IMG/VR virus record: IMGVR_UViG_2877285697_000006
Span: 1-36,292 of that record
Direction: 5' to 3' (one strand)
Origin: a virus
Taxonomy: Duplodnaviria > Heunggongvirae > Uroviricota > Caudoviricetes
Length of the DNA: 36,292 nucleotides
Both the position numbers and the translations under genes were made by a program. A model generated the notes under the pieces. The model did not search any database and had not been told where the DNA came from. It was given only the letters and a program-made list of their open reading frames with translations. This document shows, one piece after another, positions 1 to 36,292 of the stretch (within the stretch, counting starts at the first letter, position 1; every line of letters begins with the position of its first letter).

Positions 1-273
1 ATGAACATCGGTAAAGCAATCATCAACTACGCAGCGCGTCGCAACATGGACATTACCTTGATTGGGGATGAGACCGTGGCGTTCTGGGAAGCGGATAACG
101 ATTGTGAATGGATGTTCTCCTACATGATTGGTAATGATGGTTTCCTCCACTTTAAAGGCAATGTGTATCTGCCGCAGGATATTAAAGAAGAATTACCAGC
201 GTGCATCGATACAGACAAGAAGCTGAAAGAAGTAATCAACTTTATCGCTAAAGAGTTTATCAGCAAGAAGTAA
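1..273 (+). CDS. hypothetical protein (90 aa); window starts exactly at its ATG so the 5' end may be truncated
   Basis: Open frame 1..273; TAA overlaps ATG of next ORF (TAATG), suggesting translational coupling. Confidence 0.45.
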   Translation: MNIGKAIINYAARRNMDITLIGDETVAFWEADNDCEWMFSYMIGNDGFLHFKGNVYLPQDIKEELPACIDTDKKLKEVINFIAKEFISKK

Positions 274-710
274 TGTCTAATTTGGCGGGTACTATTCCCG
301 CCGATTTAAACGGAATACAGACAATGTTCAATATTATGACTCGTAAATTTGGTGAGATGACTTTCGAGAAAGCTGGTGTTGCTCGTACCGAAGAAGAAGC
401 AATGGCCTTAGTTCTGGTAGCACTGAGATCATCAACTGAGATTATCGACGCTGAATATGTAGCCGCAGAAGGTGAGATTAACGAGGTTAAAGCGGTGGCT
501 AAGGAATTAGGTGTTAAAGGTTTCCGTAAGCTGAGACTATCCCGCGAGTCATATGTAATTGGTAAGCAAGGACAATACCTAGATGAGAATACCGTGATTA
601 TTCTACTGAATAAGATCACCCGCTACGGTTGGAAGATTGAGCAATATAAAACGTGTTTCGAATTATACGAAAAAGGTTTGCTGGATACTCTGACCATCGT
701 TCGCGCTTAA
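273..710 (+). CDS. hypothetical protein (145 aa; alternative start at 324)
   Basis: ORF with TAATG overlap to upstream ORF; codons 4-10 are occupied by a hairpin repeat, so the true start may be Met18 at 324. Confidence 0.5.
   Translation: MSNLAGTIPADLNGIQTMFNIMTRKFGEMTFEKAGVARTEEEAMALVLVALRSSTEIIDAEYVAAEGEINEVKAVAKELGVKGFRKLRLSRESYVIGKQGQYLDENTVIILLNKITRYGWKIEQYKTCFELYEKGLLDTLTIVRA
276..313 (+). repeat. hairpin-containing repeated element, copy 1 (ctaatttggCgggtActattcccGccg + T-rich tail + aaacgga)
   Basis: Near-identical to the element at 717-757; stem GGCGGG/CCCGCC. Confidence 0.5.
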
Positions 711-716
711 TTAATT

Positions 717-757
717 TCTAATTTGGTGGGTGTAATTCCCACCGCTTTTTAAATGGA
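717..757 (+). terminator. hairpin repeat copy 2 acting as rho-independent terminator (GGTGGG-tgtaatt-CCCACC + GCTTTTT)
   Basis: 6-bp GC stem, 7-nt loop, T-run 746-750 directly after the stop of ORF 273..710. Confidence 0.55.
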
Positions 758-850
758 GAATCAAACATGTTAGCTTTTATCTCATTCGTGGGAGGTAGTC
801 TCACAACCATGATTAGTCTTTCTTATATTGTCGTTAGTATGGGGTGAGCA

Positions 851-973
851 ATGAAACAATTTCATGATGGCATTTCATCTAAGACATTCAAGAAAGAATA
901 TTCGCTGTGTATTAACTGGATTGATTTGATTGGTGCGGTTGTGTTTGGTCTGATTATTAGCATTAACTTTTAA
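851..973 (+). CDS. small protein (40 aa) with hydrophobic C-terminal segment
   Basis: ATG at 851 preceded by GGGTGA SD-like sequence; not in ORF track because under 60 aa; C-terminal LIGAVVFGLIISI looks like a TM helix. Confidence 0.3.
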   Translation: MKQFHDGISSKTFKKEYSLCINWIDLIGAVVFGLIISINF

Positions 974-1018
974 TGATATAAATATATCGTAATTCAAACA
1001 ACAAGAGGAAATTCTACT

Positions 1019-1438
1019 ATGAAAAAGATTATCGCTGGTGTTGTTCTTGCTCTGGGTTTGGTTGGTGCTGCGAATGCTAATACCTATACCTATTATGTGT
1101 GCAATTCCTACTTCGAATATAAAGGAGATGATACACGCTACCTGAGTGATGGCGACCGTTATTATCATGCGCCGTCTGGCAAATACCGTAGTTTTATCGG
1201 TGTAAAGGTTCGAGTGAATGATGATAATAGTCAATTTGCTTTCAACGATCCGGTATTTGATAAAACAATCAAAAGCCCAAAACTGAAAGAAGATAAGAAC
1301 GAGAAAGAAGAATATTATGGTTCCGAAGATGGTAAATCCTACATCAAATATCTGCATTCTGTAGATGGCGCGCCTATATTTGATGTTAAAAAAGGTGATA
1401 CGTCTTATTCCCTGATTAGCTGCCGTGAAATTCTTTAA
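1019..1438 (+). CDS. secreted protein with N-terminal signal peptide (139 aa)
   Basis: MKKIIAGVVLALGLVGAANA signal-like N-terminus; SD AAGAGGAAA 7 nt upstream; antisense ORF 875..1357 judged spurious. Confidence 0.6.
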   Translation: MKKIIAGVVLALGLVGAANANTYTYYVCNSYFEYKGDDTRYLSDGDRYYHAPSGKYRSFIGVKVRVNDDNSQFAFNDPVFDKTIKSPKLKEDKNEKEEYYGSEDGKSYIKYLHSVDGAPIFDVKKGDTSYSLISCREIL

Positions 1439-1452
1439 TCTTTAATCACCTA

Positions 1453-1489
1453 GCCCCTATCGTTATAATACGCGGTAGGGGCGTTTTTG
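1453..1489 (+). terminator. hairpin (GCCCCT...AGGGGC) followed by GTTTTT
   Basis: 6-bp GC stem with long loop then T-run, after stop of 1019..1438. Confidence 0.35.
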
Positions 1490-1501
1490 TTTGGAAATGG
1501 T

Positions 1502-3181
1502 ATGAAAACTAAACTGTATTCGTATATTCGCTTCTCGTCTATGCGTCAGAATGATGGTTCGAGTTATGAACGACAAATCAGGATGGCTAGAGAGATTGCG
1601 GTAAAGTATGACCTTGAACTGGTAAATGATTATCAGGATCTGGGTGTATCTGCGTTTAAGGGTGCTAACTCCAAAACAGGGGCGCTATCTCGTTTCCTTG
1701 ATGCAATAGGTAGATCCGTTCCTGTTGGTAGCTGGCTATTCATCGAAAACTTGGACCGTTTATCCCGTGCCGATATTGTCAGTGCGCAGGAGTTATTCCT
1801 TTCAATCATCCGTAGGGGGATAACCATTGTTACTGGCATGGATAACAAGATCTACTCGCTTGATACTGTTACCGCTAACCCGATGGACCTGATGTTCTCC
1901 ATCCTTTTATTCATCCGTGGTAATGAGGAAAGCCAGACTAAGCGCAATCGTACTAACTCAAGCGCACTGATTAAGATTAAAGCTCATCAAGAAAATCCAC
2001 AAAATCCGGCTGTTGCAATCGAGGAAATTGGAAAGAATATGTGGTGGACTGATACCACATCTGGTTATGTGCTTCCTCATCCGGTCTTCTTCCCTATTGT
2101 TCAGGAAGTTGTGGAATTACGCAGGAATGGACGGTCAACCGCCGAGATACTGGATCACCTTAACGCGACATACACACCACCACCAGCCGCAAGTCACAAG
2201 AGGCATTCAAACTGGTCACGGGCAATGATTGAAAGGTTGTTCCATACCCGCGCTTTGATTGGTATCAAGGAAATCTCTGTAGATGGCGTTAAGTATGAGT
2301 TAAAGGATTATTATCCTCGTGTGCTAGATGACGCTGAGTTTTATCACCTTAAGAAAAGCATTGGTGTTAGAGCATGTAACTTTGGAGACAAAGAAGAAGC
2401 TAAACCTATTCCCTTGCTTAGTGGTGTTGGTCTATTGAAATGTGAACATTGCGGTTCCGCTATGGTTAAGGTGAAAGGAACAAACAGACGGCCTAACCAA
2501 TATCGTTATTCATGCGATGCAATGCGCTCTAGTCGTATTGAATGTGTGCATACAAACTGGAGTTTTCGCGGCGACCAATTAGAGAAAGCTGTATTGCAAT
2601 TGCTGGCTGATAAAATCTGGATTGCTGAAGATAAGGCTAATCCGGTTCCGGCTTTGAAAGTACAGATTGATGAAATATCACGCAAGATTGATAACCTGAT
2701 TACCCTTTCTGCTATGACAGGAGCAACGAAGGAGCTAGCCGATCAGATTACTACCCTCAATAGCGAGCGTGAAACACTCTACAATCAACTTAAGATGGCA
2801 GAAGAGGAAATGTATTCTGTTGACTCTCAAGGCTGGGAGAAGCTCGCAGAATTTGATTTAGAAGATGTTTACAACGAGGATCGCATTAAGGTCCGGTTTA
2901 AGATTAAGCAAGCTCTAAAACGGATCGGGTGTAGCAGGATTGACAAGTACAAAAACTTGTTTGTACTGGAATACATCGATGGCAAGACCCAGAGAGTTGT
3001 AATAGAAAATTCAAGAGGACCGAGGAAAGGCCGGATCTTCGTTGATTTGAAGACTATCAATGATAGGCAGATTCTGGAGAGTAACGGGCTTGTTCTGCAT
3101 CCATGTTTAGACATGCTGACAGATAAGAACTGGAAACCAGAAGAAGAAATACCAGGTCCATTACAAGAATTTGGAATTTAA
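1502..3181 (+). CDS. large serine recombinase (serine integrase-like)
   Basis: N-terminal resolvase-type catalytic domain (YSYIRFSSMRQ...LDRLSR), ~560 aa, zinc-ribbon CEHCG...YRYSCD...IECVH; start taken at MKTKLY rather than track start 1487. Confidence 0.8.
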   Translation: MKTKLYSYIRFSSMRQNDGSSYERQIRMAREIAVKYDLELVNDYQDLGVSAFKGANSKTGALSRFLDAIGRSVPVGSWLFIENLDRLSRADIVSAQELFLSIIRRGITIVTGMDNKIYSLDTVTANPMDLMFSILLFIRGNEESQTKRNRTNSSALIKIKAHQENPQNPAVAIEEIGKNMWWTDTTSGYVLPHPVFFPIVQEVVELRRNGRSTAEILDHLNATYTPPPAASHKRHSNWSRAMIERLFHTRALIGIKEISVDGVKYELKDYYPRVLDDAEFYHLKKSIGVRACNFGDKEEAKPIPLLSGVGLLKCEHCGSAMVKVKGTNRRPNQYRYSCDAMRSSRIECVHTNWSFRGDQLEKAVLQLLADKIWIAEDKANPVPALKVQIDEISRKIDNLITLSAMTGATKELADQITTLNSERETLYNQLKMAEEEMYSVDSQGWEKLAEFDLEDVYNEDRIKVRFKIKQALKRIGCSRIDKYKNLFVLEYIDGKTQRVVIENSRGPRKGRIFVDLKTINDRQILESNGLVLHPCLDMLTDKNWKPEEEIPGPLQEFGI

Positions 3182-3185
3182 GCTA

Positions 3186-3443
3186 ATGAAGATGATTAAG
3201 ATTTTAGGTTTGATTTTATCTATGAATTCTTGCTTGGCATTGGCAACCGTAGACCAAGAAATGCGTAGACCGCTAACCTATAGAGAAGATGCTTTCATTG
3301 ATGGAGCACATAAGACATTGAAATTGCTATGTCAAAAGACCACCAGTAATTACGATGAATACAGAAAATGTTATGAGGAATCACTAGACATTTATTCTGA
3401 TGAGGTGAGAAAGATTTTCATAGAACAAGAAAATAAATCATAG
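3186..3443 (+). CDS. small secreted or lipoprotein-like protein
   Basis: MKMIKILGLILSMNSCLALA signal-like N-terminus; start ambiguous between 3171 and 3192. Confidence 0.45.
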   Translation: MKMIKILGLILSMNSCLALATVDQEMRRPLTYREDAFIDGAHKTLKLLCQKTTSNYDEYRKCYEESLDIYSDEVRKIFIEQENKS

Positions 3444-3480
3444 GCGGCCTAAATCGCCGTATAACGAACCAAACGCTTTA

Positions 3481-3509
3481 AGGGGTACATCCGTACCCCT
3501 TTTTAATTT
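3481..3509 (+). terminator. rho-independent terminator (AGGGGTAC-atcc-GTACCCCT + TTTTAATTT)
   Basis: Perfect 8-bp stem, tetraloop, T-run. Confidence 0.6.
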
Positions 3510-3525
3510 AATTGCGTTAGAGAGT

Positions 3526-3723
3526 CTATAATTGGCTTAAATCAAGCTCTAGGTCTTCCGGTTCTTTCATTACTTCAACCAGAGACGGATCTACTTCGTC
3601 AAAAACGACTTTATCGTCTGCGGTATATTTGTCTATAATGAAAAAATGGTCAGAAATATAGCTTACGTCGCCAGCATATTCTAACAAAAAAGCGCCCACC
3701 AGAGGCGCTTTTGTTTTATCCAT
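3526..3723 (-). CDS. doubtful 65-aa ORF
   Basis: Open frame only; its 5' end is occupied by a terminator hairpin and it overlaps the endolysin stop. Confidence 0.2.
   Translation of the reverse strand: MDKTKAPLVGAFLLEYAGDVSYISDHFFIIDKYTADDKVVFDEVDPSLVEVMKEPEDLELDLSQL
3686..3717. terminator. bidirectional hairpin terminator (AGCGCC-caccagag-GGCGCT) with A-run upstream and T-run downstream
   Basis: GC stem flanked by AAAAA at 3686-3690 and TTTGTTTT at 3710-3717; just downstream of the endolysin stop on the minus strand. Confidence 0.45.
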
Positions 3724-4069
3724 TCCACCGTGATTTTTTTGATCTGGAATCGATATGCGTAAATGTTTTATATTTTCCTAAGCCGTATTGAGTAGGATAT
3801 TTCCCATCAAGATAAGCATGAACAATATCAGGCGAGACACCCTTGATAACAATGTCAGCCGCGCGGCCTCGAACATGATAGCTATTGGTTGCGCCGCCTA
3901 CATTCTTGTTATGAGTCGGGCAACGGTTCCCACTGTTAATAATCACTGGTTTACCGAAGTGCTCTCGTACATCCTCAAGAATCACCAGTAATTCAGCGTC
4001 GATTGTATCATAATCACATTTTCCGCATTTACATTTAAATTCCTTGCGAGAAAAATGCTTACTTAACAT
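3716..4069 (-). CDS. endolysin, peptidase M15 family (L-alanyl-D-glutamate peptidase type)
   Basis: 117 aa with zinc-peptidase motifs (SGNRCPTHNKNVGGATNSYHVRGRAADI ... FTHID); SD AGGGGG upstream. Confidence 0.75.
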   Translation of the reverse strand: MLSKHFSRKEFKCKCGKCDYDTIDAELLVILEDVREHFGKPVIINSGNRCPTHNKNVGGATNSYHVRGRAADIVIKGVSPDIVHAYLDGKYPTQYGLGKYKTFTHIDSRSKKSRWNG

Positions 4070-4078
4070 ATTACCCCC

Positions 4079-4426
4079 TTAGATCATTTCGAAGATATAA
4101 CCAATAAAGCGCATACCCTTGATATAATAAGGAGCAGTGCCTACACACACCGCGCGTGCATCACCCAGACAGTTAAAGCTATAAGGATTAACTACATCGA
4201 CTTCTTGCCCTACACGAAAACGATATTTAGGACGTTTAGCCAATGTAGCGACACAAAACACGGTCCCCTTTTCATGGTCACGGATACATTCTTTATATTG
4301 TTTATGTTTAACTCTCTTCGCCTCAAAATCATAGGTCATTGATTCTGGGCTAATGCCATTAATAAAAATACCGGAAAGCTGATCAACCGGATAAGTAGGA
4401 AATTCAGTGAAAATATTTTTAGCCAT
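4079..4426 (-). CDS. hypothetical protein (115 aa)
   Basis: ORF in operon-like tandem arrangement with neighbours. Confidence 0.5.
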   Translation of the reverse strand: MAKNIFTEFPTYPVDQLSGIFINGISPESMTYDFEAKRVKHKQYKECIRDHEKGTVFCVATLAKRPKYRFRVGQEVDVVNPYSFNCLGDARAVCVGTAPYYIKGMRFIGYIFEMI

Positions 4427-4464
4427 GTTATACCCCCATAAGATTCTATGAGGGTATTTATTGA

Positions 4465-5148
4465 TTAAACGTATTTCATGCGCGATTTAATGTGCTTATT
4501 GATGTTTTCAAGCATCATTGCTTCGTTGCTTTCCCACGATCCTAGCGTCGAATAACGAGTAGAAATTTTATCCGACTTAACGGCAACAATTCGCTTACTT
4601 TGTTTCTGTATGCGTTTCTCTAAGCGACGTTTTGCCACCGCAGATCCATTCCTAGCGCGTTTGGTTCGGGATTTCTTAGGCTTGTACTTCTTCATGATAA
4701 AAGTCCCTTCCTTGTTCTCTACCTTGATGAAGTTGCCGTTTTCGATGTTACGCATCATCTTACCGCCTTTAATGGCCTTAATGTTCCCGTGGGAGTCTAA
4801 GACCTTGCCGTTGGCGATTGGCACTAGCTTATTGATTTTGCCACCATCGAAATAGTGTTTCAGATAGTCATCCTGACTGCCGATCTTCTTGTCCTTATCC
4901 CTTGCGCCCTTGATGAAGATTTGGTGTCTCGTCCCTGATCGGTTCTTGTAGTTGGTATTACCTACAGCTTGCTGAGTCCAGCGAGTAGGTCTATCAACAT
5001 TCTTGTTAATCTTCTTCTGGAGTGCTCTGGAAGCAAAGATCGCCCCTTCCCCTAGTGCCCTTTCGAATGTATCGGTTGCCTTTTCAGACCATTGCCGTAA
5101 CGCTTTCTTAGTCCTTAGAGCGTTTCGTTTATTGGTACTGGTTGCCAT
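4465..5148 (-). CDS. lysine/arginine-rich hypothetical protein (227 aa)
   Basis: ORF; start ATG overlaps stop of upstream small ORF (TAACATGG). Confidence 0.5.
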   Translation of the reverse strand: MATSTNKRNALRTKKALRQWSEKATDTFERALGEGAIFASRALQKKINKNVDRPTRWTQQAVGNTNYKNRSGTRHQIFIKGARDKDKKIGSQDDYLKHYFDGGKINKLVPIANGKVLDSHGNIKAIKGGKMMRNIENGNFIKVENKEGTFIMKKYKPKKSRTKRARNGSAVAKRRLEKRIQKQSKRIVAVKSDKISTRYSTLGSWESNEAMMLENINKHIKSRMKYV

Positions 5149-5149
5149 G

Positions 5150-5320
5150 TTAGCCCCCTAATAACGAAAAGACCCCCGCCAGTGTCCTTAGCAATTGTTC
5201 ATCCACGGTCATAGCCGGGAGTTCAAGCCCAAAGGACGTTAGCAGAGGTCTAATAGCTACGTTATAAGTGAGGGCGACAATCAAGAGATAACCAAAATAT
5301 TTCTTAAGTTTATTCTTCAT
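5150..5320 (-). CDS. small membrane protein (56 aa)
   Basis: Not in ORF track; SD AAGGGGTG 6 nt upstream of ATG at 5320; hydrophobic N-terminal segment YLLIVALTYNVAI. Confidence 0.3.
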   Translation of the reverse strand: MKNKLKKYFGYLLIVALTYNVAIRPLLTSFGLELPAMTVDEQLLRTLAGVFSLLGG

Positions 5321-5338
5321 ATATTCACCCCTTTATTA

Positions 5339-5617
5339 TTATTTTTGTTTGAGTATGTCGAGAACTTGGTCAAATTTGGCGTCCATCGCAACCACTTTCT
5401 TCTCTATACCGTGTAGTGTTTGTTCCATTTGGTAAACACGTTCAGCAATCTGAGTATGGTTATTCTGCATCGTCTCAAACTTCTGGTTTAACAATGCGTC
5501 GCTGGATTCCAATTTCGACAATCTATTTTCAGTTGCTAATTGATTTCGGTGAAGTCTCCAAAGACCACCACAAATTAAGGCGATAACACCGATACCGCCA
5601 TATATAATTTCAGTCAT
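5339..5617 (-). CDS. membrane-anchored coiled-coil protein (92 aa), possible spanin or holin-like lysis protein
   Basis: N-terminal TM (IIYGGIGVIALICGGLW) followed by predicted coiled coil. Confidence 0.4.
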   Translation of the reverse strand: MTEIIYGGIGVIALICGGLWRLHRNQLATENRLSKLESSDALLNQKFETMQNNHTQIAERVYQMEQTLHGIEKKVVAMDAKFDQVLDILKQK

Positions 5618-5723
5618 TACGCCCCCGATATTTTTATATAGTTTAATGGCAAAATTATTTAGATAAAAATAATCCCGCCTAACTCAAAAGAATTAAGCGG
5701 GATTAATTATTAAAATTAAATTT

Positions 5724-8700
5724 TTAAGAAACAGTAATACCCGTAGTGGCTTTTTTAGTTACCATTACAGTTAAATCACTGATCCATGTGCTAGGCGTCC
5801 AGTTGTTGATTGCGCTTGATTGCACTTCAAAGGTCAAGGTCACAGCACCTTTACCCGCTGGCATATCAATAACACCTGAGTAAAGACCAGTATTACCGCC
5901 ATACGCCCTATTATACAACTCTGACCCATTCTTACGAACAATCAGGCGACAGGTGTCGTAATAGGTATTATTGTTCGACCCTTCACGCGCTCGCAATCCA
6001 CCAAAACTAATCGCCGGAATAACGATTTGACGATCGAACTTGTGATCATCTTCAACGCGAACGGTTACTGTACCTTGCGGATAGCCGCCATAACCATTAT
6101 CAACGTTAACATCACGGTGTGGGAACTTTCGACCAATCACCTTAACGAAATCACCCTTAACCTGAGTAGCTTCAAGCATACCCTTAATAACACAGCTAGA
6201 GTTAATCGTGACGTTGTTCAGAGTACCAGAATCAGCCGTGATATTACCTTTAACGGTAGCATTCATGAACGTAGCATTACCGTTCTTGTTGATATGCCAT
6301 CCGGTCGATCCGTTCCAGTTGGAAGACTGGATATAGTTACCGATTTTAGCGTTATCAATTGCGCCATTTACAATCTTGGCGTTGGTGATCGCGCCGTCTT
6401 GGATTTTCGCTGAATTGATCGCAGCATTGCCAATTTTAGCCGTGGTGATACTAGCATCAGTAATCTGTGCTGATCCGATTGAGGCATTACGAATCATCGC
6501 ATTATCGAGATAAACCTTGTTACCTTCGATACCAAACGGGCAAACATCGGTCCCGTTCTGCGGAGCTACAGCAATTTTATCAGCCGTAAAGATGATTTTA
6601 GTCGGTTGTGCCGGATCGTTGGTTGCGCTCATGTGAATACCAGCCACACGACCATCTGCATTAACTGCCAGATTGTATTTGCTGTTAATGGTTCCTTTCA
6701 AAGCATCGATTTTTACATCTGCTTCCTGATTCACACCAGCAATCTTGCCATCCATTTCTACCCGAACTTGATCAATCTTACTTGCGCTTGCTGCCTCACT
6801 GGTTGCAATTGCTTGTTTCAGGGTTGTAGCGGAGGCGCTAACTTCTTTGGTGATATCGCCTTTCAGTTCAGCTTTAACCTGATCAATCTTAGTTGAACTT
6901 GCCTTATCACCAGAAGCAATCAGACTCTTTAAGGTATCGGCTGAGGCTTGAACAGTTTTACCCGTCTCGGTAGTGATTTGCTTATGCATTGCATCAATTT
7001 TAGCATCGGCATTAGCGCCAGCTTGCTTAATAGCATCCGCGATAGTTTCATCTAAGCGATCTTGTAAACCAATCAGGTCTTCCAGTGCTTCTTTGTCCTG
7101 ATCGTCCCAACTAATCGTAGACTTCATTTGCATGAAATACGGTTCAGACCAAACAGCATCATCCATACCGAAAATATCGTAGTGAGCACCACGGATATAA
7201 TAATCACCGTCAGCAATATCAAAGGAAGTATGGCTAACACTATTCGTGCTTACTGCCCTTGCATCTGAGAAAGTGTTGTCGGTTGCATACTGGATGATTG
7301 ACCCTGCATAGTCATGTTCTACGTCATCCGCCCAGCTAACAAACGCAGTATTAAAGCCACCACGCGCACTAAAACCTTTCATTGGCTTATGTTGTGGGTT
7401 GATAGCCACTAAACGCGCTGGGGCGCTCTCTGAGTTGTTATAGCCCTTAGCTGATACTTCTACCGTAAGTTGACGCGAAAGGCCGTTAAACTGGTTCATA
7501 TCAAGCGTATAAGTCCATGATTCAGGATCGCGGGTACGGTACTGAATAGACTTACCAGCCTTGTTAGTCACCTTGATAATGTATGCTTCAAACAGGTCAC
7601 TAAACTTGTTAGTTTCACCGTTGATCATCACATCTAATTGTTGCTGGTTTTCCCATTCGATAATCAGATCATTACCTTCGAAAGTTCCTGGCGTGCTACC
7701 CTGATTTTTGATTCGAATAACCGGAGTCGGCAATTCATAGGTAACGGTAGGATTCTGGTTAACCAGTTCTACCCAATCGGATCGCGCGATGATACCGAAA
7801 GCACAAACTCGGTAATCGTAGGAACGATCTTTTGCCAGTGCATTGACACTGAAAATTTGCTGTGAAGTCTGTCCCAGCTTAATCCAGTTAGGTGATCCGC
7901 TTACACGGTAATCAATCTGGAAACCATAACGGTTAAAATCTTCCGGTGCATCCCATGTCAAAGTAACGTTTTTACCGTAAATCGTCTCACCAGTTGCCTT
8001 AATTCTGAAATTAGTAGGCTTCTGTACTGTCATTGAATCCGGTAAACCACTTGGTCTATTGTCTGGAGTTGCCGCATAGTTCAGGTCAGTATAAACCTGA
8101 GAATTATATTCTGTGGCGGTGATAGTCATCATCCCAGCAATACCAGAATCAATCGAGCGATCAATTGCAGTAATACGCCATAAGGAATTATTCAGCTTCA
8201 ATTCATCATAGGTTACGCTGATAACGTCCCAAACTTCGGCAGTGAATGCGTCAGTAGTCATAAAGCTGATAACCTGAGTGATACGAGATTTATTTCGCTC
8301 AATGCTCGCGAGTTTATCAATCTGATCTTTAGACTTAACGAAACGATATTCTACATCCTTAGCAATAATTCGACCATCTGCGCGAACAGTAGCATCGTTT
8401 TCAGCATCAGCCGGATAACGTAGCATTTGCTCTGAATAGTCAATTGATGGTTCTTGATACATCGCGTTAATGGTATTGAAATAACCGTTAGTGCCACCTG
8501 TTTTCAGTGATACCTTACCCATCATGATATTGTCTTCATTGAAGGTATGCTTAACAATATCAGGAGCATCCAGTTTCAGCGTAATACGTCCAAAGGATTC
8601 GAACATCACCCCGCCGAAAGTCTGCATAAGATTAGTCAAGTTCTCTTTAAAGCTGGCGTTCGGATCACATGCACCGTTTGAATGTAGATCCATCTGGCGT

Positions 8701-9500
8701 ACTTGTTTACGTACTTTCAGGAATGAATCAACGTTAATGTTTTCAATTGGTACGGATAAGCCATATTTTTCATTTGTTAGGTAGTGGAAAATCTGATCCA
8801 CGCCGTTAGTGCTAGCCTCAATAGCATTGGTTTCAAGGTTACGGATTTTAAGGCCGCAAACGTCTACTGCTACCTGGCTATTTGGCTGGAGAATATCAAC
8901 ACCAGCAGCAAGAGATTTGTCATCGCGACGCAACACAATACACATGGTCGCAATGCCGTTACCCTTGAAAGCGTCGGTCCAGTCTGAGCCTAAATGACGT
9001 TTTGCCAGCGACAATGCGGTGTTAGGATTCTTGCCCGTGCGGAACTCGACTTCTAATACTTTACGATATTCTTCTTTAATGTTGCCCTTATCGAGAATAC
9101 CATCACGGATCGTCATGTTCTTACCAACAAGAACATTTTTATTATCAATAAAGAGTGCTTTGTAATGGTCGATTTCACCCTCGGCTACAGAGAAGATTTG
9201 CACTAGCTTATTGTTTTCTTGCTTAGAAACTGCTTTGTAAACACAGTTTGTGCCAGTGCGGGTAGTACCGAAAACGACTGGTATCACCGCTTTCGGATCG
9301 TTTGATGTTCCTAGTGTCACCGCATTATCTGGGCTTTGTACTTTAGGTGTTTTTGGTGCGCCTACAGTGGAAGCGATCAAGGTCATTGCACCAGCAGCCA
9401 TACCGATAGCGACTGCGGTCATAACAGAAAATGTTGCAGCAGCAGCCATCCCAGCAGACGCACCAGCAATAACCGCGCCTACCAATATTTCAAATCCCAT
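5724..9500 (-). CDS. tail tip host-specificity protein, lambda J-like, with lambda I-like hydrophobic N-terminal segment
   Basis: 1258 aa; C-terminus (EDDHKFDRQIVIP...IDMPAGKGAVTLTF...LTVMVTKK) resembles the lambda J receptor-binding end from memory; N-terminus resembles the lambda gpI C-terminal region. Confidence 0.85.
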   Translation of the reverse strand: MGFEILVGAVIAGASAGMAAAATFSVMTAVAIGMAAGAMTLIASTVGAPKTPKVQSPDNAVTLGTSNDPKAVIPVVFGTTRTGTNCVYKAVSKQENNKLVQIFSVAEGEIDHYKALFIDNKNVLVGKNMTIRDGILDKGNIKEEYRKVLEVEFRTGKNPNTALSLAKRHLGSDWTDAFKGNGIATMCIVLRRDDKSLAAGVDILQPNSQVAVDVCGLKIRNLETNAIEASTNGVDQIFHYLTNEKYGLSVPIENINVDSFLKVRKQVRQMDLHSNGACDPNASFKENLTNLMQTFGGVMFESFGRITLKLDAPDIVKHTFNEDNIMMGKVSLKTGGTNGYFNTINAMYQEPSIDYSEQMLRYPADAENDATVRADGRIIAKDVEYRFVKSKDQIDKLASIERNKSRITQVISFMTTDAFTAEVWDVISVTYDELKLNNSLWRITAIDRSIDSGIAGMMTITATEYNSQVYTDLNYAATPDNRPSGLPDSMTVQKPTNFRIKATGETIYGKNVTLTWDAPEDFNRYGFQIDYRVSGSPNWIKLGQTSQQIFSVNALAKDRSYDYRVCAFGIIARSDWVELVNQNPTVTYELPTPVIRIKNQGSTPGTFEGNDLIIEWENQQQLDVMINGETNKFSDLFEAYIIKVTNKAGKSIQYRTRDPESWTYTLDMNQFNGLSRQLTVEVSAKGYNNSESAPARLVAINPQHKPMKGFSARGGFNTAFVSWADDVEHDYAGSIIQYATDNTFSDARAVSTNSVSHTSFDIADGDYYIRGAHYDIFGMDDAVWSEPYFMQMKSTISWDDQDKEALEDLIGLQDRLDETIADAIKQAGANADAKIDAMHKQITTETGKTVQASADTLKSLIASGDKASSTKIDQVKAELKGDITKEVSASATTLKQAIATSEAASASKIDQVRVEMDGKIAGVNQEADVKIDALKGTINSKYNLAVNADGRVAGIHMSATNDPAQPTKIIFTADKIAVAPQNGTDVCPFGIEGNKVYLDNAMIRNASIGSAQITDASITTAKIGNAAINSAKIQDGAITNAKIVNGAIDNAKIGNYIQSSNWNGSTGWHINKNGNATFMNATVKGNITADSGTLNNVTINSSCVIKGMLEATQVKGDFVKVIGRKFPHRDVNVDNGYGGYPQGTVTVRVEDDHKFDRQIVIPAISFGGLRAREGSNNNTYYDTCRLIVRKNGSELYNRAYGGNTGLYSGVIDMPAGKGAVTLTFEVQSSAINNWTPSTWISDLTVMVTKKATTGITVS

Positions 9501-9919
9501 TATTCACCCCCGAATCTATAAACTTGTTCATAGTCAATGTCTGAAACAGGAATGGTCATCCAGATACCATCTTCTTCAACGAGGCCATAACCGGAATAAT
9601 GAGGAACTACGGAATAATAATTACGGTTTCCTAATTTGTGGGCTGTGACCAGTAAGTCGCCGTCCTGTAAATCATCAGTGACTAATTTGAAATGTTTCTT
9701 AATTGGTTGAAGGATATTTGAATACCCGCTTAATTCTTTGCAGATTTTCAAGCCTTCTTCTTTAGTTGAATATTTTTTATAAAGAGAATTATATAGGTCA
9801 GTACCAGCGAGAATATCGATGATCTTACATGCAATGAGATTGCAATCATTCTCACCCTGAACGAACTCCTGACCTATTAAAGAATTGATGTAATCGGTGA
9901 TAAGCCTAGTTTTTAGCAT
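9500..9919 (-). CDS. tail tip protein, gpK-like (possible NlpC/P60-like)
   Basis: Position between L-like and J-like genes; start placed at MLKTRL after SD GGAGGT; track ORF extends to 10075. Confidence 0.4.
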   Translation of the reverse strand: MLKTRLITDYINSLIGQEFVQGENDCNLIACKIIDILAGTDLYNSLYKKYSTKEEGLKICKELSGYSNILQPIKKHFKLVTDDLQDGDLLVTAHKLGNRNYYSVVPHYSGYGLVEEDGIWMTIPVSDIDYEQVYRFGGE

Positions 9920-9965
9920 GTTGAATACCTCCATGCTGTTATTTACTAGGCTTAGGGAGAAGGGA

Positions 9966-10619
9966 TTATTTCTTCGATGAATGCCACTTGCTTTCTGATT
10001 GCCAGCGACCCGCCCTTGAGAAGAATAGATCGTTCTCGTTTCCGGCGTATGATCGGTGGATACCATCGGAGGCATGACTACGAGCGTTTTTATCTAGAAC
10101 TTCCCAGATACTATTAAGCTGAAATTCTGATTCGTTTTTACACTCATCATCTTCATGTTCGATGTTAATCCCGATGGAATCGACTACCCCACGGAAAACA
10201 GGGTAAGTTGTTTCAACCTTGCCCGTGTTGGGGTTAAGGAATACCATTTCGATTTTCACATCTGATTTATCGAATTGCTTATTACGAATGAGAGTAATGT
10301 ATTCCTCGCGAACGTTAGAAACGGTTACGTTAATCCCGTTGTTGTTGATCTCCTTCTCTTCGGTATTCGATGAGATTTGAAGAAAATCGCCCGTTGCGAG
10401 ATATGTAAATCCGTTATAGTCCAAATCGAAATACCCATCTGTAAGCCGTAGAACGTCCCCTGACGCTGTTATCACTTCGATAATGTGAAACATCGATCCA
10501 GTGGAAAAAAGCTGCGGTAGCGTCAATCTAGACACGTTCTGACCTGTCTGGTCGTTGTAGACCTCGATGAAGTCCAGATTAGTGCATAGTTTGCTGAATG
10601 ATTCCTGAATAGTTGCCAT
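9966..10619 (-). CDS. minor tail protein, gpL-like
   Basis: Position after M-like gene; ATG overlaps upstream stop (TAATG); start at MATIQ. Confidence 0.45.
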   Translation of the reverse strand: MATIQESFSKLCTNLDFIEVYNDQTGQNVSRLTLPQLFSTGSMFHIIEVITASGDVLRLTDGYFDLDYNGFTYLATGDFLQISSNTEEKEINNNGINVTVSNVREEYITLIRNKQFDKSDVKIEMVFLNPNTGKVETTYPVFRGVVDSIGINIEHEDDECKNESEFQLNSIWEVLDKNARSHASDGIHRSYAGNENDLFFSRAGRWQSESKWHSSKK

Positions 10620-11179
10620 TATACATTCTCCACTAATTCGAATTTCATCTTGCCAATCTGGGCGATCTTCCAATCGATATTTTCAGTTTTGAGAACAAAT
10701 TCACCTTCTACGTTCTGATACTTGATCACCTCACCAGCCAGGACGTTTTGACGCAAGTTAGGGAAGAGTTTCATTTCACCACCTGATTTCACGTCTTCGG
10801 TGATCGTGTAGATTTTCTTGTGGTTCTCAAACTGGATGATAGTTCCTGCTTTCAGTGTTCCGGTGAAGTTGGAGATTCTCACCTTACGCCCACCGCGAGC
10901 AGTACCAGCAGCAGCCGTTACCATCTGGCGTACATCACCTGTATATTTTGAAAAGTAAGACAGTGGCACACTAAAAGGACGACCAAAAAGGTGACGTGCT
11001 ACAAATTCTTTTACTTCGTTAATATCCTGAGCCATGTAATTCGCTGTAAATTCTGCTTCGTAAAAATGGATGCCAGTAAAGCGACGCTGGAACTTACCGG
11101 AGATAGATTGCGCCTTGAAGAAAGGCTGTTTTGATTTAAGAGTAAAATCTGTGATTTTAATATTCTTGGATTTGAACAT
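10619..11179 (-). CDS. minor tail or distal tail protein, gpM-like
   Basis: Immediately downstream of tape measure gene; ATG start at 11179 preferred over track GTG start at 11215, which lies inside a hairpin. Confidence 0.4.
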   Translation of the reverse strand: MFKSKNIKITDFTLKSKQPFFKAQSISGKFQRRFTGIHFYEAEFTANYMAQDINEVKEFVARHLFGRPFSVPLSYFSKYTGDVRQMVTAAAGTARGGRKVRISNFTGTLKAGTIIQFENHKKIYTITEDVKSGGEMKLFPNLRQNVLAGEVIKYQNVEGEFVLKTENIDWKIAQIGKMKFELVENV

Positions 11180-11185
11180 AGAAAA

Positions 11186-11225
11186 AGCCCCCATAGTTTT
11201 ATGATTATTTATCACTATGGGGGCT
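11186..11225 (-). terminator. long hairpin (11-bp stem AGCCCCCATAG/CTATGGGGGCT) plus U-run between tape measure and next gene
   Basis: Perfect 11-bp stem with 18-nt loop; followed on the minus strand by TTTTT then the start codon. Confidence 0.35.
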
Positions 11226-11230
11226 TTTAA

Positions 11231-13660
11231 TTACATCTTACGGCGCTGTGCGTCTTCTACCGCCTGAGCAACTAACTTAGCGTGACGTTTGATAGCATCC
11301 ATGACCATCTTGTCTGAGCTATTAACGTTGCCGTTAATGTTCAAAGGCGCATTAACTTCAATCGGTTGAGAGTTGCCACCGCCTGATTTTTGAGCAGAAA
11401 GGAAGTCTTTCAAATCACCGTTGGTACGCTGATCAACTACTCGTTCACCCTTATCAAGCAACCACGTACCTTCTTTGGGGATACTGTCAATACCATCATG
11501 TGACATTCCTGTTAAATTTGTTGATTTAATGTTGGCAATATTTCCCATGTTCTGAGAAACAGCCAATGCAGCAGCAGCGATTTTTTGACCTGTGGTTACG
11601 TTGGTCGGATCGTTCCATGCATCGGTAGCAGCCGTCCACATGTTCATCGTCGCTTGTCCGATAGAGAATGCTTTATGAGCATTGAAAGCCATCTGCATAG
11701 CTTTAGTGTTTTCCTGCCCGAAAAGAGTCATTGCAGCAGCAAAACCGCCATACATATCATCGGCTATTGACTGGCGAGCATCAGCATATTTCTTTTCAAT
11801 TGCAGCCATCCGTTTTTGATGGTTTTCATTGAGTTTTTCTAATGCTTCCATCCGTTTAGCCGGATCGGTGATCCCATCAATCTTGAGTTTATCGGTCTTA
11901 TAATCTTGTTCAGCATCCGATTTCTCTTTATCGATTGCATTAAATTTAGCAAACGGATTATTTGAGTCTTGATAATCATAACCACTAGTTAATTGATTGG
12001 TTTTATAACCATCCATTCCCTGTAAAGAATTTTCAATCTGAGAATAGTTTTGCTCGGTATCGTTCACACGACGCATATATTCTTCGTAGGAGATAGCTTT
12101 ACCATCAAGTAACCGTTTATGGCTTTCTAGCTCGTTGTCCCTGATTTGTTGCAATTGTGTTAAAGCATTCAGAGCATCAATCGGATCAGCACCCAACATC
12201 ATTTTATAAACGTTTTCAGTATTCTGATCGATTAGCGCCTGGCGTTTCGCGGCTGCGTCTTCCTGAGAGATTAAGCCCAGAGCTAACGCGTCGTTCACAT
12301 CTTTTAAGCTGTTTTGCAACTGGCTATTTTGAGAAGTGATAGACGCTGCAACTTGCCCTTGCAATTTAACATCAAGTGCATTCAGTCGCTTGATTGCATC
12401 CTCGCGTGCTTTCTGTGCTTTTTCTGCGGCTTCCTTAGCCTTTTTAGCTGCCTCTTCCGCTTTCTTTTTGGCTTCTTCCTCGGCTTTCTTCTCGTTGCCA
12501 GACTTACCCAATGAAGCTGGTCGAGTTGGTGTAGTCGGGATAGTCAAATCACGGTTAGGATCTGCCTTACGGGTTAGATGTTCCCCGTTATCGACAACAA
12601 TCAGAGAGCCATTTTTCTTATAAGAATCACCAAAACGTTTCTTAAATCCTTCAACATCAAAGCCAGCAGTACGAGGATCGACACCAGCACCACGGATCGC
12701 GGCCTTTTCCCAATCTGCCAGATTATTCCAACGCTTTTCTTTATTGTACTTGTCAATAATCTTTTGAGCGTCTTTATGGTTGGCGTTAAGAATACCACCA
12801 GTTGCGGTCTTACCTTCTTTATTCAGACGGTCTAATGCCCTGAATAGAGAACTCTTTTCCCAATCAATATTAAACCATTCGAATAACCAGTTTAAACTAT
12901 CAACCAAAGGACCAGTAATGGTCATACCGACACCTTTCAGGTTATTTTCCAGCTTATTGATATTTTGAGAAAATTTATCATATTTTTTAGCGTTTTCTTC
13001 GGTGACGTTAACAGATTGATTCTGAATAGCGATCATCGCCTCTTGAGCACTATTATATTTCTCAAGCTGGCTGGTCATATGGCTTGAATCACTGGCCAAA
13101 GATTCCATCATGAACTTGATTTCAGCCATTGATTTTCCTGCTTTCTTCAGGTCATAGAACACTTGGATCGCCGCTTTCATACCACCTTGCGGATCAGTCA
13201 TGAAGTGAGCATAGTTTTCTAACTTAAGGCCAACCGATTCTAAATCATCGGCAATACCACCACCGTTAGCCCATGCATCACCCATTTTATCTAAGGTGTC
13301 TTTGTTGATATCACCAAATTTTTCAACTGTTAAGCCAGTACCAGAGAACTCCTTTTCTAATTTTTGAAGGGATTCAATCGAGAGTCCGGTCGCCTTAGAT
13401 ACTTCTGAATACTGTTTAACGTATTCCGCGCCAGCTTTAGCGGCTGCAAAAACTGCGGTCGCAACTAAGCCGATACCACCAGCAGCCAAACCAGCAGAGC
13501 CAGCGATCCCACGAAGAGATCCAGTCAAACCAGACAAACCACCGCCAAAATCGATATTACTTGCCTTTTCAGACAAACTATCTAGAAGGTTAGCGGCTTC
13601 ATTGGTACTTCTCCTTAGACCTTTATTATCCCCTTCTATTGTTACTATATGTTTTGTCAT
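11231..13660 (-). CDS. tail tape measure protein
   Basis: 809 aa, alanine/glycine-rich N-terminus, long coiled-coil and lysine/glutamate-rich repeats, position after G/T chaperones. Confidence 0.85.
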   Translation of the reverse strand: MTKHIVTIEGDNKGLRRSTNEAANLLDSLSEKASNIDFGGGLSGLTGSLRGIAGSAGLAAGGIGLVATAVFAAAKAGAEYVKQYSEVSKATGLSIESLQKLEKEFSGTGLTVEKFGDINKDTLDKMGDAWANGGGIADDLESVGLKLENYAHFMTDPQGGMKAAIQVFYDLKKAGKSMAEIKFMMESLASDSSHMTSQLEKYNSAQEAMIAIQNQSVNVTEENAKKYDKFSQNINKLENNLKGVGMTITGPLVDSLNWLFEWFNIDWEKSSLFRALDRLNKEGKTATGGILNANHKDAQKIIDKYNKEKRWNNLADWEKAAIRGAGVDPRTAGFDVEGFKKRFGDSYKKNGSLIVVDNGEHLTRKADPNRDLTIPTTPTRPASLGKSGNEKKAEEEAKKKAEEAAKKAKEAAEKAQKAREDAIKRLNALDVKLQGQVAASITSQNSQLQNSLKDVNDALALGLISQEDAAAKRQALIDQNTENVYKMMLGADPIDALNALTQLQQIRDNELESHKRLLDGKAISYEEYMRRVNDTEQNYSQIENSLQGMDGYKTNQLTSGYDYQDSNNPFAKFNAIDKEKSDAEQDYKTDKLKIDGITDPAKRMEALEKLNENHQKRMAAIEKKYADARQSIADDMYGGFAAAMTLFGQENTKAMQMAFNAHKAFSIGQATMNMWTAATDAWNDPTNVTTGQKIAAAALAVSQNMGNIANIKSTNLTGMSHDGIDSIPKEGTWLLDKGERVVDQRTNGDLKDFLSAQKSGGGNSQPIEVNAPLNINGNVNSSDKMVMDAIKRHAKLVAQAVEDAQRRKM

Positions 13661-13671
13661 AAATTACCCCT

Positions 13672-14013
13672 TTAACCGCTTCTGAGTTTCTCAAGCAAAG
13701 ATGGATCAAACATGTTCAGCATTGCCGCTTTACGTTCTTCTTCTTTCTTGCGTGCAATTTCTTCCAGTTCTTCTTTAGTTTTAAAGAGTTTTTCTTCTCT
13801 AATTAATTGGAATTGGCTAGGCTTGAGTTTGCGTGCAGTTTCGCGTGTCATTCCTTGCGACGTCATATACATGGAATATTGCAACATCGCATTCTGCATA
13901 TCATGAAACGCGGGGCTTTGTGGTTCTAAGTAGGTGTCGAAAATGTATAATTTCCAAAACAGAGTGATTGGCATATTATCCATTTCATCTTTACTAAGCC
14001 CCGATCTCATCAT
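13672..14013 (-). CDS. tail assembly chaperone T segment (likely made only as G-T fusion by -1 frameshift)
   Basis: No SD before its ATG; frame is -1 relative to G and open from 14058. Confidence 0.5.
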   Translation of the reverse strand: MMRSGLSKDEMDNMPITLFWKLYIFDTYLEPQSPAFHDMQNAMLQYSMYMTSQGMTRETARKLKPSQFQLIREEKLFKTKEELEEIARKKEEERKAAMLNMFDPSLLEKLRSG

Positions 14014-14042
14014 TTGCCGAAAGTAGAAATTCAGAAGCGGGT

Positions 14043-14351
14043 TTACTTTACCTCGTTTTCAATTACTACCGCATCTTGCATCAATGACGCTTGAGCAACC
14101 AAACCGATTAATTCACTGCGGACGTTAGTATACAGTGCCTTAACTTGTTCCATAGATTCAAATACCGGCTTACCGTCTTCATCTTCAATACAACGAAGAA
14201 TAGAACGTTCATCACGGTCATCTTTATCAGTATTGAAAACATGTTCGTTAAATTCTTTTACCGACATAGGGCGAGCATAGAAAGTAAATCCACCGATGGT
14301 CAGAGATTCACGTTTCGGAGAAAGAGCTTTCAGCATTTCATTAATATTCAT
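14043..14351 (-). CDS. tail assembly chaperone, gpG-like
   Basis: 102 aa, directly upstream of T segment and tape measure; conserved G/GT architecture. Confidence 0.55.
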   Translation of the reverse strand: MNINEMLKALSPKRESLTIGGFTFYARPMSVKEFNEHVFNTDKDDRDERSILRCIEDEDGKPVFESMEQVKALYTNVRSELIGLVAQASLMQDAVVIENEVK

Positions 14352-14393
14352 TCTTGTTTCCTCTTAAGTTAATTCGATATGTTTATTTAGAAT

Positions 14394-14900
14394 TTAAGAG
14401 ATTTTCAAAGTCTGCTTAGTGCCAGTCTTCTTAATGTTATTGAGGAAAGCAGCCGGAGGATTGCTTAACCAATAGTAATGAAAACCACTTTGCATACTGT
14501 TATAAGGAACAGTGACAGCCGCACCACCCAAATTAACCGTTATATTCCCCGCTCTGCCGTTCTGGAGATATACAGCCATAGTAGGAGTACCACCATTGAA
14601 TTGACCAACGATAACGCCAATTAGACGGCCTACGCCCACGTTTTCGGAGTTCTCCATTGACCCTTTACCGCGCATGTCAGTTACTGGATAGTTAGAAGCA
14701 GTTACACCCCAGTTATTACCCAATGAAGTAGACCACGCAGCAGTAGCTACAACCGTATCCATACCACGACCAGCCATTGCCGACATATTACGCGGAGCCG
14801 GAACTTTTAAAGCTGTTAATGCTTCTTTCATCCATCGCTTACCCGTCACCGATACAGCAGATGACCCGATCCAGCCAGGAACTTTAACGACATTTGCCAT
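14394..14900 (-). CDS. tail protein (major tail or tail terminator candidate)
   Basis: 168 aa, SD GGAG upstream, immediately upstream of G/T. Confidence 0.4.
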   Translation of the reverse strand: MANVVKVPGWIGSSAVSVTGKRWMKEALTALKVPAPRNMSAMAGRGMDTVVATAAWSTSLGNNWGVTASNYPVTDMRGKGSMENSENVGVGRLIGVIVGQFNGGTPTMAVYLQNGRAGNITVNLGGAAVTVPYNSMQSGFHYYWLSNPPAAFLNNIKKTGTKQTLKIS

Positions 14901-14914
14901 TTTGATTACTCCAA

Positions 14915-14943
14915 TAAAAAAGCCCCACCATTAAGGCAGGGCT
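14915..14943 (-). terminator. rho-independent terminator (AGCCCUGCC-uuaau-GGUGGGGCU + U6), shared with the MCP locus
   Basis: 9-bp stem including GU pairs, followed by TTTTTT on the minus strand; near-identical to 20862-20888. Confidence 0.6.
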
Positions 14944-14948
14944 TAAAA

Positions 14949-15074
14949 TTAATTCTTAGCCTTGCGGCCTCGTTTTGCTGTGGCTTTCGCCGTAACTTCT
15001 TCTACTTCTGGAATCACCACCGCTTCATGTTCTGGTAGTAGTTCCGGTTCTATTAAAGGAAGTTCTTCGTTAGT
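14949..15074 (-). other. 41-codon in-frame open extension after the UGA stop of the upstream gene (possible readthrough extension)
   Basis: Translates TNEELPLIEPELLPEHEAVVIPEVEEVTAKATAKRGRKAKN; no start codon; homologous to the extension after the MCP gene. Confidence 0.4.
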
Positions 15075-15545
15075 TCATCCAGCGGTAAACACTTCCTGTT
15101 TGATCGGCTTTCCATCCACCGCGAAGGTGAACTCTTTGGTTACAACTTCTTCATCGCCACCGTTCATAGCAACTTTAGAAATAAAGCCGTTGAAAGCGGT
15201 GCGAATACCAGTCTGCTTATCCGCTGATACGTAATACTCTACTTTAATCTGGATTCGAGTACCATCTTCGGCAGCTTTGATCAATTTTTCGTGGACACTA
15301 TCCCCGGGGATGTAATTCACCGTAAGAGTCAGATCAGGAACATTCAGTTTACCTACCAGCTTACGGTTGTACTGAGAAGAGAAGGATTTAACTTCTACAG
15401 TACCGCGCTCGATAGCAGTTTCCGGGAATCCGGCGCACTCTTTAATTTCTTCGTAACCGGAGTGATCGAGAGTGGTATTAGTGGTATCCGCGTGATAGAA
15501 CAGACTTACCAGACCACCAGTAAAAATATCATTAAATTGAGACAT
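15075..15545 (-). CDS. major tail (tube) protein candidate
   Basis: 156 aa, strong codon bias, SD AAGGGG; carries the same 3' module as the MCP gene. Confidence 0.45.
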   Translation of the reverse strand: MSQFNDIFTGGLVSLFYHADTTNTTLDHSGYEEIKECAGFPETAIERGTVEVKSFSSQYNRKLVGKLNVPDLTLTVNYIPGDSVHEKLIKAAEDGTRIQIKVEYYVSADKQTGIRTAFNGFISKVAMNGGDEEVVTKEFTFAVDGKPIKQEVFTAG

Positions 15546-15601
15546 AGAATTACCCCTTAATTAAAATTGTTATTACGGGGGAACTAGTCCCCCGACTTTT
15601 A

Positions 15602-18600
15602 TTATTTAGTTGCTTTGAGTTCGGCAATCTCTTTAGTCAATGCTTCAATCTTAGCTTGATATTTGGCGTCCATTTCCTGAATAGCTTTAATAATCAAGGC
15701 ATTAACAGCAGAGTTAGAAATAGTCTTAATTGCTTCCGGTTGTTCTGGATCTTCGGTGGATTGAATACCTACTGCTTCCGGCAATACTTCCTCCAGATCC
15801 TGAGCAATAATACCGACTTCGCGTTTAATCACTGTGTCATCGGAAAGAGATTTAACTTTATCGTATGTGTAGACTTTCAGGGAGTTTACTTTCTCTAATG
15901 CGCCGTCCTGTAATTCTTCCTTGTTAATCTTCAAACGGGAGTCAGAGCGAATGTAAACATCGTTAAAGCTACCGTTGCGATGAGCATTAAAATCACCGTC
16001 CATAGTAAATTCCCAGCGTGCTTGCTGCCCGTTGGCGTTATCACCTCGCATACGGATAATACCAGTACGCCAACCGTGAGTCGAACCGCTACCCGTCCAA
16101 CCAAACTCGAAGGACTGACGATAACCAACATCACCTAAGTTACTATAGCCAGCGATAATAGGGAAATATGCACCAGACTCCTTAATACTATCCATGTTAA
16201 CCAAGAATGGAGCACGGTCACGAGTTACATCAGAGATATCGGCATAACCGAAACCGTTTTTGTTGGCAACAACAACACGACGGTTAAATGTAACACCGCC
16301 TGACGTATGGCGAACAACATTAACATTATTAGCGTAGGTATCAAGAACACCATCACCGTTTTGTTTAAATCCAGTATCACTATCGCCTAAAACAATAGAA
16401 TTTCCACCCAATCCGTTAGCAACACCAACACCAAAACCGCTATTAAACTTAGGAATGGTTGCATCCTGACTAATAGACAGTTGGGGAGCGTTAATTTTAC
16501 CGTTTACGCTAAACTCGATTGCGGTAGTACCGGGACCGCCAGCACGCTGTGTGTAGAAATGCCAGCCGCTTTCATCTGCGCATTCTAATACTTGTTTACG
16601 AGTATCATTACCCCATGCACGAATATTGAAGCTAGATTGTCCGGTATTCTTACCCCATCGCATTTGACCAGCAACTTCAAGATCACCTAAGAAATATGCC
16701 TTTAGTCCACCTGTAGCCATATTACGTTCAGTGCTGAAATGTCGGCCTTTACTGTCTTCGAGATATAGAATGTTATCACGGGCATTATTGCTGTCGCCCC
16801 AATGGTTAAACCGGAAATAGTCTCTAGATTGTCCAGCACCAGCATCAAGTGTTAAATGTTGACCTTTGATGAAAGCGTTTCCAGCGAATCGAGCGGCTTT
16901 GCTTGCACGTTCTAACGTTAATGCGTCTCCGTTACCGTCACCGCCTAATTGAACGTTACCGGAAGTTAAATCATAAATGAATGGACGGTAAGTATTCCAA
17001 CCACCAAATTTATCATTTTCAGCCGTTGACAGAAGATAAACTTTAGCGGAGTCATTACGCCAGAATGCACCATAATTGCCGTAAATCATACGAAATGCGT
17101 TATGGTTGGCAGCAACATATTCGCCGTTAGTATAAACTACTTTAGTAGATCCAGTATTCAGAGAGATTTGACCGCTTTGTTCTAAGCCAATATTGTTAGT
17201 ACCGCTATCGTTATACATCTGCATAGCGTTAGTATCGGCATTTCCATAACCAACCCAACCTTGACGCTTATTTGCACCGTTGCGAGTGTCCCAATATTCC
17301 AGATAGTTACTTTGTCCGGTTGGTCGCTGCATACGAATAGTATTAGATCCGGCATCAAAAACAGCTTTACCAGTATACATAGTGCGTCCAGTGATTCGTA
17401 GAACTTCGCTAGAATCGGTAGTGCCAGTCGCTAAACGATATACGTTACCTTGAACAGTTTCATGCCAGATTGTTTCTGCGGCTTTACTACGGAATTTACG
17501 CAGATATTTTTTACCAGTACCTGAATCGTTATTCAAACTGACAATATCATATGTTCCCTGACCGTTATTATCAAACATCAACGTTCCGGCCTTGTTTTCG
17601 GTGTTGAACATTGTAATAACACGTCCATCAGTAACACCAGTAGACGGCTTAACGAGAGTTATTTCAGGAACGTCATGTACCGTCAGTGTAACATCGTTAG
17701 TTTTACCATATTCGACAATAACGTTATCGGTATAACGACCGTAGTTAACGTAGATATCGTAGTTATCACCGGAAGTATTAACCGCAAATACTTGATGAAT
17801 ATTTTTAGCATTTCGACGATAAGCCGCAATACTAACGCCTTTCGGGTTTCCGTTGCCGCTACGAATGACGATTTCTACAAAGTCAACCTGATCATAGGAG
17901 TTAACGTTATAACCGTTACCACCGAAGATACGAAGCATTACCATTCGACCAGTTTGTGGGATCGTGGCGGTTGCGATTTTGAAATAACCGCGAGTCGCAT
18001 CACCAGCCGGAACAGACATTTTAACGTTTTTAACAAACATCTTGTCAACTTCGGCTTTGGTATATGCGCCAATTTCAGCAGGAGTCGGTTTATCCCCTTC
18101 GTGATACATTTTATAGCTAAACGCTTTTTGTCCTTCTCTATCAAAACCATAGGTTTCAACACGAGATCCACCAGACGCATAACGGAAAGTAAATCCGCGA
18201 CCGTGCGCTTTACCGGAAGAGTGAGGAACGTTAAGAGTTAGATCCATGAGTCCATCTTGACCATTGGTACGGAAAGCACCGAAGTAATTAAGATCTCTCG
18301 CGGTTGAATCTTCCAGATAGTTACCAGTCTTGCTATACAAATACGCGCCGTGATAGGTCTTTGTGTTCTTCTTGATGTAAAGAGCATCGTTAGTACCTTC
18401 AATACCATCAATTCGCTTGTTGGCGGCTGCAATCGCTGCGTCGGCACTGGCCTTGTTATTTGCAACAGTTCGTTCAATGGCTGTCTTATTCGCAGAGACC
18501 GTACTAGTAAGACTGGTGATCTTCGTGTCCGCGTCTTTCTTATTATCGGAAACAGTTTTTTCGATCGCTGTCTTGTTCGCGGAGACAGTACCCGTTAAAC

Positions 18601-19210
18601 TAGAAATTTTATTATCAGCGTCGGTTTTATTCGCGGTAACAGTCTTAGTTAAATTGCTAACATTGGTGTTGGTAGCATCGACTCGCGCGTTAGTATTGGT
18701 ATTGTTGGTGTTAACGGTATTAGTAAGAGTAGTGATCTTACTGTCTGCATCTTTCTTATTGTTCGCGACGGTAGTCTCAATCGCTGATTTGTTCGATGCA
18801 ACGGTGTTAGTTAAGCTGGTGATCTTAGTATCAGCATCAGCTTTATTCGCCGTTACCGTCTTAGTTAAGTTGCTAACATTGGTGTTGGTAGCATCAATGC
18901 GCTTATTGGTTGCGGTGTCTTTAGTGGTAATAGTCTGATTCAGTTCAGATTTAGCAGCAGCCAGATTATTAGCGGCTTCTTGTTTGTTGGAAGAAATAAC
19001 ACGGTCAGTGTTGGTTTTATTCTGGTCTACTTTCGTGTTAAGTTCAGCGTGTTTTTCTGGAGAAACACTAATTTGGACTACGTTATTATTTTTGTCTTTG
19101 GTGTAAATCACATGGTCCGCCAGTTGTAAAGCGATCTCACCCTGTGATAATTGTTCCGGCGTTGGTTTTTTACCAGCCGTTTGTGTGCGTTTAAATTGGA
19201 TCGATTTCAT
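15602..19210 (-). CDS. tail fibre protein with C-terminal intramolecular chaperone (peptidase S74-type) domain
   Basis: 1202 aa; ~33-aa repeats (TKTVTANKxDADxKISSLT...); C-terminus SDSRLKINKEELQDGALEKVNSLKVYTYDK...GIIAQDLEEVLPEAV fits the auto-cleaving chaperone motif. Confidence 0.8.
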   Translation of the reverse strand: MKSIQFKRTQTAGKKPTPEQLSQGEIALQLADHVIYTKDKNNNVVQISVSPEKHAELNTKVDQNKTNTDRVISSNKQEAANNLAAAKSELNQTITTKDTATNKRIDATNTNVSNLTKTVTANKADADTKITSLTNTVASNKSAIETTVANNKKDADSKITTLTNTVNTNNTNTNARVDATNTNVSNLTKTVTANKTDADNKISSLTGTVSANKTAIEKTVSDNKKDADTKITSLTSTVSANKTAIERTVANNKASADAAIAAANKRIDGIEGTNDALYIKKNTKTYHGAYLYSKTGNYLEDSTARDLNYFGAFRTNGQDGLMDLTLNVPHSSGKAHGRGFTFRYASGGSRVETYGFDREGQKAFSYKMYHEGDKPTPAEIGAYTKAEVDKMFVKNVKMSVPAGDATRGYFKIATATIPQTGRMVMLRIFGGNGYNVNSYDQVDFVEIVIRSGNGNPKGVSIAAYRRNAKNIHQVFAVNTSGDNYDIYVNYGRYTDNVIVEYGKTNDVTLTVHDVPEITLVKPSTGVTDGRVITMFNTENKAGTLMFDNNGQGTYDIVSLNNDSGTGKKYLRKFRSKAAETIWHETVQGNVYRLATGTTDSSEVLRITGRTMYTGKAVFDAGSNTIRMQRPTGQSNYLEYWDTRNGANKRQGWVGYGNADTNAMQMYNDSGTNNIGLEQSGQISLNTGSTKVVYTNGEYVAANHNAFRMIYGNYGAFWRNDSAKVYLLSTAENDKFGGWNTYRPFIYDLTSGNVQLGGDGNGDALTLERASKAARFAGNAFIKGQHLTLDAGAGQSRDYFRFNHWGDSNNARDNILYLEDSKGRHFSTERNMATGGLKAYFLGDLEVAGQMRWGKNTGQSSFNIRAWGNDTRKQVLECADESGWHFYTQRAGGPGTTAIEFSVNGKINAPQLSISQDATIPKFNSGFGVGVANGLGGNSIVLGDSDTGFKQNGDGVLDTYANNVNVVRHTSGGVTFNRRVVVANKNGFGYADISDVTRDRAPFLVNMDSIKESGAYFPIIAGYSNLGDVGYRQSFEFGWTGSGSTHGWRTGIIRMRGDNANGQQARWEFTMDGDFNAHRNGSFNDVYIRSDSRLKINKEELQDGALEKVNSLKVYTYDKVKSLSDDTVIKREVGIIAQDLEEVLPEAVGIQSTEDPEQPEAIKTISNSAVNALIIKAIQEMDAKYQAKIEALTKEIAELKATK
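18430..18960. repeat. tandem ~99-bp DNA repeats inside the tail fibre gene
   Basis: Repeated units visible on the DNA; produces low-complexity antisense ORFs. Confidence 0.6.
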
Positions 19211-19291
19211 CTAGAATCACCTCACTATAAAACAGGAATAAGGGAGGCGTTAACCTCCCAACGTTCATGTTTTATTTAGGTAGGAGAATCC

Positions 19292-20125
19292 TTAGTATTC
19301 GCCGAAATCGATCCGGTCAGTCTTAGCCACTGCGCCAATTTCGGCTGGCGTTGGTTTCTCATTAGTGGAATATACCTTGATCCATTCAGAGCGACCGTTT
19401 TCCTGAATATTTCGGACGCGTAAACGTGGTGCGCCAGAAGTATTACAGGTTAATTGCCATGCGCCATGCTCATTAGCTTGAAGGTGAATTAATGCTGTGT
19501 CGGTTGAATATGGATTACCGCTAGCAGTTCCCTTGTAAGTTACGAAACGGTTTCCGGCTAAAGCATCACTATCAATCGGACCTGTGAATGGATGTACACC
19601 TGCACCTACGCCATAATCCCCGCGACGGAGAAGACGACCCTCCGTTGCAATACCGCGATCCAGAATCCCGCCATCTGGTTCAAGTTTAAATTCCAGTGTT
19701 ACAGCTTTGTTATCTGCGCCACGGGTTTTATGTGATGTGACGTAAGCATCGAATATACAAAAGTACCCTGTGTTAGCAGCACTATAGCCAGAGTTCACAA
19801 CATAGAACATACGGAAGCGTAAAGGTGTTTTATCCTCTACCGCTTTCATCAACATTGCTTGATGTTCATCGTCAAGAACACGGTTTAATGTGAGTGTTGT
19901 CGGTTCCAGTCTACGATAACCAGCAAGTTTCCCCGTAGCGTCCTGATCGTACTCTTCCAGAGTTTCTATCTCTGTGGATTCGGTTAGCGTAGGGAATGCT
20001 GCGATGTTCTCCATAGAACTAAAGCTAGGATCGAAAAAGTCGACCTGATTGGTAAGCTGATCAGAGATTGAAATCTCTACATGGCTTCCAGTAAAAATTC
20101 CTAAGTTATCATGCGTAATATTCAT
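19292..20125 (-). CDS. structural protein sharing a KPTPAEIGA motif with the tail fibre
   Basis: 277 aa; C-terminal NEKPTPAEIGAVAKTDRIDF matches motifs in the 1202-aa fibre; SD AAGGGG. Confidence 0.4.
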   Translation of the reverse strand: MNITHDNLGIFTGSHVEISISDQLTNQVDFFDPSFSSMENIAAFPTLTESTEIETLEEYDQDATGKLAGYRRLEPTTLTLNRVLDDEHQAMLMKAVEDKTPLRFRMFYVVNSGYSAANTGYFCIFDAYVTSHKTRGADNKAVTLEFKLEPDGGILDRGIATEGRLLRRGDYGVGAGVHPFTGPIDSDALAGNRFVTYKGTASGNPYSTDTALIHLQANEHGAWQLTCNTSGAPRLRVRNIQENGRSEWIKVYSTNEKPTPAEIGAVAKTDRIDFGEY

Positions 20126-20134
20126 TATTACCCC

Positions 20135-20557
20135 TTAAAAACGCGCTAGATAAGAAAATTTAAGGCTAAGTGTCCCAACGATACCCCCATCACTAGAATC
20201 ATCGTCATAATCGGTATTAGAGGCTACTGGAGTGATATCTGAAATAGCGAAGCCCAAATCTTTAAAACGTGGGTTATCCGGCTGAATCTGGATTATCTGG
20301 CAAATACCCTCATGAATTTTGGTTTCATGATTCTGAGAATACAACTGCATTTCGATAACGCATTCAGCTTGCATTGCATTACCACCACGGACCCTTGTGT
20401 AAGTCTCATTCATTCCGGTAATCCAACAAACCACGTCATCACTAAAGCCTTGCTGAGTTTGTTCTACGTTTAAAGCCAGACCTAAATCTTGTTCGATAAT
20501 ATCCTGCAAGGCGCGTTTGATTTTCAGTCTCGGCATATTATTAACGGTAGCGAGCAT
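20135..20557 (-). CDS. head-tail joining or head completion protein candidate
   Basis: Position between MCP and tail genes; start moved to MLATVNN (SD AGGGGG); track ORF extends to 20638. Confidence 0.4.
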   Translation of the reverse strand: MLATVNNMPRLKIKRALQDIIEQDLGLALNVEQTQQGFSDDVVCWITGMNETYTRVRGGNAMQAECVIEMQLYSQNHETKIHEGICQIIQIQPDNPRFKDLGFAISDITPVASNTDYDDDSSDGGIVGTLSLKFSYLARF

Positions 20558-20831
20558 GTGTACCCCCTGCACGAGCAATAAAGCAATCAGAAGTATTATC
20601 ACCATTGCGCTTAACGTATTGAACTTTGAAGCGTTCACCGTCTACAATGACAACATCACCCTGATTTAAGTTTCCCTCACGACAAAATAGAAATTCTGAT
20701 TCTGTAATTACCCCTTGTTCGTCGGTAGTAGTAATTTCATGATAAGCACGAATTGATTTACCACCTTCCACCGAAAATACAGGAGCACTTTTAAACATTC
20801 TTGATAATTGTGATTCTGATAATTTGAACAT
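20541..20831 (-). CDS. head-tail connector or head completion protein candidate (96 aa)
   Basis: First gene after MCP terminator; SD AAGGGGG. Confidence 0.4.
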   Translation of the reverse strand: MFKLSESQLSRMFKSAPVFSVEGGKSIRAYHEITTTDEQGVITESEFLFCREGNLNQGDVVIVDGERFKVQYVKRNGDNTSDCFIARAGGTHARYR

Positions 20832-20861
20832 AGTTACCCCCTTTATGGAGTATTTACATAC

Positions 20862-20888
20862 AAAAAAGCCCCACCGTTAGGCAGGGCT
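20862..20888 (-). terminator. rho-independent terminator after the MCP locus (same hairpin as 14915-14943)
   Basis: AGCCCUGCC-uaac-GGUGGGGCU followed by U6 on the minus strand. Confidence 0.6.
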
Positions 20889-20893
20889 AATTA

Positions 20894-20980
20894 TTATTTT
20901 GCTTTCGGTGGACGTCCCACCTTTTTAGCTGTGGCTTTCGCCGTAATCACCGGAATTTCTTCCGGCGATTCTTCGTTATT
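20894..20980 (-). other. 28-codon in-frame open extension after the MCP UGA stop (possible readthrough extension)
   Basis: Translates NNEESPEEIPVITAKATAKKVGRPPKAK; contains the 20-nt segment ACGGCGAAAGCCACAGC(A/T)AAA shared with 14949-15074. Confidence 0.4.
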
Positions 20981-21940
20981 TCATTCGCCGATCTGGAGAA
21001 CTTTAAGAGCTTCCGGCTGTACTACAGTGAAGTCAATGTCCAGCCAGATTCTAGGCACGATCGCAGACTGGGCGCGGTACGTTGAATCGTCCAGATCTAG
21101 CTCAAGACCGCCCCACTCACCGATCATGATGCCGCTGTAATCGCCCAGCACGATCGTGTCAGCTGGAATAACACCGGAAGTAATTACATCGTAACCAGCC
21201 AGTTTGCCGTTTTCGATGATATAACCGGAAACGCCGTTATCTTTCAGGGTAGATTCCAGTTCAGCAGCAGTTGCACCGCTCATTGCAAACTTGATGGACT
21301 GTGCCGGAACGCCAGCGTCCGTAAGCTGAGCAATCTCCTTGAGGAAGTCTTTGTAAGAGAAAGCGGCTTTCTTAGTAACGCGACCACCGTCTACCAGTTG
21401 CTTAACCAGACCTTTCGGACCGCGCTCGTTGTCTTTGTCAGACAGAATCAGTTGTTCCAGTTTGATCCGAACAGATTTGTTAATGTGATCAGTGATCAGG
21501 GTAGCGATGCCCGGAACGGTTTTGAGGCTAGCCCTAGAAATTGGGTTCCCGCCTGCGAAAGTTTTCGGAGCCATTTTCACGTTTTCAAAGCTAGCCTTCG
21601 ATTCGGGGGCACTTCCATTTTCATCAACAAAACCAAAGGCTTCGACGCTGGAAGCAGTCATTTTTGGTACTGCAATCGGGCTATTCAGACCAGACAGAAC
21701 AGTCACACCCAGACGACCCAGAACAGACTGTGGAAGCAGCATTTCAACATAGGATTCGGTCAGCAGTTTTTCGTCGGTTACAGCTTCCAGAGTAGCTTTG
21801 GTGTTACCAGCAGAAGCAGCACGCAGAGCAGCAGCCGGAACGAATACAGAGCCACCACGAGCAGCACCGACCACGCTGCATTGCAGCACCAGCAGCCATT
21901 GCGGAATATTCAGCTTCATGAGCACCCAGAGTTTCACCAT
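20981..21940 (-). CDS. major capsid protein (HK97 fold); N-terminus probably supplied by the upstream protease-scaffold ORF
   Basis: 319-aa ORF with strong codon bias and capsid-like sequence; no SD before its ATG; MCP frame has a TGA immediately upstream. Confidence 0.75.
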   Translation of the reverse strand: MVKLWVLMKLNIPQWLLVLQCSVVGAARGGSVFVPAAALRAASAGNTKATLEAVTDEKLLTESYVEMLLPQSVLGRLGVTVLSGLNSPIAVPKMTASSVEAFGFVDENGSAPESKASFENVKMAPKTFAGGNPISRASLKTVPGIATLITDHINKSVRIKLEQLILSDKDNERGPKGLVKQLVDGGRVTKKAAFSYKDFLKEIAQLTDAGVPAQSIKFAMSGATAAELESTLKDNGVSGYIIENGKLAGYDVITSGVIPADTIVLGDYSGIMIGEWGGLELDLDDSTYRAQSAIVPRIWLDIDFTVVQPEALKVLQIGE

Positions 21941-22985
21941 CGATCAGGGAGCGGAATACGTTGTTCAGGTCAAAAGTTTTTTCCATGATTTGTTCCTTAT
22001 TAATTTGTTCGTTATTACGTTGAGCATTGATAATGTTATTTAGTGCCTTAGTGCGGAATGCTTCCGGCGTCATGTCTTTAACTGCCAATGCGCGTTTTAA
22101 TTCTTCGTCGTCAATATTTAGTTCCCGCGCGATCTCGCGAATTTCTAATTCGTCTTCTTCGGAACGTTCAGCCACTTCTTCGATTTTTTCTTCTTCAACC
22201 GGAGCGGCTTCACGTTCTTCTTTTACTTCTTCTGCTTCCCGAACAGTTGAACTATCATCATCAACACTTTCAGGATGTTCAGCGACTTTTCCGTCTTCGA
22301 GATTTTCATTTTCTTCATTCTCTTCAACTTGGCGCTCTTGAGTTTCTTCAACTTTCGGTTCTTTATTTTCTTCTACCGGAGTTTCTTCAACCTGAGCGGG
22401 TTCTTGTTCTTCTTTGATTTCTTCGATTTGTTCTTTAGTCATATCGCGTTTAGCCTCCAAATTAACTGTGATAGTATTTAGAGAGCGATTTAAACCGACC
22501 GTATCGTCAGCAGGAACGGTAACGAAACTTAATTCGTATGGTGCCCACTTAGTAACAATCAATTGCCCTTTGGCGTAATCGATGTGATATTCTTTAATGT
22601 CATAGCCGACAGAAATTTTTTCCATCGTACCTTCAATGACTTTATTACGAACATCATTAGCCAAAGTGCCATGTTTAGAGAATTTAACCAGAGCACGGCC
22701 TACGTTATCCGCATCGATTCGAGCGTCGCAGACTACACCTAAATGATTATCGAAATTATGATTGAACAGCAACGGAGCGTTATTATTCAGACGAGACAGA
22801 TCAACCGCTTCCGGTGTATGTACCAGAATTTCATCTAATACCACCATTTCTTGATTTTGCTCATCCCAAAATTGGCGCTGATAAGGCTGTGTACTTGAGA
22901 AAGCAATTTCAAATTCGTATTGATCGTTATGCCCTTCGTTAATAACTCCACCGTAACCGTTAAGATCGCGGCGAAATTTAAGCAT
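21804..22985 (-). CDS. prohead protease (HK97 S78-type) fused to acidic coiled-coil scaffold domain
   Basis: N-terminal ~180 aa with LLFNHNFDNHLG-type protease motifs, then glutamate-rich region; 3' end (RCCSWWLCIRSGCCSACCFCW) looks like out-of-frame translation of the MCP start. Confidence 0.7.
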   Translation of the reverse strand: MLKFRRDLNGYGGVINEGHNDQYEFEIAFSSTQPYQRQFWDEQNQEMVVLDEILVHTPEAVDLSRLNNNAPLLFNHNFDNHLGVVCDARIDADNVGRALVKFSKHGTLANDVRNKVIEGTMEKISVGYDIKEYHIDYAKGQLIVTKWAPYELSFVTVPADDTVGLNRSLNTITVNLEAKRDMTKEQIEEIKEEQEPAQVEETPVEENKEPKVEETQERQVEENEENENLEDGKVAEHPESVDDDSSTVREAEEVKEEREAAPVEEEKIEEVAERSEEDELEIREIARELNIDDEELKRALAVKDMTPEAFRTKALNNIINAQRNNEQINKEQIMEKTFDLNNVFRSLIDGETLGAHEAEYSAMAAGAAMQRGRCCSWWLCIRSGCCSACCFCW

Positions 22986-23030
22986 TTAATCACCTTTAAT
23001 TAATTGGGGGCATTGCGCCCCCGTTGGTTA

Positions 23031-24542
23031 TTAGGGATCGGCTGGGGAATTTTTTTCTTCACCCTCGCCATTAACGATAATATTTAGTGCGCTGGATTCA
23101 GACCTGATCTCTGAGAATACTTTTTCAGGATCGTCACCACGTTCTAATATAACGGCAGTACGTGATTTAAGTCCTTTATCAATTAAAGCAATCTCGGCGT
23201 TTACGTCTTTAATTGGGTCGACAGACTCGAAACGTGGCCTGATAATAGTAGTGTTATCGATAATATGTGGAATTGCAGTAATACGAATCGGAACAATACC
23301 ACGCGCGGAATAATGGCGTAGATATGCTTCAAAAATTGGCAATACCACTGTTTCAATTAATTTGTTTTGCAATGCTTTAACTCGTGTGCGCTGGGTTAAT
23401 TCACCGAAACGTGCGGCTGAGTAGTTGATCTGGGAAGTATCACCAGTCAAGCCCTGTTTGAACACTCCTAAGCCCATTGCTACGCTAGTGAACATACCAT
23501 CATTGAAGCTGTTAAAGTCATCGCCACTTTGCGTGGATTGAATACTCTTGATCGTTGCCCCTTCCGGTAATTCCTGAATAGTGCCAGGCGCGAAATCGTG
23601 AATAACTTCCGGCGCTTGATATTGTTCATCATCTTCACCAGTATCAAAATCATCACCAGAATCTTTCGGACGCTCGATGAACGCCATGCTACAACTTGAA
23701 ATTCGTTTATGTACCAGTACAGCTTCGCGGAATGCGTCTTGATGTGCGATATCCTTAATCACTGGCAGGAAGTCAGTCACGCCGCGCAAACTTTCGGCGC
23801 ACAAGGGCTGATAGTAATGACATACTTGCGATGCATCTACGCGATAGTTATCACCTGTGTAGGTTTGAGTCAGTAGGTTGATTTTACGAAACCAAAATGC
23901 TACGGGCTTCATCGTTTCTACGTCATACTCAATACCTTGATAGATCGCACGGTCTTTGCTTACTTCACGGTTGAGCGTCCAGTCGCACTTATCAGCAGAC
24001 AGGATAGAAACATTTAACTCATTGTTTTCTTTGGTTAAAACGATGAAACACTCACCACCCATAACGCGCTCACGTTCAGCCATTACCAGCAGTTCACGGA
24101 AGTTAAAGCGACCGTTACGAGAGAAGCGTTTAGCATTCTGCGCCCACTTCCAGAAAGCATTCTCGATCTGCTTATTCAGTGCGCTATCAAGTTTGCCATT
24201 TGATTTAACAACTGACGGCTTCGGATCTAGGCCAGTACCGACCACCATATCGGTGATGTATTGCGTGTAGCGACTGCCTACGGAAGTGTTTAAGGCCAGA
24301 GTACGCCCCTGATCATAAAGGCGCTTACCGTTCGATTTGAGAGCCTTATTGAAGGTTCCGGTAATGGTGTCTTGTTGAAGCGATCCATCAATGCGATCAC
24401 CAACCAGACCTAAACTACGTTTAGATAGGTCTTTCTGGAATTTTTCTACTTGCTTATCGATGAAAATTTTTGGTTGTTGCTGGCGGTGATTAGTTTTAAC
24501 TGGAGTTTCTACCGCCTTTTTGCGTCGAAAAAGATTAAACAT
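23031..24542 (-). CDS. portal protein (lambda gpB-like)
   Basis: 503 aa, position between terminase and protease, SD AAGGGG. Confidence 0.8.
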   Translation of the reverse strand: MFNLFRRKKAVETPVKTNHRQQQPKIFIDKQVEKFQKDLSKRSLGLVGDRIDGSLQQDTITGTFNKALKSNGKRLYDQGRTLALNTSVGSRYTQYITDMVVGTGLDPKPSVVKSNGKLDSALNKQIENAFWKWAQNAKRFSRNGRFNFRELLVMAERERVMGGECFIVLTKENNELNVSILSADKCDWTLNREVSKDRAIYQGIEYDVETMKPVAFWFRKINLLTQTYTGDNYRVDASQVCHYYQPLCAESLRGVTDFLPVIKDIAHQDAFREAVLVHKRISSCSMAFIERPKDSGDDFDTGEDDEQYQAPEVIHDFAPGTIQELPEGATIKSIQSTQSGDDFNSFNDGMFTSVAMGLGVFKQGLTGDTSQINYSAARFGELTQRTRVKALQNKLIETVVLPIFEAYLRHYSARGIVPIRITAIPHIIDNTTIIRPRFESVDPIKDVNAEIALIDKGLKSRTAVILERGDDPEKVFSEIRSESSALNIIVNGEGEEKNSPADP

Positions 24543-24552
24543 GTTTTACCCC

Positions 24553-25047
24553 TTATCGCGTAAGACGTAATTTGATATTTTTAATCGGACTAATTCCCTG
24601 TTTACGTCGTTCGGCTTGAATTAATTTAGATAACTGACATTCATAATCAGTCTTTAATTGCTGGAGAACAGCCAATGACTCATAGGCGAAAGTATTCCCT
24701 TTCACTGTCATTTGAGATAATGCGGCTTCGTCCCCAGATAAACGGGCGAAAATAACTTGCTCGATTACAGAAATCGTTTCGCGCAGATATTCTTTTTTGG
24801 ATTGTTTGGCGAATACTGGCAAAACAGTTAATTCCTGCATTGATACCAGTTCTTCTTCCAAAGTTATTACGATGGTATATTTACCTTCGGCAAAATCTAA
24901 GGTTTTAATCTCGTGATTAGCCGGAGTATCATCAACCTGATAAATGATACCTTTACTATTTCCTACCTGAATTGTTACACCCTCTTCATTCGCCAGCGTG
25001 ATTTTTTCGCCTTTACGAATTACTAAGGGAATTAGTTCTAAACTCAT
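24553..25047 (-). CDS. hypothetical protein (164 aa) between terminase and portal
   Basis: ORF in late operon. Confidence 0.5.
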   Translation of the reverse strand: MSLELIPLVIRKGEKITLANEEGVTIQVGNSKGIIYQVDDTPANHEIKTLDFAEGKYTIVITLEEELVSMQELTVLPVFAKQSKKEYLRETISVIEQVIFARLSGDEAALSQMTVKGNTFAYESLAVLQQLKTDYECQLSKLIQAERRKQGISPIKNIKLRLTR

Positions 25048-25119
25048 AATTACCCCTTATTTAATTGTTATTGGATTAACAATATTTAGGAGTAAGCCGC
25101 CCCGAAGGACGGCGAGTTA

Positions 25120-27024
25120 TTAGAACGATGTTACCCAGCTACGGCCTCTGTTTGGGCGTCTGGCGACGTTTTGACGTTGTGGTCGTGTGATTGGCTTAGT
25201 TTCTTCTATTTGCTCGTTAGATTGCGATTTAGGAGCTTCTACGGATTCTTCGACAACACGGTTTAAGCTGTCTTTCATTGCAATGAGTTTATCCCATGAC
25301 ATTTTTGAAAGAACGTAGCGAGAAGCCGCTGTAGCATACACGGCGCAGTCGAGCGCCTCGTTCCTAACGCCTGGGTTCTTTACCCACCTCACGCCAGTAG
25401 TAGTACGCTTAACAGATTCACTTAAAAGCTGATCGAGATAATCATCAGGAACGGTGTCTGATATTTCTAAGCCAATATGAGGATTATCTTTCAGGTTCCT
25501 AGCCAACATTTCACGAAATGCAGTTTTACCCACGTTAACGCCCAGCATAAGCAATTCATGACCACCTGTGCGGGTAGGTTTAACCGGAATGATCGGAGCG
25601 TTACCAGCAGAACTACCTTTGATAGCGTGTAAGTTCTTCCACTTGCCGCAAATACGGTATCCAGCTTGAGTGAATCGACCGTTCGATGTATCAAGGAAGC
25701 TGGCGAGCATAGGAACACGATCACCCGATACAGTAGTAAATTTGGTTTTATGGAAGTTGATTAATCTATCCCATACAGGGGATTCATATCGTTCACAGTT
25801 ATGATCGTAAAAGCTGCGATGATCCAGAATATAAATCTTATCCTTTGCCACGCCCATGATCGTAGTTTCTGCGCGATCTAATTGCTGGTCAGTACCCGCA
25901 CACAAGAAAATCACGTCATCAGGGATATTCTCGATAGAAACATCTGTTTTGAGTTGTTCCAGTTCATTTGCTTCTACTGCCGTGTCCTGATCGTCGTATA
26001 CCTTGCCTAACACGGTGTTAAAAAAGGATTGTAAATCAAAGGATTGCCACGCATGACTAAAATCAACCACACAAGCGCGAATCGTGCTGAAAGGTGAATA
26101 CAGACGACTGATCCAGAATCCGGCTACTTCACTTTCACGGGTTGCTCTCCACTCGCCTTGTGCTACTGCCCTGATTCGTTCCCCTTCTGTCCATGCGTTC
26201 TTACAGTGGGGGCAAATATAACGAGCGGTATCAGGATCGGGTAAGTTCTTACCATCAATGTTACGCCATTCAAATTGAACGTTTTCCCACTCGATCACCT
26301 GGTGTTCCCCGCAATGCGGACACGGAACAAAAAACATACGCATGTCGCTTGATAACCATTGCTGGTTAATGCTTCCCAGCTTACTGGTCGGGGTACTGGA
26401 TACGACTAATCGGCCTTCATCGCCAAAGGTAGTTAAACGGTTAGCAGCCAGTGCCACCGGATCACCTTCTTCTGAGGCTGTAGCAGCATCGATTTCGTCA
26501 AGCAATCCAACCTTTGCGGTCTTACCACGTAGGGTTGATGGACTGGTAAGCGATACCATGTACAGGAAGTGATTCGTTTTTAGCTGTAGCTGGTTATTGT
26601 TGTTAACCGCATTGCGATCATTCTTGTCTGTAACCACGTCTTTTAATGCATCACATGCTTCGATAGACGGTCGGATCTTACCCGCGAGATATTGAGACAT
26701 TTCTTTAGCGGTTGATTGTCCGATAATCATATTGCATGGATCGTTAGCCATCTGGTTAAACAGGATGCCGTTCAGGATGGTAGTCTTTCCGATCTGCGCA
26801 CTGGTCATCAGAACATACTTTTTCTTGTTCTCAAGGAAAGGAGCATCAATCATGCCTTTCTGGAATGACAGTAATTTAACTTTATCCCCCGCTTGAGGAC
26901 CATCTACCAGCACCATATTAGCTTCGCACCATTCAGAAGGAAGGAGCTTAGGCGGTGGAGTGATATATTTTGCGGCATTTTTAAGAATCTTTTTTAATTT
27001 TGCCTTATTTGAAATCAGTTTCAT
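25120..27024 (-). CDS. terminase large subunit, lambda GpA-like
   Basis: 634 aa; ATPase P-loop region (TSAQIGKTT), zinc/nuclease-like CPHCGEHQ...CPHCKNAW; SD GAGGGT. Confidence 0.85.
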
Positions 27025-27111
27025 GTAATTACCCTCATTACGAAATATGAAGGTATTTATTAAATTGTTGATATTTTGATAAATACGGGTATTAAGATTT
27101 AAGGGGGTTGT

Positions 27112-27717
27112 ATGCTAATTAATCAGCAACAAAGAGATGTATTAGAATTAGCCTTTTCTTGTTGTACCGATCATGAATATCGTTTACCAGTTAAACATAA
27201 GCATTTAAAAACCGACTACACAACATCTGGCTTTAGTCGTGAGGAAGCTAAACAGATTTTAATCGAGTTGTATCGCGATCATGGGTATACCGATATTCAC
27301 AACTTCTTTAAGAAGCACCAAACATCACAGACAGAGTTTAATAGAGTTCGTGAATGGTTTGATTTTGACATTAAGCGATTCTATCGAGTAGATGACGGTA
27401 CAATCTATCGGTTGCAGTGGACACCGATTAGGGAAGTGCTTAAACAGAAGAGATTGAATCATGCCATTACACGCTATCGTAACGTGGCTTTTAAGAAAGG
27501 CTATGGTGATACAAGGGAACTATTCGTTGAACTCGCTAACGTGCGATATAGCCACTATTACAGGAATCCTAAAGAGTTCTTCGAAGTGCTGCGCAAAGTT
27601 GATATAAGTCGGGGTACATACTATTCACGGTTGAAGAAGTACGGGATTAAGGCAGAGTTCTTTATGTCGGTTGACGATGGAGAACTTTTTCCGATAAAAT
27701 GTAAGTCCTCTAAATAA
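27112..27717 (+). CDS. hypothetical protein (201 aa)
   Basis: ORF diverging from terL. Confidence 0.5.
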
Positions 27718-27745
27718 AGGTGAACATTCACTTTAATTTGGAGAA

Positions 27746-27979
27746 ATGACTATGACTACTAAAGCTACTCGCGGTCGCCCTGCCCGTTTTAACGCTGAAC
27801 AGATGGCTGATATTGCCTACGCTTACTATACAGCGGATCGCGGGAAGGAAGCGAAAGAACAGATTCTTAGTGAGCACGCTATATCGGTAGCTCAATTCTA
27901 TAAAAATATCAAGAAGTTAGATATTAAATTCTATGTTCAGATTGGCGACGGTCAAATCGTAGAAGCAACAGGTTTTTGA
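27746..27979 (+). CDS. small DNA-binding-like protein (77 aa), paralog of 31027..31209
   Basis: N-terminal RGRPARF motif; aligns along its length with the 60-aa ORF at 31027. Confidence 0.45.
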   Translation: MTMTTKATRGRPARFNAEQMADIAYAYYTADRGKEAKEQILSEHAISVAQFYKNIKKLDIKFYVQIGDGQIVEATGF

Positions 27980-27994
27980 GTTTTGATTCTCTTT

Positions 27995-28018
27995 GCCACT
28001 CTTCGGAGTGGCTTTTTT
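27995..28018 (+). terminator. rho-independent terminator (GCCACTC-UUCG-GAGTGGC + U6)
   Basis: Perfect 7-bp stem, UUCG tetraloop, TTTTTT. Confidence 0.65.
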
Positions 28019-28090
28019 GTATGTAAAACAATCTCGCCAGTTTTGGTGAGATCTATAGATGCCAGCAAAAATGCTGTTATCTATAAAAAC

Positions 28091-28115
28091 AAAAAAGCCC
28101 CTGAAATTCAGGGGC
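28091..28115 (-). terminator. rho-independent terminator for the minus-strand Rha-like gene
   Basis: GCCCCTGA-loop-TCAGGGGC stem followed by TTTTTT on the minus strand. Confidence 0.5.
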
Positions 28116-28123
28116 AAAAATTA

Positions 28124-28921
28124 TTACAGTCCGAAGTGTTCTAGCGATCCAACATTCTGACGAATCATGATAGTCGCTTTATTCTGAATCATGATCGTGT
28201 TATTCGGTTTAGGCAGTGTCAAAGCTGCTTTTTGTTCTTCTTCAAGAACACCCAATTCAACCAGCACCGGAAGCACATCAACAGTGAAAGAAAGTTGATA
28301 GTGAGCGTTCATGCTACAAAACGGTATCGCGGAATCATTAGCAACATACCCACACGGCTTGTTATTTTCATCATAGACGCGCTCAATGTATCCGGCAGTA
28401 CGTAAGGCCGTCAGTGCTTCTTTAACCTTCGTAGCGCCCTTTTTAGCACCTAACAGACGCGTCATTGAATGGCTATCTACGGATTTGCGATGATGTAGAG
28501 TAATCAGTTGCTTGTTCTCGCGAGTTTTCTTTAACGCCAGTTCGATCCAGTCGGTTTCTTCAAAGTCTGCATACGGGTTAACAGCTAAACGTTCCTGACG
28601 CAGTTTTTCATTTTCTTCTTTCAGTCGTTTCCATTCCTGAATAACAATCATTCGACGCTTAACATCGTAACCAGTGACAAGAGTCAGTGTCAGTTCTTCG
28701 TCAAGGTGATATTCGGTTTGTTCGCGTCCATATTGGTCAAAAAAGATGCGTCCAAATTTGGACTCATCTAATTCAAGAGAAGTAAGCATATTTTTAATAT
28801 CACGTTTAACATGCTTATGCTCTTTTTTGGTAAATTCAGCAATCTGACGAGAAGACATGGTCAGCGGTTTGGTGTTATCAACAACCAGAGACACGGAAGC
28901 AGTTTTAACAGCAGTATTCAT
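28124..28921 (-). CDS. phage regulatory protein Rha / antirepressor-like
   Basis: N-terminal SSRQIAEFTKKEHKHVKRDIKNML fits the Rha-family pattern. Confidence 0.65.
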   Translation of the reverse strand: MNTAVKTASVSLVVDNTKPLTMSSRQIAEFTKKEHKHVKRDIKNMLTSLELDESKFGRIFFDQYGREQTEYHLDEELTLTLVTGYDVKRRMIVIQEWKRLKEENEKLRQERLAVNPYADFEETDWIELALKKTRENKQLITLHHRKSVDSHSMTRLLGAKKGATKVKEALTALRTAGYIERVYDENNKPCGYVANDSAIPFCSMNAHYQLSFTVDVLPVLVELGVLEEEQKAALTLPKPNNTIMIQNKATIMIRQNVGSLEHFGL

Positions 28922-29015
28922 AGTAAAAATTCCCCTTAATTAACGGTTTTTTGCGATTTAATCCTCCCTGTTCCGGCAGCACCACCGGAACAATTTTATT
29001 TATAAGAGCTATTTC

Positions 29016-29201
29016 TTATTTGTTGTTAGCACACAATCCGCGTAAAGCCATTTGCAAAGGTGATGGTTTCGGTGCTTTGGTTTCGTCTTTATATTCCACA
29101 TCCACTGTTTCGGTAGCCCAGCCAAAGCCCTTAACATAACGACGACGGCGGGTTTCGATCACTCCTGGTTCACGTTCACGGGTAAAGGTTTTCATGTTCA
29201 C
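29016..29201 (-). CDS. small basic hypothetical protein (61 aa)
   Basis: ORF downstream of a sigma70-like promoter. Confidence 0.4.
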   Translation of the reverse strand: MNMKTFTREREPGVIETRRRRYVKGFGWATETVDVEYKDETKAPKPSPLQMALRGLCANNK

Positions 29202-29252
29202 ATCCTTTTAACAAATCTAGGTCAAGTAAGTTCAAAGTTGTCAAGTGCGATA

Positions 29253-29281
29253 ATCATAAAAAAGTGAGATTTATTTGTCAA
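29253..29281 (-). promoter_or_regulatory. sigma70-like promoter (TTGACA - 17 nt - TATGAT) on the minus strand
   Basis: Consensus -35 and near-consensus -10 with 17-nt spacer, about 45 nt upstream of the ATG at 29201. Confidence 0.5.
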
Positions 29282-29294
29282 CACCCCTTGACAA
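29275..29294. promoter_or_regulatory. perfect inverted repeat TTGTCAA-N6-TTGACAA overlapping the promoter -35
   Basis: 7-bp arms with 6-bp spacer; same half-site as the palindrome at 30655-30668. Confidence 0.4.
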
Positions 29295-29316
29295 GTCGCC
29301 AAAGTGTTGACCTAAC

Positions 29317-29784
29317 TTACAGCATTTCTAAGCCTTCATCGTAGCCGTAGAAGCTATTGTGAGAAGAAAAACAGATTGGTGCGTAGTCTTCGTCTTCCTC
29401 GTCTTCTTCATCTTGTTCTGGGGCTTCCTGAGCGGTTTCTTTGCCGTAGTTAAACATTGCTTCATCCAGTTCATAGACAGTAACGAAGCTACCTAAATCA
29501 ATGTCACCTGACCGGACTTGAAACGGCAGATCATCACGAACAATAATTGCTGGTAGATTCTGGTATTTCAGGCGTTCTTCATCGGTGAAGCAGTTAACAA
29601 CGATGGTAGGACGTTTATTTCTTCCGAAAACATACCATGCACTAGAGAAATGGGATTCATCGGTATTGTAAAGGATGTTATAACCACGTTCACGGAACAT
29701 CTTCATTAACTTGTCATTGTGAAAGCTATCTGCATCCAGACCCAGAAGGATAAAAGGAGTAGTGGTAGTCATTTTGTGGTTCAT
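29317..29784 (-). CDS. hypothetical protein with acidic C-terminal tail
   Basis: Start chosen at MNHKMTTTT with SD AGAGGA; track ORF extends to 29814. Confidence 0.5.
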   Translation of the reverse strand: MNHKMTTTTPFILLGLDADSFHNDKLMKMFRERGYNILYNTDESHFSSAWYVFGRNKRPTIVVNCFTDEERLKYQNLPAIIVRDDLPFQVRSGDIDLGSFVTVYELDEAMFNYGKETAQEAPEQDEEDEEDEDYAPICFSSHNSFYGYDEGLEML

Positions 29785-30360
29785 AGTGGAATCCTCTAAA
29801 AGAAAGTGAATCAAAGTAATTCTGATATTATTTATAAGAGAAAATTCTTGATGATTTTGGAAGGGATGGATTCAGTCGGCTTCGCCTCCTTCATAGATTT
29901 GATTAAAAGACCAGCAAACGTAACTCGGATCTTATAGTTAATATAGTTATCTTTGAAGAAATAATAATCAGGAAGCAATTTCAGCAACCGCAGGTTGCGA
30001 TCCCGAAGGGATAACCAATACCTTTCTAGAAAGTGATTGTTACTCACTTCGTTCGTTTACTAGAATCAGTTATCATCTAGTATTAAATCCCTTTCTAAGA
30101 AAATCCTTTCAAAAGTGAGTGAACGCCGTAGGCGTGAACGTGAGCGAAGCGAACTATCCAATCCCTTTCGAATCCTGCTTGCAGGTCTTAGAAGGTGTTG
30201 GTGGGCGCTACGCGCACGGCTACGCCGTATTCTTTTTGCGAGATCTTTCTTGAACGTAGTGAGAGAAAGCGAGCAAAAAGGAGAACGTTAGTTCGAATTT
30301 TATATTCTATGGTCTGTGGGGTATAATCCCTTTCAAGATCATGCACTTACGTTATTGAAG

Positions 30361-30460
30361 TGTAGGGTTAGTGTAGGTGTGTAGGTTTCATAGAGTAGGT
30401 TTACTGGCTAGTGTAGTGTAGGCCAATCCCTTTAAAGTGTAGGTGTGTAGTGTAGGTTTT
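30361..30460. repeat. cluster of about 7 direct GTGTAGG(T) iteron-like repeats
   Basis: Same-orientation repeats within 100 bp in a noncoding region, followed by an AT-rich stretch. Confidence 0.55.
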
Positions 30461-30654
30461 CTATCAAAATTTTTGACAAAAAATTCTTGTATATTATTTA
30501 ACCAAAAAATCACCAAAAAGCGGCGTAAACTCATGATTTAAAAGTGATTTTCAAAAGATCTCCGTGCCATAATAGGTTATAAAGGTTGATAATCATTATC
30601 TGCCATTTTCAAACAAAAATTTTGATACACTTTTCTCGCTTAGGTCATGGGCAT

Positions 30655-30682
30655 TGACAAGTGTCAAGAACTATTTTATACT
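30655..30682 (+). promoter_or_regulatory. strong sigma70-like promoter (TTGACA - 16 nt - TATACT)
   Basis: Consensus -35, near-consensus -10; -35 embedded in palindrome TTGACAagTGTCAA. Confidence 0.6.
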
Positions 30683-31026
30683 TTTTCTCACTGGTAGGGG
30701 TTGAAATTTTCCAAACAATCCCCATATAGATGATAAGCATGATTTTTTCGTGTATAAATACATGCATGAAAAATGATTGTTCACTTCTGAAAACCTCCTG
30801 ACTCACTGTTAACTCATACAGCACTGGTTAGATACACAGTGCTTTTTCGGTTGAATATTGTACGGATTGATTAATTATTAATCTTCTCTTTAGCAATTCG
30901 TGCTCCCACTGATCGGATATACAGTGGTTTTACAGAGTTTTTGAAAATCATTTTTATAAATAGAATTGTTCAGAGCGAAAAGCTCTTTTTAAAGAAATCA
31001 TTATTCCAGATTTAGGAGGATTCAAG

Positions 31027-31209
31027 ATGGCACGACCTGTTAAGTTCACTCGTGAAATCGTTTTAGAAATGGCAAAGCGTTATTTTGAACTGACACCTGA
31101 TGTAGTGATGGGTGATTGGTTTAAAGGTGAAGGCATTGATCAATCAACCTTCCATAAACTTTTAAAGAAGTATGAAATTCGCGTAAAGATTACCGCCGAG
31201 GTGTGGTAA
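31027..31209 (+). CDS. small DNA-binding-like protein (60 aa), paralog of 27746..27979
   Basis: SD AGGAGG upstream; MARPVKFTRE... aligns with the 77-aa protein. Confidence 0.45.
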   Translation: MARPVKFTREIVLEMAKRYFELTPDVVMGDWFKGEGIDQSTFHKLLKKYEIRVKITAEVW

Positions 31210-31250
31210 TAACCTTTGACTGAGAATTATATGATGGCTTTAAAAATAAA

Positions 31251-31281
31251 AAGCCTCCCTGTTGGCGCAAGGAGGCTTTTG
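31251..31281 (+). terminator. hairpin terminator (AGCCTCC...GGAGGCT + TTTT)
   Basis: 7-bp stem, 12-nt loop, short T-run. Confidence 0.5.
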
Positions 31282-31325
31282 ATATGAACAATTAAAACTA
31301 ACACAGCATTCAGGAGTATTTATAA

Positions 31326-32327
31326 ATGAAAAATTCTAAGCGCATCACCTTCAACCTGTTCATTAAATCCAACGGCAAACTGAACATTACCGTTATGGAA
31401 GGTAAAGCAAGCAAACAAGACAAATCCTTTGAAGTAGTTTCCGGTAAGACTCTGACCGAAATGCGTCAAAATGCTGGCATCAAAGACGGTGCTGAATGGC
31501 AGATCACTAACCGTTTCGACAAACGTCACGTTAAACCTACACTGGTAGAAGGTGAATCCGTTTATTGCTTCGCTCGTGCTGTTAAAGCCGATGAGACTTA
31601 CTATCTCGCTGTTATTAAAACTGCTTCCGGCTTCCGTGCTGTAATGCATCACAAGAGCAAGCGTAACGAATACGGCGTAGAGACCCAGGAAGTTGCAAAA
31701 CGCTTCCGTACTGTTGCTACTGAATCCACTGTAAAGGATGTTTCTGGTACTGTTAACACCGCTAAAGGCGGTTCCTTCTACAACCACGCATTACAGGTTA
31801 CTTCCTCCTTCTTCTGCAAAAAAGAAGCTGTGAAAGAAGTTGCTCCGGTAGTAGTTGAAGAAGTTAAAGAAGAAGTTGCAGTGGTTGAATCTTCCGAAGT
31901 TGAAGCACTGAAAGCACGCATCGCTGAACTGGAAGCTGAAAACGCATCTCTGAAAGCTGAACTGGCAGCACAGGAAACCACTTTCGAAGTAGCAGCGGTT
32001 GAAGTTGAAGCAGTTGAAGAAAAATCCATTGATGAAGAACTGGAAGAACTCCTTAACTATCGCTGGGGTAACGGTGAAGAAGTAGAACAGGAAGAACAGA
32101 AAGAAGCTGATCCGGTAGTAGTTCCGGTTGAAGCAGAATCCGCACCAGTTACTAACTTTGAAACACTGCGCAATAACTTTATGGCTAAATTCAAAACTAG
32201 CTGGGAAGATACCGAAGAAGAACAAGAAGAGATTGATGTAAACGAAGACGAGATCCGCGAAGCACAGATGGCACTGCATGACGCTATCTATGACACCAAC
32301 TACAGCGCCTACGCATACGCAGCTTAA
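31326..32327 (+). CDS. highly acidic protein with coiled-coil segment (333 aa), function unknown
   Basis: Strong high-expression codon bias; SD CAGGAG; glutamate-rich C-terminal half. Confidence 0.6.
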   Translation: MKNSKRITFNLFIKSNGKLNITVMEGKASKQDKSFEVVSGKTLTEMRQNAGIKDGAEWQITNRFDKRHVKPTLVEGESVYCFARAVKADETYYLAVIKTASGFRAVMHHKSKRNEYGVETQEVAKRFRTVATESTVKDVSGTVNTAKGGSFYNHALQVTSSFFCKKEAVKEVAPVVVEEVKEEVAVVESSEVEALKARIAELEAENASLKAELAAQETTFEVAAVEVEAVEEKSIDEELEELLNYRWGNGEEVEQEEQKEADPVVVPVEAESAPVTNFETLRNNFMAKFKTSWEDTEEEQEEIDVNEDEIREAQMALHDAIYDTNYSAYAYAA

Positions 32328-32342
32328 TAGAGGGGTGAATCT

Positions 32343-32585
32343 ATGATGAATCAAAACAAAGAATTTCTGGGTAACTTGATGTTAGAAATTATCAAAATGA
32401 AAGAAAGAATGGTAGCGATGGAATCAGAGATTAAAACTCTTAAAGCTGATAATAAGGCGTTGAGAAAGTCCTTAAAGCTGATTGATGAGACTAATGCGGT
32501 TATGATGGATCATGTATTTCCTGAGTGGCGAAATGAAACTAAACCTACACAACATAAGAAACCTACACTTCGAATTGTTGCATAA
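32343..32585 (+). CDS. small coiled-coil protein (80 aa)
   Basis: ORF; followed by two stable CGAA-loop hairpins. Confidence 0.5.
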   Translation: MMNQNKEFLGNLMLEIIKMKERMVAMESEIKTLKADNKALRKSLKLIDETNAVMMDHVFPEWRNETKPTQHKKPTLRIVA

Positions 32586-32868
32586 AAAAGGGACTCCGAA
32601 GAGTCCCTAGTAAGTTTAGGTTAGGTTTGCACAACAAAGATGAGGTTATAATGAACATAATGCTACATTATTCTTTAAAGCCAGAAAAATAACCGCCCCG
32701 AAGGGCGGGAGGATTAATACTCAATCTATACTTGTTATGTTTTTATGATGTATAGATCACTGACTATGAAAACACTGTACTGGAGTGTGTTTTATGGCTT
32801 TTAATCGGGAACTCTCTTTCGAAAATTCCCTGTTAAAACCACATAAGGAGAAAAGGCAGATTACAATA

Positions 32869-33042
32869 TTATTTAGTGTCTGATTTACAGCAACTAAAAA
32901 GAATAAACAAGATTAAGCATACCCAGCCGTAAGGCGTACCGATTAGAAATTTGAAAAACACCACCAGCGATATAAAAATCAATTTAATGCCAGCGACGAT
33001 AGTCAAAAACAGCAGAGTAGCGAAATAGACAAAAAGATCCAT
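32869..33042 (-). CDS. small two-TM membrane protein (57 aa), holin-like topology
   Basis: Not in ORF track; SD AAGAGGA upstream of ATG at 33042; two hydrophobic helices. Confidence 0.3.
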   Translation of the reverse strand: MDLFVYFATLLFLTIVAGIKLIFISLVVFFKFLIGTPYGWVCLILFILFSCCKSDTK

Positions 33043-33095
33043 AGATAATCCTCTTTGAAAACGACCATCATCTATAGTTCAATTCATCGATTTAA

Positions 33096-33197
33096 TTAAT
33101 GATACTTGTAAGCATTACACACAGCAGAAATGCCAATATGTGCCAGTGAATATACGATAGTTAATCCTACAGCCAGATAAATCAAAAATTCAACCAT
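33096..33197 (-). CDS. small single-TM peptide (33 aa)
   Basis: SD GAGGA upstream of ATG at 33197; the longer track ORF 33096..33365 is a chimera that runs into the IS. Confidence 0.2.
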   Translation of the reverse strand: MVEFLIYLAVGLTIVYSLAHIGISAVCNAYKYH

Positions 33198-33241
33198 AGG
33201 TAAATCCTCAAATAAGAAAAAGGTTAGCGGGGGGTGATTCC

Positions 33242-34535
33242 CTGAGGAATCCCCAGAAAACAAGACAGGCATAGTGAGATGTGATCTAATTGATTGTGCT
33301 AACAATTTCAAGGAGATCACCACTATGCCTGCACGTTCATTATGCCAAAATTTCCTTAACAACATACTGGCCCCTTTGCATCTTTACCGTCAAAAATCAC
33401 TGATTGACGCAACTAATGCTGTAATAAATGGCGCTTCCCTCACACTTACCAGTATCGGGCGTCATTTAACCGGTACGGCATCAGTTAAAAACAAAATAAA
33501 GCGGGTGGATCGACTGTTGGGGAATCGACATTTGCAAAATGAGGTTTCCACCATTTTTCAGCGAATTACCCAAAAGATTACGCGGGGAATGTCTCGTGTT
33601 GTGATACTCATTGACTGGAGTGCTTATCATGCCTCTCGTTTTCAGCTTTTGCGGGCAAGCCTGGCATGTGACGGGCGTTCTTTACCGTTGATGAGTTGTG
33701 TCGTTCCATCATCACAGACAGCGAATGCAGATGTACATGAGCGTTTTCTGGAATCGCTTGCTGAGTGCTTTTCCCCCGGGACTGATGTCATTGTTATTAC
33801 AGATGCCGGTTTTCAGGGGCGATGGTTCCAACAGCTCCGCTCCCGTGGCTGGACCTATATTTGCCGGGTACTGGGCAATCATTATTACAATGTTGGTAAT
33901 GGCTGGGAAAAGGTGTCGGACTCAGGCACAAAAGCATCAACGACAGCAATTTATTTAGGTGAAGGCCTGCTGGGTCGAGATAAAAATGCACAACATGAAG
34001 GGCATTTTTATCTTTATAAAAGTAAGCCTAAAGGTCGTAGATTTAAACGCTCGAAGGAAAGAGCAACCAGACCATCGGTGACGGCTAAAGCTCGTACTGC
34101 CGGGAAATCACCATGGTTTATTTTCACAAACAGTACTGAGTTATCGCCAAAACAGGTAATGAAATTATACAGCCGTAGAATGCAAATTGAGCAAAATTTC
34201 AGGGATGAAAAAAATCCTCGCTGGGGATTTGGACTACGGTTTGGTGCCAGTCATTCATCCGGGCGGGTCACGGTATTGAGTCTGAGCGCAACATTAGCCA
34301 GTATCATTATGTGGTTAAGCGGTTTCAGCCTGGAAAACAAAGGGATACATCATAAATATCAGGCAAATACAGTGAAGCACAGGCGAGTCATCTCGCTATT
34401 AAAACTGGCGGAGAATGTGATTCGACATTCTCCACTCATACTAAACACACTGTCACTTGACGCAGGGCTGAAAGTTCTACAGCAACGGTATACCAATATG
34501 ATAATGGTTTACTAAATTTTCTGGGGATCCCTCAG
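33242..34535 (+). mobile_element. IS10-like insertion sequence (IS4 family), about 1.29 kb
   Basis: Terminal inverted repeats CTGAGGAATCCCCAGAAAA (left) and CTGAGGGATCCCCAGAAAA (right, reverse complement), 19/19 with 1 mismatch; flanking direct repeat GGGTGATTCC at 33232-33241 and 34536-34545 (9-bp TSD with 1-bp ambiguity). Confidence 0.85.
33325..34515 (+). CDS. IS10-type DDE transposase
   Basis: N-terminal region ...KNKIKRVDRLLGNRHL closely matches the IS10 transposase as recalled (IKRIDRLLGNRHL); SD AAGGAG; start at MPARSL rather than track start 33274. Confidence 0.85.
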   Translation: MPARSLCQNFLNNILAPLHLYRQKSLIDATNAVINGASLTLTSIGRHLTGTASVKNKIKRVDRLLGNRHLQNEVSTIFQRITQKITRGMSRVVILIDWSAYHASRFQLLRASLACDGRSLPLMSCVVPSSQTANADVHERFLESLAECFSPGTDVIVITDAGFQGRWFQQLRSRGWTYICRVLGNHYYNVGNGWEKVSDSGTKASTTAIYLGEGLLGRDKNAQHEGHFYLYKSKPKGRRFKRSKERATRPSVTAKARTAGKSPWFIFTNSTELSPKQVMKLYSRRMQIEQNFRDEKNPRWGFGLRFGASHSSGRVTVLSLSATLASIIMWLSGFSLENKGIHHKYQANTVKHRRVISLLKLAENVIRHSPLILNTLSLDAGLKVLQQRYTNMIMVY

Positions 34536-34599
34536 GGGTGATTCCCCCCGTAGACGTTGACCAGCTCAACATCTTTCATACATTTATTTATAACGCGCT

Positions 34600-35154
34600 T
34601 TAAGACACATCAAATTCATCGTCTTCTTCTGGTTCTTGTTCCGGTTCATCCATTAATGGTAATTCTTCTTCCTCGTCTTCTCCCAAATCTGCATTTTCGA
34701 ACAAGTCCCCTACTTCATTTAAACGACGCTCGATAATCTCTCTTAGCTTATTCTTCAATGTTTTCTGATCAGTGGCGGATTCTAAAATTTCTAAAGCATC
34801 GATCGTACAAATCTGCAAAATAGTCTGTTTCACTTTCCCGCAGTATTCCGCTAGTTCCTGTTCTACATAACCGACAGGAATCAGGAGATTCATTTTTTCC
34901 TGGTTCTCTCGTTCGGCTGCATCTGCCATTGCTCTTTCTCTGCGGAGACGTTCTTGATCAATCGCTTCTTTGATTGAAGTTTGTTTAAGTGGGTTAATTA
35001 CGTTCTTTAGCACCCAATCGCAACCTTCCTTTGCCGGAACACGCCTCGTATTGGTATTGTAAGGTAGTCCCCTTTCTAACCATCGCTTACCGCCACCATT
35101 CAATGAATAGCCATATAAACGGGAAATTTCTGTAAGGGTTAATTCTTCTTTCAT
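34600..35154 (-). CDS. terminase small subunit candidate (Nu1-like DNA-binding protein)
   Basis: N-terminal HTH-like LTEISRLYGYSLNGGGKRWLERGLPY, coiled coil, acidic C-terminal tail; SD GGAGGA; candidate cos-like GC island upstream. Confidence 0.45.
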   Translation of the reverse strand: MKEELTLTEISRLYGYSLNGGGKRWLERGLPYNTNTRRVPAKEGCDWVLKNVINPLKQTSIKEAIDQERLRRERAMADAAERENQEKMNLLIPVGYVEQELAEYCGKVKQTILQICTIDALEILESATDQKTLKNKLREIIERRLNEVGDLFENADLGEDEEEELPLMDEPEQEPEEDDEFDVS

Positions 35155-35269
35155 TGGTTATCCTCCATTAAATTTGCGTAATTTTATTTATTGGTTTTAC
35201 GCAAAATCTAAGCGCCTAAATCGCATTCTAACGAAGGGAAAGATCCAGTAATGGTAAGGGCTGGGAAGT

Positions 35270-35305
35270 GGGTTAATAGTCGCGTAGCGACCGCGCTAGG
35301 ACTGC
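35270..35305. other. GC-rich island in AT-rich leader upstream of terS-like gene, candidate cos region
   Basis: GTCGCGTAGCGACCGCGCTAGG; contains GCGACC as in the lambda cohesive end recalled from memory. Confidence 0.2.
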
Positions 35306-35512
35306 ACTGATCACGTTTTAAAATCTCACACGCACATCAAATACCGGGGTGCCGAAAACTCCCTTTATTTCATCCGTGGAACAGTACCTTTTTAATTTGT
35401 CAAGCATTAATTTCTTAATTTAATTACTAAATCTCATCCCAATAATTGAAAAAATATCAAAAATCAATAAAGTAAGCATCTAAAAGTCAGTCCATACCAA
35501 AAGAGGTATAAA

Positions 35513-36292
35513 ATGAAAAACATTATCGCTGCTATCGTTCTTTCTGCTACTGCTTTCGGTGCTAATGCTGCGTCCTTTGATTGCACTAAGGCTACTACCA
35601 AATCAGAGAAGTTTATTTGTGCTAATGAGTCAATCTCCGCACTGGATTCGAAACTTCATGAAGTATATGTTAAGGCTGTTAAGATTGATCCGTCTCTTAA
35701 ACAAGAGCAACGCAACTGGAATAAAACTGTTCGTGATACAATGATCAATATCGGGCAGATTCAGCCACTGGAGGCTGTATACAACGCTCAAATCCAAAAC
35801 TTGATGAATGTATTATCTAAAGAAGAAACCGCGTCAGAGAGCGATTCAGAGACTTCTGCGAAGATTGAAGAAGAACAACCGAAACAGGAAGAAGTAAAGA
35901 AACTGAATGTTACCGCGATTTATGCATGTACTACAAAATTTACATGGAAAGTTATCGATGGTGAGGAAACAGAAGCTGTAAAAGATAAACTCTACGGAAA
36001 CAAAACTTTTGATAATAACGGCGGTAAACTTAAGATCAAAATGGTAGACGATGTTCCTGTATCTTTTGTGTATTCCGACAAGTATGATGTTTATAAATCA
36101 AGTCTCAAGCCATCTAAAGAGAATCCAAACGCAATGGAAGGTAAATCCAAACAGGATGCTATTGGACGTGTTAACACTTATAACATCTGGGTAAGCAAAA
36201 AAGGTGACATGCGTCTTGAAGTAATTGAACCAAAATTTGATTCTGAATATAAACACACTCAATTTGCATGTGACATGGTAGACGCAGAGTAA
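35513..36292 (+). CDS. secreted DUF1311/LprI-like protein (259 aa)
   Basis: Signal peptide MKNIIAAIVLSATAFGANA then ASFDCTKATTKSEKFICANESISALDSKLHEVY, fitting the LprI N-terminal domain pattern. Confidence 0.6.
   Translation: MKNIIAAIVLSATAFGANAASFDCTKATTKSEKFICANESISALDSKLHEVYVKAVKIDPSLKQEQRNWNKTVRDTMINIGQIQPLEAVYNAQIQNLMNVLSKEETASESDSETSAKIEEEQPKQEEVKKLNVTAIYACTTKFTWKVIDGEETEAVKDKLYGNKTFDNNGGKLKIKMVDDVPVSFVYSDKYDVYKSSLKPSKENPNAMEGKSKQDAIGRVNTYNIWVSKKGDMRLEVIEPKFDSEYKHTQFACDMVDAE

Follow-up and report, generated by a model that had tools for sequence, protein, structure and literature searches.

A large serine recombinase as the probable integrase of an Escherichia coli prophage inserted in hicB

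A gene for a large serine recombinase (LSR) was found at positions 1502–3181 (+ strand) of the 36,292-nt stretch of viral DNA analyzed here, referred to as the window. It very likely encodes the integrase of a temperate, siphophage-like element of E. coli that is now a prophage in hicB, with exchange between attP and attB at a TT dinucleotide. The open reading frame (ORF), Pfam and phrog_95 matches, conserved residues, predicted fold, and dN/dS support the assignment of the gene. The element is an uncharacterized E. coli prophage, and its LSR is an uncharacterized member of the known large serine integrases.

Recombinase gene and predicted domains

The ORF starts with an ATG at 1502, ends with a stop codon at 3181, and encodes 559 amino acid residues. 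An in-frame TTG at 1487, upstream of this ATG, would extend the protein by 5 residues; the RefSeq annotation gives the 559-residue form. Pfam matches, all of which exceeded the curated cut-offs, were obtained for Resolvase (residues 6–153, E = 2e-14), Recombinase (residues 198–286, E = 1.5e-7), and Zn_ribbon_recom (residues 310–368, E = 7e-10), and the protein matched phrog_95 "integrase" in PHROGs (E = 7e-58). In databases, this protein has no more specific name than "recombinase family protein". In an alignment of 41 family sequences, R10, D85, R86, and R89 were invariant, as were C314, C317, C338, and C348, and S12 was conserved in at least 90% of the sequences. Ser12 (codon 1535–1537), placed by the YIRFS motif, is the predicted nucleophile. 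The protein contains a resolvase-type catalytic domain with this serine and the Arg/Asp/Arg/Arg set, and a recombinase domain followed by a four-Cys zinc ribbon.

The AlphaFold2 model of the LSR (mean pLDDT of 82.7) predicted, in this order, a catalytic domain, a long αE helix (residues 127–164), a recombinase domain, a zinc ribbon, a two-helix coiled coil (382–437), and a C-terminal β domain (472–532). The top PDB matches of the model were full-length serine integrases, namely 9dxd and related entries, phiC31 9rah, 4bqq, and 4kis, with 13–15% identity in the structure alignments, and a search of PDB by sequence yielded a single weak match. On the + strand, the catalytic domain and αE helix (residues 1–164; Pfam Resolvase and the model helix) correspond to 1502–1993. 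The recombinase domain (approximately residues 175–293) and zinc-ribbon domain (approximately 305–372), delimited by Pfam and the model and together the presumed site-specificity module, correspond to 2024–2617. The coiled-coil motif that is predicted from the model to lie next to the zinc ribbon (helices 382–406 and 410–437) corresponds to 2645–2812; in LSRs, this motif takes part in synapsis and directionality. The C-terminal β-rich domain (approximately residues 460–540; model strands 472–479, 484–491, and 496–502) corresponds to 2879–3121, is kept in the family, and was covered by no Pfam family. The first-pass annotation described the gene product as a large serine recombinase of about 560 residues with a zinc ribbon, and the ORF, Pfam matches, conserved residues, and fold bear this out.

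Prophage and gene content

The window has a G + C content of approximately 41%, and its first base falls on an ATG and its last on a stop codon. The same element recurs in IMG/VR as proviruses of approximately 35 kb that start at the same gene boundaries. The window comprises an E. coli prophage whose ends were trimmed to gene boundaries. In L038, the closest complete genome, its base 1 corresponds to position 3727 and its base 36292 to position 41395.

The distribution of the LSR was examined with a collection of complete E. coli genomes and an exact-protein look-up. The look-up placed the protein on E. coli and Shigella chromosomes beside ydcR, and all 10 of the contexts listed for the identical protein were beside ydcR with the same junction. 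The LSR gene was present in 57 complete E. coli genomes (approximately 1%), in every case on the chromosome and never on a plasmid, and hicB was uninterrupted in 5281 of the 5426 complete genomes. A scan of species-representative genomes for the LSR protein gave no match, because those genomes do not carry the prophage.

The element encodes a lambda-family portal, a gpA terminase, a lambda-like tail tube, the gpJ C-terminus/tip, and tail protein T, which in the window were matched by Pfam as Phage_portal_2, GpA_ATPase/GpA_nuclease, Phage_TTP_11/12, Ig_GpJ_C, and Phage_tail_T, respectively. It also encodes an M15 endolysin and a Rha-like regulator. The module for lambda-like morphogenesis and putative cos packaging is recognized by these genes; of the earlier designation "lambda-like cos phage", the lambda-like part holds at the family level and for morphogenesis only. 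The closest terminase of a cultured phage was 44% identical, and the search for similar DNA among cultured phages gave a single 42-nt match; judged from these comparisons, the element is without a close cultured relative. Two small conserved phage ORFs (1–273 and 273–710, + strand, together 1–710) lie between the left prophage junction and the LSR gene; they matched phrog_6147 and phrog_14908, both of unknown function, and are kept in relatives.

The Pfam scan of the 46 ORFs in the window detected no member of the Phage_integrase family, and the RefSeq annotations of four related prophages contained no second integrase. Besides an IS transposase, the LSR is the sole recombinase of the element. 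No protein with the fold of tyrosine (lambda Int-type) integrases was found among these ORFs or annotations, and the overlap at the ycdX crossover described below is 2 bp; tyrosine integrases use an identical overlap of 6–8 bp or more between attP and attB.

Attachment site in hicB

In E. coli 14EC017 (NZ_CP024134), the element sits between two fragments of hicB, and when the host flanks are joined, the resulting 328 nt show 100% identity to intact hicB. Both junctions recur in independent strains: at a coverage of at least 80%, attL in hicB was detected in 22 genomes and attR in 28. In some genomes, remnants of 4–14 kb lie between attL and attR. The LSR very probably inserts the phage into this host antitoxin gene of E. 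coli. For the window, the location in hicB is deduced from genomes with the identical LSR, because the window itself contains no junctions. The crossover TT in L038 lies 43–44 nt to the left of window base 1 and 258–259 nt to the right of base 36292, and both attP halves are therefore outside the window.

The putative attP is a 54-bp imperfect inverted repeat, GTTATTTTGGGTTGACTACATTCGGG-TT-GCCAAATATTATGTACCCACAATAAC, and the putative attB in hicB is ...CTCCTGTTTAGGT-TT-GCCAATTCGCCTGGCTAAC... The arms of the hicB-type attP match at 18 of 26 positions around TT, compared with 5–11 in other registers (chance P of approximately 4e-6), and those of attB are weakly symmetric (7 of 20 positions). The putative attP thereby shows the imperfect dyad symmetry typical of the simple att sites (approximately 40–50 bp) of LSRs. 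In the hicB type, attB and attP have TTGCC(AA) in common, the extent varying with the phage variant, and the dyad is centered on TT. Mapped on the circular phage genome, the crossover of attP falls approximately 1.5 kb upstream of the LSR start codon, with three small ORFs in between. This spacing is larger than in classic LSR phages.

An exact-pattern scan of IMG/VR for unsplit attP gave 0 matches, and a 21-mer of attP gave 4 exact-pattern matches in a metagenome collection, none of which was related to the phage; these scans therefore provide no evidence for an excised form. The first-pass annotation had suggested a role in lysogeny, to be checked by searching bacterial genomes for prophage junctions and to be doubted if no host genome carried a prophage copy. 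Copies with precise junctions occur in many E. coli genomes, so this ground for doubt falls away, and the role in integration is supported at the sequence level by these junctions and by the LSR being the only integrase-type gene.

Effect of integration on hicAB

HicB consists of 138 amino acid residues, with a HicB antitoxin domain at residues 3–67 and an HTH_3 domain at residues 88–134. Integration cuts the protein after residue 101, inside the C-terminal HTH domain. The lysogen encodes HicB residues 1–101 followed by an eight-residue phage-derived tail, NPNVVNPK, and its hicA is intact. The truncated HicB could neutralize HicA and yet no longer repress the operon, and excision would then restore repression.

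Flanking hairpins and variable cargo

The first-pass annotation also reported hairpins or terminators on both flanks of the LSR gene, and expected attP at 1440–1500 or 3444–3530. The hairpins were recovered. On the left, a terminator-like hairpin with a T-run (1453–1482, + strand) precedes the LSR start codon by 19 nt and has an 11-bp stem with 7 GC pairs, followed by GTTTTTGTTT (folding energy of −21.9 kcal/mol, z = −3.8). On the right, a conserved segment (3441–3562, + strand) between the convergent LSR and lysis genes contains a terminator-like hairpin at 3480–3501 with a 9-bp stem followed by TTTTTAATTT (z = −4.1). The expectation for attP did not hold: both regions contain intrinsic-terminator-like hairpins with T-runs, and attP is split at the prophage ends. 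When the whole window was compared with the reconstructed attP and attB, the best match was 28 of 54 positions, with 27–30 for shuffled sequences, and no match above chance was detected.

The two hairpins bracket an LSR cassette, 1453–3183 plus 3441–3562, that is conserved across relatives. The segment 3441–3562 is 83–89% conserved and directly abuts the LSR stop codon in relatives, which join 3183 to 3441; the intervening 257 bp in the window (3184–3440, + strand) are a lineage-specific insertion that separates the conserved terminator from the LSR stop codon. This insertion carries a small ORF for a secreted-looking protein (3171/3186–3443) that matched no family in Pfam, PHROG, or PADLOC. 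On the other side, a variable cargo gene (1019–1438, + strand), recognized as an ORF, encodes a 139-residue protein with a signal-peptide-like N-terminus, for which Pfam, PHROG, and PADLOC likewise gave no match, and positions 1078–1452 of the window are replaced in most relatives. Relatives carry inserts of 1–3.7 kb flanking the cassette, and PADLOC gave only generic helicase matches for the cargo genes beside the LSR.

Relatives integrated in other genes

Related elements split two further genes. ycdX is split in E. coli by LSRs that are approximately 86–93% identical at the nucleotide level, and also by Salmonella LSR proteins with 69–73% identity; codB is split by LSR proteins of E. coli and E. 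fergusonii with approximately 72% identity. The sites rebuilt from the ycdX and codB insertions both match the intact genes. Intact ycdX reads GGGA-TT-TCCGGG, its attL GGGATT/CCCTAAT, and its attR CGGGTT/TCCGGG, where the slash marks the junction; the overlap between host and phage is therefore limited to TT. Thus, attB, attL, and attR of the ycdX-type relatives share exactly 2 bp at the center of exchange. Serine integrases use a 2-bp crossover; a tyrosine integrase needs a longer overlap. In the ycdX type, 18 of the 26 arm positions of attP match around TT, and in the codB type, 17 of 26 match around the center TG. A CC crossover, considered with an overlap of TTCC in ycdX and a 1-nt indel between attP types, was rejected because intact ycdX gives the overlap TT.

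A homologue from Edwardsiella (59% identical) has a ycdY-like gene and a gene fragment as neighbors and is located only approximately 230 nt from the junction. Its closeness to the junction is the classical layout of LSRs.

Domain modules and target choice

The catalytic part of the LSR occurs as two alleles, approximately 79% identical to each other, which are distributed independently of the target gene. For residues 151–375, identity to the LSR of the window was 96–99% in other hicB-integrated LSRs, 80–87% in ycdX-integrated LSRs, and approximately 60–65% in the codB-integrated LSR. The hicB and ycdX types are 92% identical and differ mainly in the DNA-binding domains: of 25 alignment columns that distinguish the two, 22 fall in residues 196–351 (binomial P of approximately 1e-6), and residues 451–559 are 94–100% identical between them. 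Target choice thus goes with the recombinase and zinc-ribbon domains rather than with the catalytic domain. Solved LSR–DNA complexes show att-site recognition by the recombinase and zinc-ribbon domains, and the pattern in residues 151–375 is the one expected if these domains have that role here.

The dN/dS between LSR variants was 0.08–0.26, and dS was also raised in the recombinase/zinc-ribbon segment. Positive selection as the cause of retargeting was rejected with a dN/dS of at most 0.26 and the raised dS, which points to module exchange by recombination and not to a burst of substitutions. The variants could form a natural "retargeting series" of one LSR scaffold, in which the catalytic, coiled-coil, and C-terminal parts would be near-identical and exchanged recombinase/zinc-ribbon modules would send the same phage backbone to ycdX, hicB, or codB, with the hicB insertion serving as a reversible switch of hicAB. 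Taken jointly, these two proposals are speculative, and we consider the combination rather unlikely.

Proposed mechanism and alternative explanations

By analogy with other serine integrases, LSR dimers would bind attP and attB through their recombinase and zinc-ribbon domains, and the bound sites would be brought into synapsis through the coiled coils. Ser12 would then cleave the four strands at TT, leaving a 2-nt stagger; one half of the complex would rotate by 180 degrees, and religation of the strands would yield attL and attR. Excision should require a phage-encoded directionality factor.

The LSR might be an integrase by ancestry whose present copy moves nothing, residing in a grounded, non-inducible prophage. 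Several observations fit such decay: an IS4-family element at approximately 33243–34534 of the window is missing from a close relative, IS1, IS3, and IS421 are inserted in tail genes of relatives, and among the complete E. coli genomes one LSR copy is split by IS1 and another is truncated. The 4–14 kb remnants and the exact-pattern scans for free attP point in the same direction, and Pfam recognized no repressor or replication genes among the 46 ORFs of the window. However, many assemblies share an identical, intact LSR ORF, its dN/dS is low, the head, tail, terminase, and lysis genes of the window are intact ORFs, and the IS4-family element sits between ORFs. Moreover, the family has spread to three target genes and to several genera, which implies that it was mobile fairly recently. 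We regard a grounded prophage as possible but unlikely, and an integrase that performs the attP/attB exchange as the preferred reading.

The remaining alternatives would assign the enzyme another task. An accessory, YbcK-like recombinase with a non-integration role, in a phage integrated by another enzyme that escaped recognition, would agree with the fact that YbcK-like proteins of E. coli lambdoid phages (approximately 30% identity) are among the closest phage-encoded homologues, and with the LSR gene not being directly next to the att site. Nevertheless, neither the 46 ORFs nor the RefSeq annotations of related prophages contain another integrase-type gene, the 2-bp overlap in ycdX is unusable by a tyrosine integrase, the DNA-binding domains of the LSR vary together with the target gene, and the Edwardsiella homologue abuts its junction, all of which makes this explanation very improbable. 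The first-pass annotation had offered an invertase- or resolvase-like function as an alternative. Such an enzyme would recombine sites within the phage's own genome, for instance to switch host range or to resolve multimers. The catalytic domain is common to all serine recombinases, and the catalytic part gave a weak secondary match to phrog_125 "DNA invertase". On the other hand, the protein has 559 residues with recombinase, zinc-ribbon, and coiled-coil domains, compared with approximately 190 residues for invertases and resolvases, and all of its copies are chromosomal, with none on plasmids. The inverted repeat pairs in the window are at most 30 nt long and scattered, and neither long inverted repeats bracketing an invertible segment nor res-like arrays were found in it. 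With its full LSR architecture and a window devoid of suitable repeats, the enzyme is not of the small serine invertase/resolvase (Gin/Hin/Tn3) type, whose members have approximately 180–200 residues and a C-terminal HTH, and we consider such a function extremely improbable. Integration of the phage by the LSR is retained as the most probable explanation.

Significance

A literature search with incomplete coverage retrieved no paper on the prophage, its integrase, or hicB, ycdX, or codB as att sites. The LSR protein and its site were absent from the supplementary files, possibly incomplete, of the recombinase survey by Durrant et al. 2022. The present analysis provides a probable function and exact att sites for a protein encoded in approximately 1% of complete E. 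coli genomes, and describes a lineage of lambda-like enterobacterial prophages with a serine instead of a tyrosine integrase. The variants specific for hicB, ycdX, and codB represent matched sets of attP, attB, and protein that could help to decode DNA recognition by serine integrases and might be developed into orthogonal tools for integration in enterobacteria. In addition, every lysogen of the hicB type encodes a shortened HicB antitoxin next to an intact HicA toxin, which may matter for toxin–antitoxin studies.

Comparison with known systems

The domain order of the LSR is the same as in the characterized integrases of phiC31, Bxb1, TP901-1, and A118/Listeria innocua (LI integrase; 4kis, 9rah, and 9dxd), and the catalytic Ser-Arg-Asp-Arg-Arg set is shared with them. 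A quasi-palindromic attP of approximately 50 bp, a non-palindromic dinucleotide crossover, and an attB in a host gene are further common features. The LSR differs from these integrases in its enterobacterial host, its extra C-terminal β domain, and an att site that is separated from the gene by approximately 1.5 kb and by cargo ORFs.

The best matches in phage records were the recombinases of Burkholderia phages Bcep176 (gp53), JC1, and Bcep22, with 27.5–30% identity over 85% of the LSR. They are annotated as serine recombinase/integrase and, like the LSR, belong to phrog_95, but their sequences are distant and they come from other phage types and hosts.

Interruption of a coding gene, as at hicB, ycdX, and codB, is shared with the "active lysogeny" elements SPbeta (SprA/spsM), skin (SpoIVCA/sigK), and A118 (comK). 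As in these elements, precise excision would restore hicB, ycdX, or codB. The known cases have Firmicutes hosts.

The YbcK-like LSRs of E. coli lambdoid phages and DLP12 show approximately 30% identity over 80–82% of the LSR and share with it the host species and the lambda-type phage background. Phages with YbcK have a tyrosine integrase as well; YbcK is encoded in the late/nin region and has no assigned att site. Unlike YbcK, the LSR described here is the only integrase of its element, its gene lies close to one end of the prophage, and it has att sites that could be reconstructed.

Prophage state in other E. coli genomes

The observations on co-carriage, remnants and rearrangement were drawn from E. 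coli genomes NZ_CP157110 (strain UTME-9), NZ_CP063332 (strain BS74R-D), NZ_CP043414, NZ_OY856299, and NZ_CP124819. UTME-9 and BS74R-D each carried a prophage inserted in hicB together with one inserted in ycdX. In several E. coli genomes, just 4–14 kb was left between the left (attL) and right (attR) prophage junctions in hicB, and these stretches are prophage remnants. Strain C325 had attL and attR on opposite strands, about 205 kb apart, an arrangement that suggests a rearrangement through the prophage.

The 21-mer TTCGGGTTGCCAAATATAATG of attP was present in four metagenome contigs (L059–L062), which had no similarity to the phage beyond the 21-mer. Because the surrounding sequence was common to three of the four, the 21-mer in these contigs may belong to a conserved gene.

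The recombinase cassette and its cargo

Slots with variable cargo flank the conserved cassette of the large serine recombinase (LSR), at 1078–1452, 3184–3440, and just after 3562. In the window, these slots held two small secreted-looking proteins. The slots of related elements (L006–L026 and L042, the latter at 3507–6897) contained inserts of 1–3.7 kb, including a UvsW-like helicase, UvsY, and 330–390-aa proteins of unknown function. PADLOC yielded only generic helicase matches for the LSR-flanking cargo. Directly 5′ of the LSR start, a perfect TATAAT hexamer (1464–1469) was located in the loop of the terminator-like hairpin; from this position, the hairpin might also act as a promoter of the integrase gene, or else mask one.

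The right prophage end

A secreted LprI-family (lysozyme inhibitor-like) protein is encoded at 35513–36292, at the right prophage end adjoining attR. This position was occupied by a GIY-YIG nuclease gene in PRO_A-1412 and by a 101-aa ORF in PE15, and the region is therefore another cargo slot. Near this end, a 184-aa ORF that encodes an acidic tail (34600–35154, minus strand) was found approximately 7.5 kb away from the gpA-type large terminase gene. No small terminase gene was recognizable adjoining the latter, where 24553–25047 gave no family match, and no cos site was found.

At 33243–34534, the window carries an insertion sequence of the IS4 family (IS421-like), which encodes a 413-aa DDE transposase and has terminal inverted repeats. 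It had no copy at the same position in the close relative L038, and about 14 nt of L038 sequence occurred twice, at either edge of the element, which looks like a target-site duplication.

The ORF-poor stretch and the tail-fibre region

About 1.5 kb (29800–31300) contained no long ORF and included several palindromes and inverted repeats (30004–30051, 30462–30627, and 30539–30956). RefSeq had nothing annotated in the equivalent stretch of relatives. The window's stretch could have a regulatory function or contain an origin.

Conservation relative to L038 was lowest in the tail-fibre region (14394–14900 and 15602–19210, minus strand), which included a 216-nt tandem duplication at 18498–18929. 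The region carries T4-type tail-fibre parts, namely a Gp38 adhesin N-domain, a Gp34 trimerisation domain, and an endosialidase-chaperone domain, in a tail module that is otherwise lambda-like.

Follow-up and report, generated by a model that had tools for sequence, protein, structure and literature searches.

A probable lambda-type −1 frameshift at G_GUA_AAG linking the G and T tail assembly chaperone ORFs of an uncharacterised E. coli prophage

The window, by which we mean the whole 36,292 nt stretch of viral DNA that was analysed (IMG/VR record IMGVR_UViG_2877285697_000006), carries a group of tail genes on its minus strand. In the direction of transcription, these genes encode a tube protein, a gp38-like adhesin, the products of two small ORFs that we call G and T, and a tape measure protein. 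G and T are thus the two small ORFs located between the tube and tape measure genes, with the gp38-like gene intervening between the tube gene and G. The features of this region are as follows.

19210–15602, minus strand: long fibre gene, 1202 aa.
15545–15075, minus strand: major tail (tube) protein gene, 156 aa; match to PHROG 158 (E=7e-22) and weak Pfam matches to lambda-like TTP families.
14900–14394, minus strand: gp38-like adhesin gene, 168 aa; match to PF21721 (E=4e-15).
14351–14043, minus strand: G ORF, tail assembly chaperone, 102 aa; matches to PF16459 and PHROG 344; its ATG is preceded by a strong SD, AAGAGGA.
14061–14059, minus strand: TGA in the −1 frame, the last stop upstream of the open T frame.
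14052–14046, minus strand: candidate slip site G_GUA_AAG, in which AAG occupies 14048–14046.
14045–14043, minus strand: UAA stop codon of G, directly 3′ of AAG.
14046–14014, minus strand: eleven codons of the T frame that separate the first AUG from the candidate slip site and encode VNPLLNFYFRQ.
14013–14008, minus strand: ATG ATG in the T frame, the first AUGs and the sole possible independent start of T.
14046–13672, minus strand: T part of the predicted GT fusion, 124 aa plus stop; match to PF06223.
13660–11231, minus strand: tape measure protein gene, 809 aa; match to PHROG 13674 (E=5e-66) and tblastn matches to annotated tape measure proteins.

The tube gene is flanked by a T-even-type long tail fibre cassette (14394–19210, minus strand), which sits within this siphovirus-type tail module. 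The 1202-aa fibre gene, located upstream of the tube gene, shares 74–85% DNA identity with gp37 of RB49-like phages. One relative of the locus, from E. coli isolate 23 (L035), carries no gp38-like gene between the tube gene and G.

No close DNA match to the locus was found by megablast among GenBank phages or plasmids. Among 5426 complete E. coli genomes, 51 (~1%) carry the locus in the chromosome, at 73–99% identity, and it also occurs in proviral contigs of ~35 kb in IMG/VR. Given this distribution, the window is an uncharacterised, siphovirus-type E. coli prophage. Among isolated phages, the closest is Escherichia phage DCP80 (PQ671644, 13777–16877; L001 in our set), with 33% identity over the GT fusion. 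Its record is filed under Straboviridae/Tevenvirinae/Gaprivervirus. A lambda-like module of tube, G/T and tape measure genes, all annotated as hypothetical, is nonetheless present, and either the taxonomy or the assembly of DCP80 looks odd.

In RefSeq, PGAP gives G and T each a hypothetical-protein entry of its own, with no annotation of ribosomal slippage. Several genomes carry the label ‘cytochrome’ on one small ORF at the locus (matching 13600–14420; e.g. NZ_CM136169 and NZ_CP071263), and in NZ_CM149869 (L034) T is started at an internal ATG to give a protein of 100 aa.

To assign functions to the two small ORFs, we considered both family matches and gene position. G matches Pfam family PF16459 (Phage_TAC_13) with E=3e-4 and 21.5 bits, a score that does not reach the curated cut-off of 28.8, and it matches PHROG 344 ‘tail assembly chaperone’ with E=1e-6. 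The T frame matches PF06223 (Phage_tail_T, the lambda T family) with E=3e-4 and 21.5 bits, again short of the cut-off (25.9). When 12 diverse members of the family were compared with these profiles, Phage_TAC_13 and PHROG 344 were each matched by 10 of the 12 and Phage_tail_T by five, in every case in the expected half of the fusion. NCBIfam holds no model that matches G or T, and a profile search of PDB sequences returned noise alone, with no relative by sequence. A whole-database protein search with the GT fusion as query gave nothing at E<=0.001, even though IMG/VR and metagenomes contain identical DNA, and the word index was probably limiting for this query. Because the weak matches are mutually consistent and the ORFs are positioned between the tube and tape measure genes, we accept the two ORFs as the G and T tail assembly chaperones while noting that formal Pfam membership is not reached. 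The names given to them in an earlier sequence-only reading of this DNA are therefore retained.

The two ORFs overlap in different frames. The 3′ end of G reads ATT GAA AAC GAG GTA AAG TAA, and the −1 frame over the same nucleotides reads AAT TGA AAA CGA GGT AAA GTA AAC CCG. The latter frame, which is that of T, is open from position 14058, just after the TGA, to a TAA at 13674–13672. The overlap of G and T corresponds exactly to 14043–14061 and comprises four to five codons. As the TGA at 14061–14059 is the last stop in the −1 frame, any −1 shift into T is bounded by it on the 5′ side. Within this interval, the in-frame sequence G_GUA_AAG is followed directly by the G stop codon. A −1 shift at this site would give a product described by join(14351..14046, 14046..13672) on the minus strand, in which base 14046 is read twice and 102 residues of G are joined to 124 residues of the T frame. 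The resulting GT protein would have 226 aa, which corrects the estimate of about 224 aa in the sequence-only reading. That reading had placed T in the −1 frame relative to G with a short overlap, had described the T ATG as lacking an SD sequence and had considered the heptamer non-canonical, all of which agree with our analysis.

Two other routes into T were tried and rejected. Transcriptional slippage finds no homopolymer at the site, where the longest run of A residues is three, and the +1 frame closes after 17 codons that show no homology.

The window heptamer does not conform to the canonical X_XXY_YYZ pattern; its YYZ half alone is canonical, and re-pairing of the P-site tRNA from GUA to GGU would involve a mismatch at the middle position. 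As G_GU is an accepted variant of X_XX (PMC5009743), G_GUA_AAG can nevertheless be read as a near-canonical tandem heptamer. Near-canonical heptamers of the G_GU type include those of the cardioviruses and T7 gene 10, G_GUU_UUC (PMC5009743). In T7 gene 10, as in the window, a P-site tRNA-Val would leave GUN for GGU despite a mismatch at the middle base, and tandem slippage is still supported there. The T7 site differs in its A-site part, which is U_UUC rather than A_AAG, and in its gene context.

A second comparison is provided by natural NNA_AAG sites, including G_CGA_AAG of IS1222, A_CGA_AAG of Bacillus subtilis cdd and C_CAA_AAG of IS3 (Licznar et al. 2003, via PMC5009743, PMC4066793). At these sites, as in the window, the A-site tRNA-Lys alone has a cognate −1 codon, and the efficiency is modulated by the preceding NNA codon. 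That codon is GUA in the window and GAA in relatives, rather than CGA or CCA. Moreover, IS3 has a pseudoknot and cdd has an upstream SD, whereas no stimulator was found in the window. Work by Licznar and colleagues in 2003 reportedly places GUA in the class of NNA codons that favours frameshifting through extended wobble. Given these natural NNA_AAG sites and the G_GU variant, G_GUA_AAG represents a recognised intermediate class, one base removed from the G_GGA_AAG of lambda.

The arrangement as a whole resembles that of lambda, in which a −1 frameshift produces GT from the G and T ORFs (Levin et al. 1993; Xu, Hendrix and Duda 2004, 2013, 2014, via PMC5009743). In both cases the tube and tape measure genes enclose two ORFs, of which the second is shifted by −1 and lacks initiation signals of its own, the slip site is located near the end of G on a sequence ending in A_AAG, and no RNA stimulator is evident. 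By analogy, much G and little GT would be expected, and the match of T to the lambda T family (PF06223) is a further, weak resemblance. The window differs from lambda in that the single base distinguishing G_GUA_AAG from G_GGA_AAG spoils P-site re-pairing, that the G stop is the very next codon, that G and T score under the curated Pfam thresholds, and that a gp38-like adhesin gene is found between the tube gene and G.

We consider it very likely that a −1 frameshift at G_GUA_AAG yields a lambda-type chaperone pair consisting of G (102 aa) and a 226-aa GT. In the proposed mechanism, most ribosomes would terminate at the UAA to release the 102-aa G protein, and a minority would slip by −1 on G_GUA_AAG (14052–14046). 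The single E. coli tRNA-Lys, with anticodon mnm5s2UUU, would move off AAG (14048–14046) and onto the overlapping AAA (14049–14047). GUA would be read next, and translation would continue in the T frame to give a 226-aa GT with the junction ...ENEVK-VNPLLNFYFRQMMRSGL.... The slip could take place during translocation, with AAG in the A site and perhaps an accompanying, imperfect movement of tRNA-Val from GUA to GGU, or it could take place with tRNA-Lys in the P site while the UAA awaits release factor. Both timings predict an identical protein. If the lambda proteins are a guide, G would bind the tape measure protein, as would the G part of GT, the T part would recruit the tube protein, and a large excess of G over GT would be needed.

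Several properties of the host decoding apparatus are relevant to this proposal. E. coli has one tRNA-Lys (mnm5s2UUU), which reads AAG weakly and AAA well (PMC5009743), and A_AAG is the most shift-prone tetramer in this organism (PMC4066793). In reporters, A_AAG gave 5.6% frameshifting with the IS3 pseudoknot and 0.147% without a stimulator, compared with a background of 0.112% (PMC4066793). We infer that the slip occurs in the window, with one or other of these timings; its efficiency is probably a few percent or less. A low efficiency fits the biology, since lambda needs a G:GT ratio of ~30:1 (PMC5009743).

We then considered how the site is preserved among relatives. About 70 locus entries, with many contigs fetched twice, were reduced to 15 distinct close haplotypes. 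The sequence GGTAAAGTA(A/G) is invariant in all 15 and the flanking codons vary, for example by the change of GAAAACGAG to GAAGAATCG. The tetramer A_AAG is invariant throughout the close relatives (73–100% nucleotide identity), and a stop codon directly follows AAG in every close haplotype. One variant (IMGVR_UViG_2778260996_000020; L013/L047) carries a 3-nt GTA insertion that gives G_GTA_AAG TAG TAA; both the motif and its neighbouring stop survive, and GT would gain one Val. In another relative (L005; IMGVR_UViG_2925919700_000005, ~1455–1700), foreign sequence starting with TGAGAGATCCCCTCATAATTTCCCC interrupts G after codon 74. The inserted sequence resembles an IS10 terminus, and the chaperone gene of this relative has probably been inactivated by an IS.

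Distant relatives were drawn from IMG/VR, GTDB genomes and metagenomes, with the sequences of L070 and L071 coming from IMG/VR proviral contigs. One further contig of 10 kb (L080; JBEBQJ010000175.1), from a metagenome-assembled genome labelled Sphingobacterium yanglingense, matches L071 in G and in the slip-site region and has a near-identical T frame; its assignment to that genome may reflect a binning contaminant. The 11 lineages, at 22–100% identity, agree without exception in two respects: the T frame is −1 relative to G, with its opening ahead of the G stop, and an in-frame N_NNA_AAG lies in the G/T overlap, no more than about three codons from a common aligned position. The sites are as follows.

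Window clade: G_GUA_AAG UAA; stop adjacent.
L070 clade: G_GAA_AAG UAA; stop adjacent.
L072 and L074: G_GAA_AAG AAC UAA; stop one codon on.
L073: G_GAA_AAG AAA UAA; stop one codon on.
L076: A_GAA_AAG AAA UAA; stop one codon on.
L100: A_GAA_AAG CCC UGA; stop one codon on.
L075: A_GUA_AAG GAA ...; stop 11 codons on.
L079 and L092: A_AAA_AAG UAA; stop adjacent; canonical.
DCP80: U_UUA_AAG CCG ...; stop 12 codons on; canonical.

Three lineages (L079, L092 and DCP80) carry fully canonical heptamers that are highly shift-prone in E. coli. In the protein alignment, K102 of the window aligns with the lysine encoded by U_UUA_AAG of DCP80, and the A_AAA_AAG of L079 and L092 is located two codons upstream of that aligned lysine. 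We counted 26 in-frame A_AAG tetramers among the 7307 codons of 20 long ORFs in the window (0.36%), and the chance of finding one in a five-codon overlap is P ~0.018 per lineage. AAG accounts for just 37% of Lys codons in the window, and the Lys codon of the slip site is AAG in every lineage. The earlier proposal that tRNA-Lys re-pairs from AAG to AAA is upheld as a candidate by these data, A_AAG being invariant in close relatives and recurring in distant ones. The −1 frame and the N_NNA_AAG site, found together in 11 of 11 lineages, likewise lend support to a predicted G–T fusion made by a −1 shift as in other tailed phages.

The sequence-only reading had also proposed a shifty stop, in which tRNA-Lys slips with the stop codon in the A site. 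In its strongest form, this would be a pure P-site slip dependent on the adjacent UAA, with release-factor activity setting the ratio of G to GT. The juxtaposition of AAG and UAA is real and is preserved in the close haplotypes, including the variant in which AAG is followed by TAG (L013), and a stop also directly follows AAG in L070, L079 and L092. Known shifty stops (Weiss et al. 1987) and the +1 shift at CUU_UGA of the RF2 gene prfB (PMC5009743, PMC10885494) similarly place a slip-prone peptidyl-tRNA next to a slowly decoded stop codon. The well-studied examples, however, are +1 shifts with an SD located 3 nt upstream, whereas the window would shift by −1 and its family does not consistently keep a stop next to the site.

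The shifty-stop proposal also gains from the weakness of the A_AAG tetramer alone in reporters (PMC4066793) and from the outcome of searches for other stimulators, none of which was found. The 53 nt and 83 nt that follow the site in the window fold no better than shuffled sequences (z=0.12 and 0.41), and the 60-nt downstream segments of relatives have weak minimum free energies (−5.5 to −15.4 kcal/mol). No SD-like stimulator is conserved 6–14 nt upstream of the site in the window and its relatives. The sole clear case of such an element is in the L060 clade, where GGCGGU is located 11 nt upstream of the heptamer with an anti-SD pairing of −6.4 kcal/mol and a dnaX-like spacing. The corresponding GCGGU of the window pairs at −3.3 kcal/mol, and most haplotypes lack the element. 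A weaker SD-like element 6 nt upstream in L057 (−5.4 kcal/mol) is not conserved. The GAGG that abuts the window site was rejected as a stimulator, as it is too close for −1 stimulation and is missing in L057 and L067.

The distant lineages weigh against a slip that depends on the stop. The distance from AAG to the stop is one codon in five of the 11 lineages (L072, L073, L074, L076 and L100) and 11–12 codons in two (L075 and DCP80). With the stop adjacent in just four lineages, an adjacent stop is not required by the family, and slippage of tRNA-Lys on AAG in the A site would cover all lineages by one mechanism. We therefore regard a pure P-site slip as possible but doubtful. We hold equally tentatively to a related suggestion, namely that the window clade has a bare NNA_AAG site without an RNA stimulator and that its adjacent stop acts as the stimulator, making it a natural −1 shifty stop. 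If this were true, the G:GT ratio would be set by how release factor competes with slippage of tRNA-Lys in the P site. Short of dependence, the adjacent stop may add to GT yield in the window’s clade.

A different possibility is that no frameshift occurs and that T, as a protein of 113 aa, is made from the ATG at 14013 by SD-less re-initiation after termination of G, i.e. by translational coupling. The ATG ATG pair is present and conserved in the window’s clade and lies only 27 nt downstream of the G stop. Upstream of it, however, the best anti-SD pairing is −1.7 kcal/mol, compared with −5.9 to −8.4 kcal/mol for the starts of the fibre, tube, gp38-like, G and tape measure genes. PGAP does annotate T-like ORFs as separate genes, but these calls are a consequence of the missing NCBIfam model rather than evidence for a separate start.

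The eleven T-frame codons that precede the ATG are informative in this regard. Among seven haplotypes, this 33-nt stretch has 14 variable columns, nine of which fall at third positions of T-frame codons (binomial p=0.017), and the amino acid is kept at eight of the 11 codons. This pattern of substitution is that of coding sequence read in the T frame, in a stretch that precedes the AUG and is translatable solely via a frameshift. In the alignment, VNPLLNFYFRQ also coincides with F..R..(R/K)GL, a motif conserved throughout the lineages. Furthermore, L072, L073, L076 and DCP80 have no AUG at the position used in the window, and their first T-frame AUG is located 27–89 codons in, past the conserved motif. 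Taken together, the coding constraint upstream of the ATG, the aligned motif and the absence of the AUG in four relatives rule out independent initiation for the family, whose route to T it cannot be. Re-initiation would also leave unexplained the in-frame A_AAG that is retained in all 11 overlaps. We consider it improbable for the window as well.

If a −1 frameshift does join G to T, the slip might in principle take place at another site. The sole other Z_ZZN in the overlap is U_GAA_AAC (14061–14055), where tRNA-Asn would move from AAC to AAA. This heptamer lies inside the permitted interval and is shared by the window and the L060 clade. In L057 and L067, however, GAA AAC GAG is changed to GAA GAA TCG, so that U_GAA_AAC is destroyed (the segment reads GAAGAATCG) and G_GUA_AAG is kept. 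In addition, re-pairing of the P-site tRNA from GAA to UGA would be poor, and A_AAC is outside the six frameshift-prone tetramers of E. coli, for which cognate re-pairing of the kind available to A_AAG is the rule (PMC4066793). The two sites predict different junction peptides, ...VVIENKRGKVNPLL for U_GAA_AAC and ...ENEVKVNPLL for G_GUA_AAG. We consider a shift at U_GAA_AAC to be extremely unlikely. Equally unlikely is the notion that T is an unexpressed, decaying remnant whose overlap and motif are historical leftovers: the prophage is uncharacterised and G is disrupted by an insertion in L005, but the T frame is intact and conserved in all lineages down to 22% identity, and most substitutions in the stretch preceding the ATG are at third positions of codons.

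The proposed frameshift at G_GUA_AAG belongs to a well-known kind of recoding, the lambda-type G/GT shift at an NNA_AAG-type site, and it leaves the understanding of tail assembly and of frameshifting unchanged. What is new is this unannotated member and its family. On the reading favoured here, the correct annotation of the locus would be one G product and one 226-aa GT product made via ribosomal slippage. Near-canonical N_NNA_AAG sites at a stop codon could carry tail-chaperone recoding that predictors based on heptamers would miss. The family also forms a natural series, at nearly one position, that runs from canonical to non-canonical heptamers and from adjacent to distant stops, and this series could be used to measure the contribution of a neighbouring stop codon to −1 slippage.

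Follow-up and report, generated by a model that had tools for sequence, protein, structure and literature searches.

A putative stop-codon readthrough cassette behind both the major capsid and the tail tube genes of an Escherichia coli prophage

We propose that one E. coli prophage uses the same stop-codon readthrough cassette twice, once after the gene for its major capsid protein and once after the gene for its tail tube protein, and we consider this reading of the sequence rather likely to be right. A small share of both proteins would then probably be made in a longer form, by ribosomes that read through the stop codon. The analysis covered a stretch of 36,292 nucleotides (hereafter, the window) together with related cassettes from other genomes. 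A leaky TGA-A, an extension that evolves in the manner of coding sequence and a covarying stem together make up the anatomy of a programmed readthrough signal. An earlier note on this DNA had suggested that programmed UGA readthrough yields a minor, C-terminally extended subunit; the suggestion gains support from the invariance of TGA-A in 77 of 77 cassettes, from the shared reading frame, from the lengths of the indels and from the distribution of start codons.

Two copies of the cassette in the window

The tail tube protein gene lies on the minus strand at positions 15078..15545 (156 codons). It matches the PHROG family phrog_158, 'major tail protein' (E = 6.9e-22), and scores slightly under the cut-offs of the Pfam families Phage_TTP_11/12 (PF16460, PF16461). 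An orthologue is named 'phage tail tube protein' by PGAP, and genes for G/T-like chaperones and the tape measure lie directly downstream, the gene order of the locus being tube, (adhesin), G-like, T-like, tape measure. By family membership and synteny, the product is predicted to be a tail tube protein of the lambda-like siphophage type.

At its 3′ end the tail tube ORF reads GCT GGA TGA, and the TGA (15075..15077, minus strand), followed by ACT (UGA-ACU), is the putative leaky stop. The same frame then stays open for 41 codons (14952..15074, minus strand; translation TNEELPLIEPELLPEHEAVVIPEVEEVTAKATAKRGRKAKN) as far as a TAA at 14949..14951, which is located 4 nt ahead of the stem of an intrinsic terminator (14914..14944) composed of a 10-bp hairpin (14944..14920, 6 of the 10 pairs GC) and a T6 tract (14919..14914). 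Every feature named in the earlier note lies where the note puts it, including a hairpin and U6 terminator right after the TAA. The note's description of the peptide as acidic and proline-rich, then TAKATAK, then KRGRKAKN is borne out by the translation, which runs from an acidic, Pro-rich linker through VTAKATAK to the basic tip KRGRKAKN.

A homologous module had been claimed behind the capsid gene as well, and it is indeed there. The ORF of the major capsid protein (20984..21940, minus strand) matches Pfam Phage_capsid (E = 2e-25), phrog_617 and the major capsid protein of PDB 8gta (E = 2e-27). A protease-scaffold-capsid fusion, of which this ORF is the C-terminal portion, has been split in the window by a 1-nt insertion; with this frameshift, the particular prophage copy analysed here may not make virions. 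The putative leaky stop of the capsid gene, a TGA at 20981..20983 (minus strand) followed by AAT, leads into a 28-codon in-frame extension (20897..20980, minus strand; translation NNEESPEEIPVITAKATAKKVGRPPKAK). The extension is closed by tandem stops and an intrinsic terminator that together occupy 20861..20896 on the same strand, with TAA TAA at 20896..20891 and the terminator hairpin at 20888..20867, followed by T6.

The terminators of the two cassettes are near-identical, and each has the GC-rich hairpin and U tract of an intrinsic terminator. An 18-mer, GCGAAAGCCACAGCWAAA, is common to both cassettes and is present in exactly 2 copies in the window, compared with 0.05 expected by chance. 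TAA is the stop codon of 32 of the 36 candidate genes in the window and TAG of 2, whereas TGA is used by 2, the capsid and the tube gene only. The PGAP annotation leaves both extensions unannotated.

The cassette is conserved, its extension evolves as coding sequence and its RNA helices covary

The comparative set comprised 77 cassettes from E. coli, Salmonella, Providencia and metagenomes, 46 behind capsid genes and 31 behind tube genes (29 and 18 unique sequences, respectively); many of them are closely related, so that the counts overstate the number of independent observations. The arrangement recurs in all 77 cassettes examined, each of which retains a terminator. Capsid extensions are 25, 28, 33 or 42–45 codons long, and tube extensions 36, 39, 40 or 41. 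TGA with A at position +4 is invariant (46/46 capsid and 31/31 tube cassettes), and the codons on both sides of it vary, codon −1 being GAA, GAC, GAG, GAT or GCG; GGA, GGT, TCT or GCT. Homologues that have no extension terminate in TAA, and TAATAA terminates 40 of the 46 capsid extensions. No variant with a sense codon replacing the TGA was found among the relatives searched, and a second protein search for such capsid variants returned only 3 partial capsids, none spanning the extension. A 198-aa fused database protein (P0001) was considered as a sense-codon variant and rejected as a gene-calling artefact, its DNA having TGA.

The frame of the extension is preserved at the level of insertions and deletions. 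In a codon-blind nucleotide alignment, each of the 9 indel blocks within the extensions has a length divisible by three, compared with 1 of 9 in the 75 nt directly downstream, a terminator-side segment that was used as the non-coding control. Despite a length range of 25–45 codons, every one of the 77 extensions shares the frame of the upstream gene; this frame is without stops, and the other two contain many. There is no conserved start codon inside the extension among the 45 unique peptides: ATG, GTG and TTG are absent from the first 10 codons in 43 of them and absent entirely in 2, and the tube indels are located upstream of the first possible start codon. A charge pattern of acidic, then basic residues is kept in all 45. 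The downstream same-frame ORF is conserved and evolves as coding sequence, as in readthrough of the Qβ A1 type.

Constraint on the amino acids of the extensions is weak. The pN/pS ratios, 0.42 (tube) and 0.71 (capsid), carry little weight, being only mildly below 1 and confounded by RNA constraints on synonymous sites. Conservation is greatest in GTTACGGCGAAAGCCACA, where it operates on nucleotides and extends to third codon positions, a pattern that selection on the RNA would explain as well as selection on the peptide would. Pfam and PHROG searches with the extension peptides found no domain, only a sub-threshold AT_hook (PF02178): KKVGRPPKAK and KKAGRPPKAKE tips score 14.3–14.7 bits, below the Pfam gathering cut-off of 17.4. 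In the capsid extension of the window, this sub-threshold match falls on the tip, and the tube tip KRGRKAKN and the KKQRKTKE tips gave no match in the AT_hook search.

The extensions also encode RNA structure. In the tube cassette, a stem-loop domain (14994..15064, minus strand; z = −2.35 for the MFE fold) begins 10 nt after the UGA; its closing helix pairs 15064..15054 with 15004..14994, and its inner helix pairs 15045..15034 with 15021..15010. Two smaller hairpins with GNRA tetraloops lie on the same strand. One, the mini hairpin GGC-GAAA-GCC (14982..14991), is inside the invariant ACGGCGAAAGCCACA, and its variants GGU/GCC (cassette L040) and GGA/UCC (Providencia) retain pairing. The other, GGCC-GCAA-GGCU (14958..14969), falls within the basic-tip codons; at its pair 109/120 in the tube alignment, 8 sequences have G-U and 7 have A-U. 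In the capsid extension there are three hairpins: one of 11 bp capped by a GAAA loop (20970..20945), the same GGC-GAAA-GCC hairpin (20942..20933) and a further one at 20929..20901. The fold of this cassette has z = −5.58, and comparison with cassette L034 reveals a compensatory C-G to U-A change. Cassette folds are in general more stable than those of shuffled sequences (z = −2.35 to −5.6).

Across the cassettes, the closing helix is formed by nt +14..+19 and the 6 nt preceding the GAAA mini hairpin and exists in 11 arm combinations, among them AACTTC/GAAGTT, AACAAC/GTTGTT, AATCGC/GTGATT and AGTTGC/GTAGCT. Pairing over these combinations is 91.5%, compared with 21–61% when the arms are slid, and many of the changes are compensatory. 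In the tube alignment, pairing across the whole four-helix structure is 93.0%, compared with 25–46% when slid, and in the closing helix by itself 93.9%. The domain enclosed by the closing stem varies between 26 and 74 nt. With its 10-nt spacer and compensatory substitutions, the stem has the form of signals of the extended 3′ stem-loop type, in which it begins about 7–12 nt 3′ of the stop. Rfam scans of the cassette, at the gathering threshold and in permissive mode, returned no family; the weak resemblances, far below threshold, were to leader-peptide attenuators. The earlier note had offered a conserved RNA element as the alternative to readthrough. The element is real and lies inside the extension, but it is not really an alternative, because a covarying stem-loop 10 nt after a stop resembles a recoding signal and is compatible with readthrough.

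The note had also held that frame-breaking indels or stops in homologues would speak against readthrough. Relatives from E. coli, Salmonella and Providencia have none, but one Edwardsiella tarda lineage does depart from the pattern: a tail-like ORF after its capsid gene occupies the −1 frame, a GTG overlaps the TGA (GTGA), and in-frame readthrough is thus not universal across the wider family. The E. tarda tube protein has a short basic tail fused directly, with no intervening stop (…VIPEAVAAKEK), and the capsids of L066 and L069 likewise carry directly fused short basic tails (…KATAAGK and …KAKAPAGK). Among isolated phages, the closest capsid relative is 40% identical, and the sole match in a near-identity search was a T4-like fibre fragment. 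A scan of genome contigs with the tail-tube alignment gave no match, and an exact 15-mer scan of viral contigs produced mostly unrelated matches in a different context.

Proposed mechanism and alternative explanations

According to the proposed mechanism, most ribosomes would terminate at the weak stop, UGA followed by A, which in E. coli is the context that tRNA-Trp misreads most readily (PMC5289835, citing Engelberg-Kulka 1981). A few per cent would instead insert an amino acid at the UGA, the likeliest being Trp from tRNA-Trp, stay in frame and translate a further 28–45 codons up to a strong stop (TAA, usually TAA TAA) before the intrinsic terminator; in E. coli K-12 reporters, UGA readthrough amounts to 2–4% (PMC10570021). 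A minority of capsid and tube subunits would consequently bear a flexible tail comprised of an acidic, Pro-rich linker and a Lys/Arg-rich tip (VTAKATAK plus KRGRKAKN, KKVGRPPKAK and similar sequences). The stem-loop, starting 10 nt after the UGA, would be at the mRNA entrance of a ribosome with the UGA in its A site; it probably belongs to the signal by which the readthrough rate is set and may act by stimulating readthrough. The portable unit would then consist of UGA-A, a 10-nt spacer, the covarying stem-loop, an ORF for linker and basic tip, TAATAA and the terminator, and it would furnish a fixed small fraction of head and tail subunits with the same charged tip. The readthrough event might also couple to terminator bypass, helping to set late-gene stoichiometry.

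From the comparative data we infer that readthrough occurs and is selected. As a further hypothesis, the peptide tail may project from the outer surface of both head and tail and serve as a tip for weak adhesion or polyanion binding. This suggestion draws on T7 10B and λ gpV, as searches on the orientation of the C-termini came up empty: sequence searches with the tube protein yielded no solved relative, and the paper on R4C, source of the capsid relative 8gta, gives no location for the capsid C-terminus.

Several other explanations have to be weighed against readthrough. The cassette could be a pure RNA element, namely a structured 3′ untranslated region, composed of the terminator and several hairpins with GNRA caps, with a role in stabilising or processing the abundant capsid and tube mRNAs, its open frame being incidental and any readthrough product noise. 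Strong helix covariation, folds more stable than shuffles and nucleotide-level conservation of the core, including third codon positions, all suit this explanation, and so do compensatory changes that alter residues on both sides (L to Q with E to V, for example) and the position of the cassettes behind the two most highly expressed late genes, where they end in a strong terminator. We nevertheless regard it as unlikely: it leaves unexplained why all nine in-segment indels are multiples of three when eight of the nine downstream are not, why frame 0 is stop-free in 47 unique sequences with the other frames stop-rich, why TGA-A is constant in a phage that otherwise uses TAA, and why the extension ends in tandem TAA TAA. 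Also unlikely, to much the same degree, is a transcription switch in which the act of translating the extension matters and the peptide does not. The lead readthrough ribosome, coupled to RNA polymerase, would mask the 5′ arm of the terminator and allow transcription to continue into the low-copy downstream genes, whereas ribosomes halting at the UGA would leave the terminator free to act. Weak peptide constraint in a frame that stays open suits such a switch; the cassettes occupy the very points at which expression has to fall, between the capsid and head completion genes and between the tube gene and those for adhesin and chaperones; and the faint Rfam resemblances mentioned above, though far below threshold, are to leader-peptide attenuators. 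The extension stop is separated from the terminator stem by 4–6 nt in almost every variant and by up to 8 nt in a single one, but relatives that lack the extension also have stops close to their terminators, and the spacing is therefore not special. No antiterminator pairing is predicted, the terminator folding independently in the MFE folds of all nine variants, and only the GRPP-type tip repeats the 3′ arm of the terminator. Moreover, a switch has no need of the conserved acidic-then-basic composition of the 45 peptides, and the short basic tails that relatives fuse directly to tube or capsid point to a function for the peptide itself.

A separate small peptide gene, started by its own initiation or by re-initiation after the UGA and unfused to capsid or tube, is brought to mind by the E. 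tarda ORF, which occupies another frame and has the classic coupling arrangement of a GTG overlapping the capsid stop (GTGA), and an in-frame GTG or TTG occurs somewhere in most variants. These possible starts are, however, unconserved in position (codons 5, 11, 12, 15 and 17–20), two variants are without any canonical start codon, and both the multiple-of-three indels and the conserved residues precede the possible starts, from the first codon after the TGA onwards; independent initiation would require neither the shared frame nor a TGA stop, and we consider it very unlikely. Still less probable is an evolutionary relic, the decaying tail of a formerly longer C-terminus that was cut off by a nonsense mutation. 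Some distant relatives do carry basic tails without a stop (the E. tarda tube protein and the L066 and L069 capsids), but decay predicts stops and frameshifts, whereas the tail is intact in 77 cassettes from three genera and behind two genes, and the TGA neither reverts nor becomes TAA. The least probable of all is that the UGA encodes selenocysteine, with the downstream hairpin as a bacterial SECIS element. The hairpin does fall within the loose distance window, its apical loop about 20–35 nt after the UGA, and G is the first nucleotide of the loops. Between cassette types, however, the apical hairpin is wholly different (GAAA tetraloop, GAUUU pentaloop or 12-nt loop); only the basal helix is conserved, and there is hence no conserved SelB-binding loop. 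Rfam gave no match, and a search of the window and related loci found neither tRNA-Sec nor a suppressor tRNA.

Significance and comparison with known systems

To our knowledge, programmed stop-codon readthrough in bacteria is essentially confined to Qβ-like RNA phages, with few, isolated exceptions, and minor long forms of tailed-phage capsid and tail proteins have so far been known via ribosomal frameshifting; nor do we know of a bacterial precedent for readthrough stimulated by RNA structure, except SECIS and selenocysteine insertion. No report of readthrough in a capsid or tail gene of a tailed phage turned up in searches of the literature. We therefore put forward, tentatively and at somewhat less than even odds, the joint claim that the cassette represents both the first prokaryotic readthrough tuned by RNA structure (outside selenocysteine) and the first long forms of tailed-phage structural proteins made by readthrough. 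As a compact candidate for a natural bacterial readthrough signal, about 140 nt in length, it comes with built-in natural variants and compensatory mutants, and its putative products are of a kind that annotation pipelines miss. It also raises the question of what role a shared peptide of acidic linker and basic tip plays on both head and tail of an E. coli/Salmonella/Providencia prophage. UGA readthrough in E. coli varies with temperature, cAMP and the level of tRNA-Trp (PMC10570021), and if the rate at the cassettes also depends on the physiology of the host, the make-up of virions would change along with it.

Among known systems, the leader-peptide attenuators of trp, phe and his resemble the cassette in having a short ORF that ends beside an intrinsic terminator, an arrangement in which termination could be influenced by where the ribosome stands. 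In the prophage, however, the ORF would be entered by readthrough from a long gene and has no start codon of its own, no mutually exclusive antiterminator pairing is predicted, and Rfam scores are far below threshold. A closer parallel in RNA structure is provided by the readthrough signals of eukaryotic viruses and Drosophila, in which a UGA is followed by a 7–12 nt spacer and a stem that closes a large, variable 'loop' region (Firth et al. 2011, PMC3159437). The prophage cassettes similarly possess a stem supported by compensatory changes inside the readthrough ORF, with a spacer of 10 nt and a domain of 26–74 nt. The eukaryotic signals act on eukaryotic ribosomes, usually in a +4 C or CGG/CUA context, and have stems of 10–14 bp, whereas the prophage signal belongs to a bacterial host and a UGA-A context, and its stem is a candidate stimulator.

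The closest functional counterpart is the coat/A1 pair of the Qβ type (Qubevirus). There, too, a single leaky UGA, with ACU next to it, terminates a structural gene of an E. coli virus, the frame runs on into a proline-rich linker, and tRNA-Trp is the presumed decoder. The tube-gene hexamer UGA-ACU is identical to the coat stop in the Qβ-group record NC_001890, and the capsid and tube stops alike have the weak codon in host-leaky context (UGA, +4 A) that is associated with readthrough of the Qβ A1 type. Readthrough of the Qβ-group coat stop is about 5% (sequence record note; PMC7026636), and a few per cent of the subunits become a minor, C-terminally extended virion protein, an outcome that for the prophage is predicted from sequence. 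The two systems differ in that Qβ is an ssRNA phage whose extension, about 195 aa that fold into a domain, is required for infectivity, whereas the prophage is of a tailed dsDNA phage with low-complexity extensions of 28–45 aa, the same cassette on two genes, a covarying stem-loop 10 nt downstream of the stop and an intrinsic terminator at the end of the cassette.

In tailed phages, comparable long forms are made by frameshifting: T7 10A/10B, its counterpart in T3, those of Lactobacillus A2, the cps and tsh genes of Listeria A118/A500/PSA, and SPP1 gp17.1*. They arise by −1 or +1 shifts at slippery sites and mostly add Ig-like or FN3 domains. In contrast, the prophage extensions continue in frame 0 without a slippery heptamer, their +1 and +2 frames are stop-rich, and their 28–45 low-complexity residues match neither Ig-like or FN3 domains nor any other. 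The arrangement is otherwise similar, in that T7 10B likewise ends just before a terminator, Tφ. In the Listeria phages, frameshifting affects both the capsid and a tail gene (PMC5009743), the same pair of functions that carries the cassette in the prophage described here.

Two stop-and-extension cassettes in the prophage late region

The tail tube gene (15545..15078, minus strand) ends GCT GGA TGA, with the stop at 15077..15075. Translation of the tube frame past this stop gives the in-frame extension TNEELPLIEPELLPEHEAVVIPEVEEVTAKATAKRGRKAKN (15074..14952, minus), which ends at a TAA (14951..14949) and is followed by a terminator consisting of a 10-bp hairpin (14944..14920) and T6. The same arrangement is found after the major capsid gene, where the TGA (20983..20981, minus) is followed by in-frame NNEESPEEIPVITAKATAKKVGRPPKAK, TAA TAA and an almost identical terminator (20888..20867). 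The earlier note's description of a tube gene ending at UGA, a frame open to a TAA before a hairpin and U6, and a homologous module behind the capsid gene was thus accurate. The core common to both cassettes occurs exactly twice in the window, and PGAP annotation of an E. coli relative calls nothing in either cassette gap.

The stops of the 36 candidate genes in the window comprise 32 TAA, two TAG and two TGA, the latter belonging to the tube and capsid genes and both being TGA-A. UGA is the leakiest stop, and highly expressed bacterial genes prefer UAA. Strikingly, TGA-A ends just two genes, those for which the heaviest translation in the phage is expected. UGA followed by A is described, in a passage of PMC5289835 that cites Engelberg-Kulka 1981, as the context most open to tRNA-Trp misreading in E. 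coli, and reporter measurements in E. coli K-12 put UGA readthrough at about 2% at 37 °C and 4% at 25 °C (PMC10570021). The coat gene in the Qβ-group record NC_001890 ends UAC UGA ACU and runs on into a proline-rich linker; its UGA ACU hexamer is identical to one in the cassette, and readthrough of the Qβ-group coat stop is about 5% (NC_001890 record note; PMC7026636, table 1).

The window represents the late region of an E. coli prophage. Region 14300-15700 (tube gene, cassette and flanks) has matches in 39 of 5426 complete E. coli genomes at 80-99% identity, and a search of isolated phages revealed no close relative. On the minus strand, the genes run terminase, lambda-type portal, protease-scaffold-capsid fusion and head-completion genes; then come genes for a tube-like protein (277 aa), a gp37-like fibre (1202 aa), the tail tube protein (156 aa) and a gp38-like adhesin, and after these the G- and T-like chaperones, tape measure and tip proteins. 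The position of the tube gene and cassette between the long fibre gene (15602..19210), which has an S74 chaperone-like end at its C-terminus, and the adhesin gene (14394..14900) is unusual (14394..19210 overall); in the E. tarda relative, the fibre and gp38 genes adjoin and the tube gene comes after both. Over 479 nt the fibre gene shares 90% identity with T4-like phage Cognac, suggesting recent exchange of host-range modules, and the gene contains a tandem 216-nt repeat (18498..18929; two copies, 74% identical). The G-like (14043..14351) and T-like (13672..14013) chaperone ORFs, directly upstream of the tape measure gene, occupy the stretch (13672..14351) in which one would expect the conserved -1 G/T frameshift of long-tailed phages. 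ARAGORN called 91-nt 'tRNAs' with varying anticodons (Gln, Glu, Lys) in related loci (L034, L035, L036, L039, L046, L050, L058, L060, L062 and L063, at ~4.4-5.4 kb), on the strand opposite to the late genes and within a coding region; these are probably false positives, and the window yielded no such call.

The capsid gene of the window is split by a 1-nt insertion (~21868-21879, minus strand) into ORFs 21804..22985 and 20981..21940, the frame leading to the capsid stop being open for 320 codons only. The insertion is an extra G, GCAGCGTGGTC[G]GTGCTGCTCG, relative to E. coli CE0007a, an annotated genome with an intact related prophage; the protease-scaffold-capsid ORF is continuous in 34 of 34 related loci (654-691 codons). 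The split reflects either a sequencing error or a defective prophage, and the window copy may therefore be defective.

Stop, frame and composition of the extension among relatives

We collected 77 cassettes from IMG/VR loci, an annotated E. coli genome and a metagenome scan and, via protein homologues, from Salmonella, Edwardsiella, Providencia and one environmental contig. The set comprises 46 cassettes after capsid genes (29 unique) and 31 after tube genes (18 unique), many of them closely related, so that counts are not independent. In all 77, TGA is followed by A and the extension is in the frame of the upstream gene; the codon before TGA varies (GAA, GAC, GAG, GAT, GCG; GGA, GGT, TCT, GCT), and TGA-A continues as the codon ACT or AAT. 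Extensions span 25, 28, 33, 42, 43, 44 or 45 codons after capsid genes and 36, 39, 40 or 41 after tube genes. Capsid C-terminus types pair with extension types in differing combinations, which shows that recombination has occurred, and the frame is kept nonetheless. TAATAA ends 40 of the 46 capsid extensions; this strong stop contrasts with the lone TGA-A upstream. Extension-less homologues end with TAA directly before the terminator: among them are the tube genes in L052-L063 (a second E. coli group), Salmonella, Providencia, E. tarda, L065, L066 and L069, and the capsid genes in L066 and L069. The one database 'fusion' protein, P0001 (198 aa), was rejected as a sense-codon variant, the gene call having been made across a real TGA in its DNA.

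Nucleotide alignments made without codon information were used to compare indels in the extensions with those in the 75 nt after the extension's stop. All nine distinct internal gap blocks are multiples of three (capsid: 48, 42, 24, 3, 9, 3 and 3 nt; tube: 6 and 15 nt), whereas eight of the nine blocks past the stop (terminator loop, U tract, spacer) are not. Frame 0 is stop-free throughout; the other two frames contain several stops in every variant. No ATG, GTG or TTG is present in the first ten codons of 43 of the 45 unique extension peptides, and two lack them altogether; possible start codons keep no constant position, and tube-extension indels lie upstream of the first one. The indels and the start-codon pattern together indicate that coding constraint begins at the first codon past TGA, which leaves readthrough as the remaining route into the ORF. 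Peptide constraint is weak (pN/pS 0.42 for tube and 0.71 for capsid extensions), these values being inflated because RNA structure constrains synonymous sites. The conserved feature is composition: the first part contains 4-9 acidic residues, 2-6 prolines and 0-1 basic residues, and the last 12-15 residues include 6-7 Lys/Arg and 0-1 acidic.

The single clear exception to the in-frame rule is one lineage, E. tarda. In this prophage (L027/L028/L064) the capsid gene ends TGA-T (L027 3787-3789), and the tail-like ORF after it (MIPTGREEVSVKSGRKPKTDN) is in the -1 frame, its initial GTG overlapping the stop (GTGA). The E. tarda cassette may be decayed or use another route. The E. tarda tube protein has a related tail fused directly (…MNVIPEAVAAKEK). 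Frame-breaking indels or stops in homologues, by which the earlier note proposed to recognize an RNA element, are absent from the E. coli, Salmonella and Providencia relatives, with the E. tarda frame as the counterexample.

A covarying stem and the competing explanations

Measured against dinucleotide shuffles, all variants fold significantly more stably (z = -5.6, -4.8, -3.0, -5.5, -2.35, -3.0 and -2.36). The minimum-energy fold of 24 of the 47 unique sequences leaves exactly 13 nt unpaired (UGA and 10 nt) before a stem; that of the remainder adds a weak outer helix on top of it. In this stem, nt +14..+19 pair with the six nt directly 5' of an invariant mini hairpin, GGC-GAAA-GCC; the domain closed off by the stem, 26-74 nt long, is non-homologous between cassette types. 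Eleven arm combinations occur among the unique sequences (e.g., AACTTC/GAAGTT, AACAAC/GTTGTT, AACCTT/GAGGTT, AATCGC/GTGATT, AATTGC/GTAGTT and AGTTGC/GTAGCT), with 91.5% of stem positions paired in register versus 21-61% with either arm slid by 1-3 nt; restricted to the 15 tube sequences, pairing covers 93% of cells in register versus 25-46% slid, and two pairs are altered on both sides. Some compensatory changes alter the residues encoded by both arms (e.g., Leu to Gln in the 5' arm with Glu to Val in the 3' arm), which is selection at the RNA level. Covariation is also seen in the inner hairpins (CUUCCCCC/GGGGGAAG in E. coli versus CUCUCCCC/GGGGAGAG in Salmonella; GGUGG/CCACC versus GGCGG/CCGCC) and in the mini hairpin (GGC/GCC versus GGA/UCC in Providencia). 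The exact 15-mer ACGGCGAAAGCCACA, which contains the GGC-GAAA-GCC mini hairpin, recurs in a different setting in many unrelated environmental phage contigs (IMG/VR; L071, L073, L078, L080, L081, L084, L099, L100, L103, L119, L130 and L135), where a ribosome-binding site and ATG follow at 10-25 nt and the flanks differ; there it may be a separate 5'-UTR hairpin element.

The conserved RNA element that had been offered as the alternative to readthrough is thus real too, as the fold z-scores and the covarying stem attest. By itself, however, an RNA element cannot account for the restriction of indels to multiples of three, the absence of stops from the frame or the constancy of TGA. Conservation likewise excludes a decaying relic. 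Decoding of UGA as selenocysteine is unlikely, given that the apical loops are not conserved, that an Rfam search with the element returned no family and that no tRNA-Sec was found in the window or related loci. Masking of the terminator by a readthrough ribosome fits the weak peptide constraint and a stop located 4-6 nt from the terminator stem, but no antiterminator structure was found, extension-less genes show similar stop-stem spacing, and the conserved charge pattern would not be needed. An independent small ORF is suggested only by the overlapping -1 ORF of E. tarda.

Given the leaky stop, the 10-nt spacer, the covarying stem closing a variable domain and the conserved in-frame ORF, we read the cassette as a programmed readthrough signal, inferring both readthrough itself and the stem's effect on it from sequence comparison. 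This was the earlier note's main proposal; the TGA-A, frame, indel and stem evidence speaks for it, and the E. tarda exception against it.

Predicted product and relation to known systems

C-terminal additions of T7 10B and λ gpV are exposed on the outer surface. By analogy, extended subunits would bear a tail, composed of a flexible acidic linker and a basic tip, projecting from both head and tube surfaces. The most economical guess is that the tip would bind weakly to polyanionic surfaces (LPS, capsule, DNA), an analogy based on the Ig-like domains added by frameshifting in other phages (PMC5009743). Capsid tips KKVGRPPKAK (window 20897..20926) and KKAGRPPKAKE (related loci) score 14.3-14.7 bits against Pfam AT_hook, for which the cut-off is 17.4; tips KKQRKTKE and KRGRKAKN gave no AT_hook match. 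Some distant relatives have short basic tails fused without a stop to tube proteins (…VIPEAVAAKEK, …GSRK, …SARK) and capsids (…KATAAGK, …KAKAPAGK), suggesting that the tip itself matters.

In mechanism the cassette would resemble Qβ A1 readthrough, and in purpose the long forms that T7, T3, A2, A118, PSA and SPP1 make by frameshifting. It falls into neither group: it belongs to a tailed dsDNA prophage, would act by in-frame readthrough, is placed as one cassette on two genes, and adds a short charged tail rather than a domain. To our knowledge, a covarying stem-loop of this kind is so far known from eukaryotic systems only, and we found no literature report of such readthrough in tailed-phage capsid or tail genes. 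In alphaviruses, tobra-, furo- and pecluviruses and Drosophila genes, readthrough stimulators place a stem of 10-14 bp after a 7-12-nt spacer, the stem closing a 'loop' of about 100-270 nt (PMC3159437); the structure is thought to act at the ribosome's mRNA entrance with the stop in the A site. The cassette, with its 10-nt spacer and enclosed domain of 26-74 nt, has the same anatomy.

Follow-up and report, generated by a model that had tools for sequence, protein, structure and literature searches.

Among viruses of bacteria, a review of stop-codon read-through lists a single case, Q-beta (PMC7026636), in which near-cognate read-through at a few percent produces a minor extended capsid isoform, about 5% (PMC7026636, Table 1). 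For tailed phages, the reviews consulted describe frameshifting alone (PMC5009743). It gives rise to long forms of the major capsid or tail proteins in T7/T3 (10A/10B), Lactobacillus phage A2, the Listeria phages PSA, A118 and A500, and SPP1 (gp17.1*), and several frameshifting phages have both their capsid and their tail genes affected (PMC5009743, PMC8718954). In the lambda tail-tube protein gpV, residues 1-156 make up the tube domain and the C-terminal Ig domain is exterior; this Ig-like domain and the C-arm of 80-alpha both sit on the tube's outer surface (PMC8718954). Background read-through ranges from 1e-3 to 1e-2 and is governed by competition between Trp-tRNA and RF2 (PMC10570021), and according to PMC5289835, which cites Engelberg-Kulka 1981, tRNA-Trp in E. 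coli misreads UGA particularly readily when A follows.

We analyzed a 36,292-nucleotide stretch of DNA from a virus of the Caudoviricetes (IMG/VR record IMGVR_UViG_2877285697_000006, positions 1 to 36,292), which we refer to as the window. Its major capsid and tail-tube genes each end in UGA followed by A, continue in frame as a short extension and close at a second stop and an intrinsic terminator (Table 1). The evidence assembled here strongly supports the conclusion that UGA, in-frame extension and terminator form a module that is homologous between the two genes, rather than a chance resemblance.

Table 1. Positions of the capsid and tail-tube genes of the window and of the elements at their 3' ends.
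Feature	Position	Strand	Remarks
Protease-scaffold-capsid gene: prohead protease (Peptidase_S78), acidic scaffold-like linker, HK97-type major capsid protein	20984..22985	-	
UGA stop of the capsid gene, A next (UGA-A)	20981..20983	-	TGA-A in 71/71 capsid-locus copies
Capsid extension, 28 in-frame codons NNEESPEEIPVITAKATAKKVGRPPKAK	20897..20980	-	acidic proline-containing spacer, then basic tail
Hairpin hp1, AAUCGCCGGAA-GAAA-UUCCGGUGAUU	20945..20970	-	base 10 nt after UGA
Shared segment ACGGCGAAAGCCACAGC, capsid locus	20928..20944	-	codes TAKATA; includes mini-hairpin hp2
Hairpin hp3, GGUGG-GACGU-CCACC, within basic tail	20907..20921	-	
Tandem TAA TAA closing the capsid extension	20891..20896	-	2 nt ahead of terminator stem
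Intrinsic terminator, capsid locus	20861..20888	-	stem 20888-20867: 9-bp G+C-rich, 4-nt loop; T-run
Major tail (tube) protein gene, 156 aa	15078..15545	-	phrog_158, E = 6.9e-22; synteny
UGA stop of the tail-tube gene, A next	15075..15077	-	TGA-A in 52/52 tail-locus copies
Tail-tube extension, 41 in-frame codons TNEELPLIEPELLPEHEAVVIPEVEEVTAKATAKRGRKAKN	14952..15074	-	holds shared segment 14977-14993
TAA (14951-14949) and intrinsic terminator (stem 14944-14920, T-run)	14914..14951	-	

The capsid gene matches Phage_capsid (PF05065, 90 bits) and Peptidase_S78 in Pfam, as well as phrog_617 and TIGR01554, the latter at 68.9 bits with a curated cut-off of 27.5, which identifies its product as an HK97-type major capsid protein. 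In relatives the native form is a single 667-aa gene, which in the window is divided by one surplus G at position 21868. Deleting this G in silico yields a stop-free frame of 667 aa in an alignment with six relatives, all of which have the fusion (6/6), and the relative L037 has a fused CDS of 668 aa. We therefore reject the 319-aa open reading frame, which a first-pass annotation of this DNA had treated as the capsid frame, as a frameshift artefact of the extra G. Being frameshifted, the window's copy of the capsid gene may be defective.

The tail-tube gene was identified as lambda-type by profile and synteny. Its product is as long as the N-terminal tube domain of lambda gpV (156 aa) and scores 26.7 bits against Pfam TTP_11, slightly under the cut-off of 28.4, with TTP_12 likewise below its cut-off; PGAP annotates the homologue in L037 as a 'phage tail tube protein'. 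The gene lies upstream of chaperone, T-like and tape-measure genes. Many remote homologues of the protein carry long C-terminal additions. Other genes in the window include those for a serine recombinase, an M15 endolysin, a Rha regulator, an IS transposase and tail proteins. Both extensions are followed by the G+C-rich stem-loop and T-run of a Rho-independent terminator, and a 10-kb scan for terminator-like sites (13.5-23.5 kb) ranked the tail-tube locus first and the capsid locus second.

The 3' ends of the two genes share sequence as well as layout. In the window the 17-nt core ACGGCGAAAGCCACAGC has just two occurrences (20928-20944 and 14977-14993), both on the minus strand, where chance predicts zero, and the terminators of the two loci form a direct-repeat family. 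The first-pass annotation had reported this shared segment and terminator, along with 28 open codons between the capsid TGA (20983-20981) and TAA-TAA, and we confirmed each of these points. Its argument that a shared in-frame extension is unlikely by chance is borne out by relatives (123/123 copies, below) but not by the window alone, where the openness of the frames is non-significant by shuffling: the probability of encountering no stop is about 0.3 for the capsid extension (0.27-0.39) and about 0.09 for the tail extension (0.08-0.10). The case for read-through thus rests on comparative data. Between endolysin and terminase in the window, the remaining minus-strand late genes with a clear assignment end in TAA.

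Our comparative set comprises 123 copies of the module (71 from capsid loci and 52 from tail loci), representing 56 distinct sequences. At the junction, TGA-A is invariant across the 123 copies, without a single TAA, TAG or sense codon, and our searches for natural variants that replace TGA by a sense codon found none. The extension frame contains zero stops in every variant, and the other two forward frames contain one to seven. Capsid extensions come in lengths of 28, 33 and 42-45 codons and tail-tube extensions in lengths of 36, 39, 40 and 41, all in frame. We counted at least eight independent length changes, every one a multiple of three (48, 27, 18/15, 6, 6, 3, 3 and 3 nt), and among relatives, indels of 1-2 nt are restricted to the region past the final stop, in the terminator loop.

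The cassette stands behind three genes: two types of capsid gene (A and B, 38% identical) and the tail-tube gene. E. coli copies with the type A capsid keep the tandem TAA TAA, and some type B copies have TGA TAA. Capsid genes of Salmonella and Providencia also end in TGA-A, followed by 33 codons in Salmonella and by 25 codons and a terminator of different sequence in Providencia; capsid identity across the genera is about 47-51%. The first-pass annotation had named the appearance of the shared segment in unrelated genes and other frames as an outcome that would count against it; we found the segment only 3' of capsid or tail-tube genes, and in the same frame. Scanning one genome per species gave zero matches to the segment, and the cassette is absent from these species-representative genomes. 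No characterized phage of the same family was found in a phage collection, where the best match was DCP80 at 40% identity.

Relatives without the extension differ at the stop codon as well. Some E. coli tail-tube genes lack the extension and have TAA TAA right at the terminator, and the capsid genes of the same phages retain TGA and the extension; the tail-tube extension is dispensable in some relatives. The capsid relatives listed without an in-frame extension stop at TAA, the sole exception being an Edwardsiella phage (TGA-T), where the tail lies in frame -1. The DCP80 clade likewise has it in that frame, preceded by A AAA AAG or A8 runs. The Edwardsiella tail-tube protein has a similar tail fused constitutively as ordinary coding sequence (...VIPEAVAAKEK), and many capsid relatives have short AK-rich C-termini fused directly. 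A query made of the capsid C-terminus, W and the extension returned only four partial capsid matches, zero of them reaching the extension. One apparently fused tail-tube protein of 198 aa (P0008) was rejected as a code 4 gene call whose underlying DNA has TGA; HMMER, run exhaustively with P0008 as query, gave no homologue whose alignment crossed the extension, apart from one fiber-fused protein with an unrelated linker.

Programmed read-through is recognized by a conserved leaky stop in a prone context and by a persistently open frame downstream, and the module combines the two. Since more than 50 distinct relatives from three bacterial genera keep this arrangement, its presence at both genes probably reflects programmed stop-codon read-through. 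We consider it likely that near-cognate read-through of UGA-A yields minor, C-terminally extended isoforms of both proteins. UGA-A would then act as a deliberately weak stop of these temperate E. coli siphophage genes, at which most ribosomes would terminate. A small fraction, probably on the order of 1% or a few percent, would read UGA by means of a near-cognate tRNA, with tRNA-Trp, in competition with RF2, as the likeliest one, and would translate a further 28-45 codons of the same frame until a strong stop (TAA TAA or TAA) shortly before the terminator. The resulting minor isoforms would carry a flexible appendage, consisting of an acidic, proline-rich spacer and a Lys/Arg-rich tail (TAKATAK-K/R-x-R-K-x-K).

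Each virion may expose a few of these tails on both its head and its tail, because the C-terminus faces outward in the lambda-type tube domain and in HK97-fold display shells. They would most plausibly be weak electrostatic adhesion or stabilizing elements, with a role akin to that of the Ig-like domains added by frameshifting elsewhere, and the mRNA hairpins may tune read-through or shield the mostly untranslated 3' region. The data show the anatomy of the loci, the constancy of stop codon, context and frame, and the covariation of the hairpins; we infer the read-through itself, its level, the inserted amino acid, the surface exposure of the tails and their function. Natural E. coli isolates are generally thought to be more efficient than K-12 at UGA termination, so the extended isoform could be very rare. 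No termination-altering phage factor is recognizable among the other genes of the window.

The extension region appears to be constrained as RNA as well as coding sequence. Folding gave z-scores of -5.2 (capsid region), -3.0 (tail region) and -6.9 (Providencia). Hairpin hp1 shows two compensatory pairs and two one-sided changes among E. coli variants and Providencia, and two compensatory pairs when E. coli is compared with Salmonella; we checked this last pairing by hand, because the automatic alignment had put the 3' arm of hp1 in the wrong place for the long variant and Salmonella. The mini-hairpin hp2 within the shared segment (GGC-GAAA-GCC) has the form GGA-GAAA-UCC in Providencia, and hp3 has a compensatory variant, GGCGG/CCGCC, in L019 and L020. 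Several non-conservative amino-acid changes keep hairpin base pairs, indicating that conservation of the extension is partly at the RNA level. At the tail-tube locus no conserved covarying hairpin was found at a fixed distance from UGA. Rfam gave nothing at gathering thresholds and, at relaxed thresholds, weak matches mostly over the terminator. A further idea, which we consider doubtful, is that UGA-A, structured extension, strong stop and terminator together form a portable read-through device that recombines between structural genes and genera, in which hp1, with its base 10 nt past UGA at the capsid loci, would tune read-through in cis and the arrival of ribosomes at the terminator might link read-through with expression of downstream low-copy structural genes; we found no description in the literature of a natural downstream hairpin that stimulates bacterial read-through.

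The same structures could instead belong to an untranslated 3' UTR, in which GNRA-type hairpins and the terminator would stabilize the abundant capsid and tube mRNAs, or the 17-nt core would serve as the seed of an sRNA processed from this UTR, and the open frame would be incidental. The compensatory changes in all three hairpins, some of which alter amino acids non-conservatively, the folding z-scores and the identity of the 17-nt core between loci fit this explanation, as does synonymous divergence, which is 0.13-0.19 in the extension and lower than the 0.29-0.35 of the adjacent gene. We nonetheless regard it as unlikely: covariation-supported structure is present, but so is the reading-frame constraint that a UTR of this kind should lack, and there is no match in Rfam. 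Triplet-only indels are left unexplained when the adjacent terminator loop has indels of 1-2 nt, as is a stop-free frame in 56 distinct sequences and three genera. Nor does a UTR account for the pairing of TGA-A with the extension and TAA with its absence, or for the similar tail that the Edwardsiella tail-tube protein contains as ordinary coding sequence.

Purifying selection on the extension peptide appears weak. The ratio pN/pS is 0.37-0.76 in the extension versus 0.11-0.22 in the gene body (0.37 versus 0.11 at the tail-tube locus), and variable sites show no excess at third codon positions (12/17/17 and 11/8/14). The progression from an acidic, proline-containing spacer to a Lys/Arg tip is retained through module swaps. 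Pfam finds no domain in the extension peptides, which are 28-45 aa long and of low complexity, and in particular no Ig-like or FN3 fold; its single sub-threshold match is to the AT-hook, in one variant. That variant, KKVGRPPKAK, shares the GRP core and basic flanks of an AT-hook and scores 14.3 bits with a cut-off of 17.4, so the AT-hook likeness proposed earlier extends to one tail, but other variants lack the GRP core (QRKTKE, ERKTKAK, RGRKAKN, RSRKAKD, RGRKPKE and RRKSK), and we rejected this assignment. The conserved feature of the tails, judged from these variants, is a generic basic cluster. We also rejected two other coding arrangements. Most capsid variants are open in the complementary frame as well, a by-product of sense codon usage, but stops in L018, L025 and the tail locus speak against an antisense gene; independent initiation within the extension is contradicted by the lack of ATG and by GTG codons that are not conserved (GTG ATT in the window versus GTA GTT elsewhere).

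A conserved frame around a weakly constrained peptide is also what would be seen if translation mattered and the peptide did not, an explanation that we consider decidedly unlikely. A read-through ribosome, reaching a stop 2-6 nt from the terminator stem, would mask the 5' arm of the stem and let polymerase enter the downstream low-copy genes (head completion genes behind the capsid gene, chaperones and tape measure behind the tube gene), setting the ratio of abundant to rare structural proteins in the manner of attenuation. At each locus a very high-copy gene borders on low-copy ones, and in E. coli, Salmonella and Providencia the extension's stop always lies within a few nucleotides of the terminator stem. 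However, extension-less genes also stop a few nucleotides from their terminators, which makes this proximity nothing special, and read-through of a few percent could shift termination marginally at most. The mechanism is impossible in relatives with constitutively fused basic tails, and it does not predict a peptide design that stays consistent when modules are swapped.

Finally, it is highly improbable that the extension is a fossil (a nonsense-truncated C-terminal region, drifting) or that its UGA reflects selenocysteine, a reassigned code or a suppressor tRNA: a tail does belong to an ordinary ORF in some relatives and a code 4 gene caller did give one fused protein, but the DNA of that protein carries a plain TGA, drift would bring stops and frameshifts, of which the three genera and both capsid types show none, the window contains no tRNA gene, its other genes are long and intact under code 11 with TGA at the junction only, and neither SECIS nor any other Rfam family was matched, the GAAA-loop hairpin presumably being without the features of the E. 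coli SECIS.

If programmed read-through of UGA-A indeed takes place at these genes, they would be the first read-through candidate in a tailed dsDNA phage and a variant of the structural isoforms that phages make by recoding. The case is unusually clean, with the module on both capsid and tube genes and kept in prophages of E. coli, Salmonella and Providencia, and sister lineages appear to gain a similar tail via -1 frameshifting or direct fusion. These lineages would form a natural set of comparisons in which to ask what phages gain from a small number of decorated subunits per virion, how modes of recoding are exchanged in evolution, and whether downstream RNA structure can tune bacterial read-through. 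Annotation pipelines would be truncating these capsid and tail-tube proteins, and the extensions suggest a natural low-copy display site on the head and tail of an E. coli phage.

Among known systems, the closest parallel is the coat/A1 pair of Q-beta, which like the present capsid gene involves a single UGA at the end of the capsid gene of an E. coli virus, and whose read-through requires no dedicated trans-acting factor; here, read-through is proposed from sequence. In Q-beta the extension forms a folded domain (roughly 200 aa). It is required for infectivity of a small ssRNA levivirus, whereas the extensions described here are low-complexity tails of 28-45 aa in a tailed dsDNA prophage. Unlike in Q-beta, the same module is found on two or three structural genes and ends at a transcription terminator. 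The long forms made by frameshifting phages depend on a +1 or -1 slippery site and add an Ig-like or FN3 domain, whereas here the extension lies in frame 0 directly after TGA and encodes a short charged peptide; a further difference is the near-identical 3' cassette, terminator included, that is common to both genes here. The DCP80 clade and the Edwardsiella phage, which are distant relatives, appear frameshift-like, with the tail in the -1 frame behind A-rich runs. In adding a C-terminal appendage to a tube domain of about 156 aa, the extended tail-tube protein would resemble lambda gpV with its Ig-like domain and 80-alpha with its C-arm; every subunit of those proteins bears its appendage, a folded domain or an ordered arm, whereas here a stop codon would gate an appendage that is probably disordered.

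In the window, the capsid and tail-tube genes both end in TGA and are followed by an in-frame extension, a final stop and an intrinsic terminator. The first-pass annotation had described both loci accurately. A shared 17-mer, ACGGCGAAAGCCACAGC, is confined within the window to the two extensions (chance expectation 0), and the two terminators are the top two terminator-like sites in a 10-kb scan. Judged from the window alone, in-frame openness is statistically unremarkable, with an open frame of capsid-extension length in 27-39% of shuffles and one of tail-extension length in 8-10%. A third ORF (875-1357, minus strand, 160 aa) matches no family and has a TGA-A ending too, with 30 codons open in frame beyond it (NAIMKLFHCSPHTNDNIRKTNHGCETTSHE); this post-stop sequence is unlike the capsid/tail module.

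Features of the capsid and tail-tube 3' regions, and -1-frame tail loci in relative DNA records (L-numbers)
Feature	Record	Position	Strand	Remark
Capsid stop TGA	window	20983-20981	minus	preceding frame ends ...LKVLQIGE
Capsid extension, 28 open codons	window	20980-20897	minus	NNEESPEEIPVITAKATAKKVGRPPKAK; in frame after TGA
hp1, hairpin in capsid extension	window	20970-20945	minus	AAUCGCCGGAA-GAAA-UUCCGGUGAUU; base 10 nt past UGA
Capsid extension final stop TAA TAA	window	20896-20891	minus	
Capsid intrinsic terminator	window	stem 20888-20867	minus	9-bp G+C-rich hairpin + T-run; 2 nt past TAA TAA
Tail-tube gene, 156 aa	window	15545-15078	minus	C-terminal end ...EVFTAG
Tail-tube stop TGA	window	15077-15075	minus	
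Tail-tube extension, 41 codons	window	15074-14952	minus	TNEELPLIEPELLPEHEAVVIPEVEEVTAKATAKRGRKAKN; closed by TAA
Tail-tube terminator	window	stem 14944-14920	minus	near-identical to capsid terminator
-1-frame tail	L001 (DCP80)	7760-7930		
-1-frame tail	L166, L167, L172, L173			
-1-frame tail	L121	2760-2870		

The window is a temperate siphophage of ~36 kb and 42% G+C, with genes for a serine recombinase, a Rha regulator, an M15 endolysin, terminase, portal, a lambda J-like tip protein and tape measure. Of 5,426 complete E. coli genomes, 55 carry related prophages; the 50,697 deposited phage genomes include no close relative, the best being phage DCP80 (PQ671644.1), with 40% capsid identity. 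DCP80 is filed under Straboviridae/Tevenvirinae/Gaprivervirus, and its first 23 kb hold a siphophage-type module (fused protease-capsid, lambda-like tube protein, J-like tip) akin to that of the present prophage family; the record may be chimeric or misclassified. Profile matches make the window's capsid protein HK97-type (TIGR01554 at 68.9 bits, cut-off 27.5; also PF05065). In relatives, a single ORF of ~668 aa (6/6 aligned) joins the prohead protease to the capsid domain through an acidic, scaffold-like linker. The window carries an extra G at 21868 (minus strand; GCGTGGTC[G]GTGC; GCGTGGTC[G]GTGCTGCTCGT), absent from all six relatives compared, that splits this fusion gene (20984-22985) into overlapping ORFs at 21804-22985 and 20981-21940; removing it in silico yields a 667-aa ORF without a stop. 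The 319-aa capsid frame proposed in the first-pass annotation is thus an artefact of the split. The extra G is either an inactivating mutation, making this a defective prophage, or a sequencing error. Because its own capsid gene is frameshifted, the window copy may produce no particles. At 33274-34515, in its early or regulatory part, the prophage has an IS element with a DDE-type transposase gene. Taken with the capsid frameshift, this element hints at a decaying copy.

The 156-aa product is identified as the major tail protein by its match to phrog_158 (E = 7e-22), its gene position and the PGAP name of a homologue. It has the same length as the tube domain of lambda gpV (residues 1-156), whose C-terminal Ig domain protrudes outside (PMC8718954). 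Its gene lies upstream of chaperone, T-like and tape-measure genes. The TAC_13-like tail assembly chaperone and Phage_tail_T-like ORFs (14043-14351 and 13672-14013, minus strand) are arranged upstream of the tape measure as G/GT genes usually are, so the phage probably also uses the classical -1 frameshift. On one side of the tail-tube gene is a 1202-aa long-tail-fibre gene (15602-19210, minus strand), 74-85% identical in DNA to gp37, the distal fibre gene, of the virulent T4-like Krischvirus phages RB49, Phi1 and Cognac; on the other is a gp38-type adhesin gene (14394-14900, minus strand). Fibre and adhesin are a receptor-binding cassette common to this temperate siphophage and T-even-type myophages, and relatives L037, L121 and L123 have different fibre cassettes in the same place. 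The fibre gene contains two tandem 216-nt repeats, 74% identical (18498-18929), and a third, partial one near 18992, which probably represent repeated structural domains. A 277-aa protein encoded directly upstream of the fibre (19292-20125, minus strand) has a second tail-tube-like N-terminal domain (phrog_158, E = 1e-8), and many remote tube-protein homologues are 700-1500 aa long, with the tube domain fused to long fibre-like regions. This suggests a tube-fold collar that would anchor side fibres.

Viral contigs and metagenomes, scanned under protein guidance and by DNA pattern, yielded 123 module copies (56 distinct sequences). These copies are related by descent; the independent support amounts to about four capsid lineages, a single tail-tube lineage and the module-swap pattern. 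In all 123, an in-frame TGA with A as the next base precedes the extension, and in none is that position TAA, TAG or a sense codon. The shared DNA segment was found only 3' of these capsid and tail-tube genes, in a constant frame, the reverse of what the first-pass annotation had named as refuting its reading (the segment at 3' ends of non-coding transcripts and unrelated genes, in other frames). Seven copies lie behind a second capsid type, 38% identical to the window's and likewise protease-fused. Extensions span 28, 33, 42, 43, 44 or 45 codons at capsid genes and 36, 39, 40 or 41 at tail genes, and are built as mosaics, in which the acidic part, either short (NNEELPEEIPVV) or long (T-x-VEPSEPSPDLGEENLIP...), and the basic end can both be exchanged (basic ends KKVGRPPKAK, KKQRKTKE, KKERKTKAK, KRGRKAKN, KRSRKAKD or KRGRKPKE). 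On contig L120 (ENA k141_243218), a public metagenome gene call gives a 198-aa tail-tube protein (P0008) in which the TGA is translated as Trp. The contig is short and was evidently called under genetic code 4, a route by which a read-through ORF can enter protein databases as an artefact.

Several findings speak for the extension being coding. Frame 0 of the extension contains no stops, and frames +1 and +2 contain 1-7. Its length has changed independently eight times or more, in each case by a multiple of three (48, 27, 15-18, 6, 6, 3, 3 and 3 nt, for example), and the chance of this for eight changes is ~(1/3)^8 = 1.5e-4; as an internal control, the terminator loop just 3' of the final stop has 1-2 nt indels among relatives. 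Co-occurrence is strict: genes with the extension end in TGA, and those without it in TAA. By crude pairwise counts, pN/pS is below 1, at 0.37 in the tail-tube extension and 0.68-0.76 in capsid extensions, with 0.11-0.22 in adjacent gene bodies. Two observations speak against strong constraint on the peptide: third codon positions are not enriched for variable sites in the extension, and synonymous divergence is lower there than in the neighbouring gene. This pattern is consistent with a disordered tail whose frame, length and charge pattern would outweigh exact residues, with nucleotide-level constraint on top.

We reached more distant relatives from the contigs that encode tail-tube homologues. 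In a Salmonella prophage, the capsid gene reads ...KAASE, TGA-A, in-frame TPVEPSEPLPDNGESETPSVTAKATKRGRKPKE and TAA before a different terminator, and in a Providencia prophage it reads ...NSLPA, TGA-A, TNEELPEEEPLPVATEKSTKRRKSK and TAG before yet another (capsids ~47-51% identical to the window's). E. coli relatives of the P0013 type (tail-tube protein 73% identical) have a tail gene without the extension, with TAA TAA directly at the terminator; their capsid genes retain TGA and extension. Capsid relatives without an in-frame extension (27-56% identity) all end in TAA, except in an Edwardsiella phage (TGA-T), and many have a short Ala/Lys-rich C-terminus inside the ORF (...AEAKSKA, ...QAKAPASK, ...KAKAPAGK, ...AEAKAAKQ). 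In Edwardsiella, the tail-tube protein includes ...PDAPLATYHMNVIPEAVAAKEK within its normal coding sequence, resembling E. coli ...AVVIPEVEEVTAKATAK. The capsid genes of Edwardsiella and of the DCP80 clade are followed by an acidic-to-basic tail in the -1 frame (IPTGREEVSVKSGRKPKTDN, TGAQAAPVRKPRALKVTK, RKAKAKAETAE), lengthened in L167 by GCAAAA-type repeats. This frame is open from Lys-codon runs shortly 5' of the stop (A AAA AAG in L173, A8 in L166, GAA AAG in DCP80 and GTA AAG in Edwardsiella). Situated only a few codons ahead of the stop, these A-rich runs are candidate -1 frameshift sites at capsid 3' ends. The family thus appears to attach a small basic tail to capsid and tube proteins in three ways: constitutively, by -1 frameshifting and through UGA. 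In a less likely, attenuation-like alternative, a read-through ribosome would mask the terminator to meter downstream low-copy genes, which agrees with the geometry and the weak peptide constraint; the constitutive tails of relatives and the conserved charge design are unexplained by such a model.

The capsid 3' region folds far more stably than shuffled controls (z = -5.2; Providencia, z = -6.9) and contains three small hairpins 5' of the terminator. Across E. coli variants and Providencia, hp1 has two pairs changed on both sides (A-U to G-C; U-A to C-G) plus G-U to A-U, with a loop 6 nt longer in Providencia. The long-variant hp1 (CUUCCCCC/GGGGGAAG) differs from that of Salmonella (CUCUCCCC/GGGGAGAG) by two compensatory pairs, which alter Ser to Leu and Glu to Ser. 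The second hairpin (hp2) is the core shared by the two loci, GGC-GAAA-GCC (GGA-GAAA-UCC in Providencia). The third is GGUGG/CCACC or GGCGG/CCGCC in GRPP tails, and in other tails a GCAA-loop hairpin (GGCC/GGCU, AGCC/GGCU or AGGC/GCCU; CGAC/GUCG in Providencia). No Rfam family matched the extension RNA, and at the tail-tube locus we found no hairpin that both covaries and keeps a set distance from the UGA. hp1 is not an obvious classical stimulator, because with UGA in the A site its 10-nt spacer presumably puts it slightly ahead of the leading edge of the ribosome, by a few nucleotides. A less likely, RNA-only reading of the region, as a 3' UTR or small RNA, accounts for the hairpins and leaves the frame, the triplet indels and the TGA/TAA dichotomy unexplained. 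That the extension is a fossil, or the UGA a case of selenocysteine, code reassignment or a suppressor tRNA, is contradicted by the conservation data, with no tRNA gene found, genes intact under code 11 and no SECIS in Rfam.

UGA is the leakiest stop codon. UGA-A in E. coli is described as especially prone to misreading by tRNA-Trp (PMC5289835, citing Engelberg-Kulka 1981). Both loci combine a weak stop in this, its leakiest reported context, with a conserved in-frame ORF, a strong final stop (double at the capsid) and a terminator. UGA read-through is the most likely mechanism for the extension, judging from sequence. UGA read-through depends on competition between the Trp-tRNA ternary complex and RF2 and, where no special signal acts, amounts to ~1e-3 to 1e-2 (PMC10570021). 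Here it would add the tail to a small percentage of both capsid and tube subunits. With an estimated ~415 subunits in a T=7 head and ~180 in the tube, each virion would bear a handful of tails. C-termini of HK97-fold shells, such as that of T7 gene 10, serve for surface display. The tube-domain C-terminus is exterior (PMC8718954). The tail would accordingly be on the outside of the virion. We would guess that its flexible acidic spacer and cationic tip bind anionic polymers of envelope or matrix by weak electrostatic attraction, or stabilise neighbouring subunits, analogous to the non-essential, frameshift-added Ig/FN3 decorations of SPP1, A2, PSA and T7.

Full-text literature searches returned no report of read-through in tailed-phage capsid or tail genes; recoding reviews give Q-beta alone for read-through in viruses of bacteria, and frameshifting alone for structural extensions of tailed phages (PMC7026636, PMC5009743). 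The AT-hook likeness suggested earlier for the basic tails did not hold up, with one variant below threshold and the others lacking the core. The frameshift class (T7 10B, A2, PSA and SPP1 gp17.1*) is ruled out for the window, where the extension is in frame; the extension also lacks an Ig-like domain. In Q-beta, UGA read-through yields ~5% A1 protein (PMC7026636). The window module would resemble Q-beta A1 in its proposed mechanism, and T7 10B, A2, PSA and SPP1 gp17.1* in its likely purpose and gene targets.

Follow-up and report, generated by a model that had tools for sequence, protein, structure and literature searches.

In phage lambda, the head genes C and Nu3 are nested in frame, and the capsid protein E is encoded by a separate gene. 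Fused protease-capsid genes are already established as well, both from Gifsy-2 and from a curated NCBIfam fusion family. The gene of Gifsy-2 is a fused tripartite capsid gene (2010, Virology 402:355; as stated in PMC12315714). Precedents for frameshifting in phage structural genes are provided by the +1 frameshifting of Listeria phage PSA (in cps and tsh; Zimmer et al. 2003, cited by PMC4759559) and by the SPP1 tail protein, whose frameshifting is mentioned in the text of PMC4759559. Here, we analyzed a window of 36,292 nucleotides, meaning the whole stretch of DNA under study, which carries an Escherichia coli/Shigella prophage. The head gene of this prophage comprises a protease, a scaffold-like linker and a capsid protein, and in the window these three parts do not lie within one uninterrupted ORF, being split by a 1-nt insertion.

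The minus strand of the window carries a protease-scaffold ORF (22985..21804, 393 aa) and a capsid ORF (21940..20981, 319 aa), in a gene order in which the fused gene follows a GpA-type terminase and a lambda-type portal. The 393-aa ORF matched Pfam Peptidase_S78 (E = 1e-10) and has a long Glu/Lys-rich stretch after this domain, and the 319-aa ORF matched Pfam Phage_capsid (E = 2e-25). The overlap of the two ORFs, which had been pointed out in a sequence-only reading of this DNA, is real, with 137 nt shared (21804-21940), and the capsid frame is indeed +1 relative to the protease frame ((22985-21940) mod 3 = 1). The same reading placed a TGA immediately upstream of the first capsid ATG; the TGA is present at 21946-21944, but one codon (TCG) intervenes before ATG 21940. 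The 22 nt upstream of this ATG (aacgtattccgctccctgatcg) contain no Shine-Dalgarno-like run, as had been claimed. Residues 1-25 of the 319-aa ORF are protease-frame sequence read out of frame, and many relatives matched this ORF only from residue 26. ATG 21940 is a chance ATG within out-of-frame sequence, not a gene start.

At the other end of the overlap, the protease frame runs into the odd Cys/Trp-rich tail that had been described, RCCSWWLCIRSGCCSACCFCW, whose 21 residues include 8 Cys and 3 Trp. The DNA of 21804..21866 encodes AARGGSVFVPAAALRAASAG in the capsid frame, which is conserved in relatives, and the tail is capsid N-arm sequence in the wrong frame rather than a real domain. Homology also changed frame where the sequence-only reading had located the switch, an intact E. 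coli homologue aligning in frame -3 over residues 1-380 and in frame -1 over residues 374-665. Two antisense ORFs lie opposite the capsid gene (21398-21988, plus strand, 196 aa; 21798-22043, plus strand, 81 aa). They are probably by-products of the strongly biased, GCT/GGT-rich codon usage of the capsid gene and not genes. The coordinates of the features are given in the table.

Table. Features of the disrupted head gene in the window.
Feature	Position	Strand	Basis
Tripartite head gene over its full, disrupted length: prohead protease, acidic scaffold-like linker and major capsid protein with HK97 fold	20981..22985	minus	Repair, Pfam and relatives
Prohead serine protease domain, residues 40-162	22500..22868	minus	PF04586 Peptidase_S78, E = 1e-10
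Candidate internal start at protease/scaffold boundary: GGAGG 22454-22458, 9 nt, ATG 22442-22440 (Met182)	22440..22458	minus	Motif conservation
Acidic Glu/Lys-rich linker, residues 182-333	21987..22442	minus	Sequence composition
Candidate internal start that would yield the capsid part alone: AAGGA 21994-21998, 7 nt, ATG 21986-21984 (Met334)	21984..21998	minus	Motif conservation
TGA (21946-21944), TCG, ATG (21940-21938) in the capsid frame	21938..21946	minus	No Shine-Dalgarno upstream
Inserted base, one of two neighbouring G (CC on the plus strand)	21867..21868	minus	DNA alignment with 34 relatives
Out-of-frame tail of the cut-short product, CCSWWLCIRSGCCSACCFCW, and TGA stop 21806-21804	21804..21866	minus	Translations
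Core of the HK97-fold major capsid protein (repaired protein, residues 410-664)	20993..21757	minus	PF05065, E = 1.5e-24

Comparison with homologous phages had been proposed beforehand as a check, and every relative viewed at the ORF level had one ORF across the junction. A scan of IMG/VR recovered 35 related loci, of which 32 shared 83-96% identity and the other three 44%. All 35 contained an uninterrupted ORF of 645-670 codons, starting with MLKF... or MLRL... and including the sequence ...AMQRGRAARGGSVFVP..., and the 32 close relatives spanned the junction with RGRAARGG (...AMQRGRAARGGSVFVPAAA...). A protein search of the phage collection yielded one match, which covered residues 1-331 of a capsid sequence joined by hand and did so in a single frame. 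Escherichia phage DCP80 (39% identity) has protease, linker and capsid annotated as a single CDS of 2001 nt and 666 aa. The region was present in 44 of 5426 complete E. coli genomes, and in all 40 of the genomes listed among these 44 the matched stretch was a net 1 nt shorter than the query. The copy in E. coli 2014EL-1346-6, which was inspected directly, is a 2004-nt CDS with the RefSeq name 'phage major capsid protein'. The extra base was therefore found in none of the 35 IMG/VR relatives, not in DCP80, and in none of the 40 listed complete E. coli genomes.

The exact string bearing the insertion had no match in IMG/VR or in the GTDB representative genomes, and when the phage collection was searched by megablast with the 2.2-kb region, there was no match either. 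Scanning genome contigs with the 319-aa ORF produced pattern matches and no confirmed relative, and an exact look-up of the 319-aa product found none on record. The DCP80 record (PQ671644.1, 141 kb) is filed under Straboviridae/Gaprivervirus (T4-like), and it opens with a large terminase, a portal-sized ORF and a fused S78-capsid module of the same prophage type. It may be a chimeric assembly or misclassified.

The DNA alignment of the junction showed exactly one extra column relative to 34 relatives, with GGTCGGTGCTGC in the window and GGTCGTGCTGC in every relative. The ancestral GGTCGTGCT became GGTCGGTGCT, which changed codon 373 from CGT to CGG and shifted the frame. Deleting one G restored a 667-codon ORF with a single terminal stop, and both Peptidase_S78 and Phage_capsid were found by Pfam in the repaired protein. 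The repaired protein of 667 aa was 95.7% identical to an intact E. coli protein (P0004) and shared 89-96% identity with the intact proteins (667/668 aa) in its 90% cluster. Of the interpretations offered from the sequence, the alternative of a 1-nt indel error or pseudogenising mutation is thus the one that the data show, as one extra G/C at 21867/21868. The single protease-scaffold-capsid polyprotein proposed there fits as a description of the gene, which is one ORF in all relatives viewed at the ORF level. The rare CGG codon noted at the switch is indeed located at the junction (21869-21867), but three more CGG codons occur among the 30 Arg codons of the repaired gene (residues 249, 287 and 506), and the junction CGG exists only because the base was inserted, the ancestral codon being CGT.

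The capsid core matched the major capsid protein of PDB 8gta (E = 6e-27), and the protease domain had a weak match to TIGR01543, under the cutoff of that model. The position and Glu/Lys-rich composition of the linker (residues 182-333) suggest a scaffold role. Two Shine-Dalgarno-plus-ATG pairs within the gene are candidate translation starts. The AAGGA-N7-ATG motif at Met334 was kept in 36 of 36 close copies, though the surrounding residues vary, and the Lys in this motif is always encoded by AAG, against a gene-wide AAA:AAG ratio of 33:8. The claim that the capsid has no independent start therefore stands for the spurious ATG 21940, but a plausible candidate lies upstream in the protease frame (AAGGA, 7 nt, ATG 21986-21984). 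Among 34 close relatives, the motif at Met182 read GGAGG in 29 and GGGGG in 5, and the distant homologues DCP80, L034 and L036 (39-44% identity) have AAGGA or AAGG 7-9 nt ahead of the Met equivalent to Met182. These patterns suggest that the Met182 and Met334 pairs may be used as starts. We tentatively propose that the intact gene family makes three nested products from one ORF by means of these two starts, which is quite possible, if somewhat less likely than not. The insertion lies 39 codons downstream of Met334, and consequently all three possible products lose the coat domain.

We propose the following explanation of the locus. In the intact gene, one ORF of about 667 codons encodes a prohead protease of the S78 type, an acidic, scaffold-like linker and a coat protein with the HK97 fold. 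The linker may be a delta-domain analogue in the scaffold position. Through the fusion, protease and scaffold would enter the procapsid covalently linked to the inward-facing N-arm of the coat protein, with self-cleavage then freeing the mature coat protein. Nested shorter products from Met182 and Met334 may set the stoichiometry in a manner like that of lambda C/Nu3. In the window, the extra G (plus-strand C, 21867/21868) is inserted in Arg codon 373, within the capsid N-arm, so that translation exits the capsid frame and, after 21 further codons, terminates at 21804. The predicted 393-aa product contains the protease, the scaffold and 39 residues of the capsid, and ends in Arg373 plus a Cys/Trp nonsense tail of 20 residues. 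The other 294 capsid codons are left with no usable start, and the prophage would probably be unable to build heads.

Several observations bear on whether the extra base is present in the organism. The exact 393-aa aberrant protein, including its tail, is on record as WP_252988524.1/WNT70332.1, 'HK97 family phage prohead protease [Shigella dysenteriae]'. Five contigs carried the 393-aa product; two of these exceed 1 Mb, the other three measure 20-50 kb, and the displayed contig occurred in 4 samples. The Logan assembly of run ERR5984642 (a 40.5-kb contig) was 100% identical to the window over 21,182 bases, the insertion included. Logan contigs are built per run from repeated k-mers. A 40-kb contig of this kind therefore implies accurate reads with the extra G and makes a random consensus error unlikely. 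When the 34 prophage proteins of E. coli 2014EL-1346-6 were compared with the window by tblastn, the frame was split only in the capsid gene, at residues 374-380; the other 33 proteins gave single-frame alignments with no split, some tail-fibre genes aligning only partly. Because the capsid gene alone is split, the lesion appears to be recent and isolated. The insertion itself, its uniqueness, its recurrence in several assemblies and the intact state of the other genes are shown here, and we infer that the base arose by mutation, not by error, and that the prophage is defective in head formation. On the whole evidence, it is likely that the insertion is a genuine, recent and lineage-specific inactivating mutation in a Shigella dysenteriae-type strain, with a head-defective prophage and no programmed recoding.

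The main alternative is a sequencing or assembly artefact, in which the extra G is not in the DNA of the organism and the fused gene is normal and intact. We consider this unlikely. A lone consensus error in an otherwise intact 30-kb prophage would look like the pattern observed here, namely a sole frame break among 34 compared genes, and the doubling of an existing G is a 1-to-2 homopolymer change typical of indel-prone platforms. Neither IMG/VR nor the GTDB representatives contain the allele. The annotation pipeline raised no pseudogene flag for the 393-aa product and named it 'HK97 family phage prohead protease', which speaks against a mutation. The five contigs may also share one strain or even one data set, so that a systematic error is possible. 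However, the identical aberrant protein occurs in two NCBI accessions and in Logan per-run assemblies, on 5 contigs in all, and a 40.5-kb read-level contig is identical to the window.

The sequence-only reading gave as one of its alternatives a single polyprotein made by +1 (or -2) recoding, and this was not supported: the break is not shared by any relative examined, re-pairing is lacking and no stimulator was found. It would require that programmed or fortuitous frameshifting at GGU-CGG-U, stimulated by the rare CGG, yields the full polyprotein. The frame relation is +1, a rare Arg CGG is located exactly at the switch, and phage structural genes provide precedent for +1 frameshifting in Listeria phage PSA and the SPP1 tail protein. 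However, relatives should share a programmed break and none of those examined does (0 of 35 in IMG/VR, DCP80, and 0 of the 40 listed E. coli genomes), which makes a programmed shift unlikely, and it was the insertion that created the CGG at the junction. Judging from the sequence of the site, CGU GGU CGG UGC, P-site tRNA re-pairing would be absent in the +1 or -2 frame; neither GGU to GUC or CGG to GGU (+1) nor the -2 options retain two or more codon-anticodon pairs. By eye, no AGGAGG-like stimulator was seen in the ~25 nt upstream of the site. The predicted structure of the 77 nt downstream was no better than that of shuffled sequences (MFE -19.8 against a shuffled mean of -19.4, z = -0.18). 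Taken together, these results make recoding at this site very improbable. Transcriptional slippage and phase variation were ruled out, the run being GG only, with no long homopolymer.

A related scenario is that the insertion allele is still alive, in that stalling at the new rare CGG allows a low-rate +1 shift that supplies enough full-length polyprotein for some particles. In that case a capsid gene would have been rescued by recoding that is new and unprogrammed; we give this scenario scarcely any weight. A frameshifted full-length product would contain a junction peptide such as AMQRG-(G/R)AARGGSVFVPAAALR, across QRG/AARGG. The idea of two truly separate genes, in which the protease-scaffold gene would end at 21804 and the capsid gene would start at ATG 21940 or at a downstream Met, is what gene callers show (the Logan gene calls being 393 aa and a 253-aa Phage_capsid product), but it can practically be dismissed, given the missing Shine-Dalgarno sequence at 21940, the fact that residues 1-25 of the 319-aa ORF and the final 20 residues encoded by the protease ORF are one another's sequence out of frame, the homologues that run continuously over the junction, and the loss of about 80 conserved N-terminal capsid residues that the downstream Met of the 253-aa call would entail.

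Other features of the prophage were also noted. A large serine recombinase with Resolvase, Recombinase and Zn_ribbon_recom domains is located at one prophage end (1487-3181, plus strand). In E. coli 2014EL-1346-6, the prophage adjoins a C-terminally truncated hicB (locus L040, 6363-6671), and this truncated gene at the prophage edge suggests integration into the hicAB locus. The tail fibre (15602-19210, minus strand, 1202 aa) has repeated segments of ~45 aa (…TNVSNLTKTVTANK.DAD.KI.SLT…) and a C-terminal Peptidase_S74 chaperone domain, and is followed by a Gp38_N-like gene (14394-14900, minus strand). In the E. coli relative this fibre module is swapped for different genes, and the receptor-binding region is therefore mosaic.

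An IS4-family element occupies ~33237-34544 in the early region, with 21-nt inverted repeats at 33240-33260 and 34517-34537 and a transposase at 33274-34515 (NF033591, E = 2e-106). It is absent from the prophage copy of E. coli 2014EL-1346-6, and its acquisition fits ongoing prophage decay in an IS-rich Shigella background. In E. coli C325 (NZ_CP124819.1; locus L039, 2976-5810), the same fused gene is truncated by an IS3-family element, which is an independent inactivation of this gene. The IS4 element here and the IS3 element in E. coli C325 represent the usual pattern of prophage decay in IS-rich Shigella/E. coli.

These results have consequences for annotation. The 393-aa WP_252988524.1 and the orphan capsid fragment should be annotated as one frameshifted pseudogene of the fused protease-scaffold-capsid gene, and the prophage is best treated as probably head-defective. 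More generally, overlapping frames with a rare codon where they switch count as evidence of recoding only when the break is shared by relatives. The intact S78-type tripartite family, uncharacterised so far and present in at least 44 complete E. coli genomes, provides a convenient counterpart to the Gifsy-2 gene and could be used for studying how the stoichiometry of protease, scaffold and coat is set.

Compared to systems with programmed +1 frameshifting (PSA cps/tsh and E. coli prfB), the window shares the +1 relation and a slow codon at the shift site, whereas conservation, a shift-prone P-site codon and stimulatory elements are lacking here, and the site was made by the insertion. The resemblance to lambda C/Nu3 lies in the conserved Shine-Dalgarno-plus-ATG at Met182 and Met334, which would give C-terminally co-linear shorter products; however, the capsid protein is fused here and is the separate gene E in lambda, and the internal starts here are candidates. 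The closest match for the disrupted gene is found among the frameshift pseudogenes of cryptic or defective Shigella/E. coli prophages, which likewise have a single-base indel in an essential late gene and an IS in the same element. As in such pseudogenes, an indel relative to intact orthologues cuts the product short, and the window gene belongs with them, nothing of substance differing.

For the intact gene, the comparison is with the known fusions. Residues 22-330 (protease and linker) matched the N-terminal half of NCBIfam NF045541 (E = 6.5e-38), the 'prohead protease/major capsid protein fusion protein' (scaf_prot_MCP2), which is likewise a curated protease-MCP fusion family. The match reached 130.7 bits, far under the 525-bit cutoff, and the capsid half was unmatched, and NF045541 is best seen as a related architecture and not as the same family. 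The Gifsy-2 protease is reportedly ClpP-like. The protease here is of the HK97/S78 type and would thus belong to a different clan. The likeness to Gifsy-2, compared by architecture and not by sequence, lies in one ORF with an N-terminal prohead protease, central ~150-200 residues presumed to be scaffold, and a C-terminal HK97-fold MCP, in a temperate enterobacterial prophage with a lambda-type terminase (GpA) and portal alongside. A further difference from Gifsy-2 is that the ORF of the window is broken by the 1-nt insertion. The S78-type family is a parallel version of this known architecture and is annotated in many genomes already.

Follow-up and report, generated by a model that had tools for sequence, protein, structure and literature searches.

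The window, meaning the whole stretch of 36,292 nucleotides that was analysed, carries a 35-kb prophage of E. coli. Its large terminase gene, terL (25120..27024, minus strand), is the first gene of the head-tail-lysis train. The 634-residue product was assigned to the GpA type using Pfam and PHROG, with matches to GpA_ATPase (PF05876, E 1e-56) and GpA_nuclease (PF20454, E 2e-45), both above the gathering score, and to phrog_15 (E 1e-139). As in the lambda terminase (gpNu1 and gpA), the ATPase and endonuclease domains are both present, here in one intact, uninterrupted open reading frame. The candidate small-subunit gene, terS (34600..35154), encodes 184 residues on the same minus strand, and 7,575 bp separate its stop codon from the start of terL. 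All the features named in the original prediction (terL, the 184-residue reading frame, an 87-bp gap, a Rha-like gene, a non-coding hub and an insertion sequence) were recovered at the coordinates it gave, and its premise, adjacency of the Nu1 and gpA genes as the normal state, holds for lambda-like phages. Unlike the adjacent and co-transcribed genes of lambda, those here lie about 6–7 kb apart with a control region between them; in the window, at 7,575 bp, terS does not directly precede the gpA-type terL, and the two are apparently not transcribed together.

The control region between terS and terL

Directly upstream of terL is a divergent control gap of 87 bp (27025..27111), in which the sequence and motif map placed two elements: AATAAATA on the minus strand (27054-27061), 36 nt before the terL ATG, and GATAAATA on the plus strand (27078-27085), 33 nt before the ATG of a gene for a 201-residue protein. 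According to the list of open reading frames, this protein, with two HTH-like repeats, and a 77-residue HTH-like paralog are encoded on the plus strand (27112..27979), divergently from terL, in a unit that ends at a terminator (27995-28012). Neither protein has a match in Pfam, PHROG or PDB. The two had been described as HTH paralogs; the similarity between them is weak (BLASTP E 7e-4), and the larger protein carries related repeats. Both genes are kept beside terL in E. coli, Salmonella and Proteus, whereas deeper lineages lack them.

The next unit is read from the minus strand (28124..29814) and ends at a terminator at 28091-28115. It holds three genes, for proteins of 165 and 61 residues and for a Rha-family regulator of 265 residues (28124-28921, minus strand), which matched Phage_pRha (PF09669, E 4.5e-12) and PHROG anti-repressor families. 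Beyond it lies the hub (29815..31026), where a scan for repeats and promoters was made and convincing genes are lacking. The hub contains five direct copies of AATCCCTTTC plus inverted copies, an iteron-like cluster of GTGTAGG (30353-30462), two near-consensus sigma-70 promoter-like sites and TATAAATA motifs. Relatives in E. coli, Salmonella and Proteus retain a gene-free gap of 1.2–1.45 kb at this point of the map, and the hub is probably an operator or origin region. It is followed on the plus strand by a second three-gene unit (31027..32585) for a 60-residue HTH-like protein, a 333-residue acidic coiled-coil protein and an 80-residue coiled-coil protein, with a bidirectional terminator inside the unit region (31249-31280). 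Pfam and PHROG gave no family matches for these three beyond coiled-coil noise, and E. coli, Salmonella and Proteus relatives have orthologues in the corresponding place. The DNA between terS and terL is a phage control region, regulatory or early in nature, and not accessory cargo.

The only recent insertion between the two genes is an IS4-family, IS421-like element of 1,294 bp (33242..34535, plus strand), which landed in the terminator hairpin of terS. It has a DDE transposase (33274-34515; NF033591, E 2e-106), terminal inverted repeats (CTGAGGRATCCCCAG) and a 10-bp target duplication, GGGTGATTCC (33232-33241 and 34536-34545); element and duplication are included in the 7,575-bp spacer. The intrinsic terminator that it splits (GCGGGGGG..CCCCCCGC and a T-run, minus strand) now extends over 33229..34550, and the uninterrupted hairpin with the empty site is seen in the relative L001. 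The element is absent at this locus from relatives, and the copy in relatives was named IS421 by PGAP. The copy of the prophage in the window may be defective, since besides the IS it has a protease-capsid gene that is apparently frameshifted.

The 184-residue protein and its upstream region

Against Pfam and NCBIfam, the 184-residue protein gave no direct match at E <= 0.1; unlike lambda Nu1, it scores below the threshold of Pfam Phage_Nu1 (PF07471). It does match phrog_57, annotated as terminase small subunit, over residues 24-169 (E 1.2e-11). An exhaustive profile search started from the protein yielded 216 relatives, and among the 52 that were aligned, all matched phrog_57 and 22 matched Phage_Nu1 (best E 9e-18). 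The broadened profile matched the lambda-type TerS structures 6HN7 (E 9e-14) and 1J9I (E 3e-12). When the close-family profile was compared to lambda Nu1(1-98) with HHalign, a probability of 86% (E 5e-6) was obtained over residues 4-74, so that the N-terminal winged helix-turn-helix is homologous to the DNA-binding domain of gpNu1. In the AF2 model (pLDDT 75) this domain, predicted as strand-helix-helix-hairpin at residues 4-40, precedes a long helix; a helical C-domain comes next, and the protein finishes with an acidic tail ending in EEDDEFDVS. The order of winged helix-turn-helix, self-association helices and C-terminal tail is that of lambda Nu1, to which the protein is a remote homologue.

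It had also been proposed that the protein is not TerS, and one form of this idea is that it is a MerR/Xis-like DNA-binding protein, either an excision directionality factor or a regulator near the attachment site, in a phage whose TerS is unrecognised or missing. The gene does lie 0.4–1.1 kb from the prophage end, the Nu1 winged helix-turn-helix is related to the Xis and MerR folds, 14 of the 52 distant relatives have phrog_66 (excisionase and transcriptional regulator) as a further match, and BldC and BmrR are among the weak Foldseek matches. However, the similarity to terminase families spans the full length and not the helix-turn-helix alone, and homologues with 32–37% identity overlap a GpA-type terL, followed by the same head module, in the sister loci L044 and L046. 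Nor was another TerS candidate found beside terL: the 184-residue frame is the only Nu1-like one in six frames of the window, and in no lineage does a candidate adjoin terL, whose neighbours are a gpW-position protein and the opposite-strand HTH proteins that deeper lineages lack. A MerR/Xis-like identity is therefore very improbable, and the proposal that the protein is not TerS was rejected. The favoured reading, held as probable in all its parts taken together, is that the 184-residue frame encodes a genuine, strongly diverged small terminase subunit of the lambda Nu1 type, whose gene is uncoupled from terL, and coordinated with it, in a clade of serine-recombinase temperate phages of Enterobacterales.

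Small terminases of the lambda Nu1 type bind cosB beside their own gene and recruit TerL by the C-terminus. Hints of this here are the conserved block upstream of terS and the acidic C-terminus of TerS, which is conserved and co-occurs with a conserved basic N-terminus of TerL. Two types of TerL that are only 57% identical have an identical N-terminus of 14 protein letters and one TerS C-terminus. The acidic tail may contact the basic N-terminus of TerL. The identical N-terminus could also merely mark a recombination breakpoint.

Immediately upstream of terS, an alignment of 10 lineages revealed a conserved cis region (35155..35405, minus strand), with invariant columns despite a TerS identity of 33–55%. 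Its sub-elements are a block of AAAAAGGTACT...GAGTTTTCGG...CAGTGCAGTCC (35299-35393, minus strand), present in one copy in the window, a GC-rich palindromic GCGCGGTCGCTACGCGAC (35279-35296), and an inverted repeat, TTTGCGTAA-N15-TTACGCAAA (35173-35205), that encloses AATAAATA. The conserved block is also found upstream of terS in Serratia L044 and in the DCP80 assembly. This conserved non-coding stretch of about 240 bp occupies the place that cos (cosQ-cosN-cosB; PMC4669245) has in lambda. No lambda-like cosN or R-site sequence is recognisable in the region upstream of terS. Judged by its conservation and position, the region is most likely a putative cos, or TerS-binding site, as in lambda, probably including cosB, together with the terS promoter.

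Gene order among relatives

Split terminase genes were found in more than 30 related loci, with a gap between terS and terL of 4.9–9.3 kb in E. coli, Salmonella, Proteus, L045, the L013-type lineage and the DCP80 type. As the separation recurs in every related locus with enough flank, it is not a chance or assembly feature of the window. Among 5,426 complete E. coli genomes, 327 contain the clade, which extends to Salmonella, Proteus and other Enterobacterales as well. The IS that lies between the genes and the frameshifted look of the capsid gene would be compatible with a local rearrangement or decay of one prophage, for instance mediated by the IS. This has next to no probability, since in E. 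coli, Salmonella and Proteus the relatives free of the IS share the gene skeleton and still have about 6.2 kb between terS and terL, as do lineages with a TerS identity of 33–50%; a rearrangement of a single prophage is refuted by these comparative data. The split layout is the conserved norm of a whole uncharacterised phage group and not an accident of one genome.

Adjacency of terS and terL is seen only in the sister lineages, Serratia L044 and the metagenomic locus L046. These share with the clade a GpA-type TerL of about 40% identity and the order terL, a gene for about 160 residues, portal. L046 further has the protease-capsid fusion with a long fibre gene downstream, and L044 a serine recombinase and the same AAAAGGTACT...GTTTCG block upstream of terS. 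In both, unlike in the clade, terS overlaps terL; this canonical order shows the split in the E. coli clade to be a derived rearrangement. The suggestion that an accessory block was inserted between the genes is accordingly right only in a deep evolutionary sense: the block is regulatory or early, the split is common to a clade with a TerL identity of at least 44%, and the IS alone is recent.

A cos phage with its terminase genes in different transcription units has a precedent. In P2 and 186, terS (gpM) and terL (gpP) are in separate divergent operons, expressed under a common type of late promoter, and in P2 the capsid and scaffold genes within the late region separate the two. The P2 terminase proteins are of other families, and the P2 late promoters depend on Ogr and differ in sequence. 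In the window, TerL is of the GpA type, TerS is Nu1-like, both genes are on the same strand, and the split is made by an early or regulatory region and not by late genes. The likeness to P2 is functional only; the layout is a new gene-order variant of a known terminase system.

Annotation pipelines and prophage finders assume that terS adjoins terL. Since most terS copies here are annotated as hypothetical, a widespread clade seems to be without a small terminase. The position of terS and a probable cos at the prophage edge, far from terL, also matters for the prediction of packaging type, for judging the risk of lateral transduction and for the recognition of satellites by which this terminase might be hijacked. 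How two unlinked terminase genes are coordinated in a cos phage can be studied in this clade as a natural experiment.

The ATAAATA motif and the expression of the two genes

In the favoured reading, terS and its upstream cis region of about 240 bp would form a monocistronic unit at one prophage end, with its own promoter-like motif and terminator, and terL would open the long structural-lysis train 6.2 kb beyond terS (7.5 kb here, because of the IS), from a promoter-like motif in the 87-bp gap. Adjacency is not required, since TerS and TerL most likely act in trans. The supply of both is most likely coordinated by a common element, AATAAATA, which stands 35–37 nt before the start codons of terS, terL and the lysis cassette. 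The third unit, ahead of the lysis cassette, was mapped at 4424..4462 (minus strand), upstream of a Peptidase_M15 endolysin gene (3716-4069), and its leader is closely like that of terL (AATAAATACCYTCATA...ATGRGGGTA..ACATG). The ATAAATA core has 11 intergenic occurrences compared to 3.2 ± 1.8 in shuffles (0/1000), and in distant loci the motif sites precede the starts of reading frames (L014, 6/6; L016, 5/5). Upstream of terS, the element is conserved in all split-clade lineages aligned or inspected; it is not evident in Serratia L044 or DCP80. Upstream of terL it is conserved in most lineages: across E. coli, Salmonella and Proteus both motifs of the 87-bp gap are retained in a spacer that varies, and L013, L014, L016 and L020 likewise have the terL-side motif, which persists at only about 50% TerL identity. 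The element may hence be a candidate promoter, and as a common element it offers a concrete, directly testable regulatory hypothesis.

A promoter for terL alone, within the 87-bp gap, had been put forward as one explanation of the split. Indirect support comes from the conserved AATAAATA before its ATG and from the terminators at 27995-28012 (plus strand) and 28091-28115 (minus strand), which, along with two genes on the opposite strand, shield terL from minus-strand transcription that arrives from upstream. The alternative is that terS and terL still form one late operon, in which an antiterminated transcript from the region upstream of terS would run through the terminators, antisense to the plus-strand genes, into terL and the head, tail and lysis genes. 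Between the two genes, however, the minus strand has at least four terminator-like hairpins; no gene for an antiterminator was recognised, and RNAalifold returned neither a consensus RNA structure nor a put-type structure for the terS leader. The motif just before terL, which is conserved across genera and has the spacing also seen ahead of terS and the lysis genes, likewise speaks against a single operon. This transcript is considered unlikely, even though the minus strand holds every presumptive lytic gene, terS among them, the conserved upstream block heads a contiguous terS-terL-head operon in the sister lineages and the 87-bp gap has no predicted sigma-70-like promoter.

With separate units controlled by AATAAATA remaining the preferred reading, it can be asked what reads the element. 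The late promoters of T4 have their element at -10 upstream of late genes and are read by gp55, a sigma factor, with gp33 as co-activator. Like promoters of that type, the elements here are 8 bp long (TATAAATA, AATAAATA or GATAAATA), have no consistent -35, lie 20–80 nt upstream of gene starts, are enriched between genes and are oriented toward genes; TATAAATA is the T4 late consensus (PMC1524935). The dispersed packaging, structural and lysis units could thus be switched on through T4-late-type promoters (N-ATAAATA), read by an unrecognised gp55-like factor of the phage or by the late machinery of a superinfecting T-even phage. The enrichment and conservation of the motif lend this circumstantial support, as does the finding of no recognisable replication or sigma genes. 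In contrast to T4, this is a 35-kb temperate phage, and no Pfam or PHROG match to a gp55-like sigma, or to gp33, was detected among the scanned frames of the block, the left end and the lysis region, the PHROG scan leaving aside the structural genes and frames 3716-5617. On balance, a T4-late reading is unlikely. If superinfecting T-even machinery did read the motif, T4-like phages would awaken the prophage, which would then compete with them.

Further circumstantial support for a T4-late reading comes from several T-even-type genes shared by the clade and from the DCP80 assembly. One of the genes is about 97% identical over about 380 nt to Krischvirus RB49p262, a gp38-like adhesin is annotated in the relative CE0007a, and related loci carry Endo VII and a UvsW-like helicase. 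DCP80 is itself an assembly from a phage lysate, in which a T4-like genome is joined to a clade member of 30.6 kb.

Identity of the small terminase subunit

The original prediction held that the small and large terminase genes of this phage, which are adjacent in lambda-like phages, lie far apart, and every element that it named was found at its position. The large subunit gene terL (25120-27024, minus strand) is an intact GpA-type gene, and 7,575 bp separate its start from the stop of terS, a 184-aa ORF at 34600-35154 on the same strand. The intervening block contains a Rha-family protein (28124-28921, minus strand), an acidic 333-aa protein, a gene-free stretch of 1.2 kb and an IS that belongs to the IS4 family. 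Two supposed HTH paralogs in the block are indeed HTH-like proteins (60 and 77 aa, plus strand), but their paralogy is weak. The 201-aa protein encoded next to terL has repeats related to theirs.

The identity of the 184-aa protein had been left in doubt. It has no direct Pfam or NCBIfam match, and a word-indexed search found close relatives only, mostly labeled 'hypothetical'. Most of the protein does, however, align with PHROG 57 ('terminase small subunit'; E = 1.2e-11). An exhaustive HMMER profile search yielded 216 relatives; all 52 full-length sequences match phrog_57, and 22 of them match Pfam Phage_Nu1 (best E = 9e-18). The broadened profile matches the solved lambda-type TerS domains 6HN7 (E = 9e-14) and 1J9I (E = 3e-12). 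Using the close-family profile alone, HHalign aligned the winged HTH with residues 1-98 of lambda Nu1 (86% probability, E = 5e-6). Fold searches were uninformative. In the AlphaFold model (pLDDT 75), a strand-helix-helix-hairpin at the N-terminus is followed by a helix of 49 residues and a helical C-domain, and the acidic tail at the end is disordered; gpNu1 has this domain order.

The strongest functional evidence for TerS is comparative. In a Serratia prophage (L044) and in a second sister lineage (L046), the homologue of the 184-aa protein overlaps the start of a GpA-type terL, with identities of 37% (TerS) and 40% (TerL) in the former and 32% and 40% in the latter. Downstream of terL, both carry the same ~160-aa gene and then the portal gene; L046 also has the protease-capsid fusion. 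No further ORF resembling the TerS family was found in the six frames of the window. The 201-aa neighbor of terL was considered as an alternative TerS and rejected, as it has no family or PDB match, is encoded on the opposite strand and is missing from the deeper lineages.

Conservation and age of the split

The idea that an accessory block was inserted between the two genes was addressed by synteny. Adjacency does occur, in L044 and L046, but the split is not a recent insertion. At the loci retrieved via distant TerS relatives, the two genes share a strand, with terS 4.9-9.3 kb upstream. These loci cover E. coli (over 20 variants), Salmonella (L040, gap of 6.5 kb), Proteus columbae (L039, 5.6 kb), L045 (5.3 kb), the L013-type lineage (4.9-6.1 kb; TerS 41-46% and TerL ~50% identical) and L030 (6.8 kb; TerS 34% identical). 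The same layout is found in a phage of the DCP80/L047 type (TerL 44% identical), whose 30.6-kb unit has terL at 1.7 kb and terS at 25.8 kb. The split is thus a trait of the whole clade with a TerL identity of at least 44%. The next clade out (TerL ~40% identical) has the canonical order. One ancient rearrangement would be the simplest reading of this distribution.

The content of the block is partly conserved. In E. coli, Salmonella and Proteus, terS is followed, on the opposite strand, by genes for an acidic protein and a small HTH protein, and then by a gene-free gap of 1.2-1.45 kb and a ~150-aa gene. Next, E. coli and Salmonella have a small gene and then Rha, both of which are replaced in Proteus L039; on the terL side, 75-aa and 201-aa genes on the opposite strand precede terL in all three. 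The deeper lineages have unrelated genes between terS and terL.

The IS (33242-34535; inverted repeats CTGAGGRATCCCCAG, 10-bp duplication GGGTGATTCC) is the only feature of the block that is new in this copy. The terS terminator, a GC-rich hairpin followed by a T-run ~55 nt after the stop codon, is intact in the related prophage L001. The IS sits exactly in the loop of this hairpin (33229-34550), and owing to it terS and the T-run of its terminator are now 1.3 kb apart.

The terminase proteins themselves are of the lambda type, and the likeness to P2 lies in the unlinked expression of terS and terL, which in P2 belong to different late operons. No precedent for a Nu1-type terS and a GpA-type terL that flank the whole control region was found in the literature or the sequenced-phage collection searched, and the literature search returned nothing specific on this prophage type or on a split Nu1/gpA arrangement. 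The arrangement is rated as a new gene order of a known terminase system, in a common but uncharacterised prophage clade.

A possible interface between the subunits was also seen. Among the E. coli relatives (L009-L033) there are two TerL types, which are ~57% identical overall and share identical first 14-16 residues and codons; both are found with one acidic TerS C-terminus (...EEDDEFDVS). The KLKKI motif and the acidic-(F/I)-(D/E) motif are kept in the majority of the distant lineages. In lambda, the N-terminus of gpA is bound by the C-terminus of Nu1. The shared TerL N-terminus and the acidic TerS tail are consistent with this rule and possibly form the subunit interface; the identical N-terminus could equally be a recombination boundary. 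The prophages that carry the two TerL types are otherwise similar, and TerL type and TerS variant assort independently.

Transcription units and the terS leader

Transcription of the two genes appears to be separate. The terS unit is delimited by its hairpin terminator, a strong terminator at 28091-28115 (minus strand) ends the Rha unit, and another at 27995-28012 (plus strand) ends the 77-aa gene. These terminators, together with the two opposite-strand genes that intervene, shield terL from minus-strand transcription coming from upstream. In the 87-bp gap upstream of terL (27025-27111), where the original prediction had placed a possible promoter, AATAAATA lies 36 nt before the terL ATG; on the other strand of the gap, GATAAATA lies 33 nt ahead of the 201-aa gene's ATG. 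The former element recurs ahead of terS (at 37 nt) and of the lysis cassette (at 35 nt), whose leader is nearly identical to that of terL.

Intergenic DNA, 12.6% of the window, has 11 of the window's 13 copies of the shared motif, ATAAATA, where 3.2 ± 1.8 were expected (dinucleotide shuffles, 0/1000 as high); for TATAAATA, seven copies were observed against 0.9 expected. Ten of the 11 intergenic copies point toward the next gene. The intergenic N-ATAAATA sites (978, 4461, 27060, 27079, 29003, 29835, 30754, 30956, 31323, 34591 and 35191) are correctly oriented and precede gene starts by 20-80 nt, and their position is kept in Salmonella, Proteus and distant lineages. ORF starts are preceded by all copies in two related loci (6/6 in L014, 5/5 in L016). 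The terS-proximal copy is kept in the split-clade lineages aligned or inspected; no copy is evident near terS in Serratia L044 and DCP80. The spacer adjoining the terL-proximal copy diverges; the copy itself is kept in E. coli, Salmonella, Proteus and the L013-type lineage.

The element is equal or nearly equal to the T4 late-promoter consensus TATAAATA (PMC1524935), and it may act as a promoter. None of the scanned ORFs matched a gp55-like protein. A sigma-70 promoter (TTGACA upstream of AGGTACT) was rejected, as the spacing is 9-13 nt and differs between lineages, and so was a T4 middle promoter (MotA box), which on inspection fits the window and not its relatives. The 60-aa and 333-aa genes are separated by a spacer that has, on its minus strand (31249-31330), the TATAAATA at 31323 and, ~40 nt further on, a strong terminator for both directions (31249-31280); this pair could give rise to a short (~65 nt) antisense RNA.

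Upstream of terS, ~240 bp of non-coding DNA are conserved, with invariant columns over ten aligned lineages. In its core, AAAAGGTACT is separated by ~25 nt from (G)ATGTTTCG; runs of T and of A and tandem pentamers (CAGTG CAGTC, for example) come next. This block is present once in the window and also precedes terS in the Serratia lineage and DCP80. A structured RNA leader was rejected in favor of a site acting at the DNA level, as RNAalifold found no consensus pairs in the leader and the window has no Rfam matches. The cos site of lambda-like phages is found immediately upstream of the gene for TerS, and cosB-bound TerS places TerL on cosN (PMC4669245); on these grounds, the block is the best cos candidate. 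If it is cos, the attP-cos distance would be within ~1 kb, and the virion and prophage maps would be nearly collinear.

The gene-free hub (29815-31026, 1.2 kb) keeps its position across the E. coli, Salmonella and Proteus relatives. It contains five direct copies of AATCCCTTTC, as well as inverted ones, spaced ~70-165 bp apart, and an iteron-like cluster of ~8 GTGTAGG repeats at 30353-30462. These repeats make an origin or an operator array possible. The ORFs scanned, all of them outside the tail region (~9.5-20.8 kb), include no recognisable replication protein.

The prophage and its T-even connections

The window is essentially one Escherichia coli prophage. Among 5,426 complete genomes of the species, 327 have a relative that is ~92% identical (Megablast). 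Small left-end genes and a large serine recombinase (1487-3181, at one prophage end; phrog_95, E = 3e-58) on the plus strand are followed by the lysis, tail and head genes and terL, all on the minus strand, the mixed-strand block, terS (minus) and an LprI-family moron (plus). In strain CE0007a, the element is ~35 kb and lies within hicB; in ETEC1739, it lies within ycdX. Integration by the recombinase takes place inside genes (hicB also in several other strains), and the target is broken into two annotated pseudogene halves (L001/L003, L002). The prohead protease-major capsid fusion gene (20981-22985, minus strand), a single 670-aa ORF in relatives, is read here as two overlapping ORFs of 393 and 319 aa with an apparent frameshift near 21862. 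Together with the IS, this may mean that the window copy is defective; the split of the fusion gene may also be a sequencing error in the record.

Searches with TerS gave no match in sequenced phages (tblastn), and a scan of a genome contig collection with the family alignment gave none either. The clade has no clean isolated representative among sequenced phages; its sole trace there is PQ671644.1 (Escherichia phage DCP80; L004/L048), which is filed as a 141-kb 'Gaprivervirus' and is chimeric. A small split-clade phage (terL at 1.7 kb, terS at 25.8 kb) makes up its first ~30.6 kb, the start of the record is repeated at ~30,614, and T4-like genes (motA, ndd, rIIA) follow. This suggests that a split-clade member was present in a T-even phage lysate.

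Within the moron gene (35513-36292), the first ~380 nt (35507-35893) are 96-98% identical to RB49p262, a hypothetical early-region gene of RB49-like T-even Krischvirus phages, which indicates that virulent T-even phages and a temperate prophage have recently exchanged DNA. T4-flavoured DNA-metabolism genes (UvsW-like helicase, endonuclease VII, homing endonucleases) are found in or around the block of relatives, at 12978-14363 in L042/L043, 15309-15767 in L045, 7188-7655 in L047 and 12275-12889 in L014. A gp38-like adhesin is annotated by PGAP in CE0007a, as the orthologue of 14394-14900 in the window.

What the first reader, a model, noticed from the sequence alone, without database searches (positions are those of the whole stretch)
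29275..29294. Operator-like palindromes built on TTGACA half-sites overlap the -35 of two promoters
TTGTCAA-N6-TTGACAA (29275-29294) overlaps the -35 of the minus-strand promoter, and TTGACAagTGTCAA (30655-30668) overlaps the -35 of the strong plus-strand promoter. The half-site TTGACAAGTG also recurs at 29239-29248 in inverted form. These could be binding sites for a dimeric regulator, possibly one of the paralogous small HTH-like proteins, or simply back-to-back -35 elements.
Basis: partly seen in the sequence, partly recalled or inferred. Interest (0 to 1): 0.45.

Follow-up and report, generated by a model that had tools for sequence, protein, structure and literature searches.

The report
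Operator-like boxes at prophage promoters
The two strongest promoters of an unstudied E. coli/Shigella prophage are surrounded by short TTGAC repeats that never change among relatives, so they are probably docking sites for a still unidentified regulator, which is an ordinary kind of phage control element.

Summary
The palindromes are real. TTGTCAA-N6-TTGACAA is exactly at 29275-29294. Each overlaps the -35 of one of the only two 11/12 sigma-70 consensus matches in the 36-kb window.

They belong to a larger set: five TTGAC pentamers around the minus-strand promoter and two at the plus-strand promoter. Across 34-37 related E. coli/Shigella prophages, none of the 25 box positions at the minus promoter varies, while half of the other intergenic positions do (Fisher 8e-7). 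The flanking genes are mosaic. At the plus promoter the arms are invariant and the two central bases are hypervariable.

The partner hexamers have no -10, so they are not back-to-back promoters. RNA folding is not significant. The two palindromes have different geometry, so a single rigid dimer cannot read both in the same way.

The most likely reading is an operator array for an unidentified regulator that occludes the -35. The prophage has no cI/cro-type genes. The candidates are ORFan winged-helix-like paralogs (201, 77 and 60 aa) and the Rha-like protein, and no binding has been shown. This is a new member of a known kind, of modest interest.

The parts
29253..29281 (-). Minus-strand sigma-70 consensus promoter. 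-35 TTGACA at 29281..29276, 17-bp spacer, -10 TATGAT at 29258..29253. Inferred start near 29246. It drives the 61-aa ORF and the Rha-like gene.
   Evidence: 11/12 match, one of only two in the window. The -35 and the -10 core ATCAT are invariant in 37 relatives.
29275..29294 (.). The reported palindrome TTGTCAA-N6-TTGACAA (boxes 3 and 4, tail-to-tail). The left arm is the -35 of the minus promoter. The right arm lies at about -42..-48.
   Evidence: The invariant runs TTGTCAA 29275-29281 and CCTTGACA 29286-29293 are seen in 37 relatives. The spacer is N6 in 34 and N7 in 3.
29239..29245 (.). Box 2, TGTCAAG (TTGACA on the minus strand). It lies at about +2..+8 of the inferred minus-strand transcript.
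   Evidence: Invariant run in 37 relatives.
29219..29225 (.). Box 1, AGGTCAA (TTGACC on the minus strand), at about +22..+28. It mirrors box 5 about a dyad near 29266.
   Evidence: Invariant run.
29306..29313 (.). Box 5, GTTGACCT, at about -60..-67. It lies just after the stop codon of the upstream 165-aa gene.
   Evidence: Invariant run.
30654..30682 (+). Plus-strand sigma-70 consensus promoter TTGACA-17-TATACT. Inferred start near 30690.
   Evidence: Conserved in the 20 'allele A' relatives.
30654..30667 (.). Second palindrome TTGACA-AG-TGTCAA (head-to-head). The left arm is the -35. The right arm fills the start of the promoter spacer.
   Evidence: TTGAC and GTCAAG are invariant in 20 relatives, while the two central bases vary (AG, AC, TC, TG, AT).
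30644..30660 (.). Imperfect tail-to-tail copy GGTCAT-GGGCA-TTGACAA. It sits at the same position relative to the -35 as the 29275-29294 palindrome.
   Evidence: The upstream half is GGTCAA in about half of the relatives and GATCAT in the others, so it is under weaker constraint.
28124..29201 (-). Operon downstream of the minus promoter: a 61-aa ORF (29016-29201) and a 265-aa Rha/antirepressor-like protein (28124-28921).
   Evidence: PF09669, 4.5e-12. The first gene has three unrelated alleles in relatives.
30820..30848 (+). Terminator-like hairpin plus U-run, about 130-160 nt downstream of the plus promoter and before the 60-aa gene (31027-31209).
   Evidence: present in the minimum-energy and centroid folds. 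Sequence.
27112..27979 (+). Candidate regulators: a 201-aa protein (27112-27717) and a 77-aa protein (27746-27979). They are paralogs of the 60-aa protein at 31027-31209.
   Evidence: paralogy. (the 201-aa protein is 86-98% conserved). (model of the 77-aa protein). The link to the boxes is inference only.

Best explanation
The two palindromes are the most visible part of an array of short K-GTCAA-S (TTGAC) boxes. Five surround the minus-strand promoter and two or three sit at the plus-strand promoter. One box at each promoter is the -35 hexamer itself.

I propose that these boxes are operator sites for a sequence-specific DNA-binding protein that is conserved across this prophage family. Bound to the -35 box and its neighbours, the protein would keep sigma-70 region 4 off the hexamer. 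That would shut down two otherwise near-consensus early promoters, either in the lysogen or as feedback after an initial burst.

Shown:
- The boxes exist and are non-random.
- They are the most strongly conserved positions of the intergenic region.

Inferred:
- That a protein binds them.
- That the effect is repression.
- The identity of the protein.

By conservation logic the best candidates are the 201-aa protein, its small paralogs (77 aa and 60 aa), or the conserved C-terminal half of the Rha-like protein encoded by the operon itself.
For: - The only two 11/12 sigma-70 matches in 36 kb each carry an inverted copy of their -35 within 8-13 bp. About 1.4% of sites do so by chance.
- At the minus promoter, 0 of 25 box positions vary against 45 of 90 other intergenic positions in 34 sequences (Fisher 8e-7). 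For the four non-(-35) boxes it is 0 of 20 against 44 of 84 (5e-6).
- With 37 sequences, five of the seven invariant runs of at least 5 bp are the boxes. The other two are the -10 core ATCAT and the adjacent AAAAAG.
- This conservation holds although the flanking genes are mosaic. The 165-aa gene is 54-98% identical, the first downstream gene has three unrelated alleles, and Rha is 47-95% identical.
- At the plus promoter the arms are invariant and the centre is hypervariable (Fisher 0.0095).
- The partner boxes have no -10.
- A 6-bp stem with a 2-nt loop cannot be an RNA hairpin. The fold of the minus-promoter region is not better than shuffles (z = -1.0).
- The same tail-to-tail design, GTCA(A/T)-GGGxx-TTGACAA, precedes both -35 hexamers.
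- A temperate phage (serine integrase) must silence near-consensus promoters. This follows from established phage biology.
Against: - No binding protein has been identified. No cI/cro (HTH_3), S24 peptidase or RHH family was found near the sites.
- The box arrangements differ between sites: tail-to-tail N6, head-to-head N4, and direct repeats 19 bp apart. One rigid dimer does not explain them. CRP-family dimers, for example, do not tolerate a 1-bp spacer change (PMC8465061).
- Immunity operators usually vary among related phages. These are invariant.
- 13 of 33 relatives carry a different plus-promoter allele without the head-to-head partner. There the second TTGACA looks like a genuine tandem promoter.
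- The core motif is the sigma-70 -35 consensus, so RNA polymerase itself is a known ligand.
Confidence: 0.5

Rival explanations
1. The extra TTGAC boxes act through RNA polymerase itself. As -35-like hexamers they would give auxiliary, competing or tandem sigma-70 region 4 contacts. These could be weak flanking promoters, RNA polymerase trapping, or promoter interference, with no dedicated regulator.
For: - The motif is the -35 consensus.
- In the alternative plus-promoter allele the second TTGACA has a usable -10: TTGACA-17-TACACT, or TATAAT in L017 and L034. Tandem promoters therefore do occur in this family.
- Both arms of the large dyad at the minus promoter read TTGACA-N19-TA(G/A)(A/C)TT.
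Against: - In the window no partner box has a -10 at 16-18 bp. 19-bp spacers are poor.
- The head-to-head partner at 30662-30667 lies inside the spacer of the main promoter and points the wrong way.
- Invariance of all five boxes, including those at +5 and +24, is not expected for decoys.
Confidence: 0.2
2. A host transcription factor binds the boxes. One example is a CRP/FNR-family dimer at 30654-30667, which has the TTGA-N6-TCAA core of the FNR site TTGATnnnnATCAA. This would couple prophage early transcription to host physiology.
For: - The site at 30654-30667 matches 8 of 10 positions of the FNR consensus, with identical 5-4-5 geometry (consensus from PMC8465061).
- The TTGA-N6-TCAA core is kept in all 20 allele-A relatives.
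- Invariance across a mosaic phage family fits a host ligand.
Against: - Positions 5 and 10 are invariantly C and G. If FNR were the ligand, T and A would be expected, or at least tolerated.
- No pair of boxes at the minus promoter has FNR geometry.
- A site centred near -29.5 would repress rather than activate.
- No E. coli factor I could recall matches both geometries. RutR and CusR boxes, recalled from memory, differ in spacing.
Confidence: 0.1
3. There is no dedicated function. The palindromes are chance arrangements around strong -35 hexamers, and the conservation reflects recent common ancestry or recombination-junction homology of the cassette.
For: - The relatives are only 8-14% diverged in this cassette.
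- TTGNCAA is nearly self-complementary, which inflates apparent palindromes.
- The window-wide counts of TTGACAA and TTGWCAAGTG are at chance.
Against: - Half of the non-box positions vary while none of the 25 box positions does.
- Randomly placed pentamers would all be invariant with probability about 2e-4. This is derived from the invariant runs.
- The partner test gives about 2e-4 and the cluster test 0.0025.
Confidence: 0.05
4. The inverted repeats act at the nucleic-acid level. They could be an RNA or DNA stem-loop (terminator or attenuator of the upstream 165-aa gene, or a 5'-UTR structure), or a recombination or inversion site.
For: - The predicted fold of the minus-strand RNA pairs the outer boxes and the inner boxes.
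- The element lies directly after the stop codon of the 165-aa gene.
- A serine recombinase is encoded in the window.
Against: - The fold is not better than shuffles (z = -1.03, with 30 of 200 shuffles as good).
- There is no U-tract next to the 7-bp stem.
- The 30654-30667 palindrome leaves a 2-nt loop.
- All 37 relatives carry the segment in the same orientation.
- No compensatory changes can be seen, because the boxes never vary.
Confidence: 0.05

Closest known systems
Lambdoid OL/OR operators (CI/Cro on 14-17-bp palindromes overlapping PL and PR)
   Same: Related palindromic sites sit on two strong early promoters of a temperate phage. They overlap the -35, and there are several sites per promoter.
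   Different: No cI/cro-type HTH_3 or S24 genes are present. The two promoters are 1.37 kb apart. The half-site is the -35 consensus itself. The geometries are mixed. The operators are invariant across the family rather than immunity-specific.
P22 immI region (Pant, arc, ant, with Arc and Mnt operators); features recalled from established literature
   Same: A strong promoter is followed by a small ORF and then an antirepressor-like (Rha/Ant) gene. Operator-like dyads overlap the promoter.
   Different: The small ORF has three unrelated alleles (61, 48 and 110 aa) and no detectable RHH signature. No divergent mnt-like gene was found. The sequences are unrelated.
acr-aca operons (Aca HTH autorepressors on inverted repeats in strong anti-CRISPR promoters; PMC12658196)
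   Same: A strong consensus promoter carries an inverted repeat at the -35/spacer. It is followed by a highly variable small first gene and a downstream HTH-containing gene.
   Different: No Acr or Aca homology was tested or found. The repeat here includes the -35 hexamer itself. The downstream HTH protein is a 265-aa Rha-like protein whose N-terminal domain varies among relatives.
FNR/CRP-family sites (TTGATnnnnATCAA; PMC8465061)
   Same: The site at 30654-30667 has the same 5-4-5 geometry and the TTGA-N6-TCAA core.
   Different: C and G are invariant where FNR prefers T and A. The other promoter lacks this geometry.
Mycobacteriophage L5 gp71 asymmetric operators and stoperators (recalled from memory: 13-bp site containing TGTCAAG that overlaps the -35 of Pleft)
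   Same: The repressor site contains the -35 hexamer. Single asymmetric boxes occur in both orientations and downstream of the start site.
   Different: There is no genome-wide spread of boxes. Of 14 STTGACM sites in the window, six lie in the two promoter regions, and the total is near chance. The host and proteins are unrelated.

Membership tests
Lambdoid CI/Cro operator-promoter | Palindromic site overlapping the core promoter (-35/-10) | tested here: met
   Both palindromes include the -35 hexamer.
Lambdoid CI/Cro operator-promoter | The same half-site spacing and orientation at every operator | tested here: not met
   Tail-to-tail N6 at 29275-29294 against head-to-head N4 (pentamers) at 30654-30667. 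Only an imperfect N5 tail-to-tail copy exists at 30644-30660.
Lambdoid CI/Cro operator-promoter | Adjacent cI/cro-type HTH_3 repressor genes, with or without an S24 peptidase domain | tested here: not met
   Pfam and PHROG scans of all neighbouring ORFs gave only Phage_pRha.
Lambdoid CI/Cro operator-promoter | Demonstrated repressor binding and repression | not testable with these tools
   This needs EMSA, footprinting or reporter assays.
P22 immI-type antirepressor control | Gene order: strong promoter, small ORF, antirepressor-like gene | tested here: met
   (phrog_8235 and phrog_63 antirepressor; PF09669).
P22 immI-type antirepressor control | The small first gene is a conserved RHH autorepressor (Arc-like) | tested here: not met
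   There are three unrelated alleles (61, 48 and 110 aa) downstream of an invariant operator region. No family hits were found.
FNR/CRP-family binding site | TTGA-N6-TCAA core in 5-4-5 geometry | tested here: met
   30654-30667. The core is kept in 20 relatives.
FNR/CRP-family binding site | T and A at positions 5 and 10 (TTGAT...ATCAA) | tested here: not met
   C and G are invariant in all 20 sequences. Consensus taken from PMC8465061.
Back-to-back divergent sigma-70 promoters | The partner hexamer is followed by a -10 at 16-18 bp on its own strand | tested here: not met
   No such match at 9/12 or better or 10/12 or better. The candidates CCTAAC and CCTAAG were read directly.
L5 gp71-type stoperator system | Many copies of the asymmetric site dispersed through the genome | tested here: not met
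   There are 14 STTGACM sites in 36 kb, near expectation, and six of them lie in the two promoter regions. TTGACAA is at chance window-wide.
acr-aca-type autorepressed operon | Inverted repeat in a strong promoter, plus a variable first gene, plus a downstream HTH regulator | tested here: inconclusive
   The architecture is present. No Acr or Aca homology search was possible, and the N-terminal HTH of the second gene varies.

The most novel reading that the evidence does not exclude
An ORFan family of winged-helix-like proteins (the 201-aa, 77-aa and 60-aa paralogs, with an RGRP arm) has evolved to read the sigma-70 -35 hexamer itself as a short monomer-sized box. These proteins would bind in flexible arrangements: tail-to-tail N5-6, head-to-head N4, and direct repeats at 19 bp. 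They would act as a generic sigma region 4 competitor that silences consensus promoters of this prophage family, independently of classical CI/Cro immunity.
Probability: 0.12. Interest if true: 0.55.

Novelty: new member of a known kind. Interest (0 to 1): 0.3.

Why it matters
The prophage family is uncharacterised. It has no DNA relatives among about 50,000 isolated phages and its regulators are ORFans. It nevertheless sits in about 1% of complete E. coli genomes and in Shigella. In one genome it lies next to ISApl1-mcr-1.

The invariant box cassette is the clearest handle on the regulatory switch of this family. It defines short DNA probes and point mutations for finding the regulator.

If confirmed, it is one more example of promoter occlusion at the -35. 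It would not change current concepts.

Tried and rejected
- IMG/VR scan for TTGTCAA-N4-8-TTGACAAG. It gave at least 120 hits in unrelated contigs, i.e. chance level, and was uninformative.
- GTDB genome scan with TerL. Nothing was confirmed.
- Rfam at gathering and E-value thresholds and tRNA search. Nothing relevant.
- RNA fold of the minus-promoter region. Not significant.
- Deep HMMER search with the 201-aa protein. It is an ORFan. Its only distant hits are repeat-containing giant proteins without informative Pfam domains.
- PDB sequence search for the 77-aa and 201-aa proteins. Nothing.
- Foldseek of the 77-aa model. No hit at E <= 0.001. The top hits were winged-helix domains of ArgR, MarR, DtxR and Fur at E > 1.
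- Literature searches. No paper on this prophage or on a TTGACA/TGTCAA operator.

Considered and dropped:
- P2 Ogr / P4 delta-type TGT-N12-ACA. The motif is formally present in 29276-29293, but it is centred at about -38.5 rather than -55 and sits at a promoter that needs no activator (from memory).
- Invertible promoter switch. All relatives have the same orientation.
- Intrinsic terminator of the 165-aa gene. There is no adjacent U-tract.
- LexA box. None is present.
- RutR (TTGACCAnnTGGTCAA) and CusR boxes. The spacing differs (from memory).
- The 80-aa coiled-coil protein with a weak bZIP hit (E 0.003, below cut-off) as the binder of the pseudo-palindrome CTTGWCAAG. The gene is absent from many relatives that keep the boxes.
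- The first-gene product as an Arc-like autorepressor. It has three unrelated alleles.

Full report
**1. Observation**

The window reads TTGTCAA-CACCCC-TTGACAA at 29275-29294, exactly as reported.

The third element is TTGTCAAGTG at 29238-29247, also one base off. It is a same-strand variant (TTGWCAAGTG), not an inverted copy.

A consensus scan finds TTGACA-17-TATGAT on the minus strand (29281..29253) and TTGACA-17-TATACT on the plus strand (30654-30682). A scan of the whole window shows that these are the only two 11/12 matches in 36 kb.

In 2000 shuffles only 1.4% of TTGACA sites have an inverted TGTCAA within 20 bp. Both top promoters having one is therefore unlikely by chance, at about 2e-4.

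**2. A larger pattern**

The pentamer TTGAC occurs 66 times in the window on both strands. Five copies lie within 29221-29311, which 5 of 2000 shuffles reach.

Read in the direction of minus-strand transcription, the boxes lie at about -63 and -44 (inverted), -33 (the -35 itself), +5 and +24.

Boxes 1/2 and 4/5 form a larger dyad around 29266: TAGGTCAA-N12-TTGTCAAG ... CTTGACAA-N12-TTGACCTA.

All boxes share the core K-GTCAA-S. That 7-mer is not enriched window-wide, but six of its 14 copies lie at the two promoters.

**3. What the window is**

It is a temperate prophage of Escherichia/Shigella. The evidence:
- Exact protein matches are named from Shigella dysenteriae and E. coli.
- It encodes a large serine integrase and an endolysin, a lambda gpA-type TerL and a Rha/antirepressor-like protein.
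- The regulatory region has relatives in 58 of 5426 complete E. coli genomes and in many IMG/VR contigs.
- It has no DNA match among about 50,000 isolated phages.
- Elsewhere in the genome only an RB49-like tail-fibre segment matches isolated phages.
- In several genomes the prophage interrupts ycdX.

**4. Conservation at the minus promoter**

I aligned the 115-bp intergenic region from 34 and later 37 non-redundant relatives.
- None of the 25 box positions varies, whereas 45 of the 90 other positions vary (Fisher 8e-7).
- Leaving out the -35 box and the -10, the figures are 0 of 20 against 44 of 84 (5e-6).
- The invariant runs of at least 5 bp are AGGTCAA, TGTCAAG, ATCAT (the -10 core), AAAAAG, TTGTCAA, CCTTGACA and GTTGACCT. 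Five of the seven are the boxes.

The flanking genes, by contrast, are mosaic:
- The upstream 165-aa gene is 54-98% identical at the protein level.
- The first downstream gene has three unrelated alleles (61, 48 and 110 aa).
- The Rha-like gene is 47-95% identical.

The cassette is confined to this family, in 54 genomes at 86-92% identity to the window.

Spacing is largely fixed. The palindrome spacer is 6 bp in 34 sequences and 7 bp in 3.

**5. Conservation at the plus promoter**

There are three alleles.
- Allele A (the window and 19 relatives) keeps TTGAC and GTCAAG invariant, while the two central bases are AG, AC, TC, TG or AT. Box positions vary at 0 of 10 against 22 of 50 for the rest (p = 0.0095).
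- Allele B (13 loci) lacks the head-to-head partner. It has a second TTGACA 28 bp upstream with its own -10 (TACACT or TATAAT), which makes it a tandem promoter. A GTGTAG-N8-CTACAC dyad lies between the two.
- Allele C (one locus) has TTGTCA-TGGTG-TTGACA.

When all promoters are aligned at the -35, a tail-to-tail partner 10-11 bp upstream recurs:
- GTCAAggggtgTTGAC at the minus promoter.
- GTCAAgtgtaTTGAC in half of allele A.
- GTCATgggcaTTGAC in the window.

This imperfect copy at 30644-30660, rather than the head-to-head palindrome, is the true positional counterpart of 29275-29294. Its upstream half is less constrained among relatives.

**6. Tests of alternative explanations**

- Back-to-back promoters. 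The partner hexamers are followed by CCTAAC (plus strand from 29288) and CCTAAG (minus strand from 30667) at 17 bp. Nothing reaches 9/12.
- RNA structure. The minus-strand RNA fold pairs the boxes but is no better than shuffles (z = -1.03). The 30654-30667 palindrome would leave a 2-nt loop.
- Inversion switch. All relatives are collinear.
- FNR. The site at 30654-30667 has the 5-4-5 geometry and the TTGA-N6-TCAA core of TTGATnnnnATCAA (consensus from PMC8465061). However, positions 5 and 10 are invariantly C and G, and the other promoter lacks this geometry.
- RNA polymerase as ligand. This cannot be excluded, because the motif is the -35 consensus and allele B shows real tandem promoters. 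In the window, though, no partner has a usable -10.

**7. Who might bind**

Family searches give only the pRha domain.

The 77-aa, 60-aa and C-terminal 201-aa sequences are paralogs. A shallow-alignment AlphaFold model of the 77-aa protein (pLDDT 75) has three helices and a beta hairpin. Foldseek gives no significant hit. The top, non-significant matches are winged-helix domains of ArgR, MarR, DtxR and Fur.

The 77-aa and 60-aa proteins occur as alleles down to 52-55% identity, but they keep the RGRP/ARP arm and the GI-x3-F-x-K-x2-KK helix.

The 201-aa protein is the best-conserved regulatory-region protein (86-98%). It is an ORFan even in a 1.8-billion-protein search.

The 184-aa protein resembles lambda Nu1 by eye and matches phrog_57, so it is probably a small terminase.

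Because the boxes are invariant across all relatives, the binder should be a conserved phage protein or a host factor. The variable first-gene product is unlikely.

**8. Mechanism proposed**

The boxes form an operator array in which the -35 hexamer is itself a half-site. A bound regulator would exclude sigma-70 region 4 and silence two near-consensus early promoters.
- The minus promoter leads into a variable small gene plus a Rha/antirepressor-like gene, ending at the hairpin 28097-28115.
- The plus promoter leads into a roughly 160-nt structured leader with a terminator-like hairpin (30820-30848), and then into the 60-aa, 333-aa and 80-aa genes.

Presence, non-randomness and selection are shown. 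Binding, the direction of the effect and the protein identity are inferred. Confidence is about 0.5. The RNA polymerase rival is at about 0.2, a host factor at about 0.1, and the remaining rivals at about 0.05 each.

**9. Comparison and novelty**

Functionally this resembles lambdoid OL/OR, P22 immI and acr-aca promoters (PMC12658196). It is not a member of any of these by sequence or by the defining genes (see the membership table). It is a new member of a known kind, namely promoter-occluding operator repeats.

The unusual points are:
- The half-site is identical to the -35 consensus.
- The box geometries are mixed.
- The cassette is invariant within a mosaic family whose regulators are ORFans.

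Interest is modest (0.3).

Noticed in passing
window 29815-31026; L040 and L043 (upstream of the 60-aa gene): About 1.2 kb has no convincing ORF and is rich in iterons: AATCCCTTTC-type 13-mers x5 (30017-30437) and AGTGTAGG x8, all on the plus strand (30359-30456). Relatives with the other allele carry about 10 copies of TTTCAGGGGCAAAAAT instead, and keep GTGTAGG repeats next to the promoter. This could be an origin of replication or a multi-site protein-binding region.
   Followed up: partly
window 28095-28117: The bidirectional terminator hairpin between the 77-aa and Rha-like genes is an inverted repeat of TTCAGGGGC. Its plus-strand arm, TTCAGGGGCAAAAAT, is identical to the iteron unit found about 10 times in the alternative noncoding allele of relatives.
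   Followed up: no
window 30690-30848 (+): The strong plus promoter is followed by a roughly 160-nt leader with three hairpins. The last is terminator-like (9-bp stem plus UUUUU) and lies 180 nt before the 60-aa gene. This may be a small RNA or an attenuation/antitermination leader. There is no Rfam match.
   Followed up: partly
window 30588-30600 and 29250-29258: GATAATCATTATC matches the right 13 bp of the Fur-box consensus (about 15/19 overall, by eye). GATAATCAT also overlaps the -10 of the minus promoter. Position 30595 varies among relatives.
   Followed up: no
window 29016-29201 (-); L032 3102-3248; L034 2683-3015: The first gene downstream of the invariant minus promoter has three unrelated alleles (61, 48 and 110 aa). 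The upstream 165-aa protein is very acidic at its C-terminus and evolves fast (54-98% identity). This architecture is reminiscent of anti-defence cassettes.
   Followed up: partly
window 33274-34515; L031 10410-11522; L037 6636-8268: An IS (DDE transposase) interrupts the right part of the prophage in the window. Relatives carry IS421 at a similar place. One genome (strain PE15) has ISApl1 followed by mcr-1.1 at this position.
   Followed up: no
window about 16500-18350 (within the 1202-aa ORF 15602-19210, minus strand): This is the only DNA similarity to isolated phages: 74-80% identity to the distal long-tail-fibre gene (gp37) of RB49-like T-even phages.
   Followed up: no
window 3448-3468 and 35215-35235: A direct repeat CCTAAATCGC-N4-TAACGAA lies near the two ends of the phage gene block. 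Relatives are inserted in ycdX, or lie next to hicB and an LprI-family gene. Whether the repeat is att-related is unknown. The integrase gene (1487-3181) lies outside it.
   Followed up: no
window 2937-2949 (+) and 12747-12759 (-): The identical 13-mer ATTGACAAGTACA lies inside two different ORFs, in each case on the coding strand.
   Followed up: no
window 27112-27717 (+): The 201-aa ORFan contains two copies of the module found in the 77-aa and 60-aa proteins. In a 1.8-billion-protein search its only distant matches are giant proteins (1562 and 2979 aa) that match in 8-10 separate stretches.
   Followed up: partly
window 34600-35154 (-): A Nu1-like small terminase candidate (phrog_57, 1.2e-11) is encoded 7.5 kb from the gpA-type TerL (25120-27024). 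The whole regulatory region lies between them.
   Followed up: no
window 30462-30484 and 30605-30627: A 23-nt inverted repeat (83% complementary) has TATCAAAATTTTTG and CAAAAATTTTGATA as its cores. The right arm, ACAAAAATTTTGATA, is the longest invariant run upstream of the plus promoter in 20 relatives.
   Followed up: no
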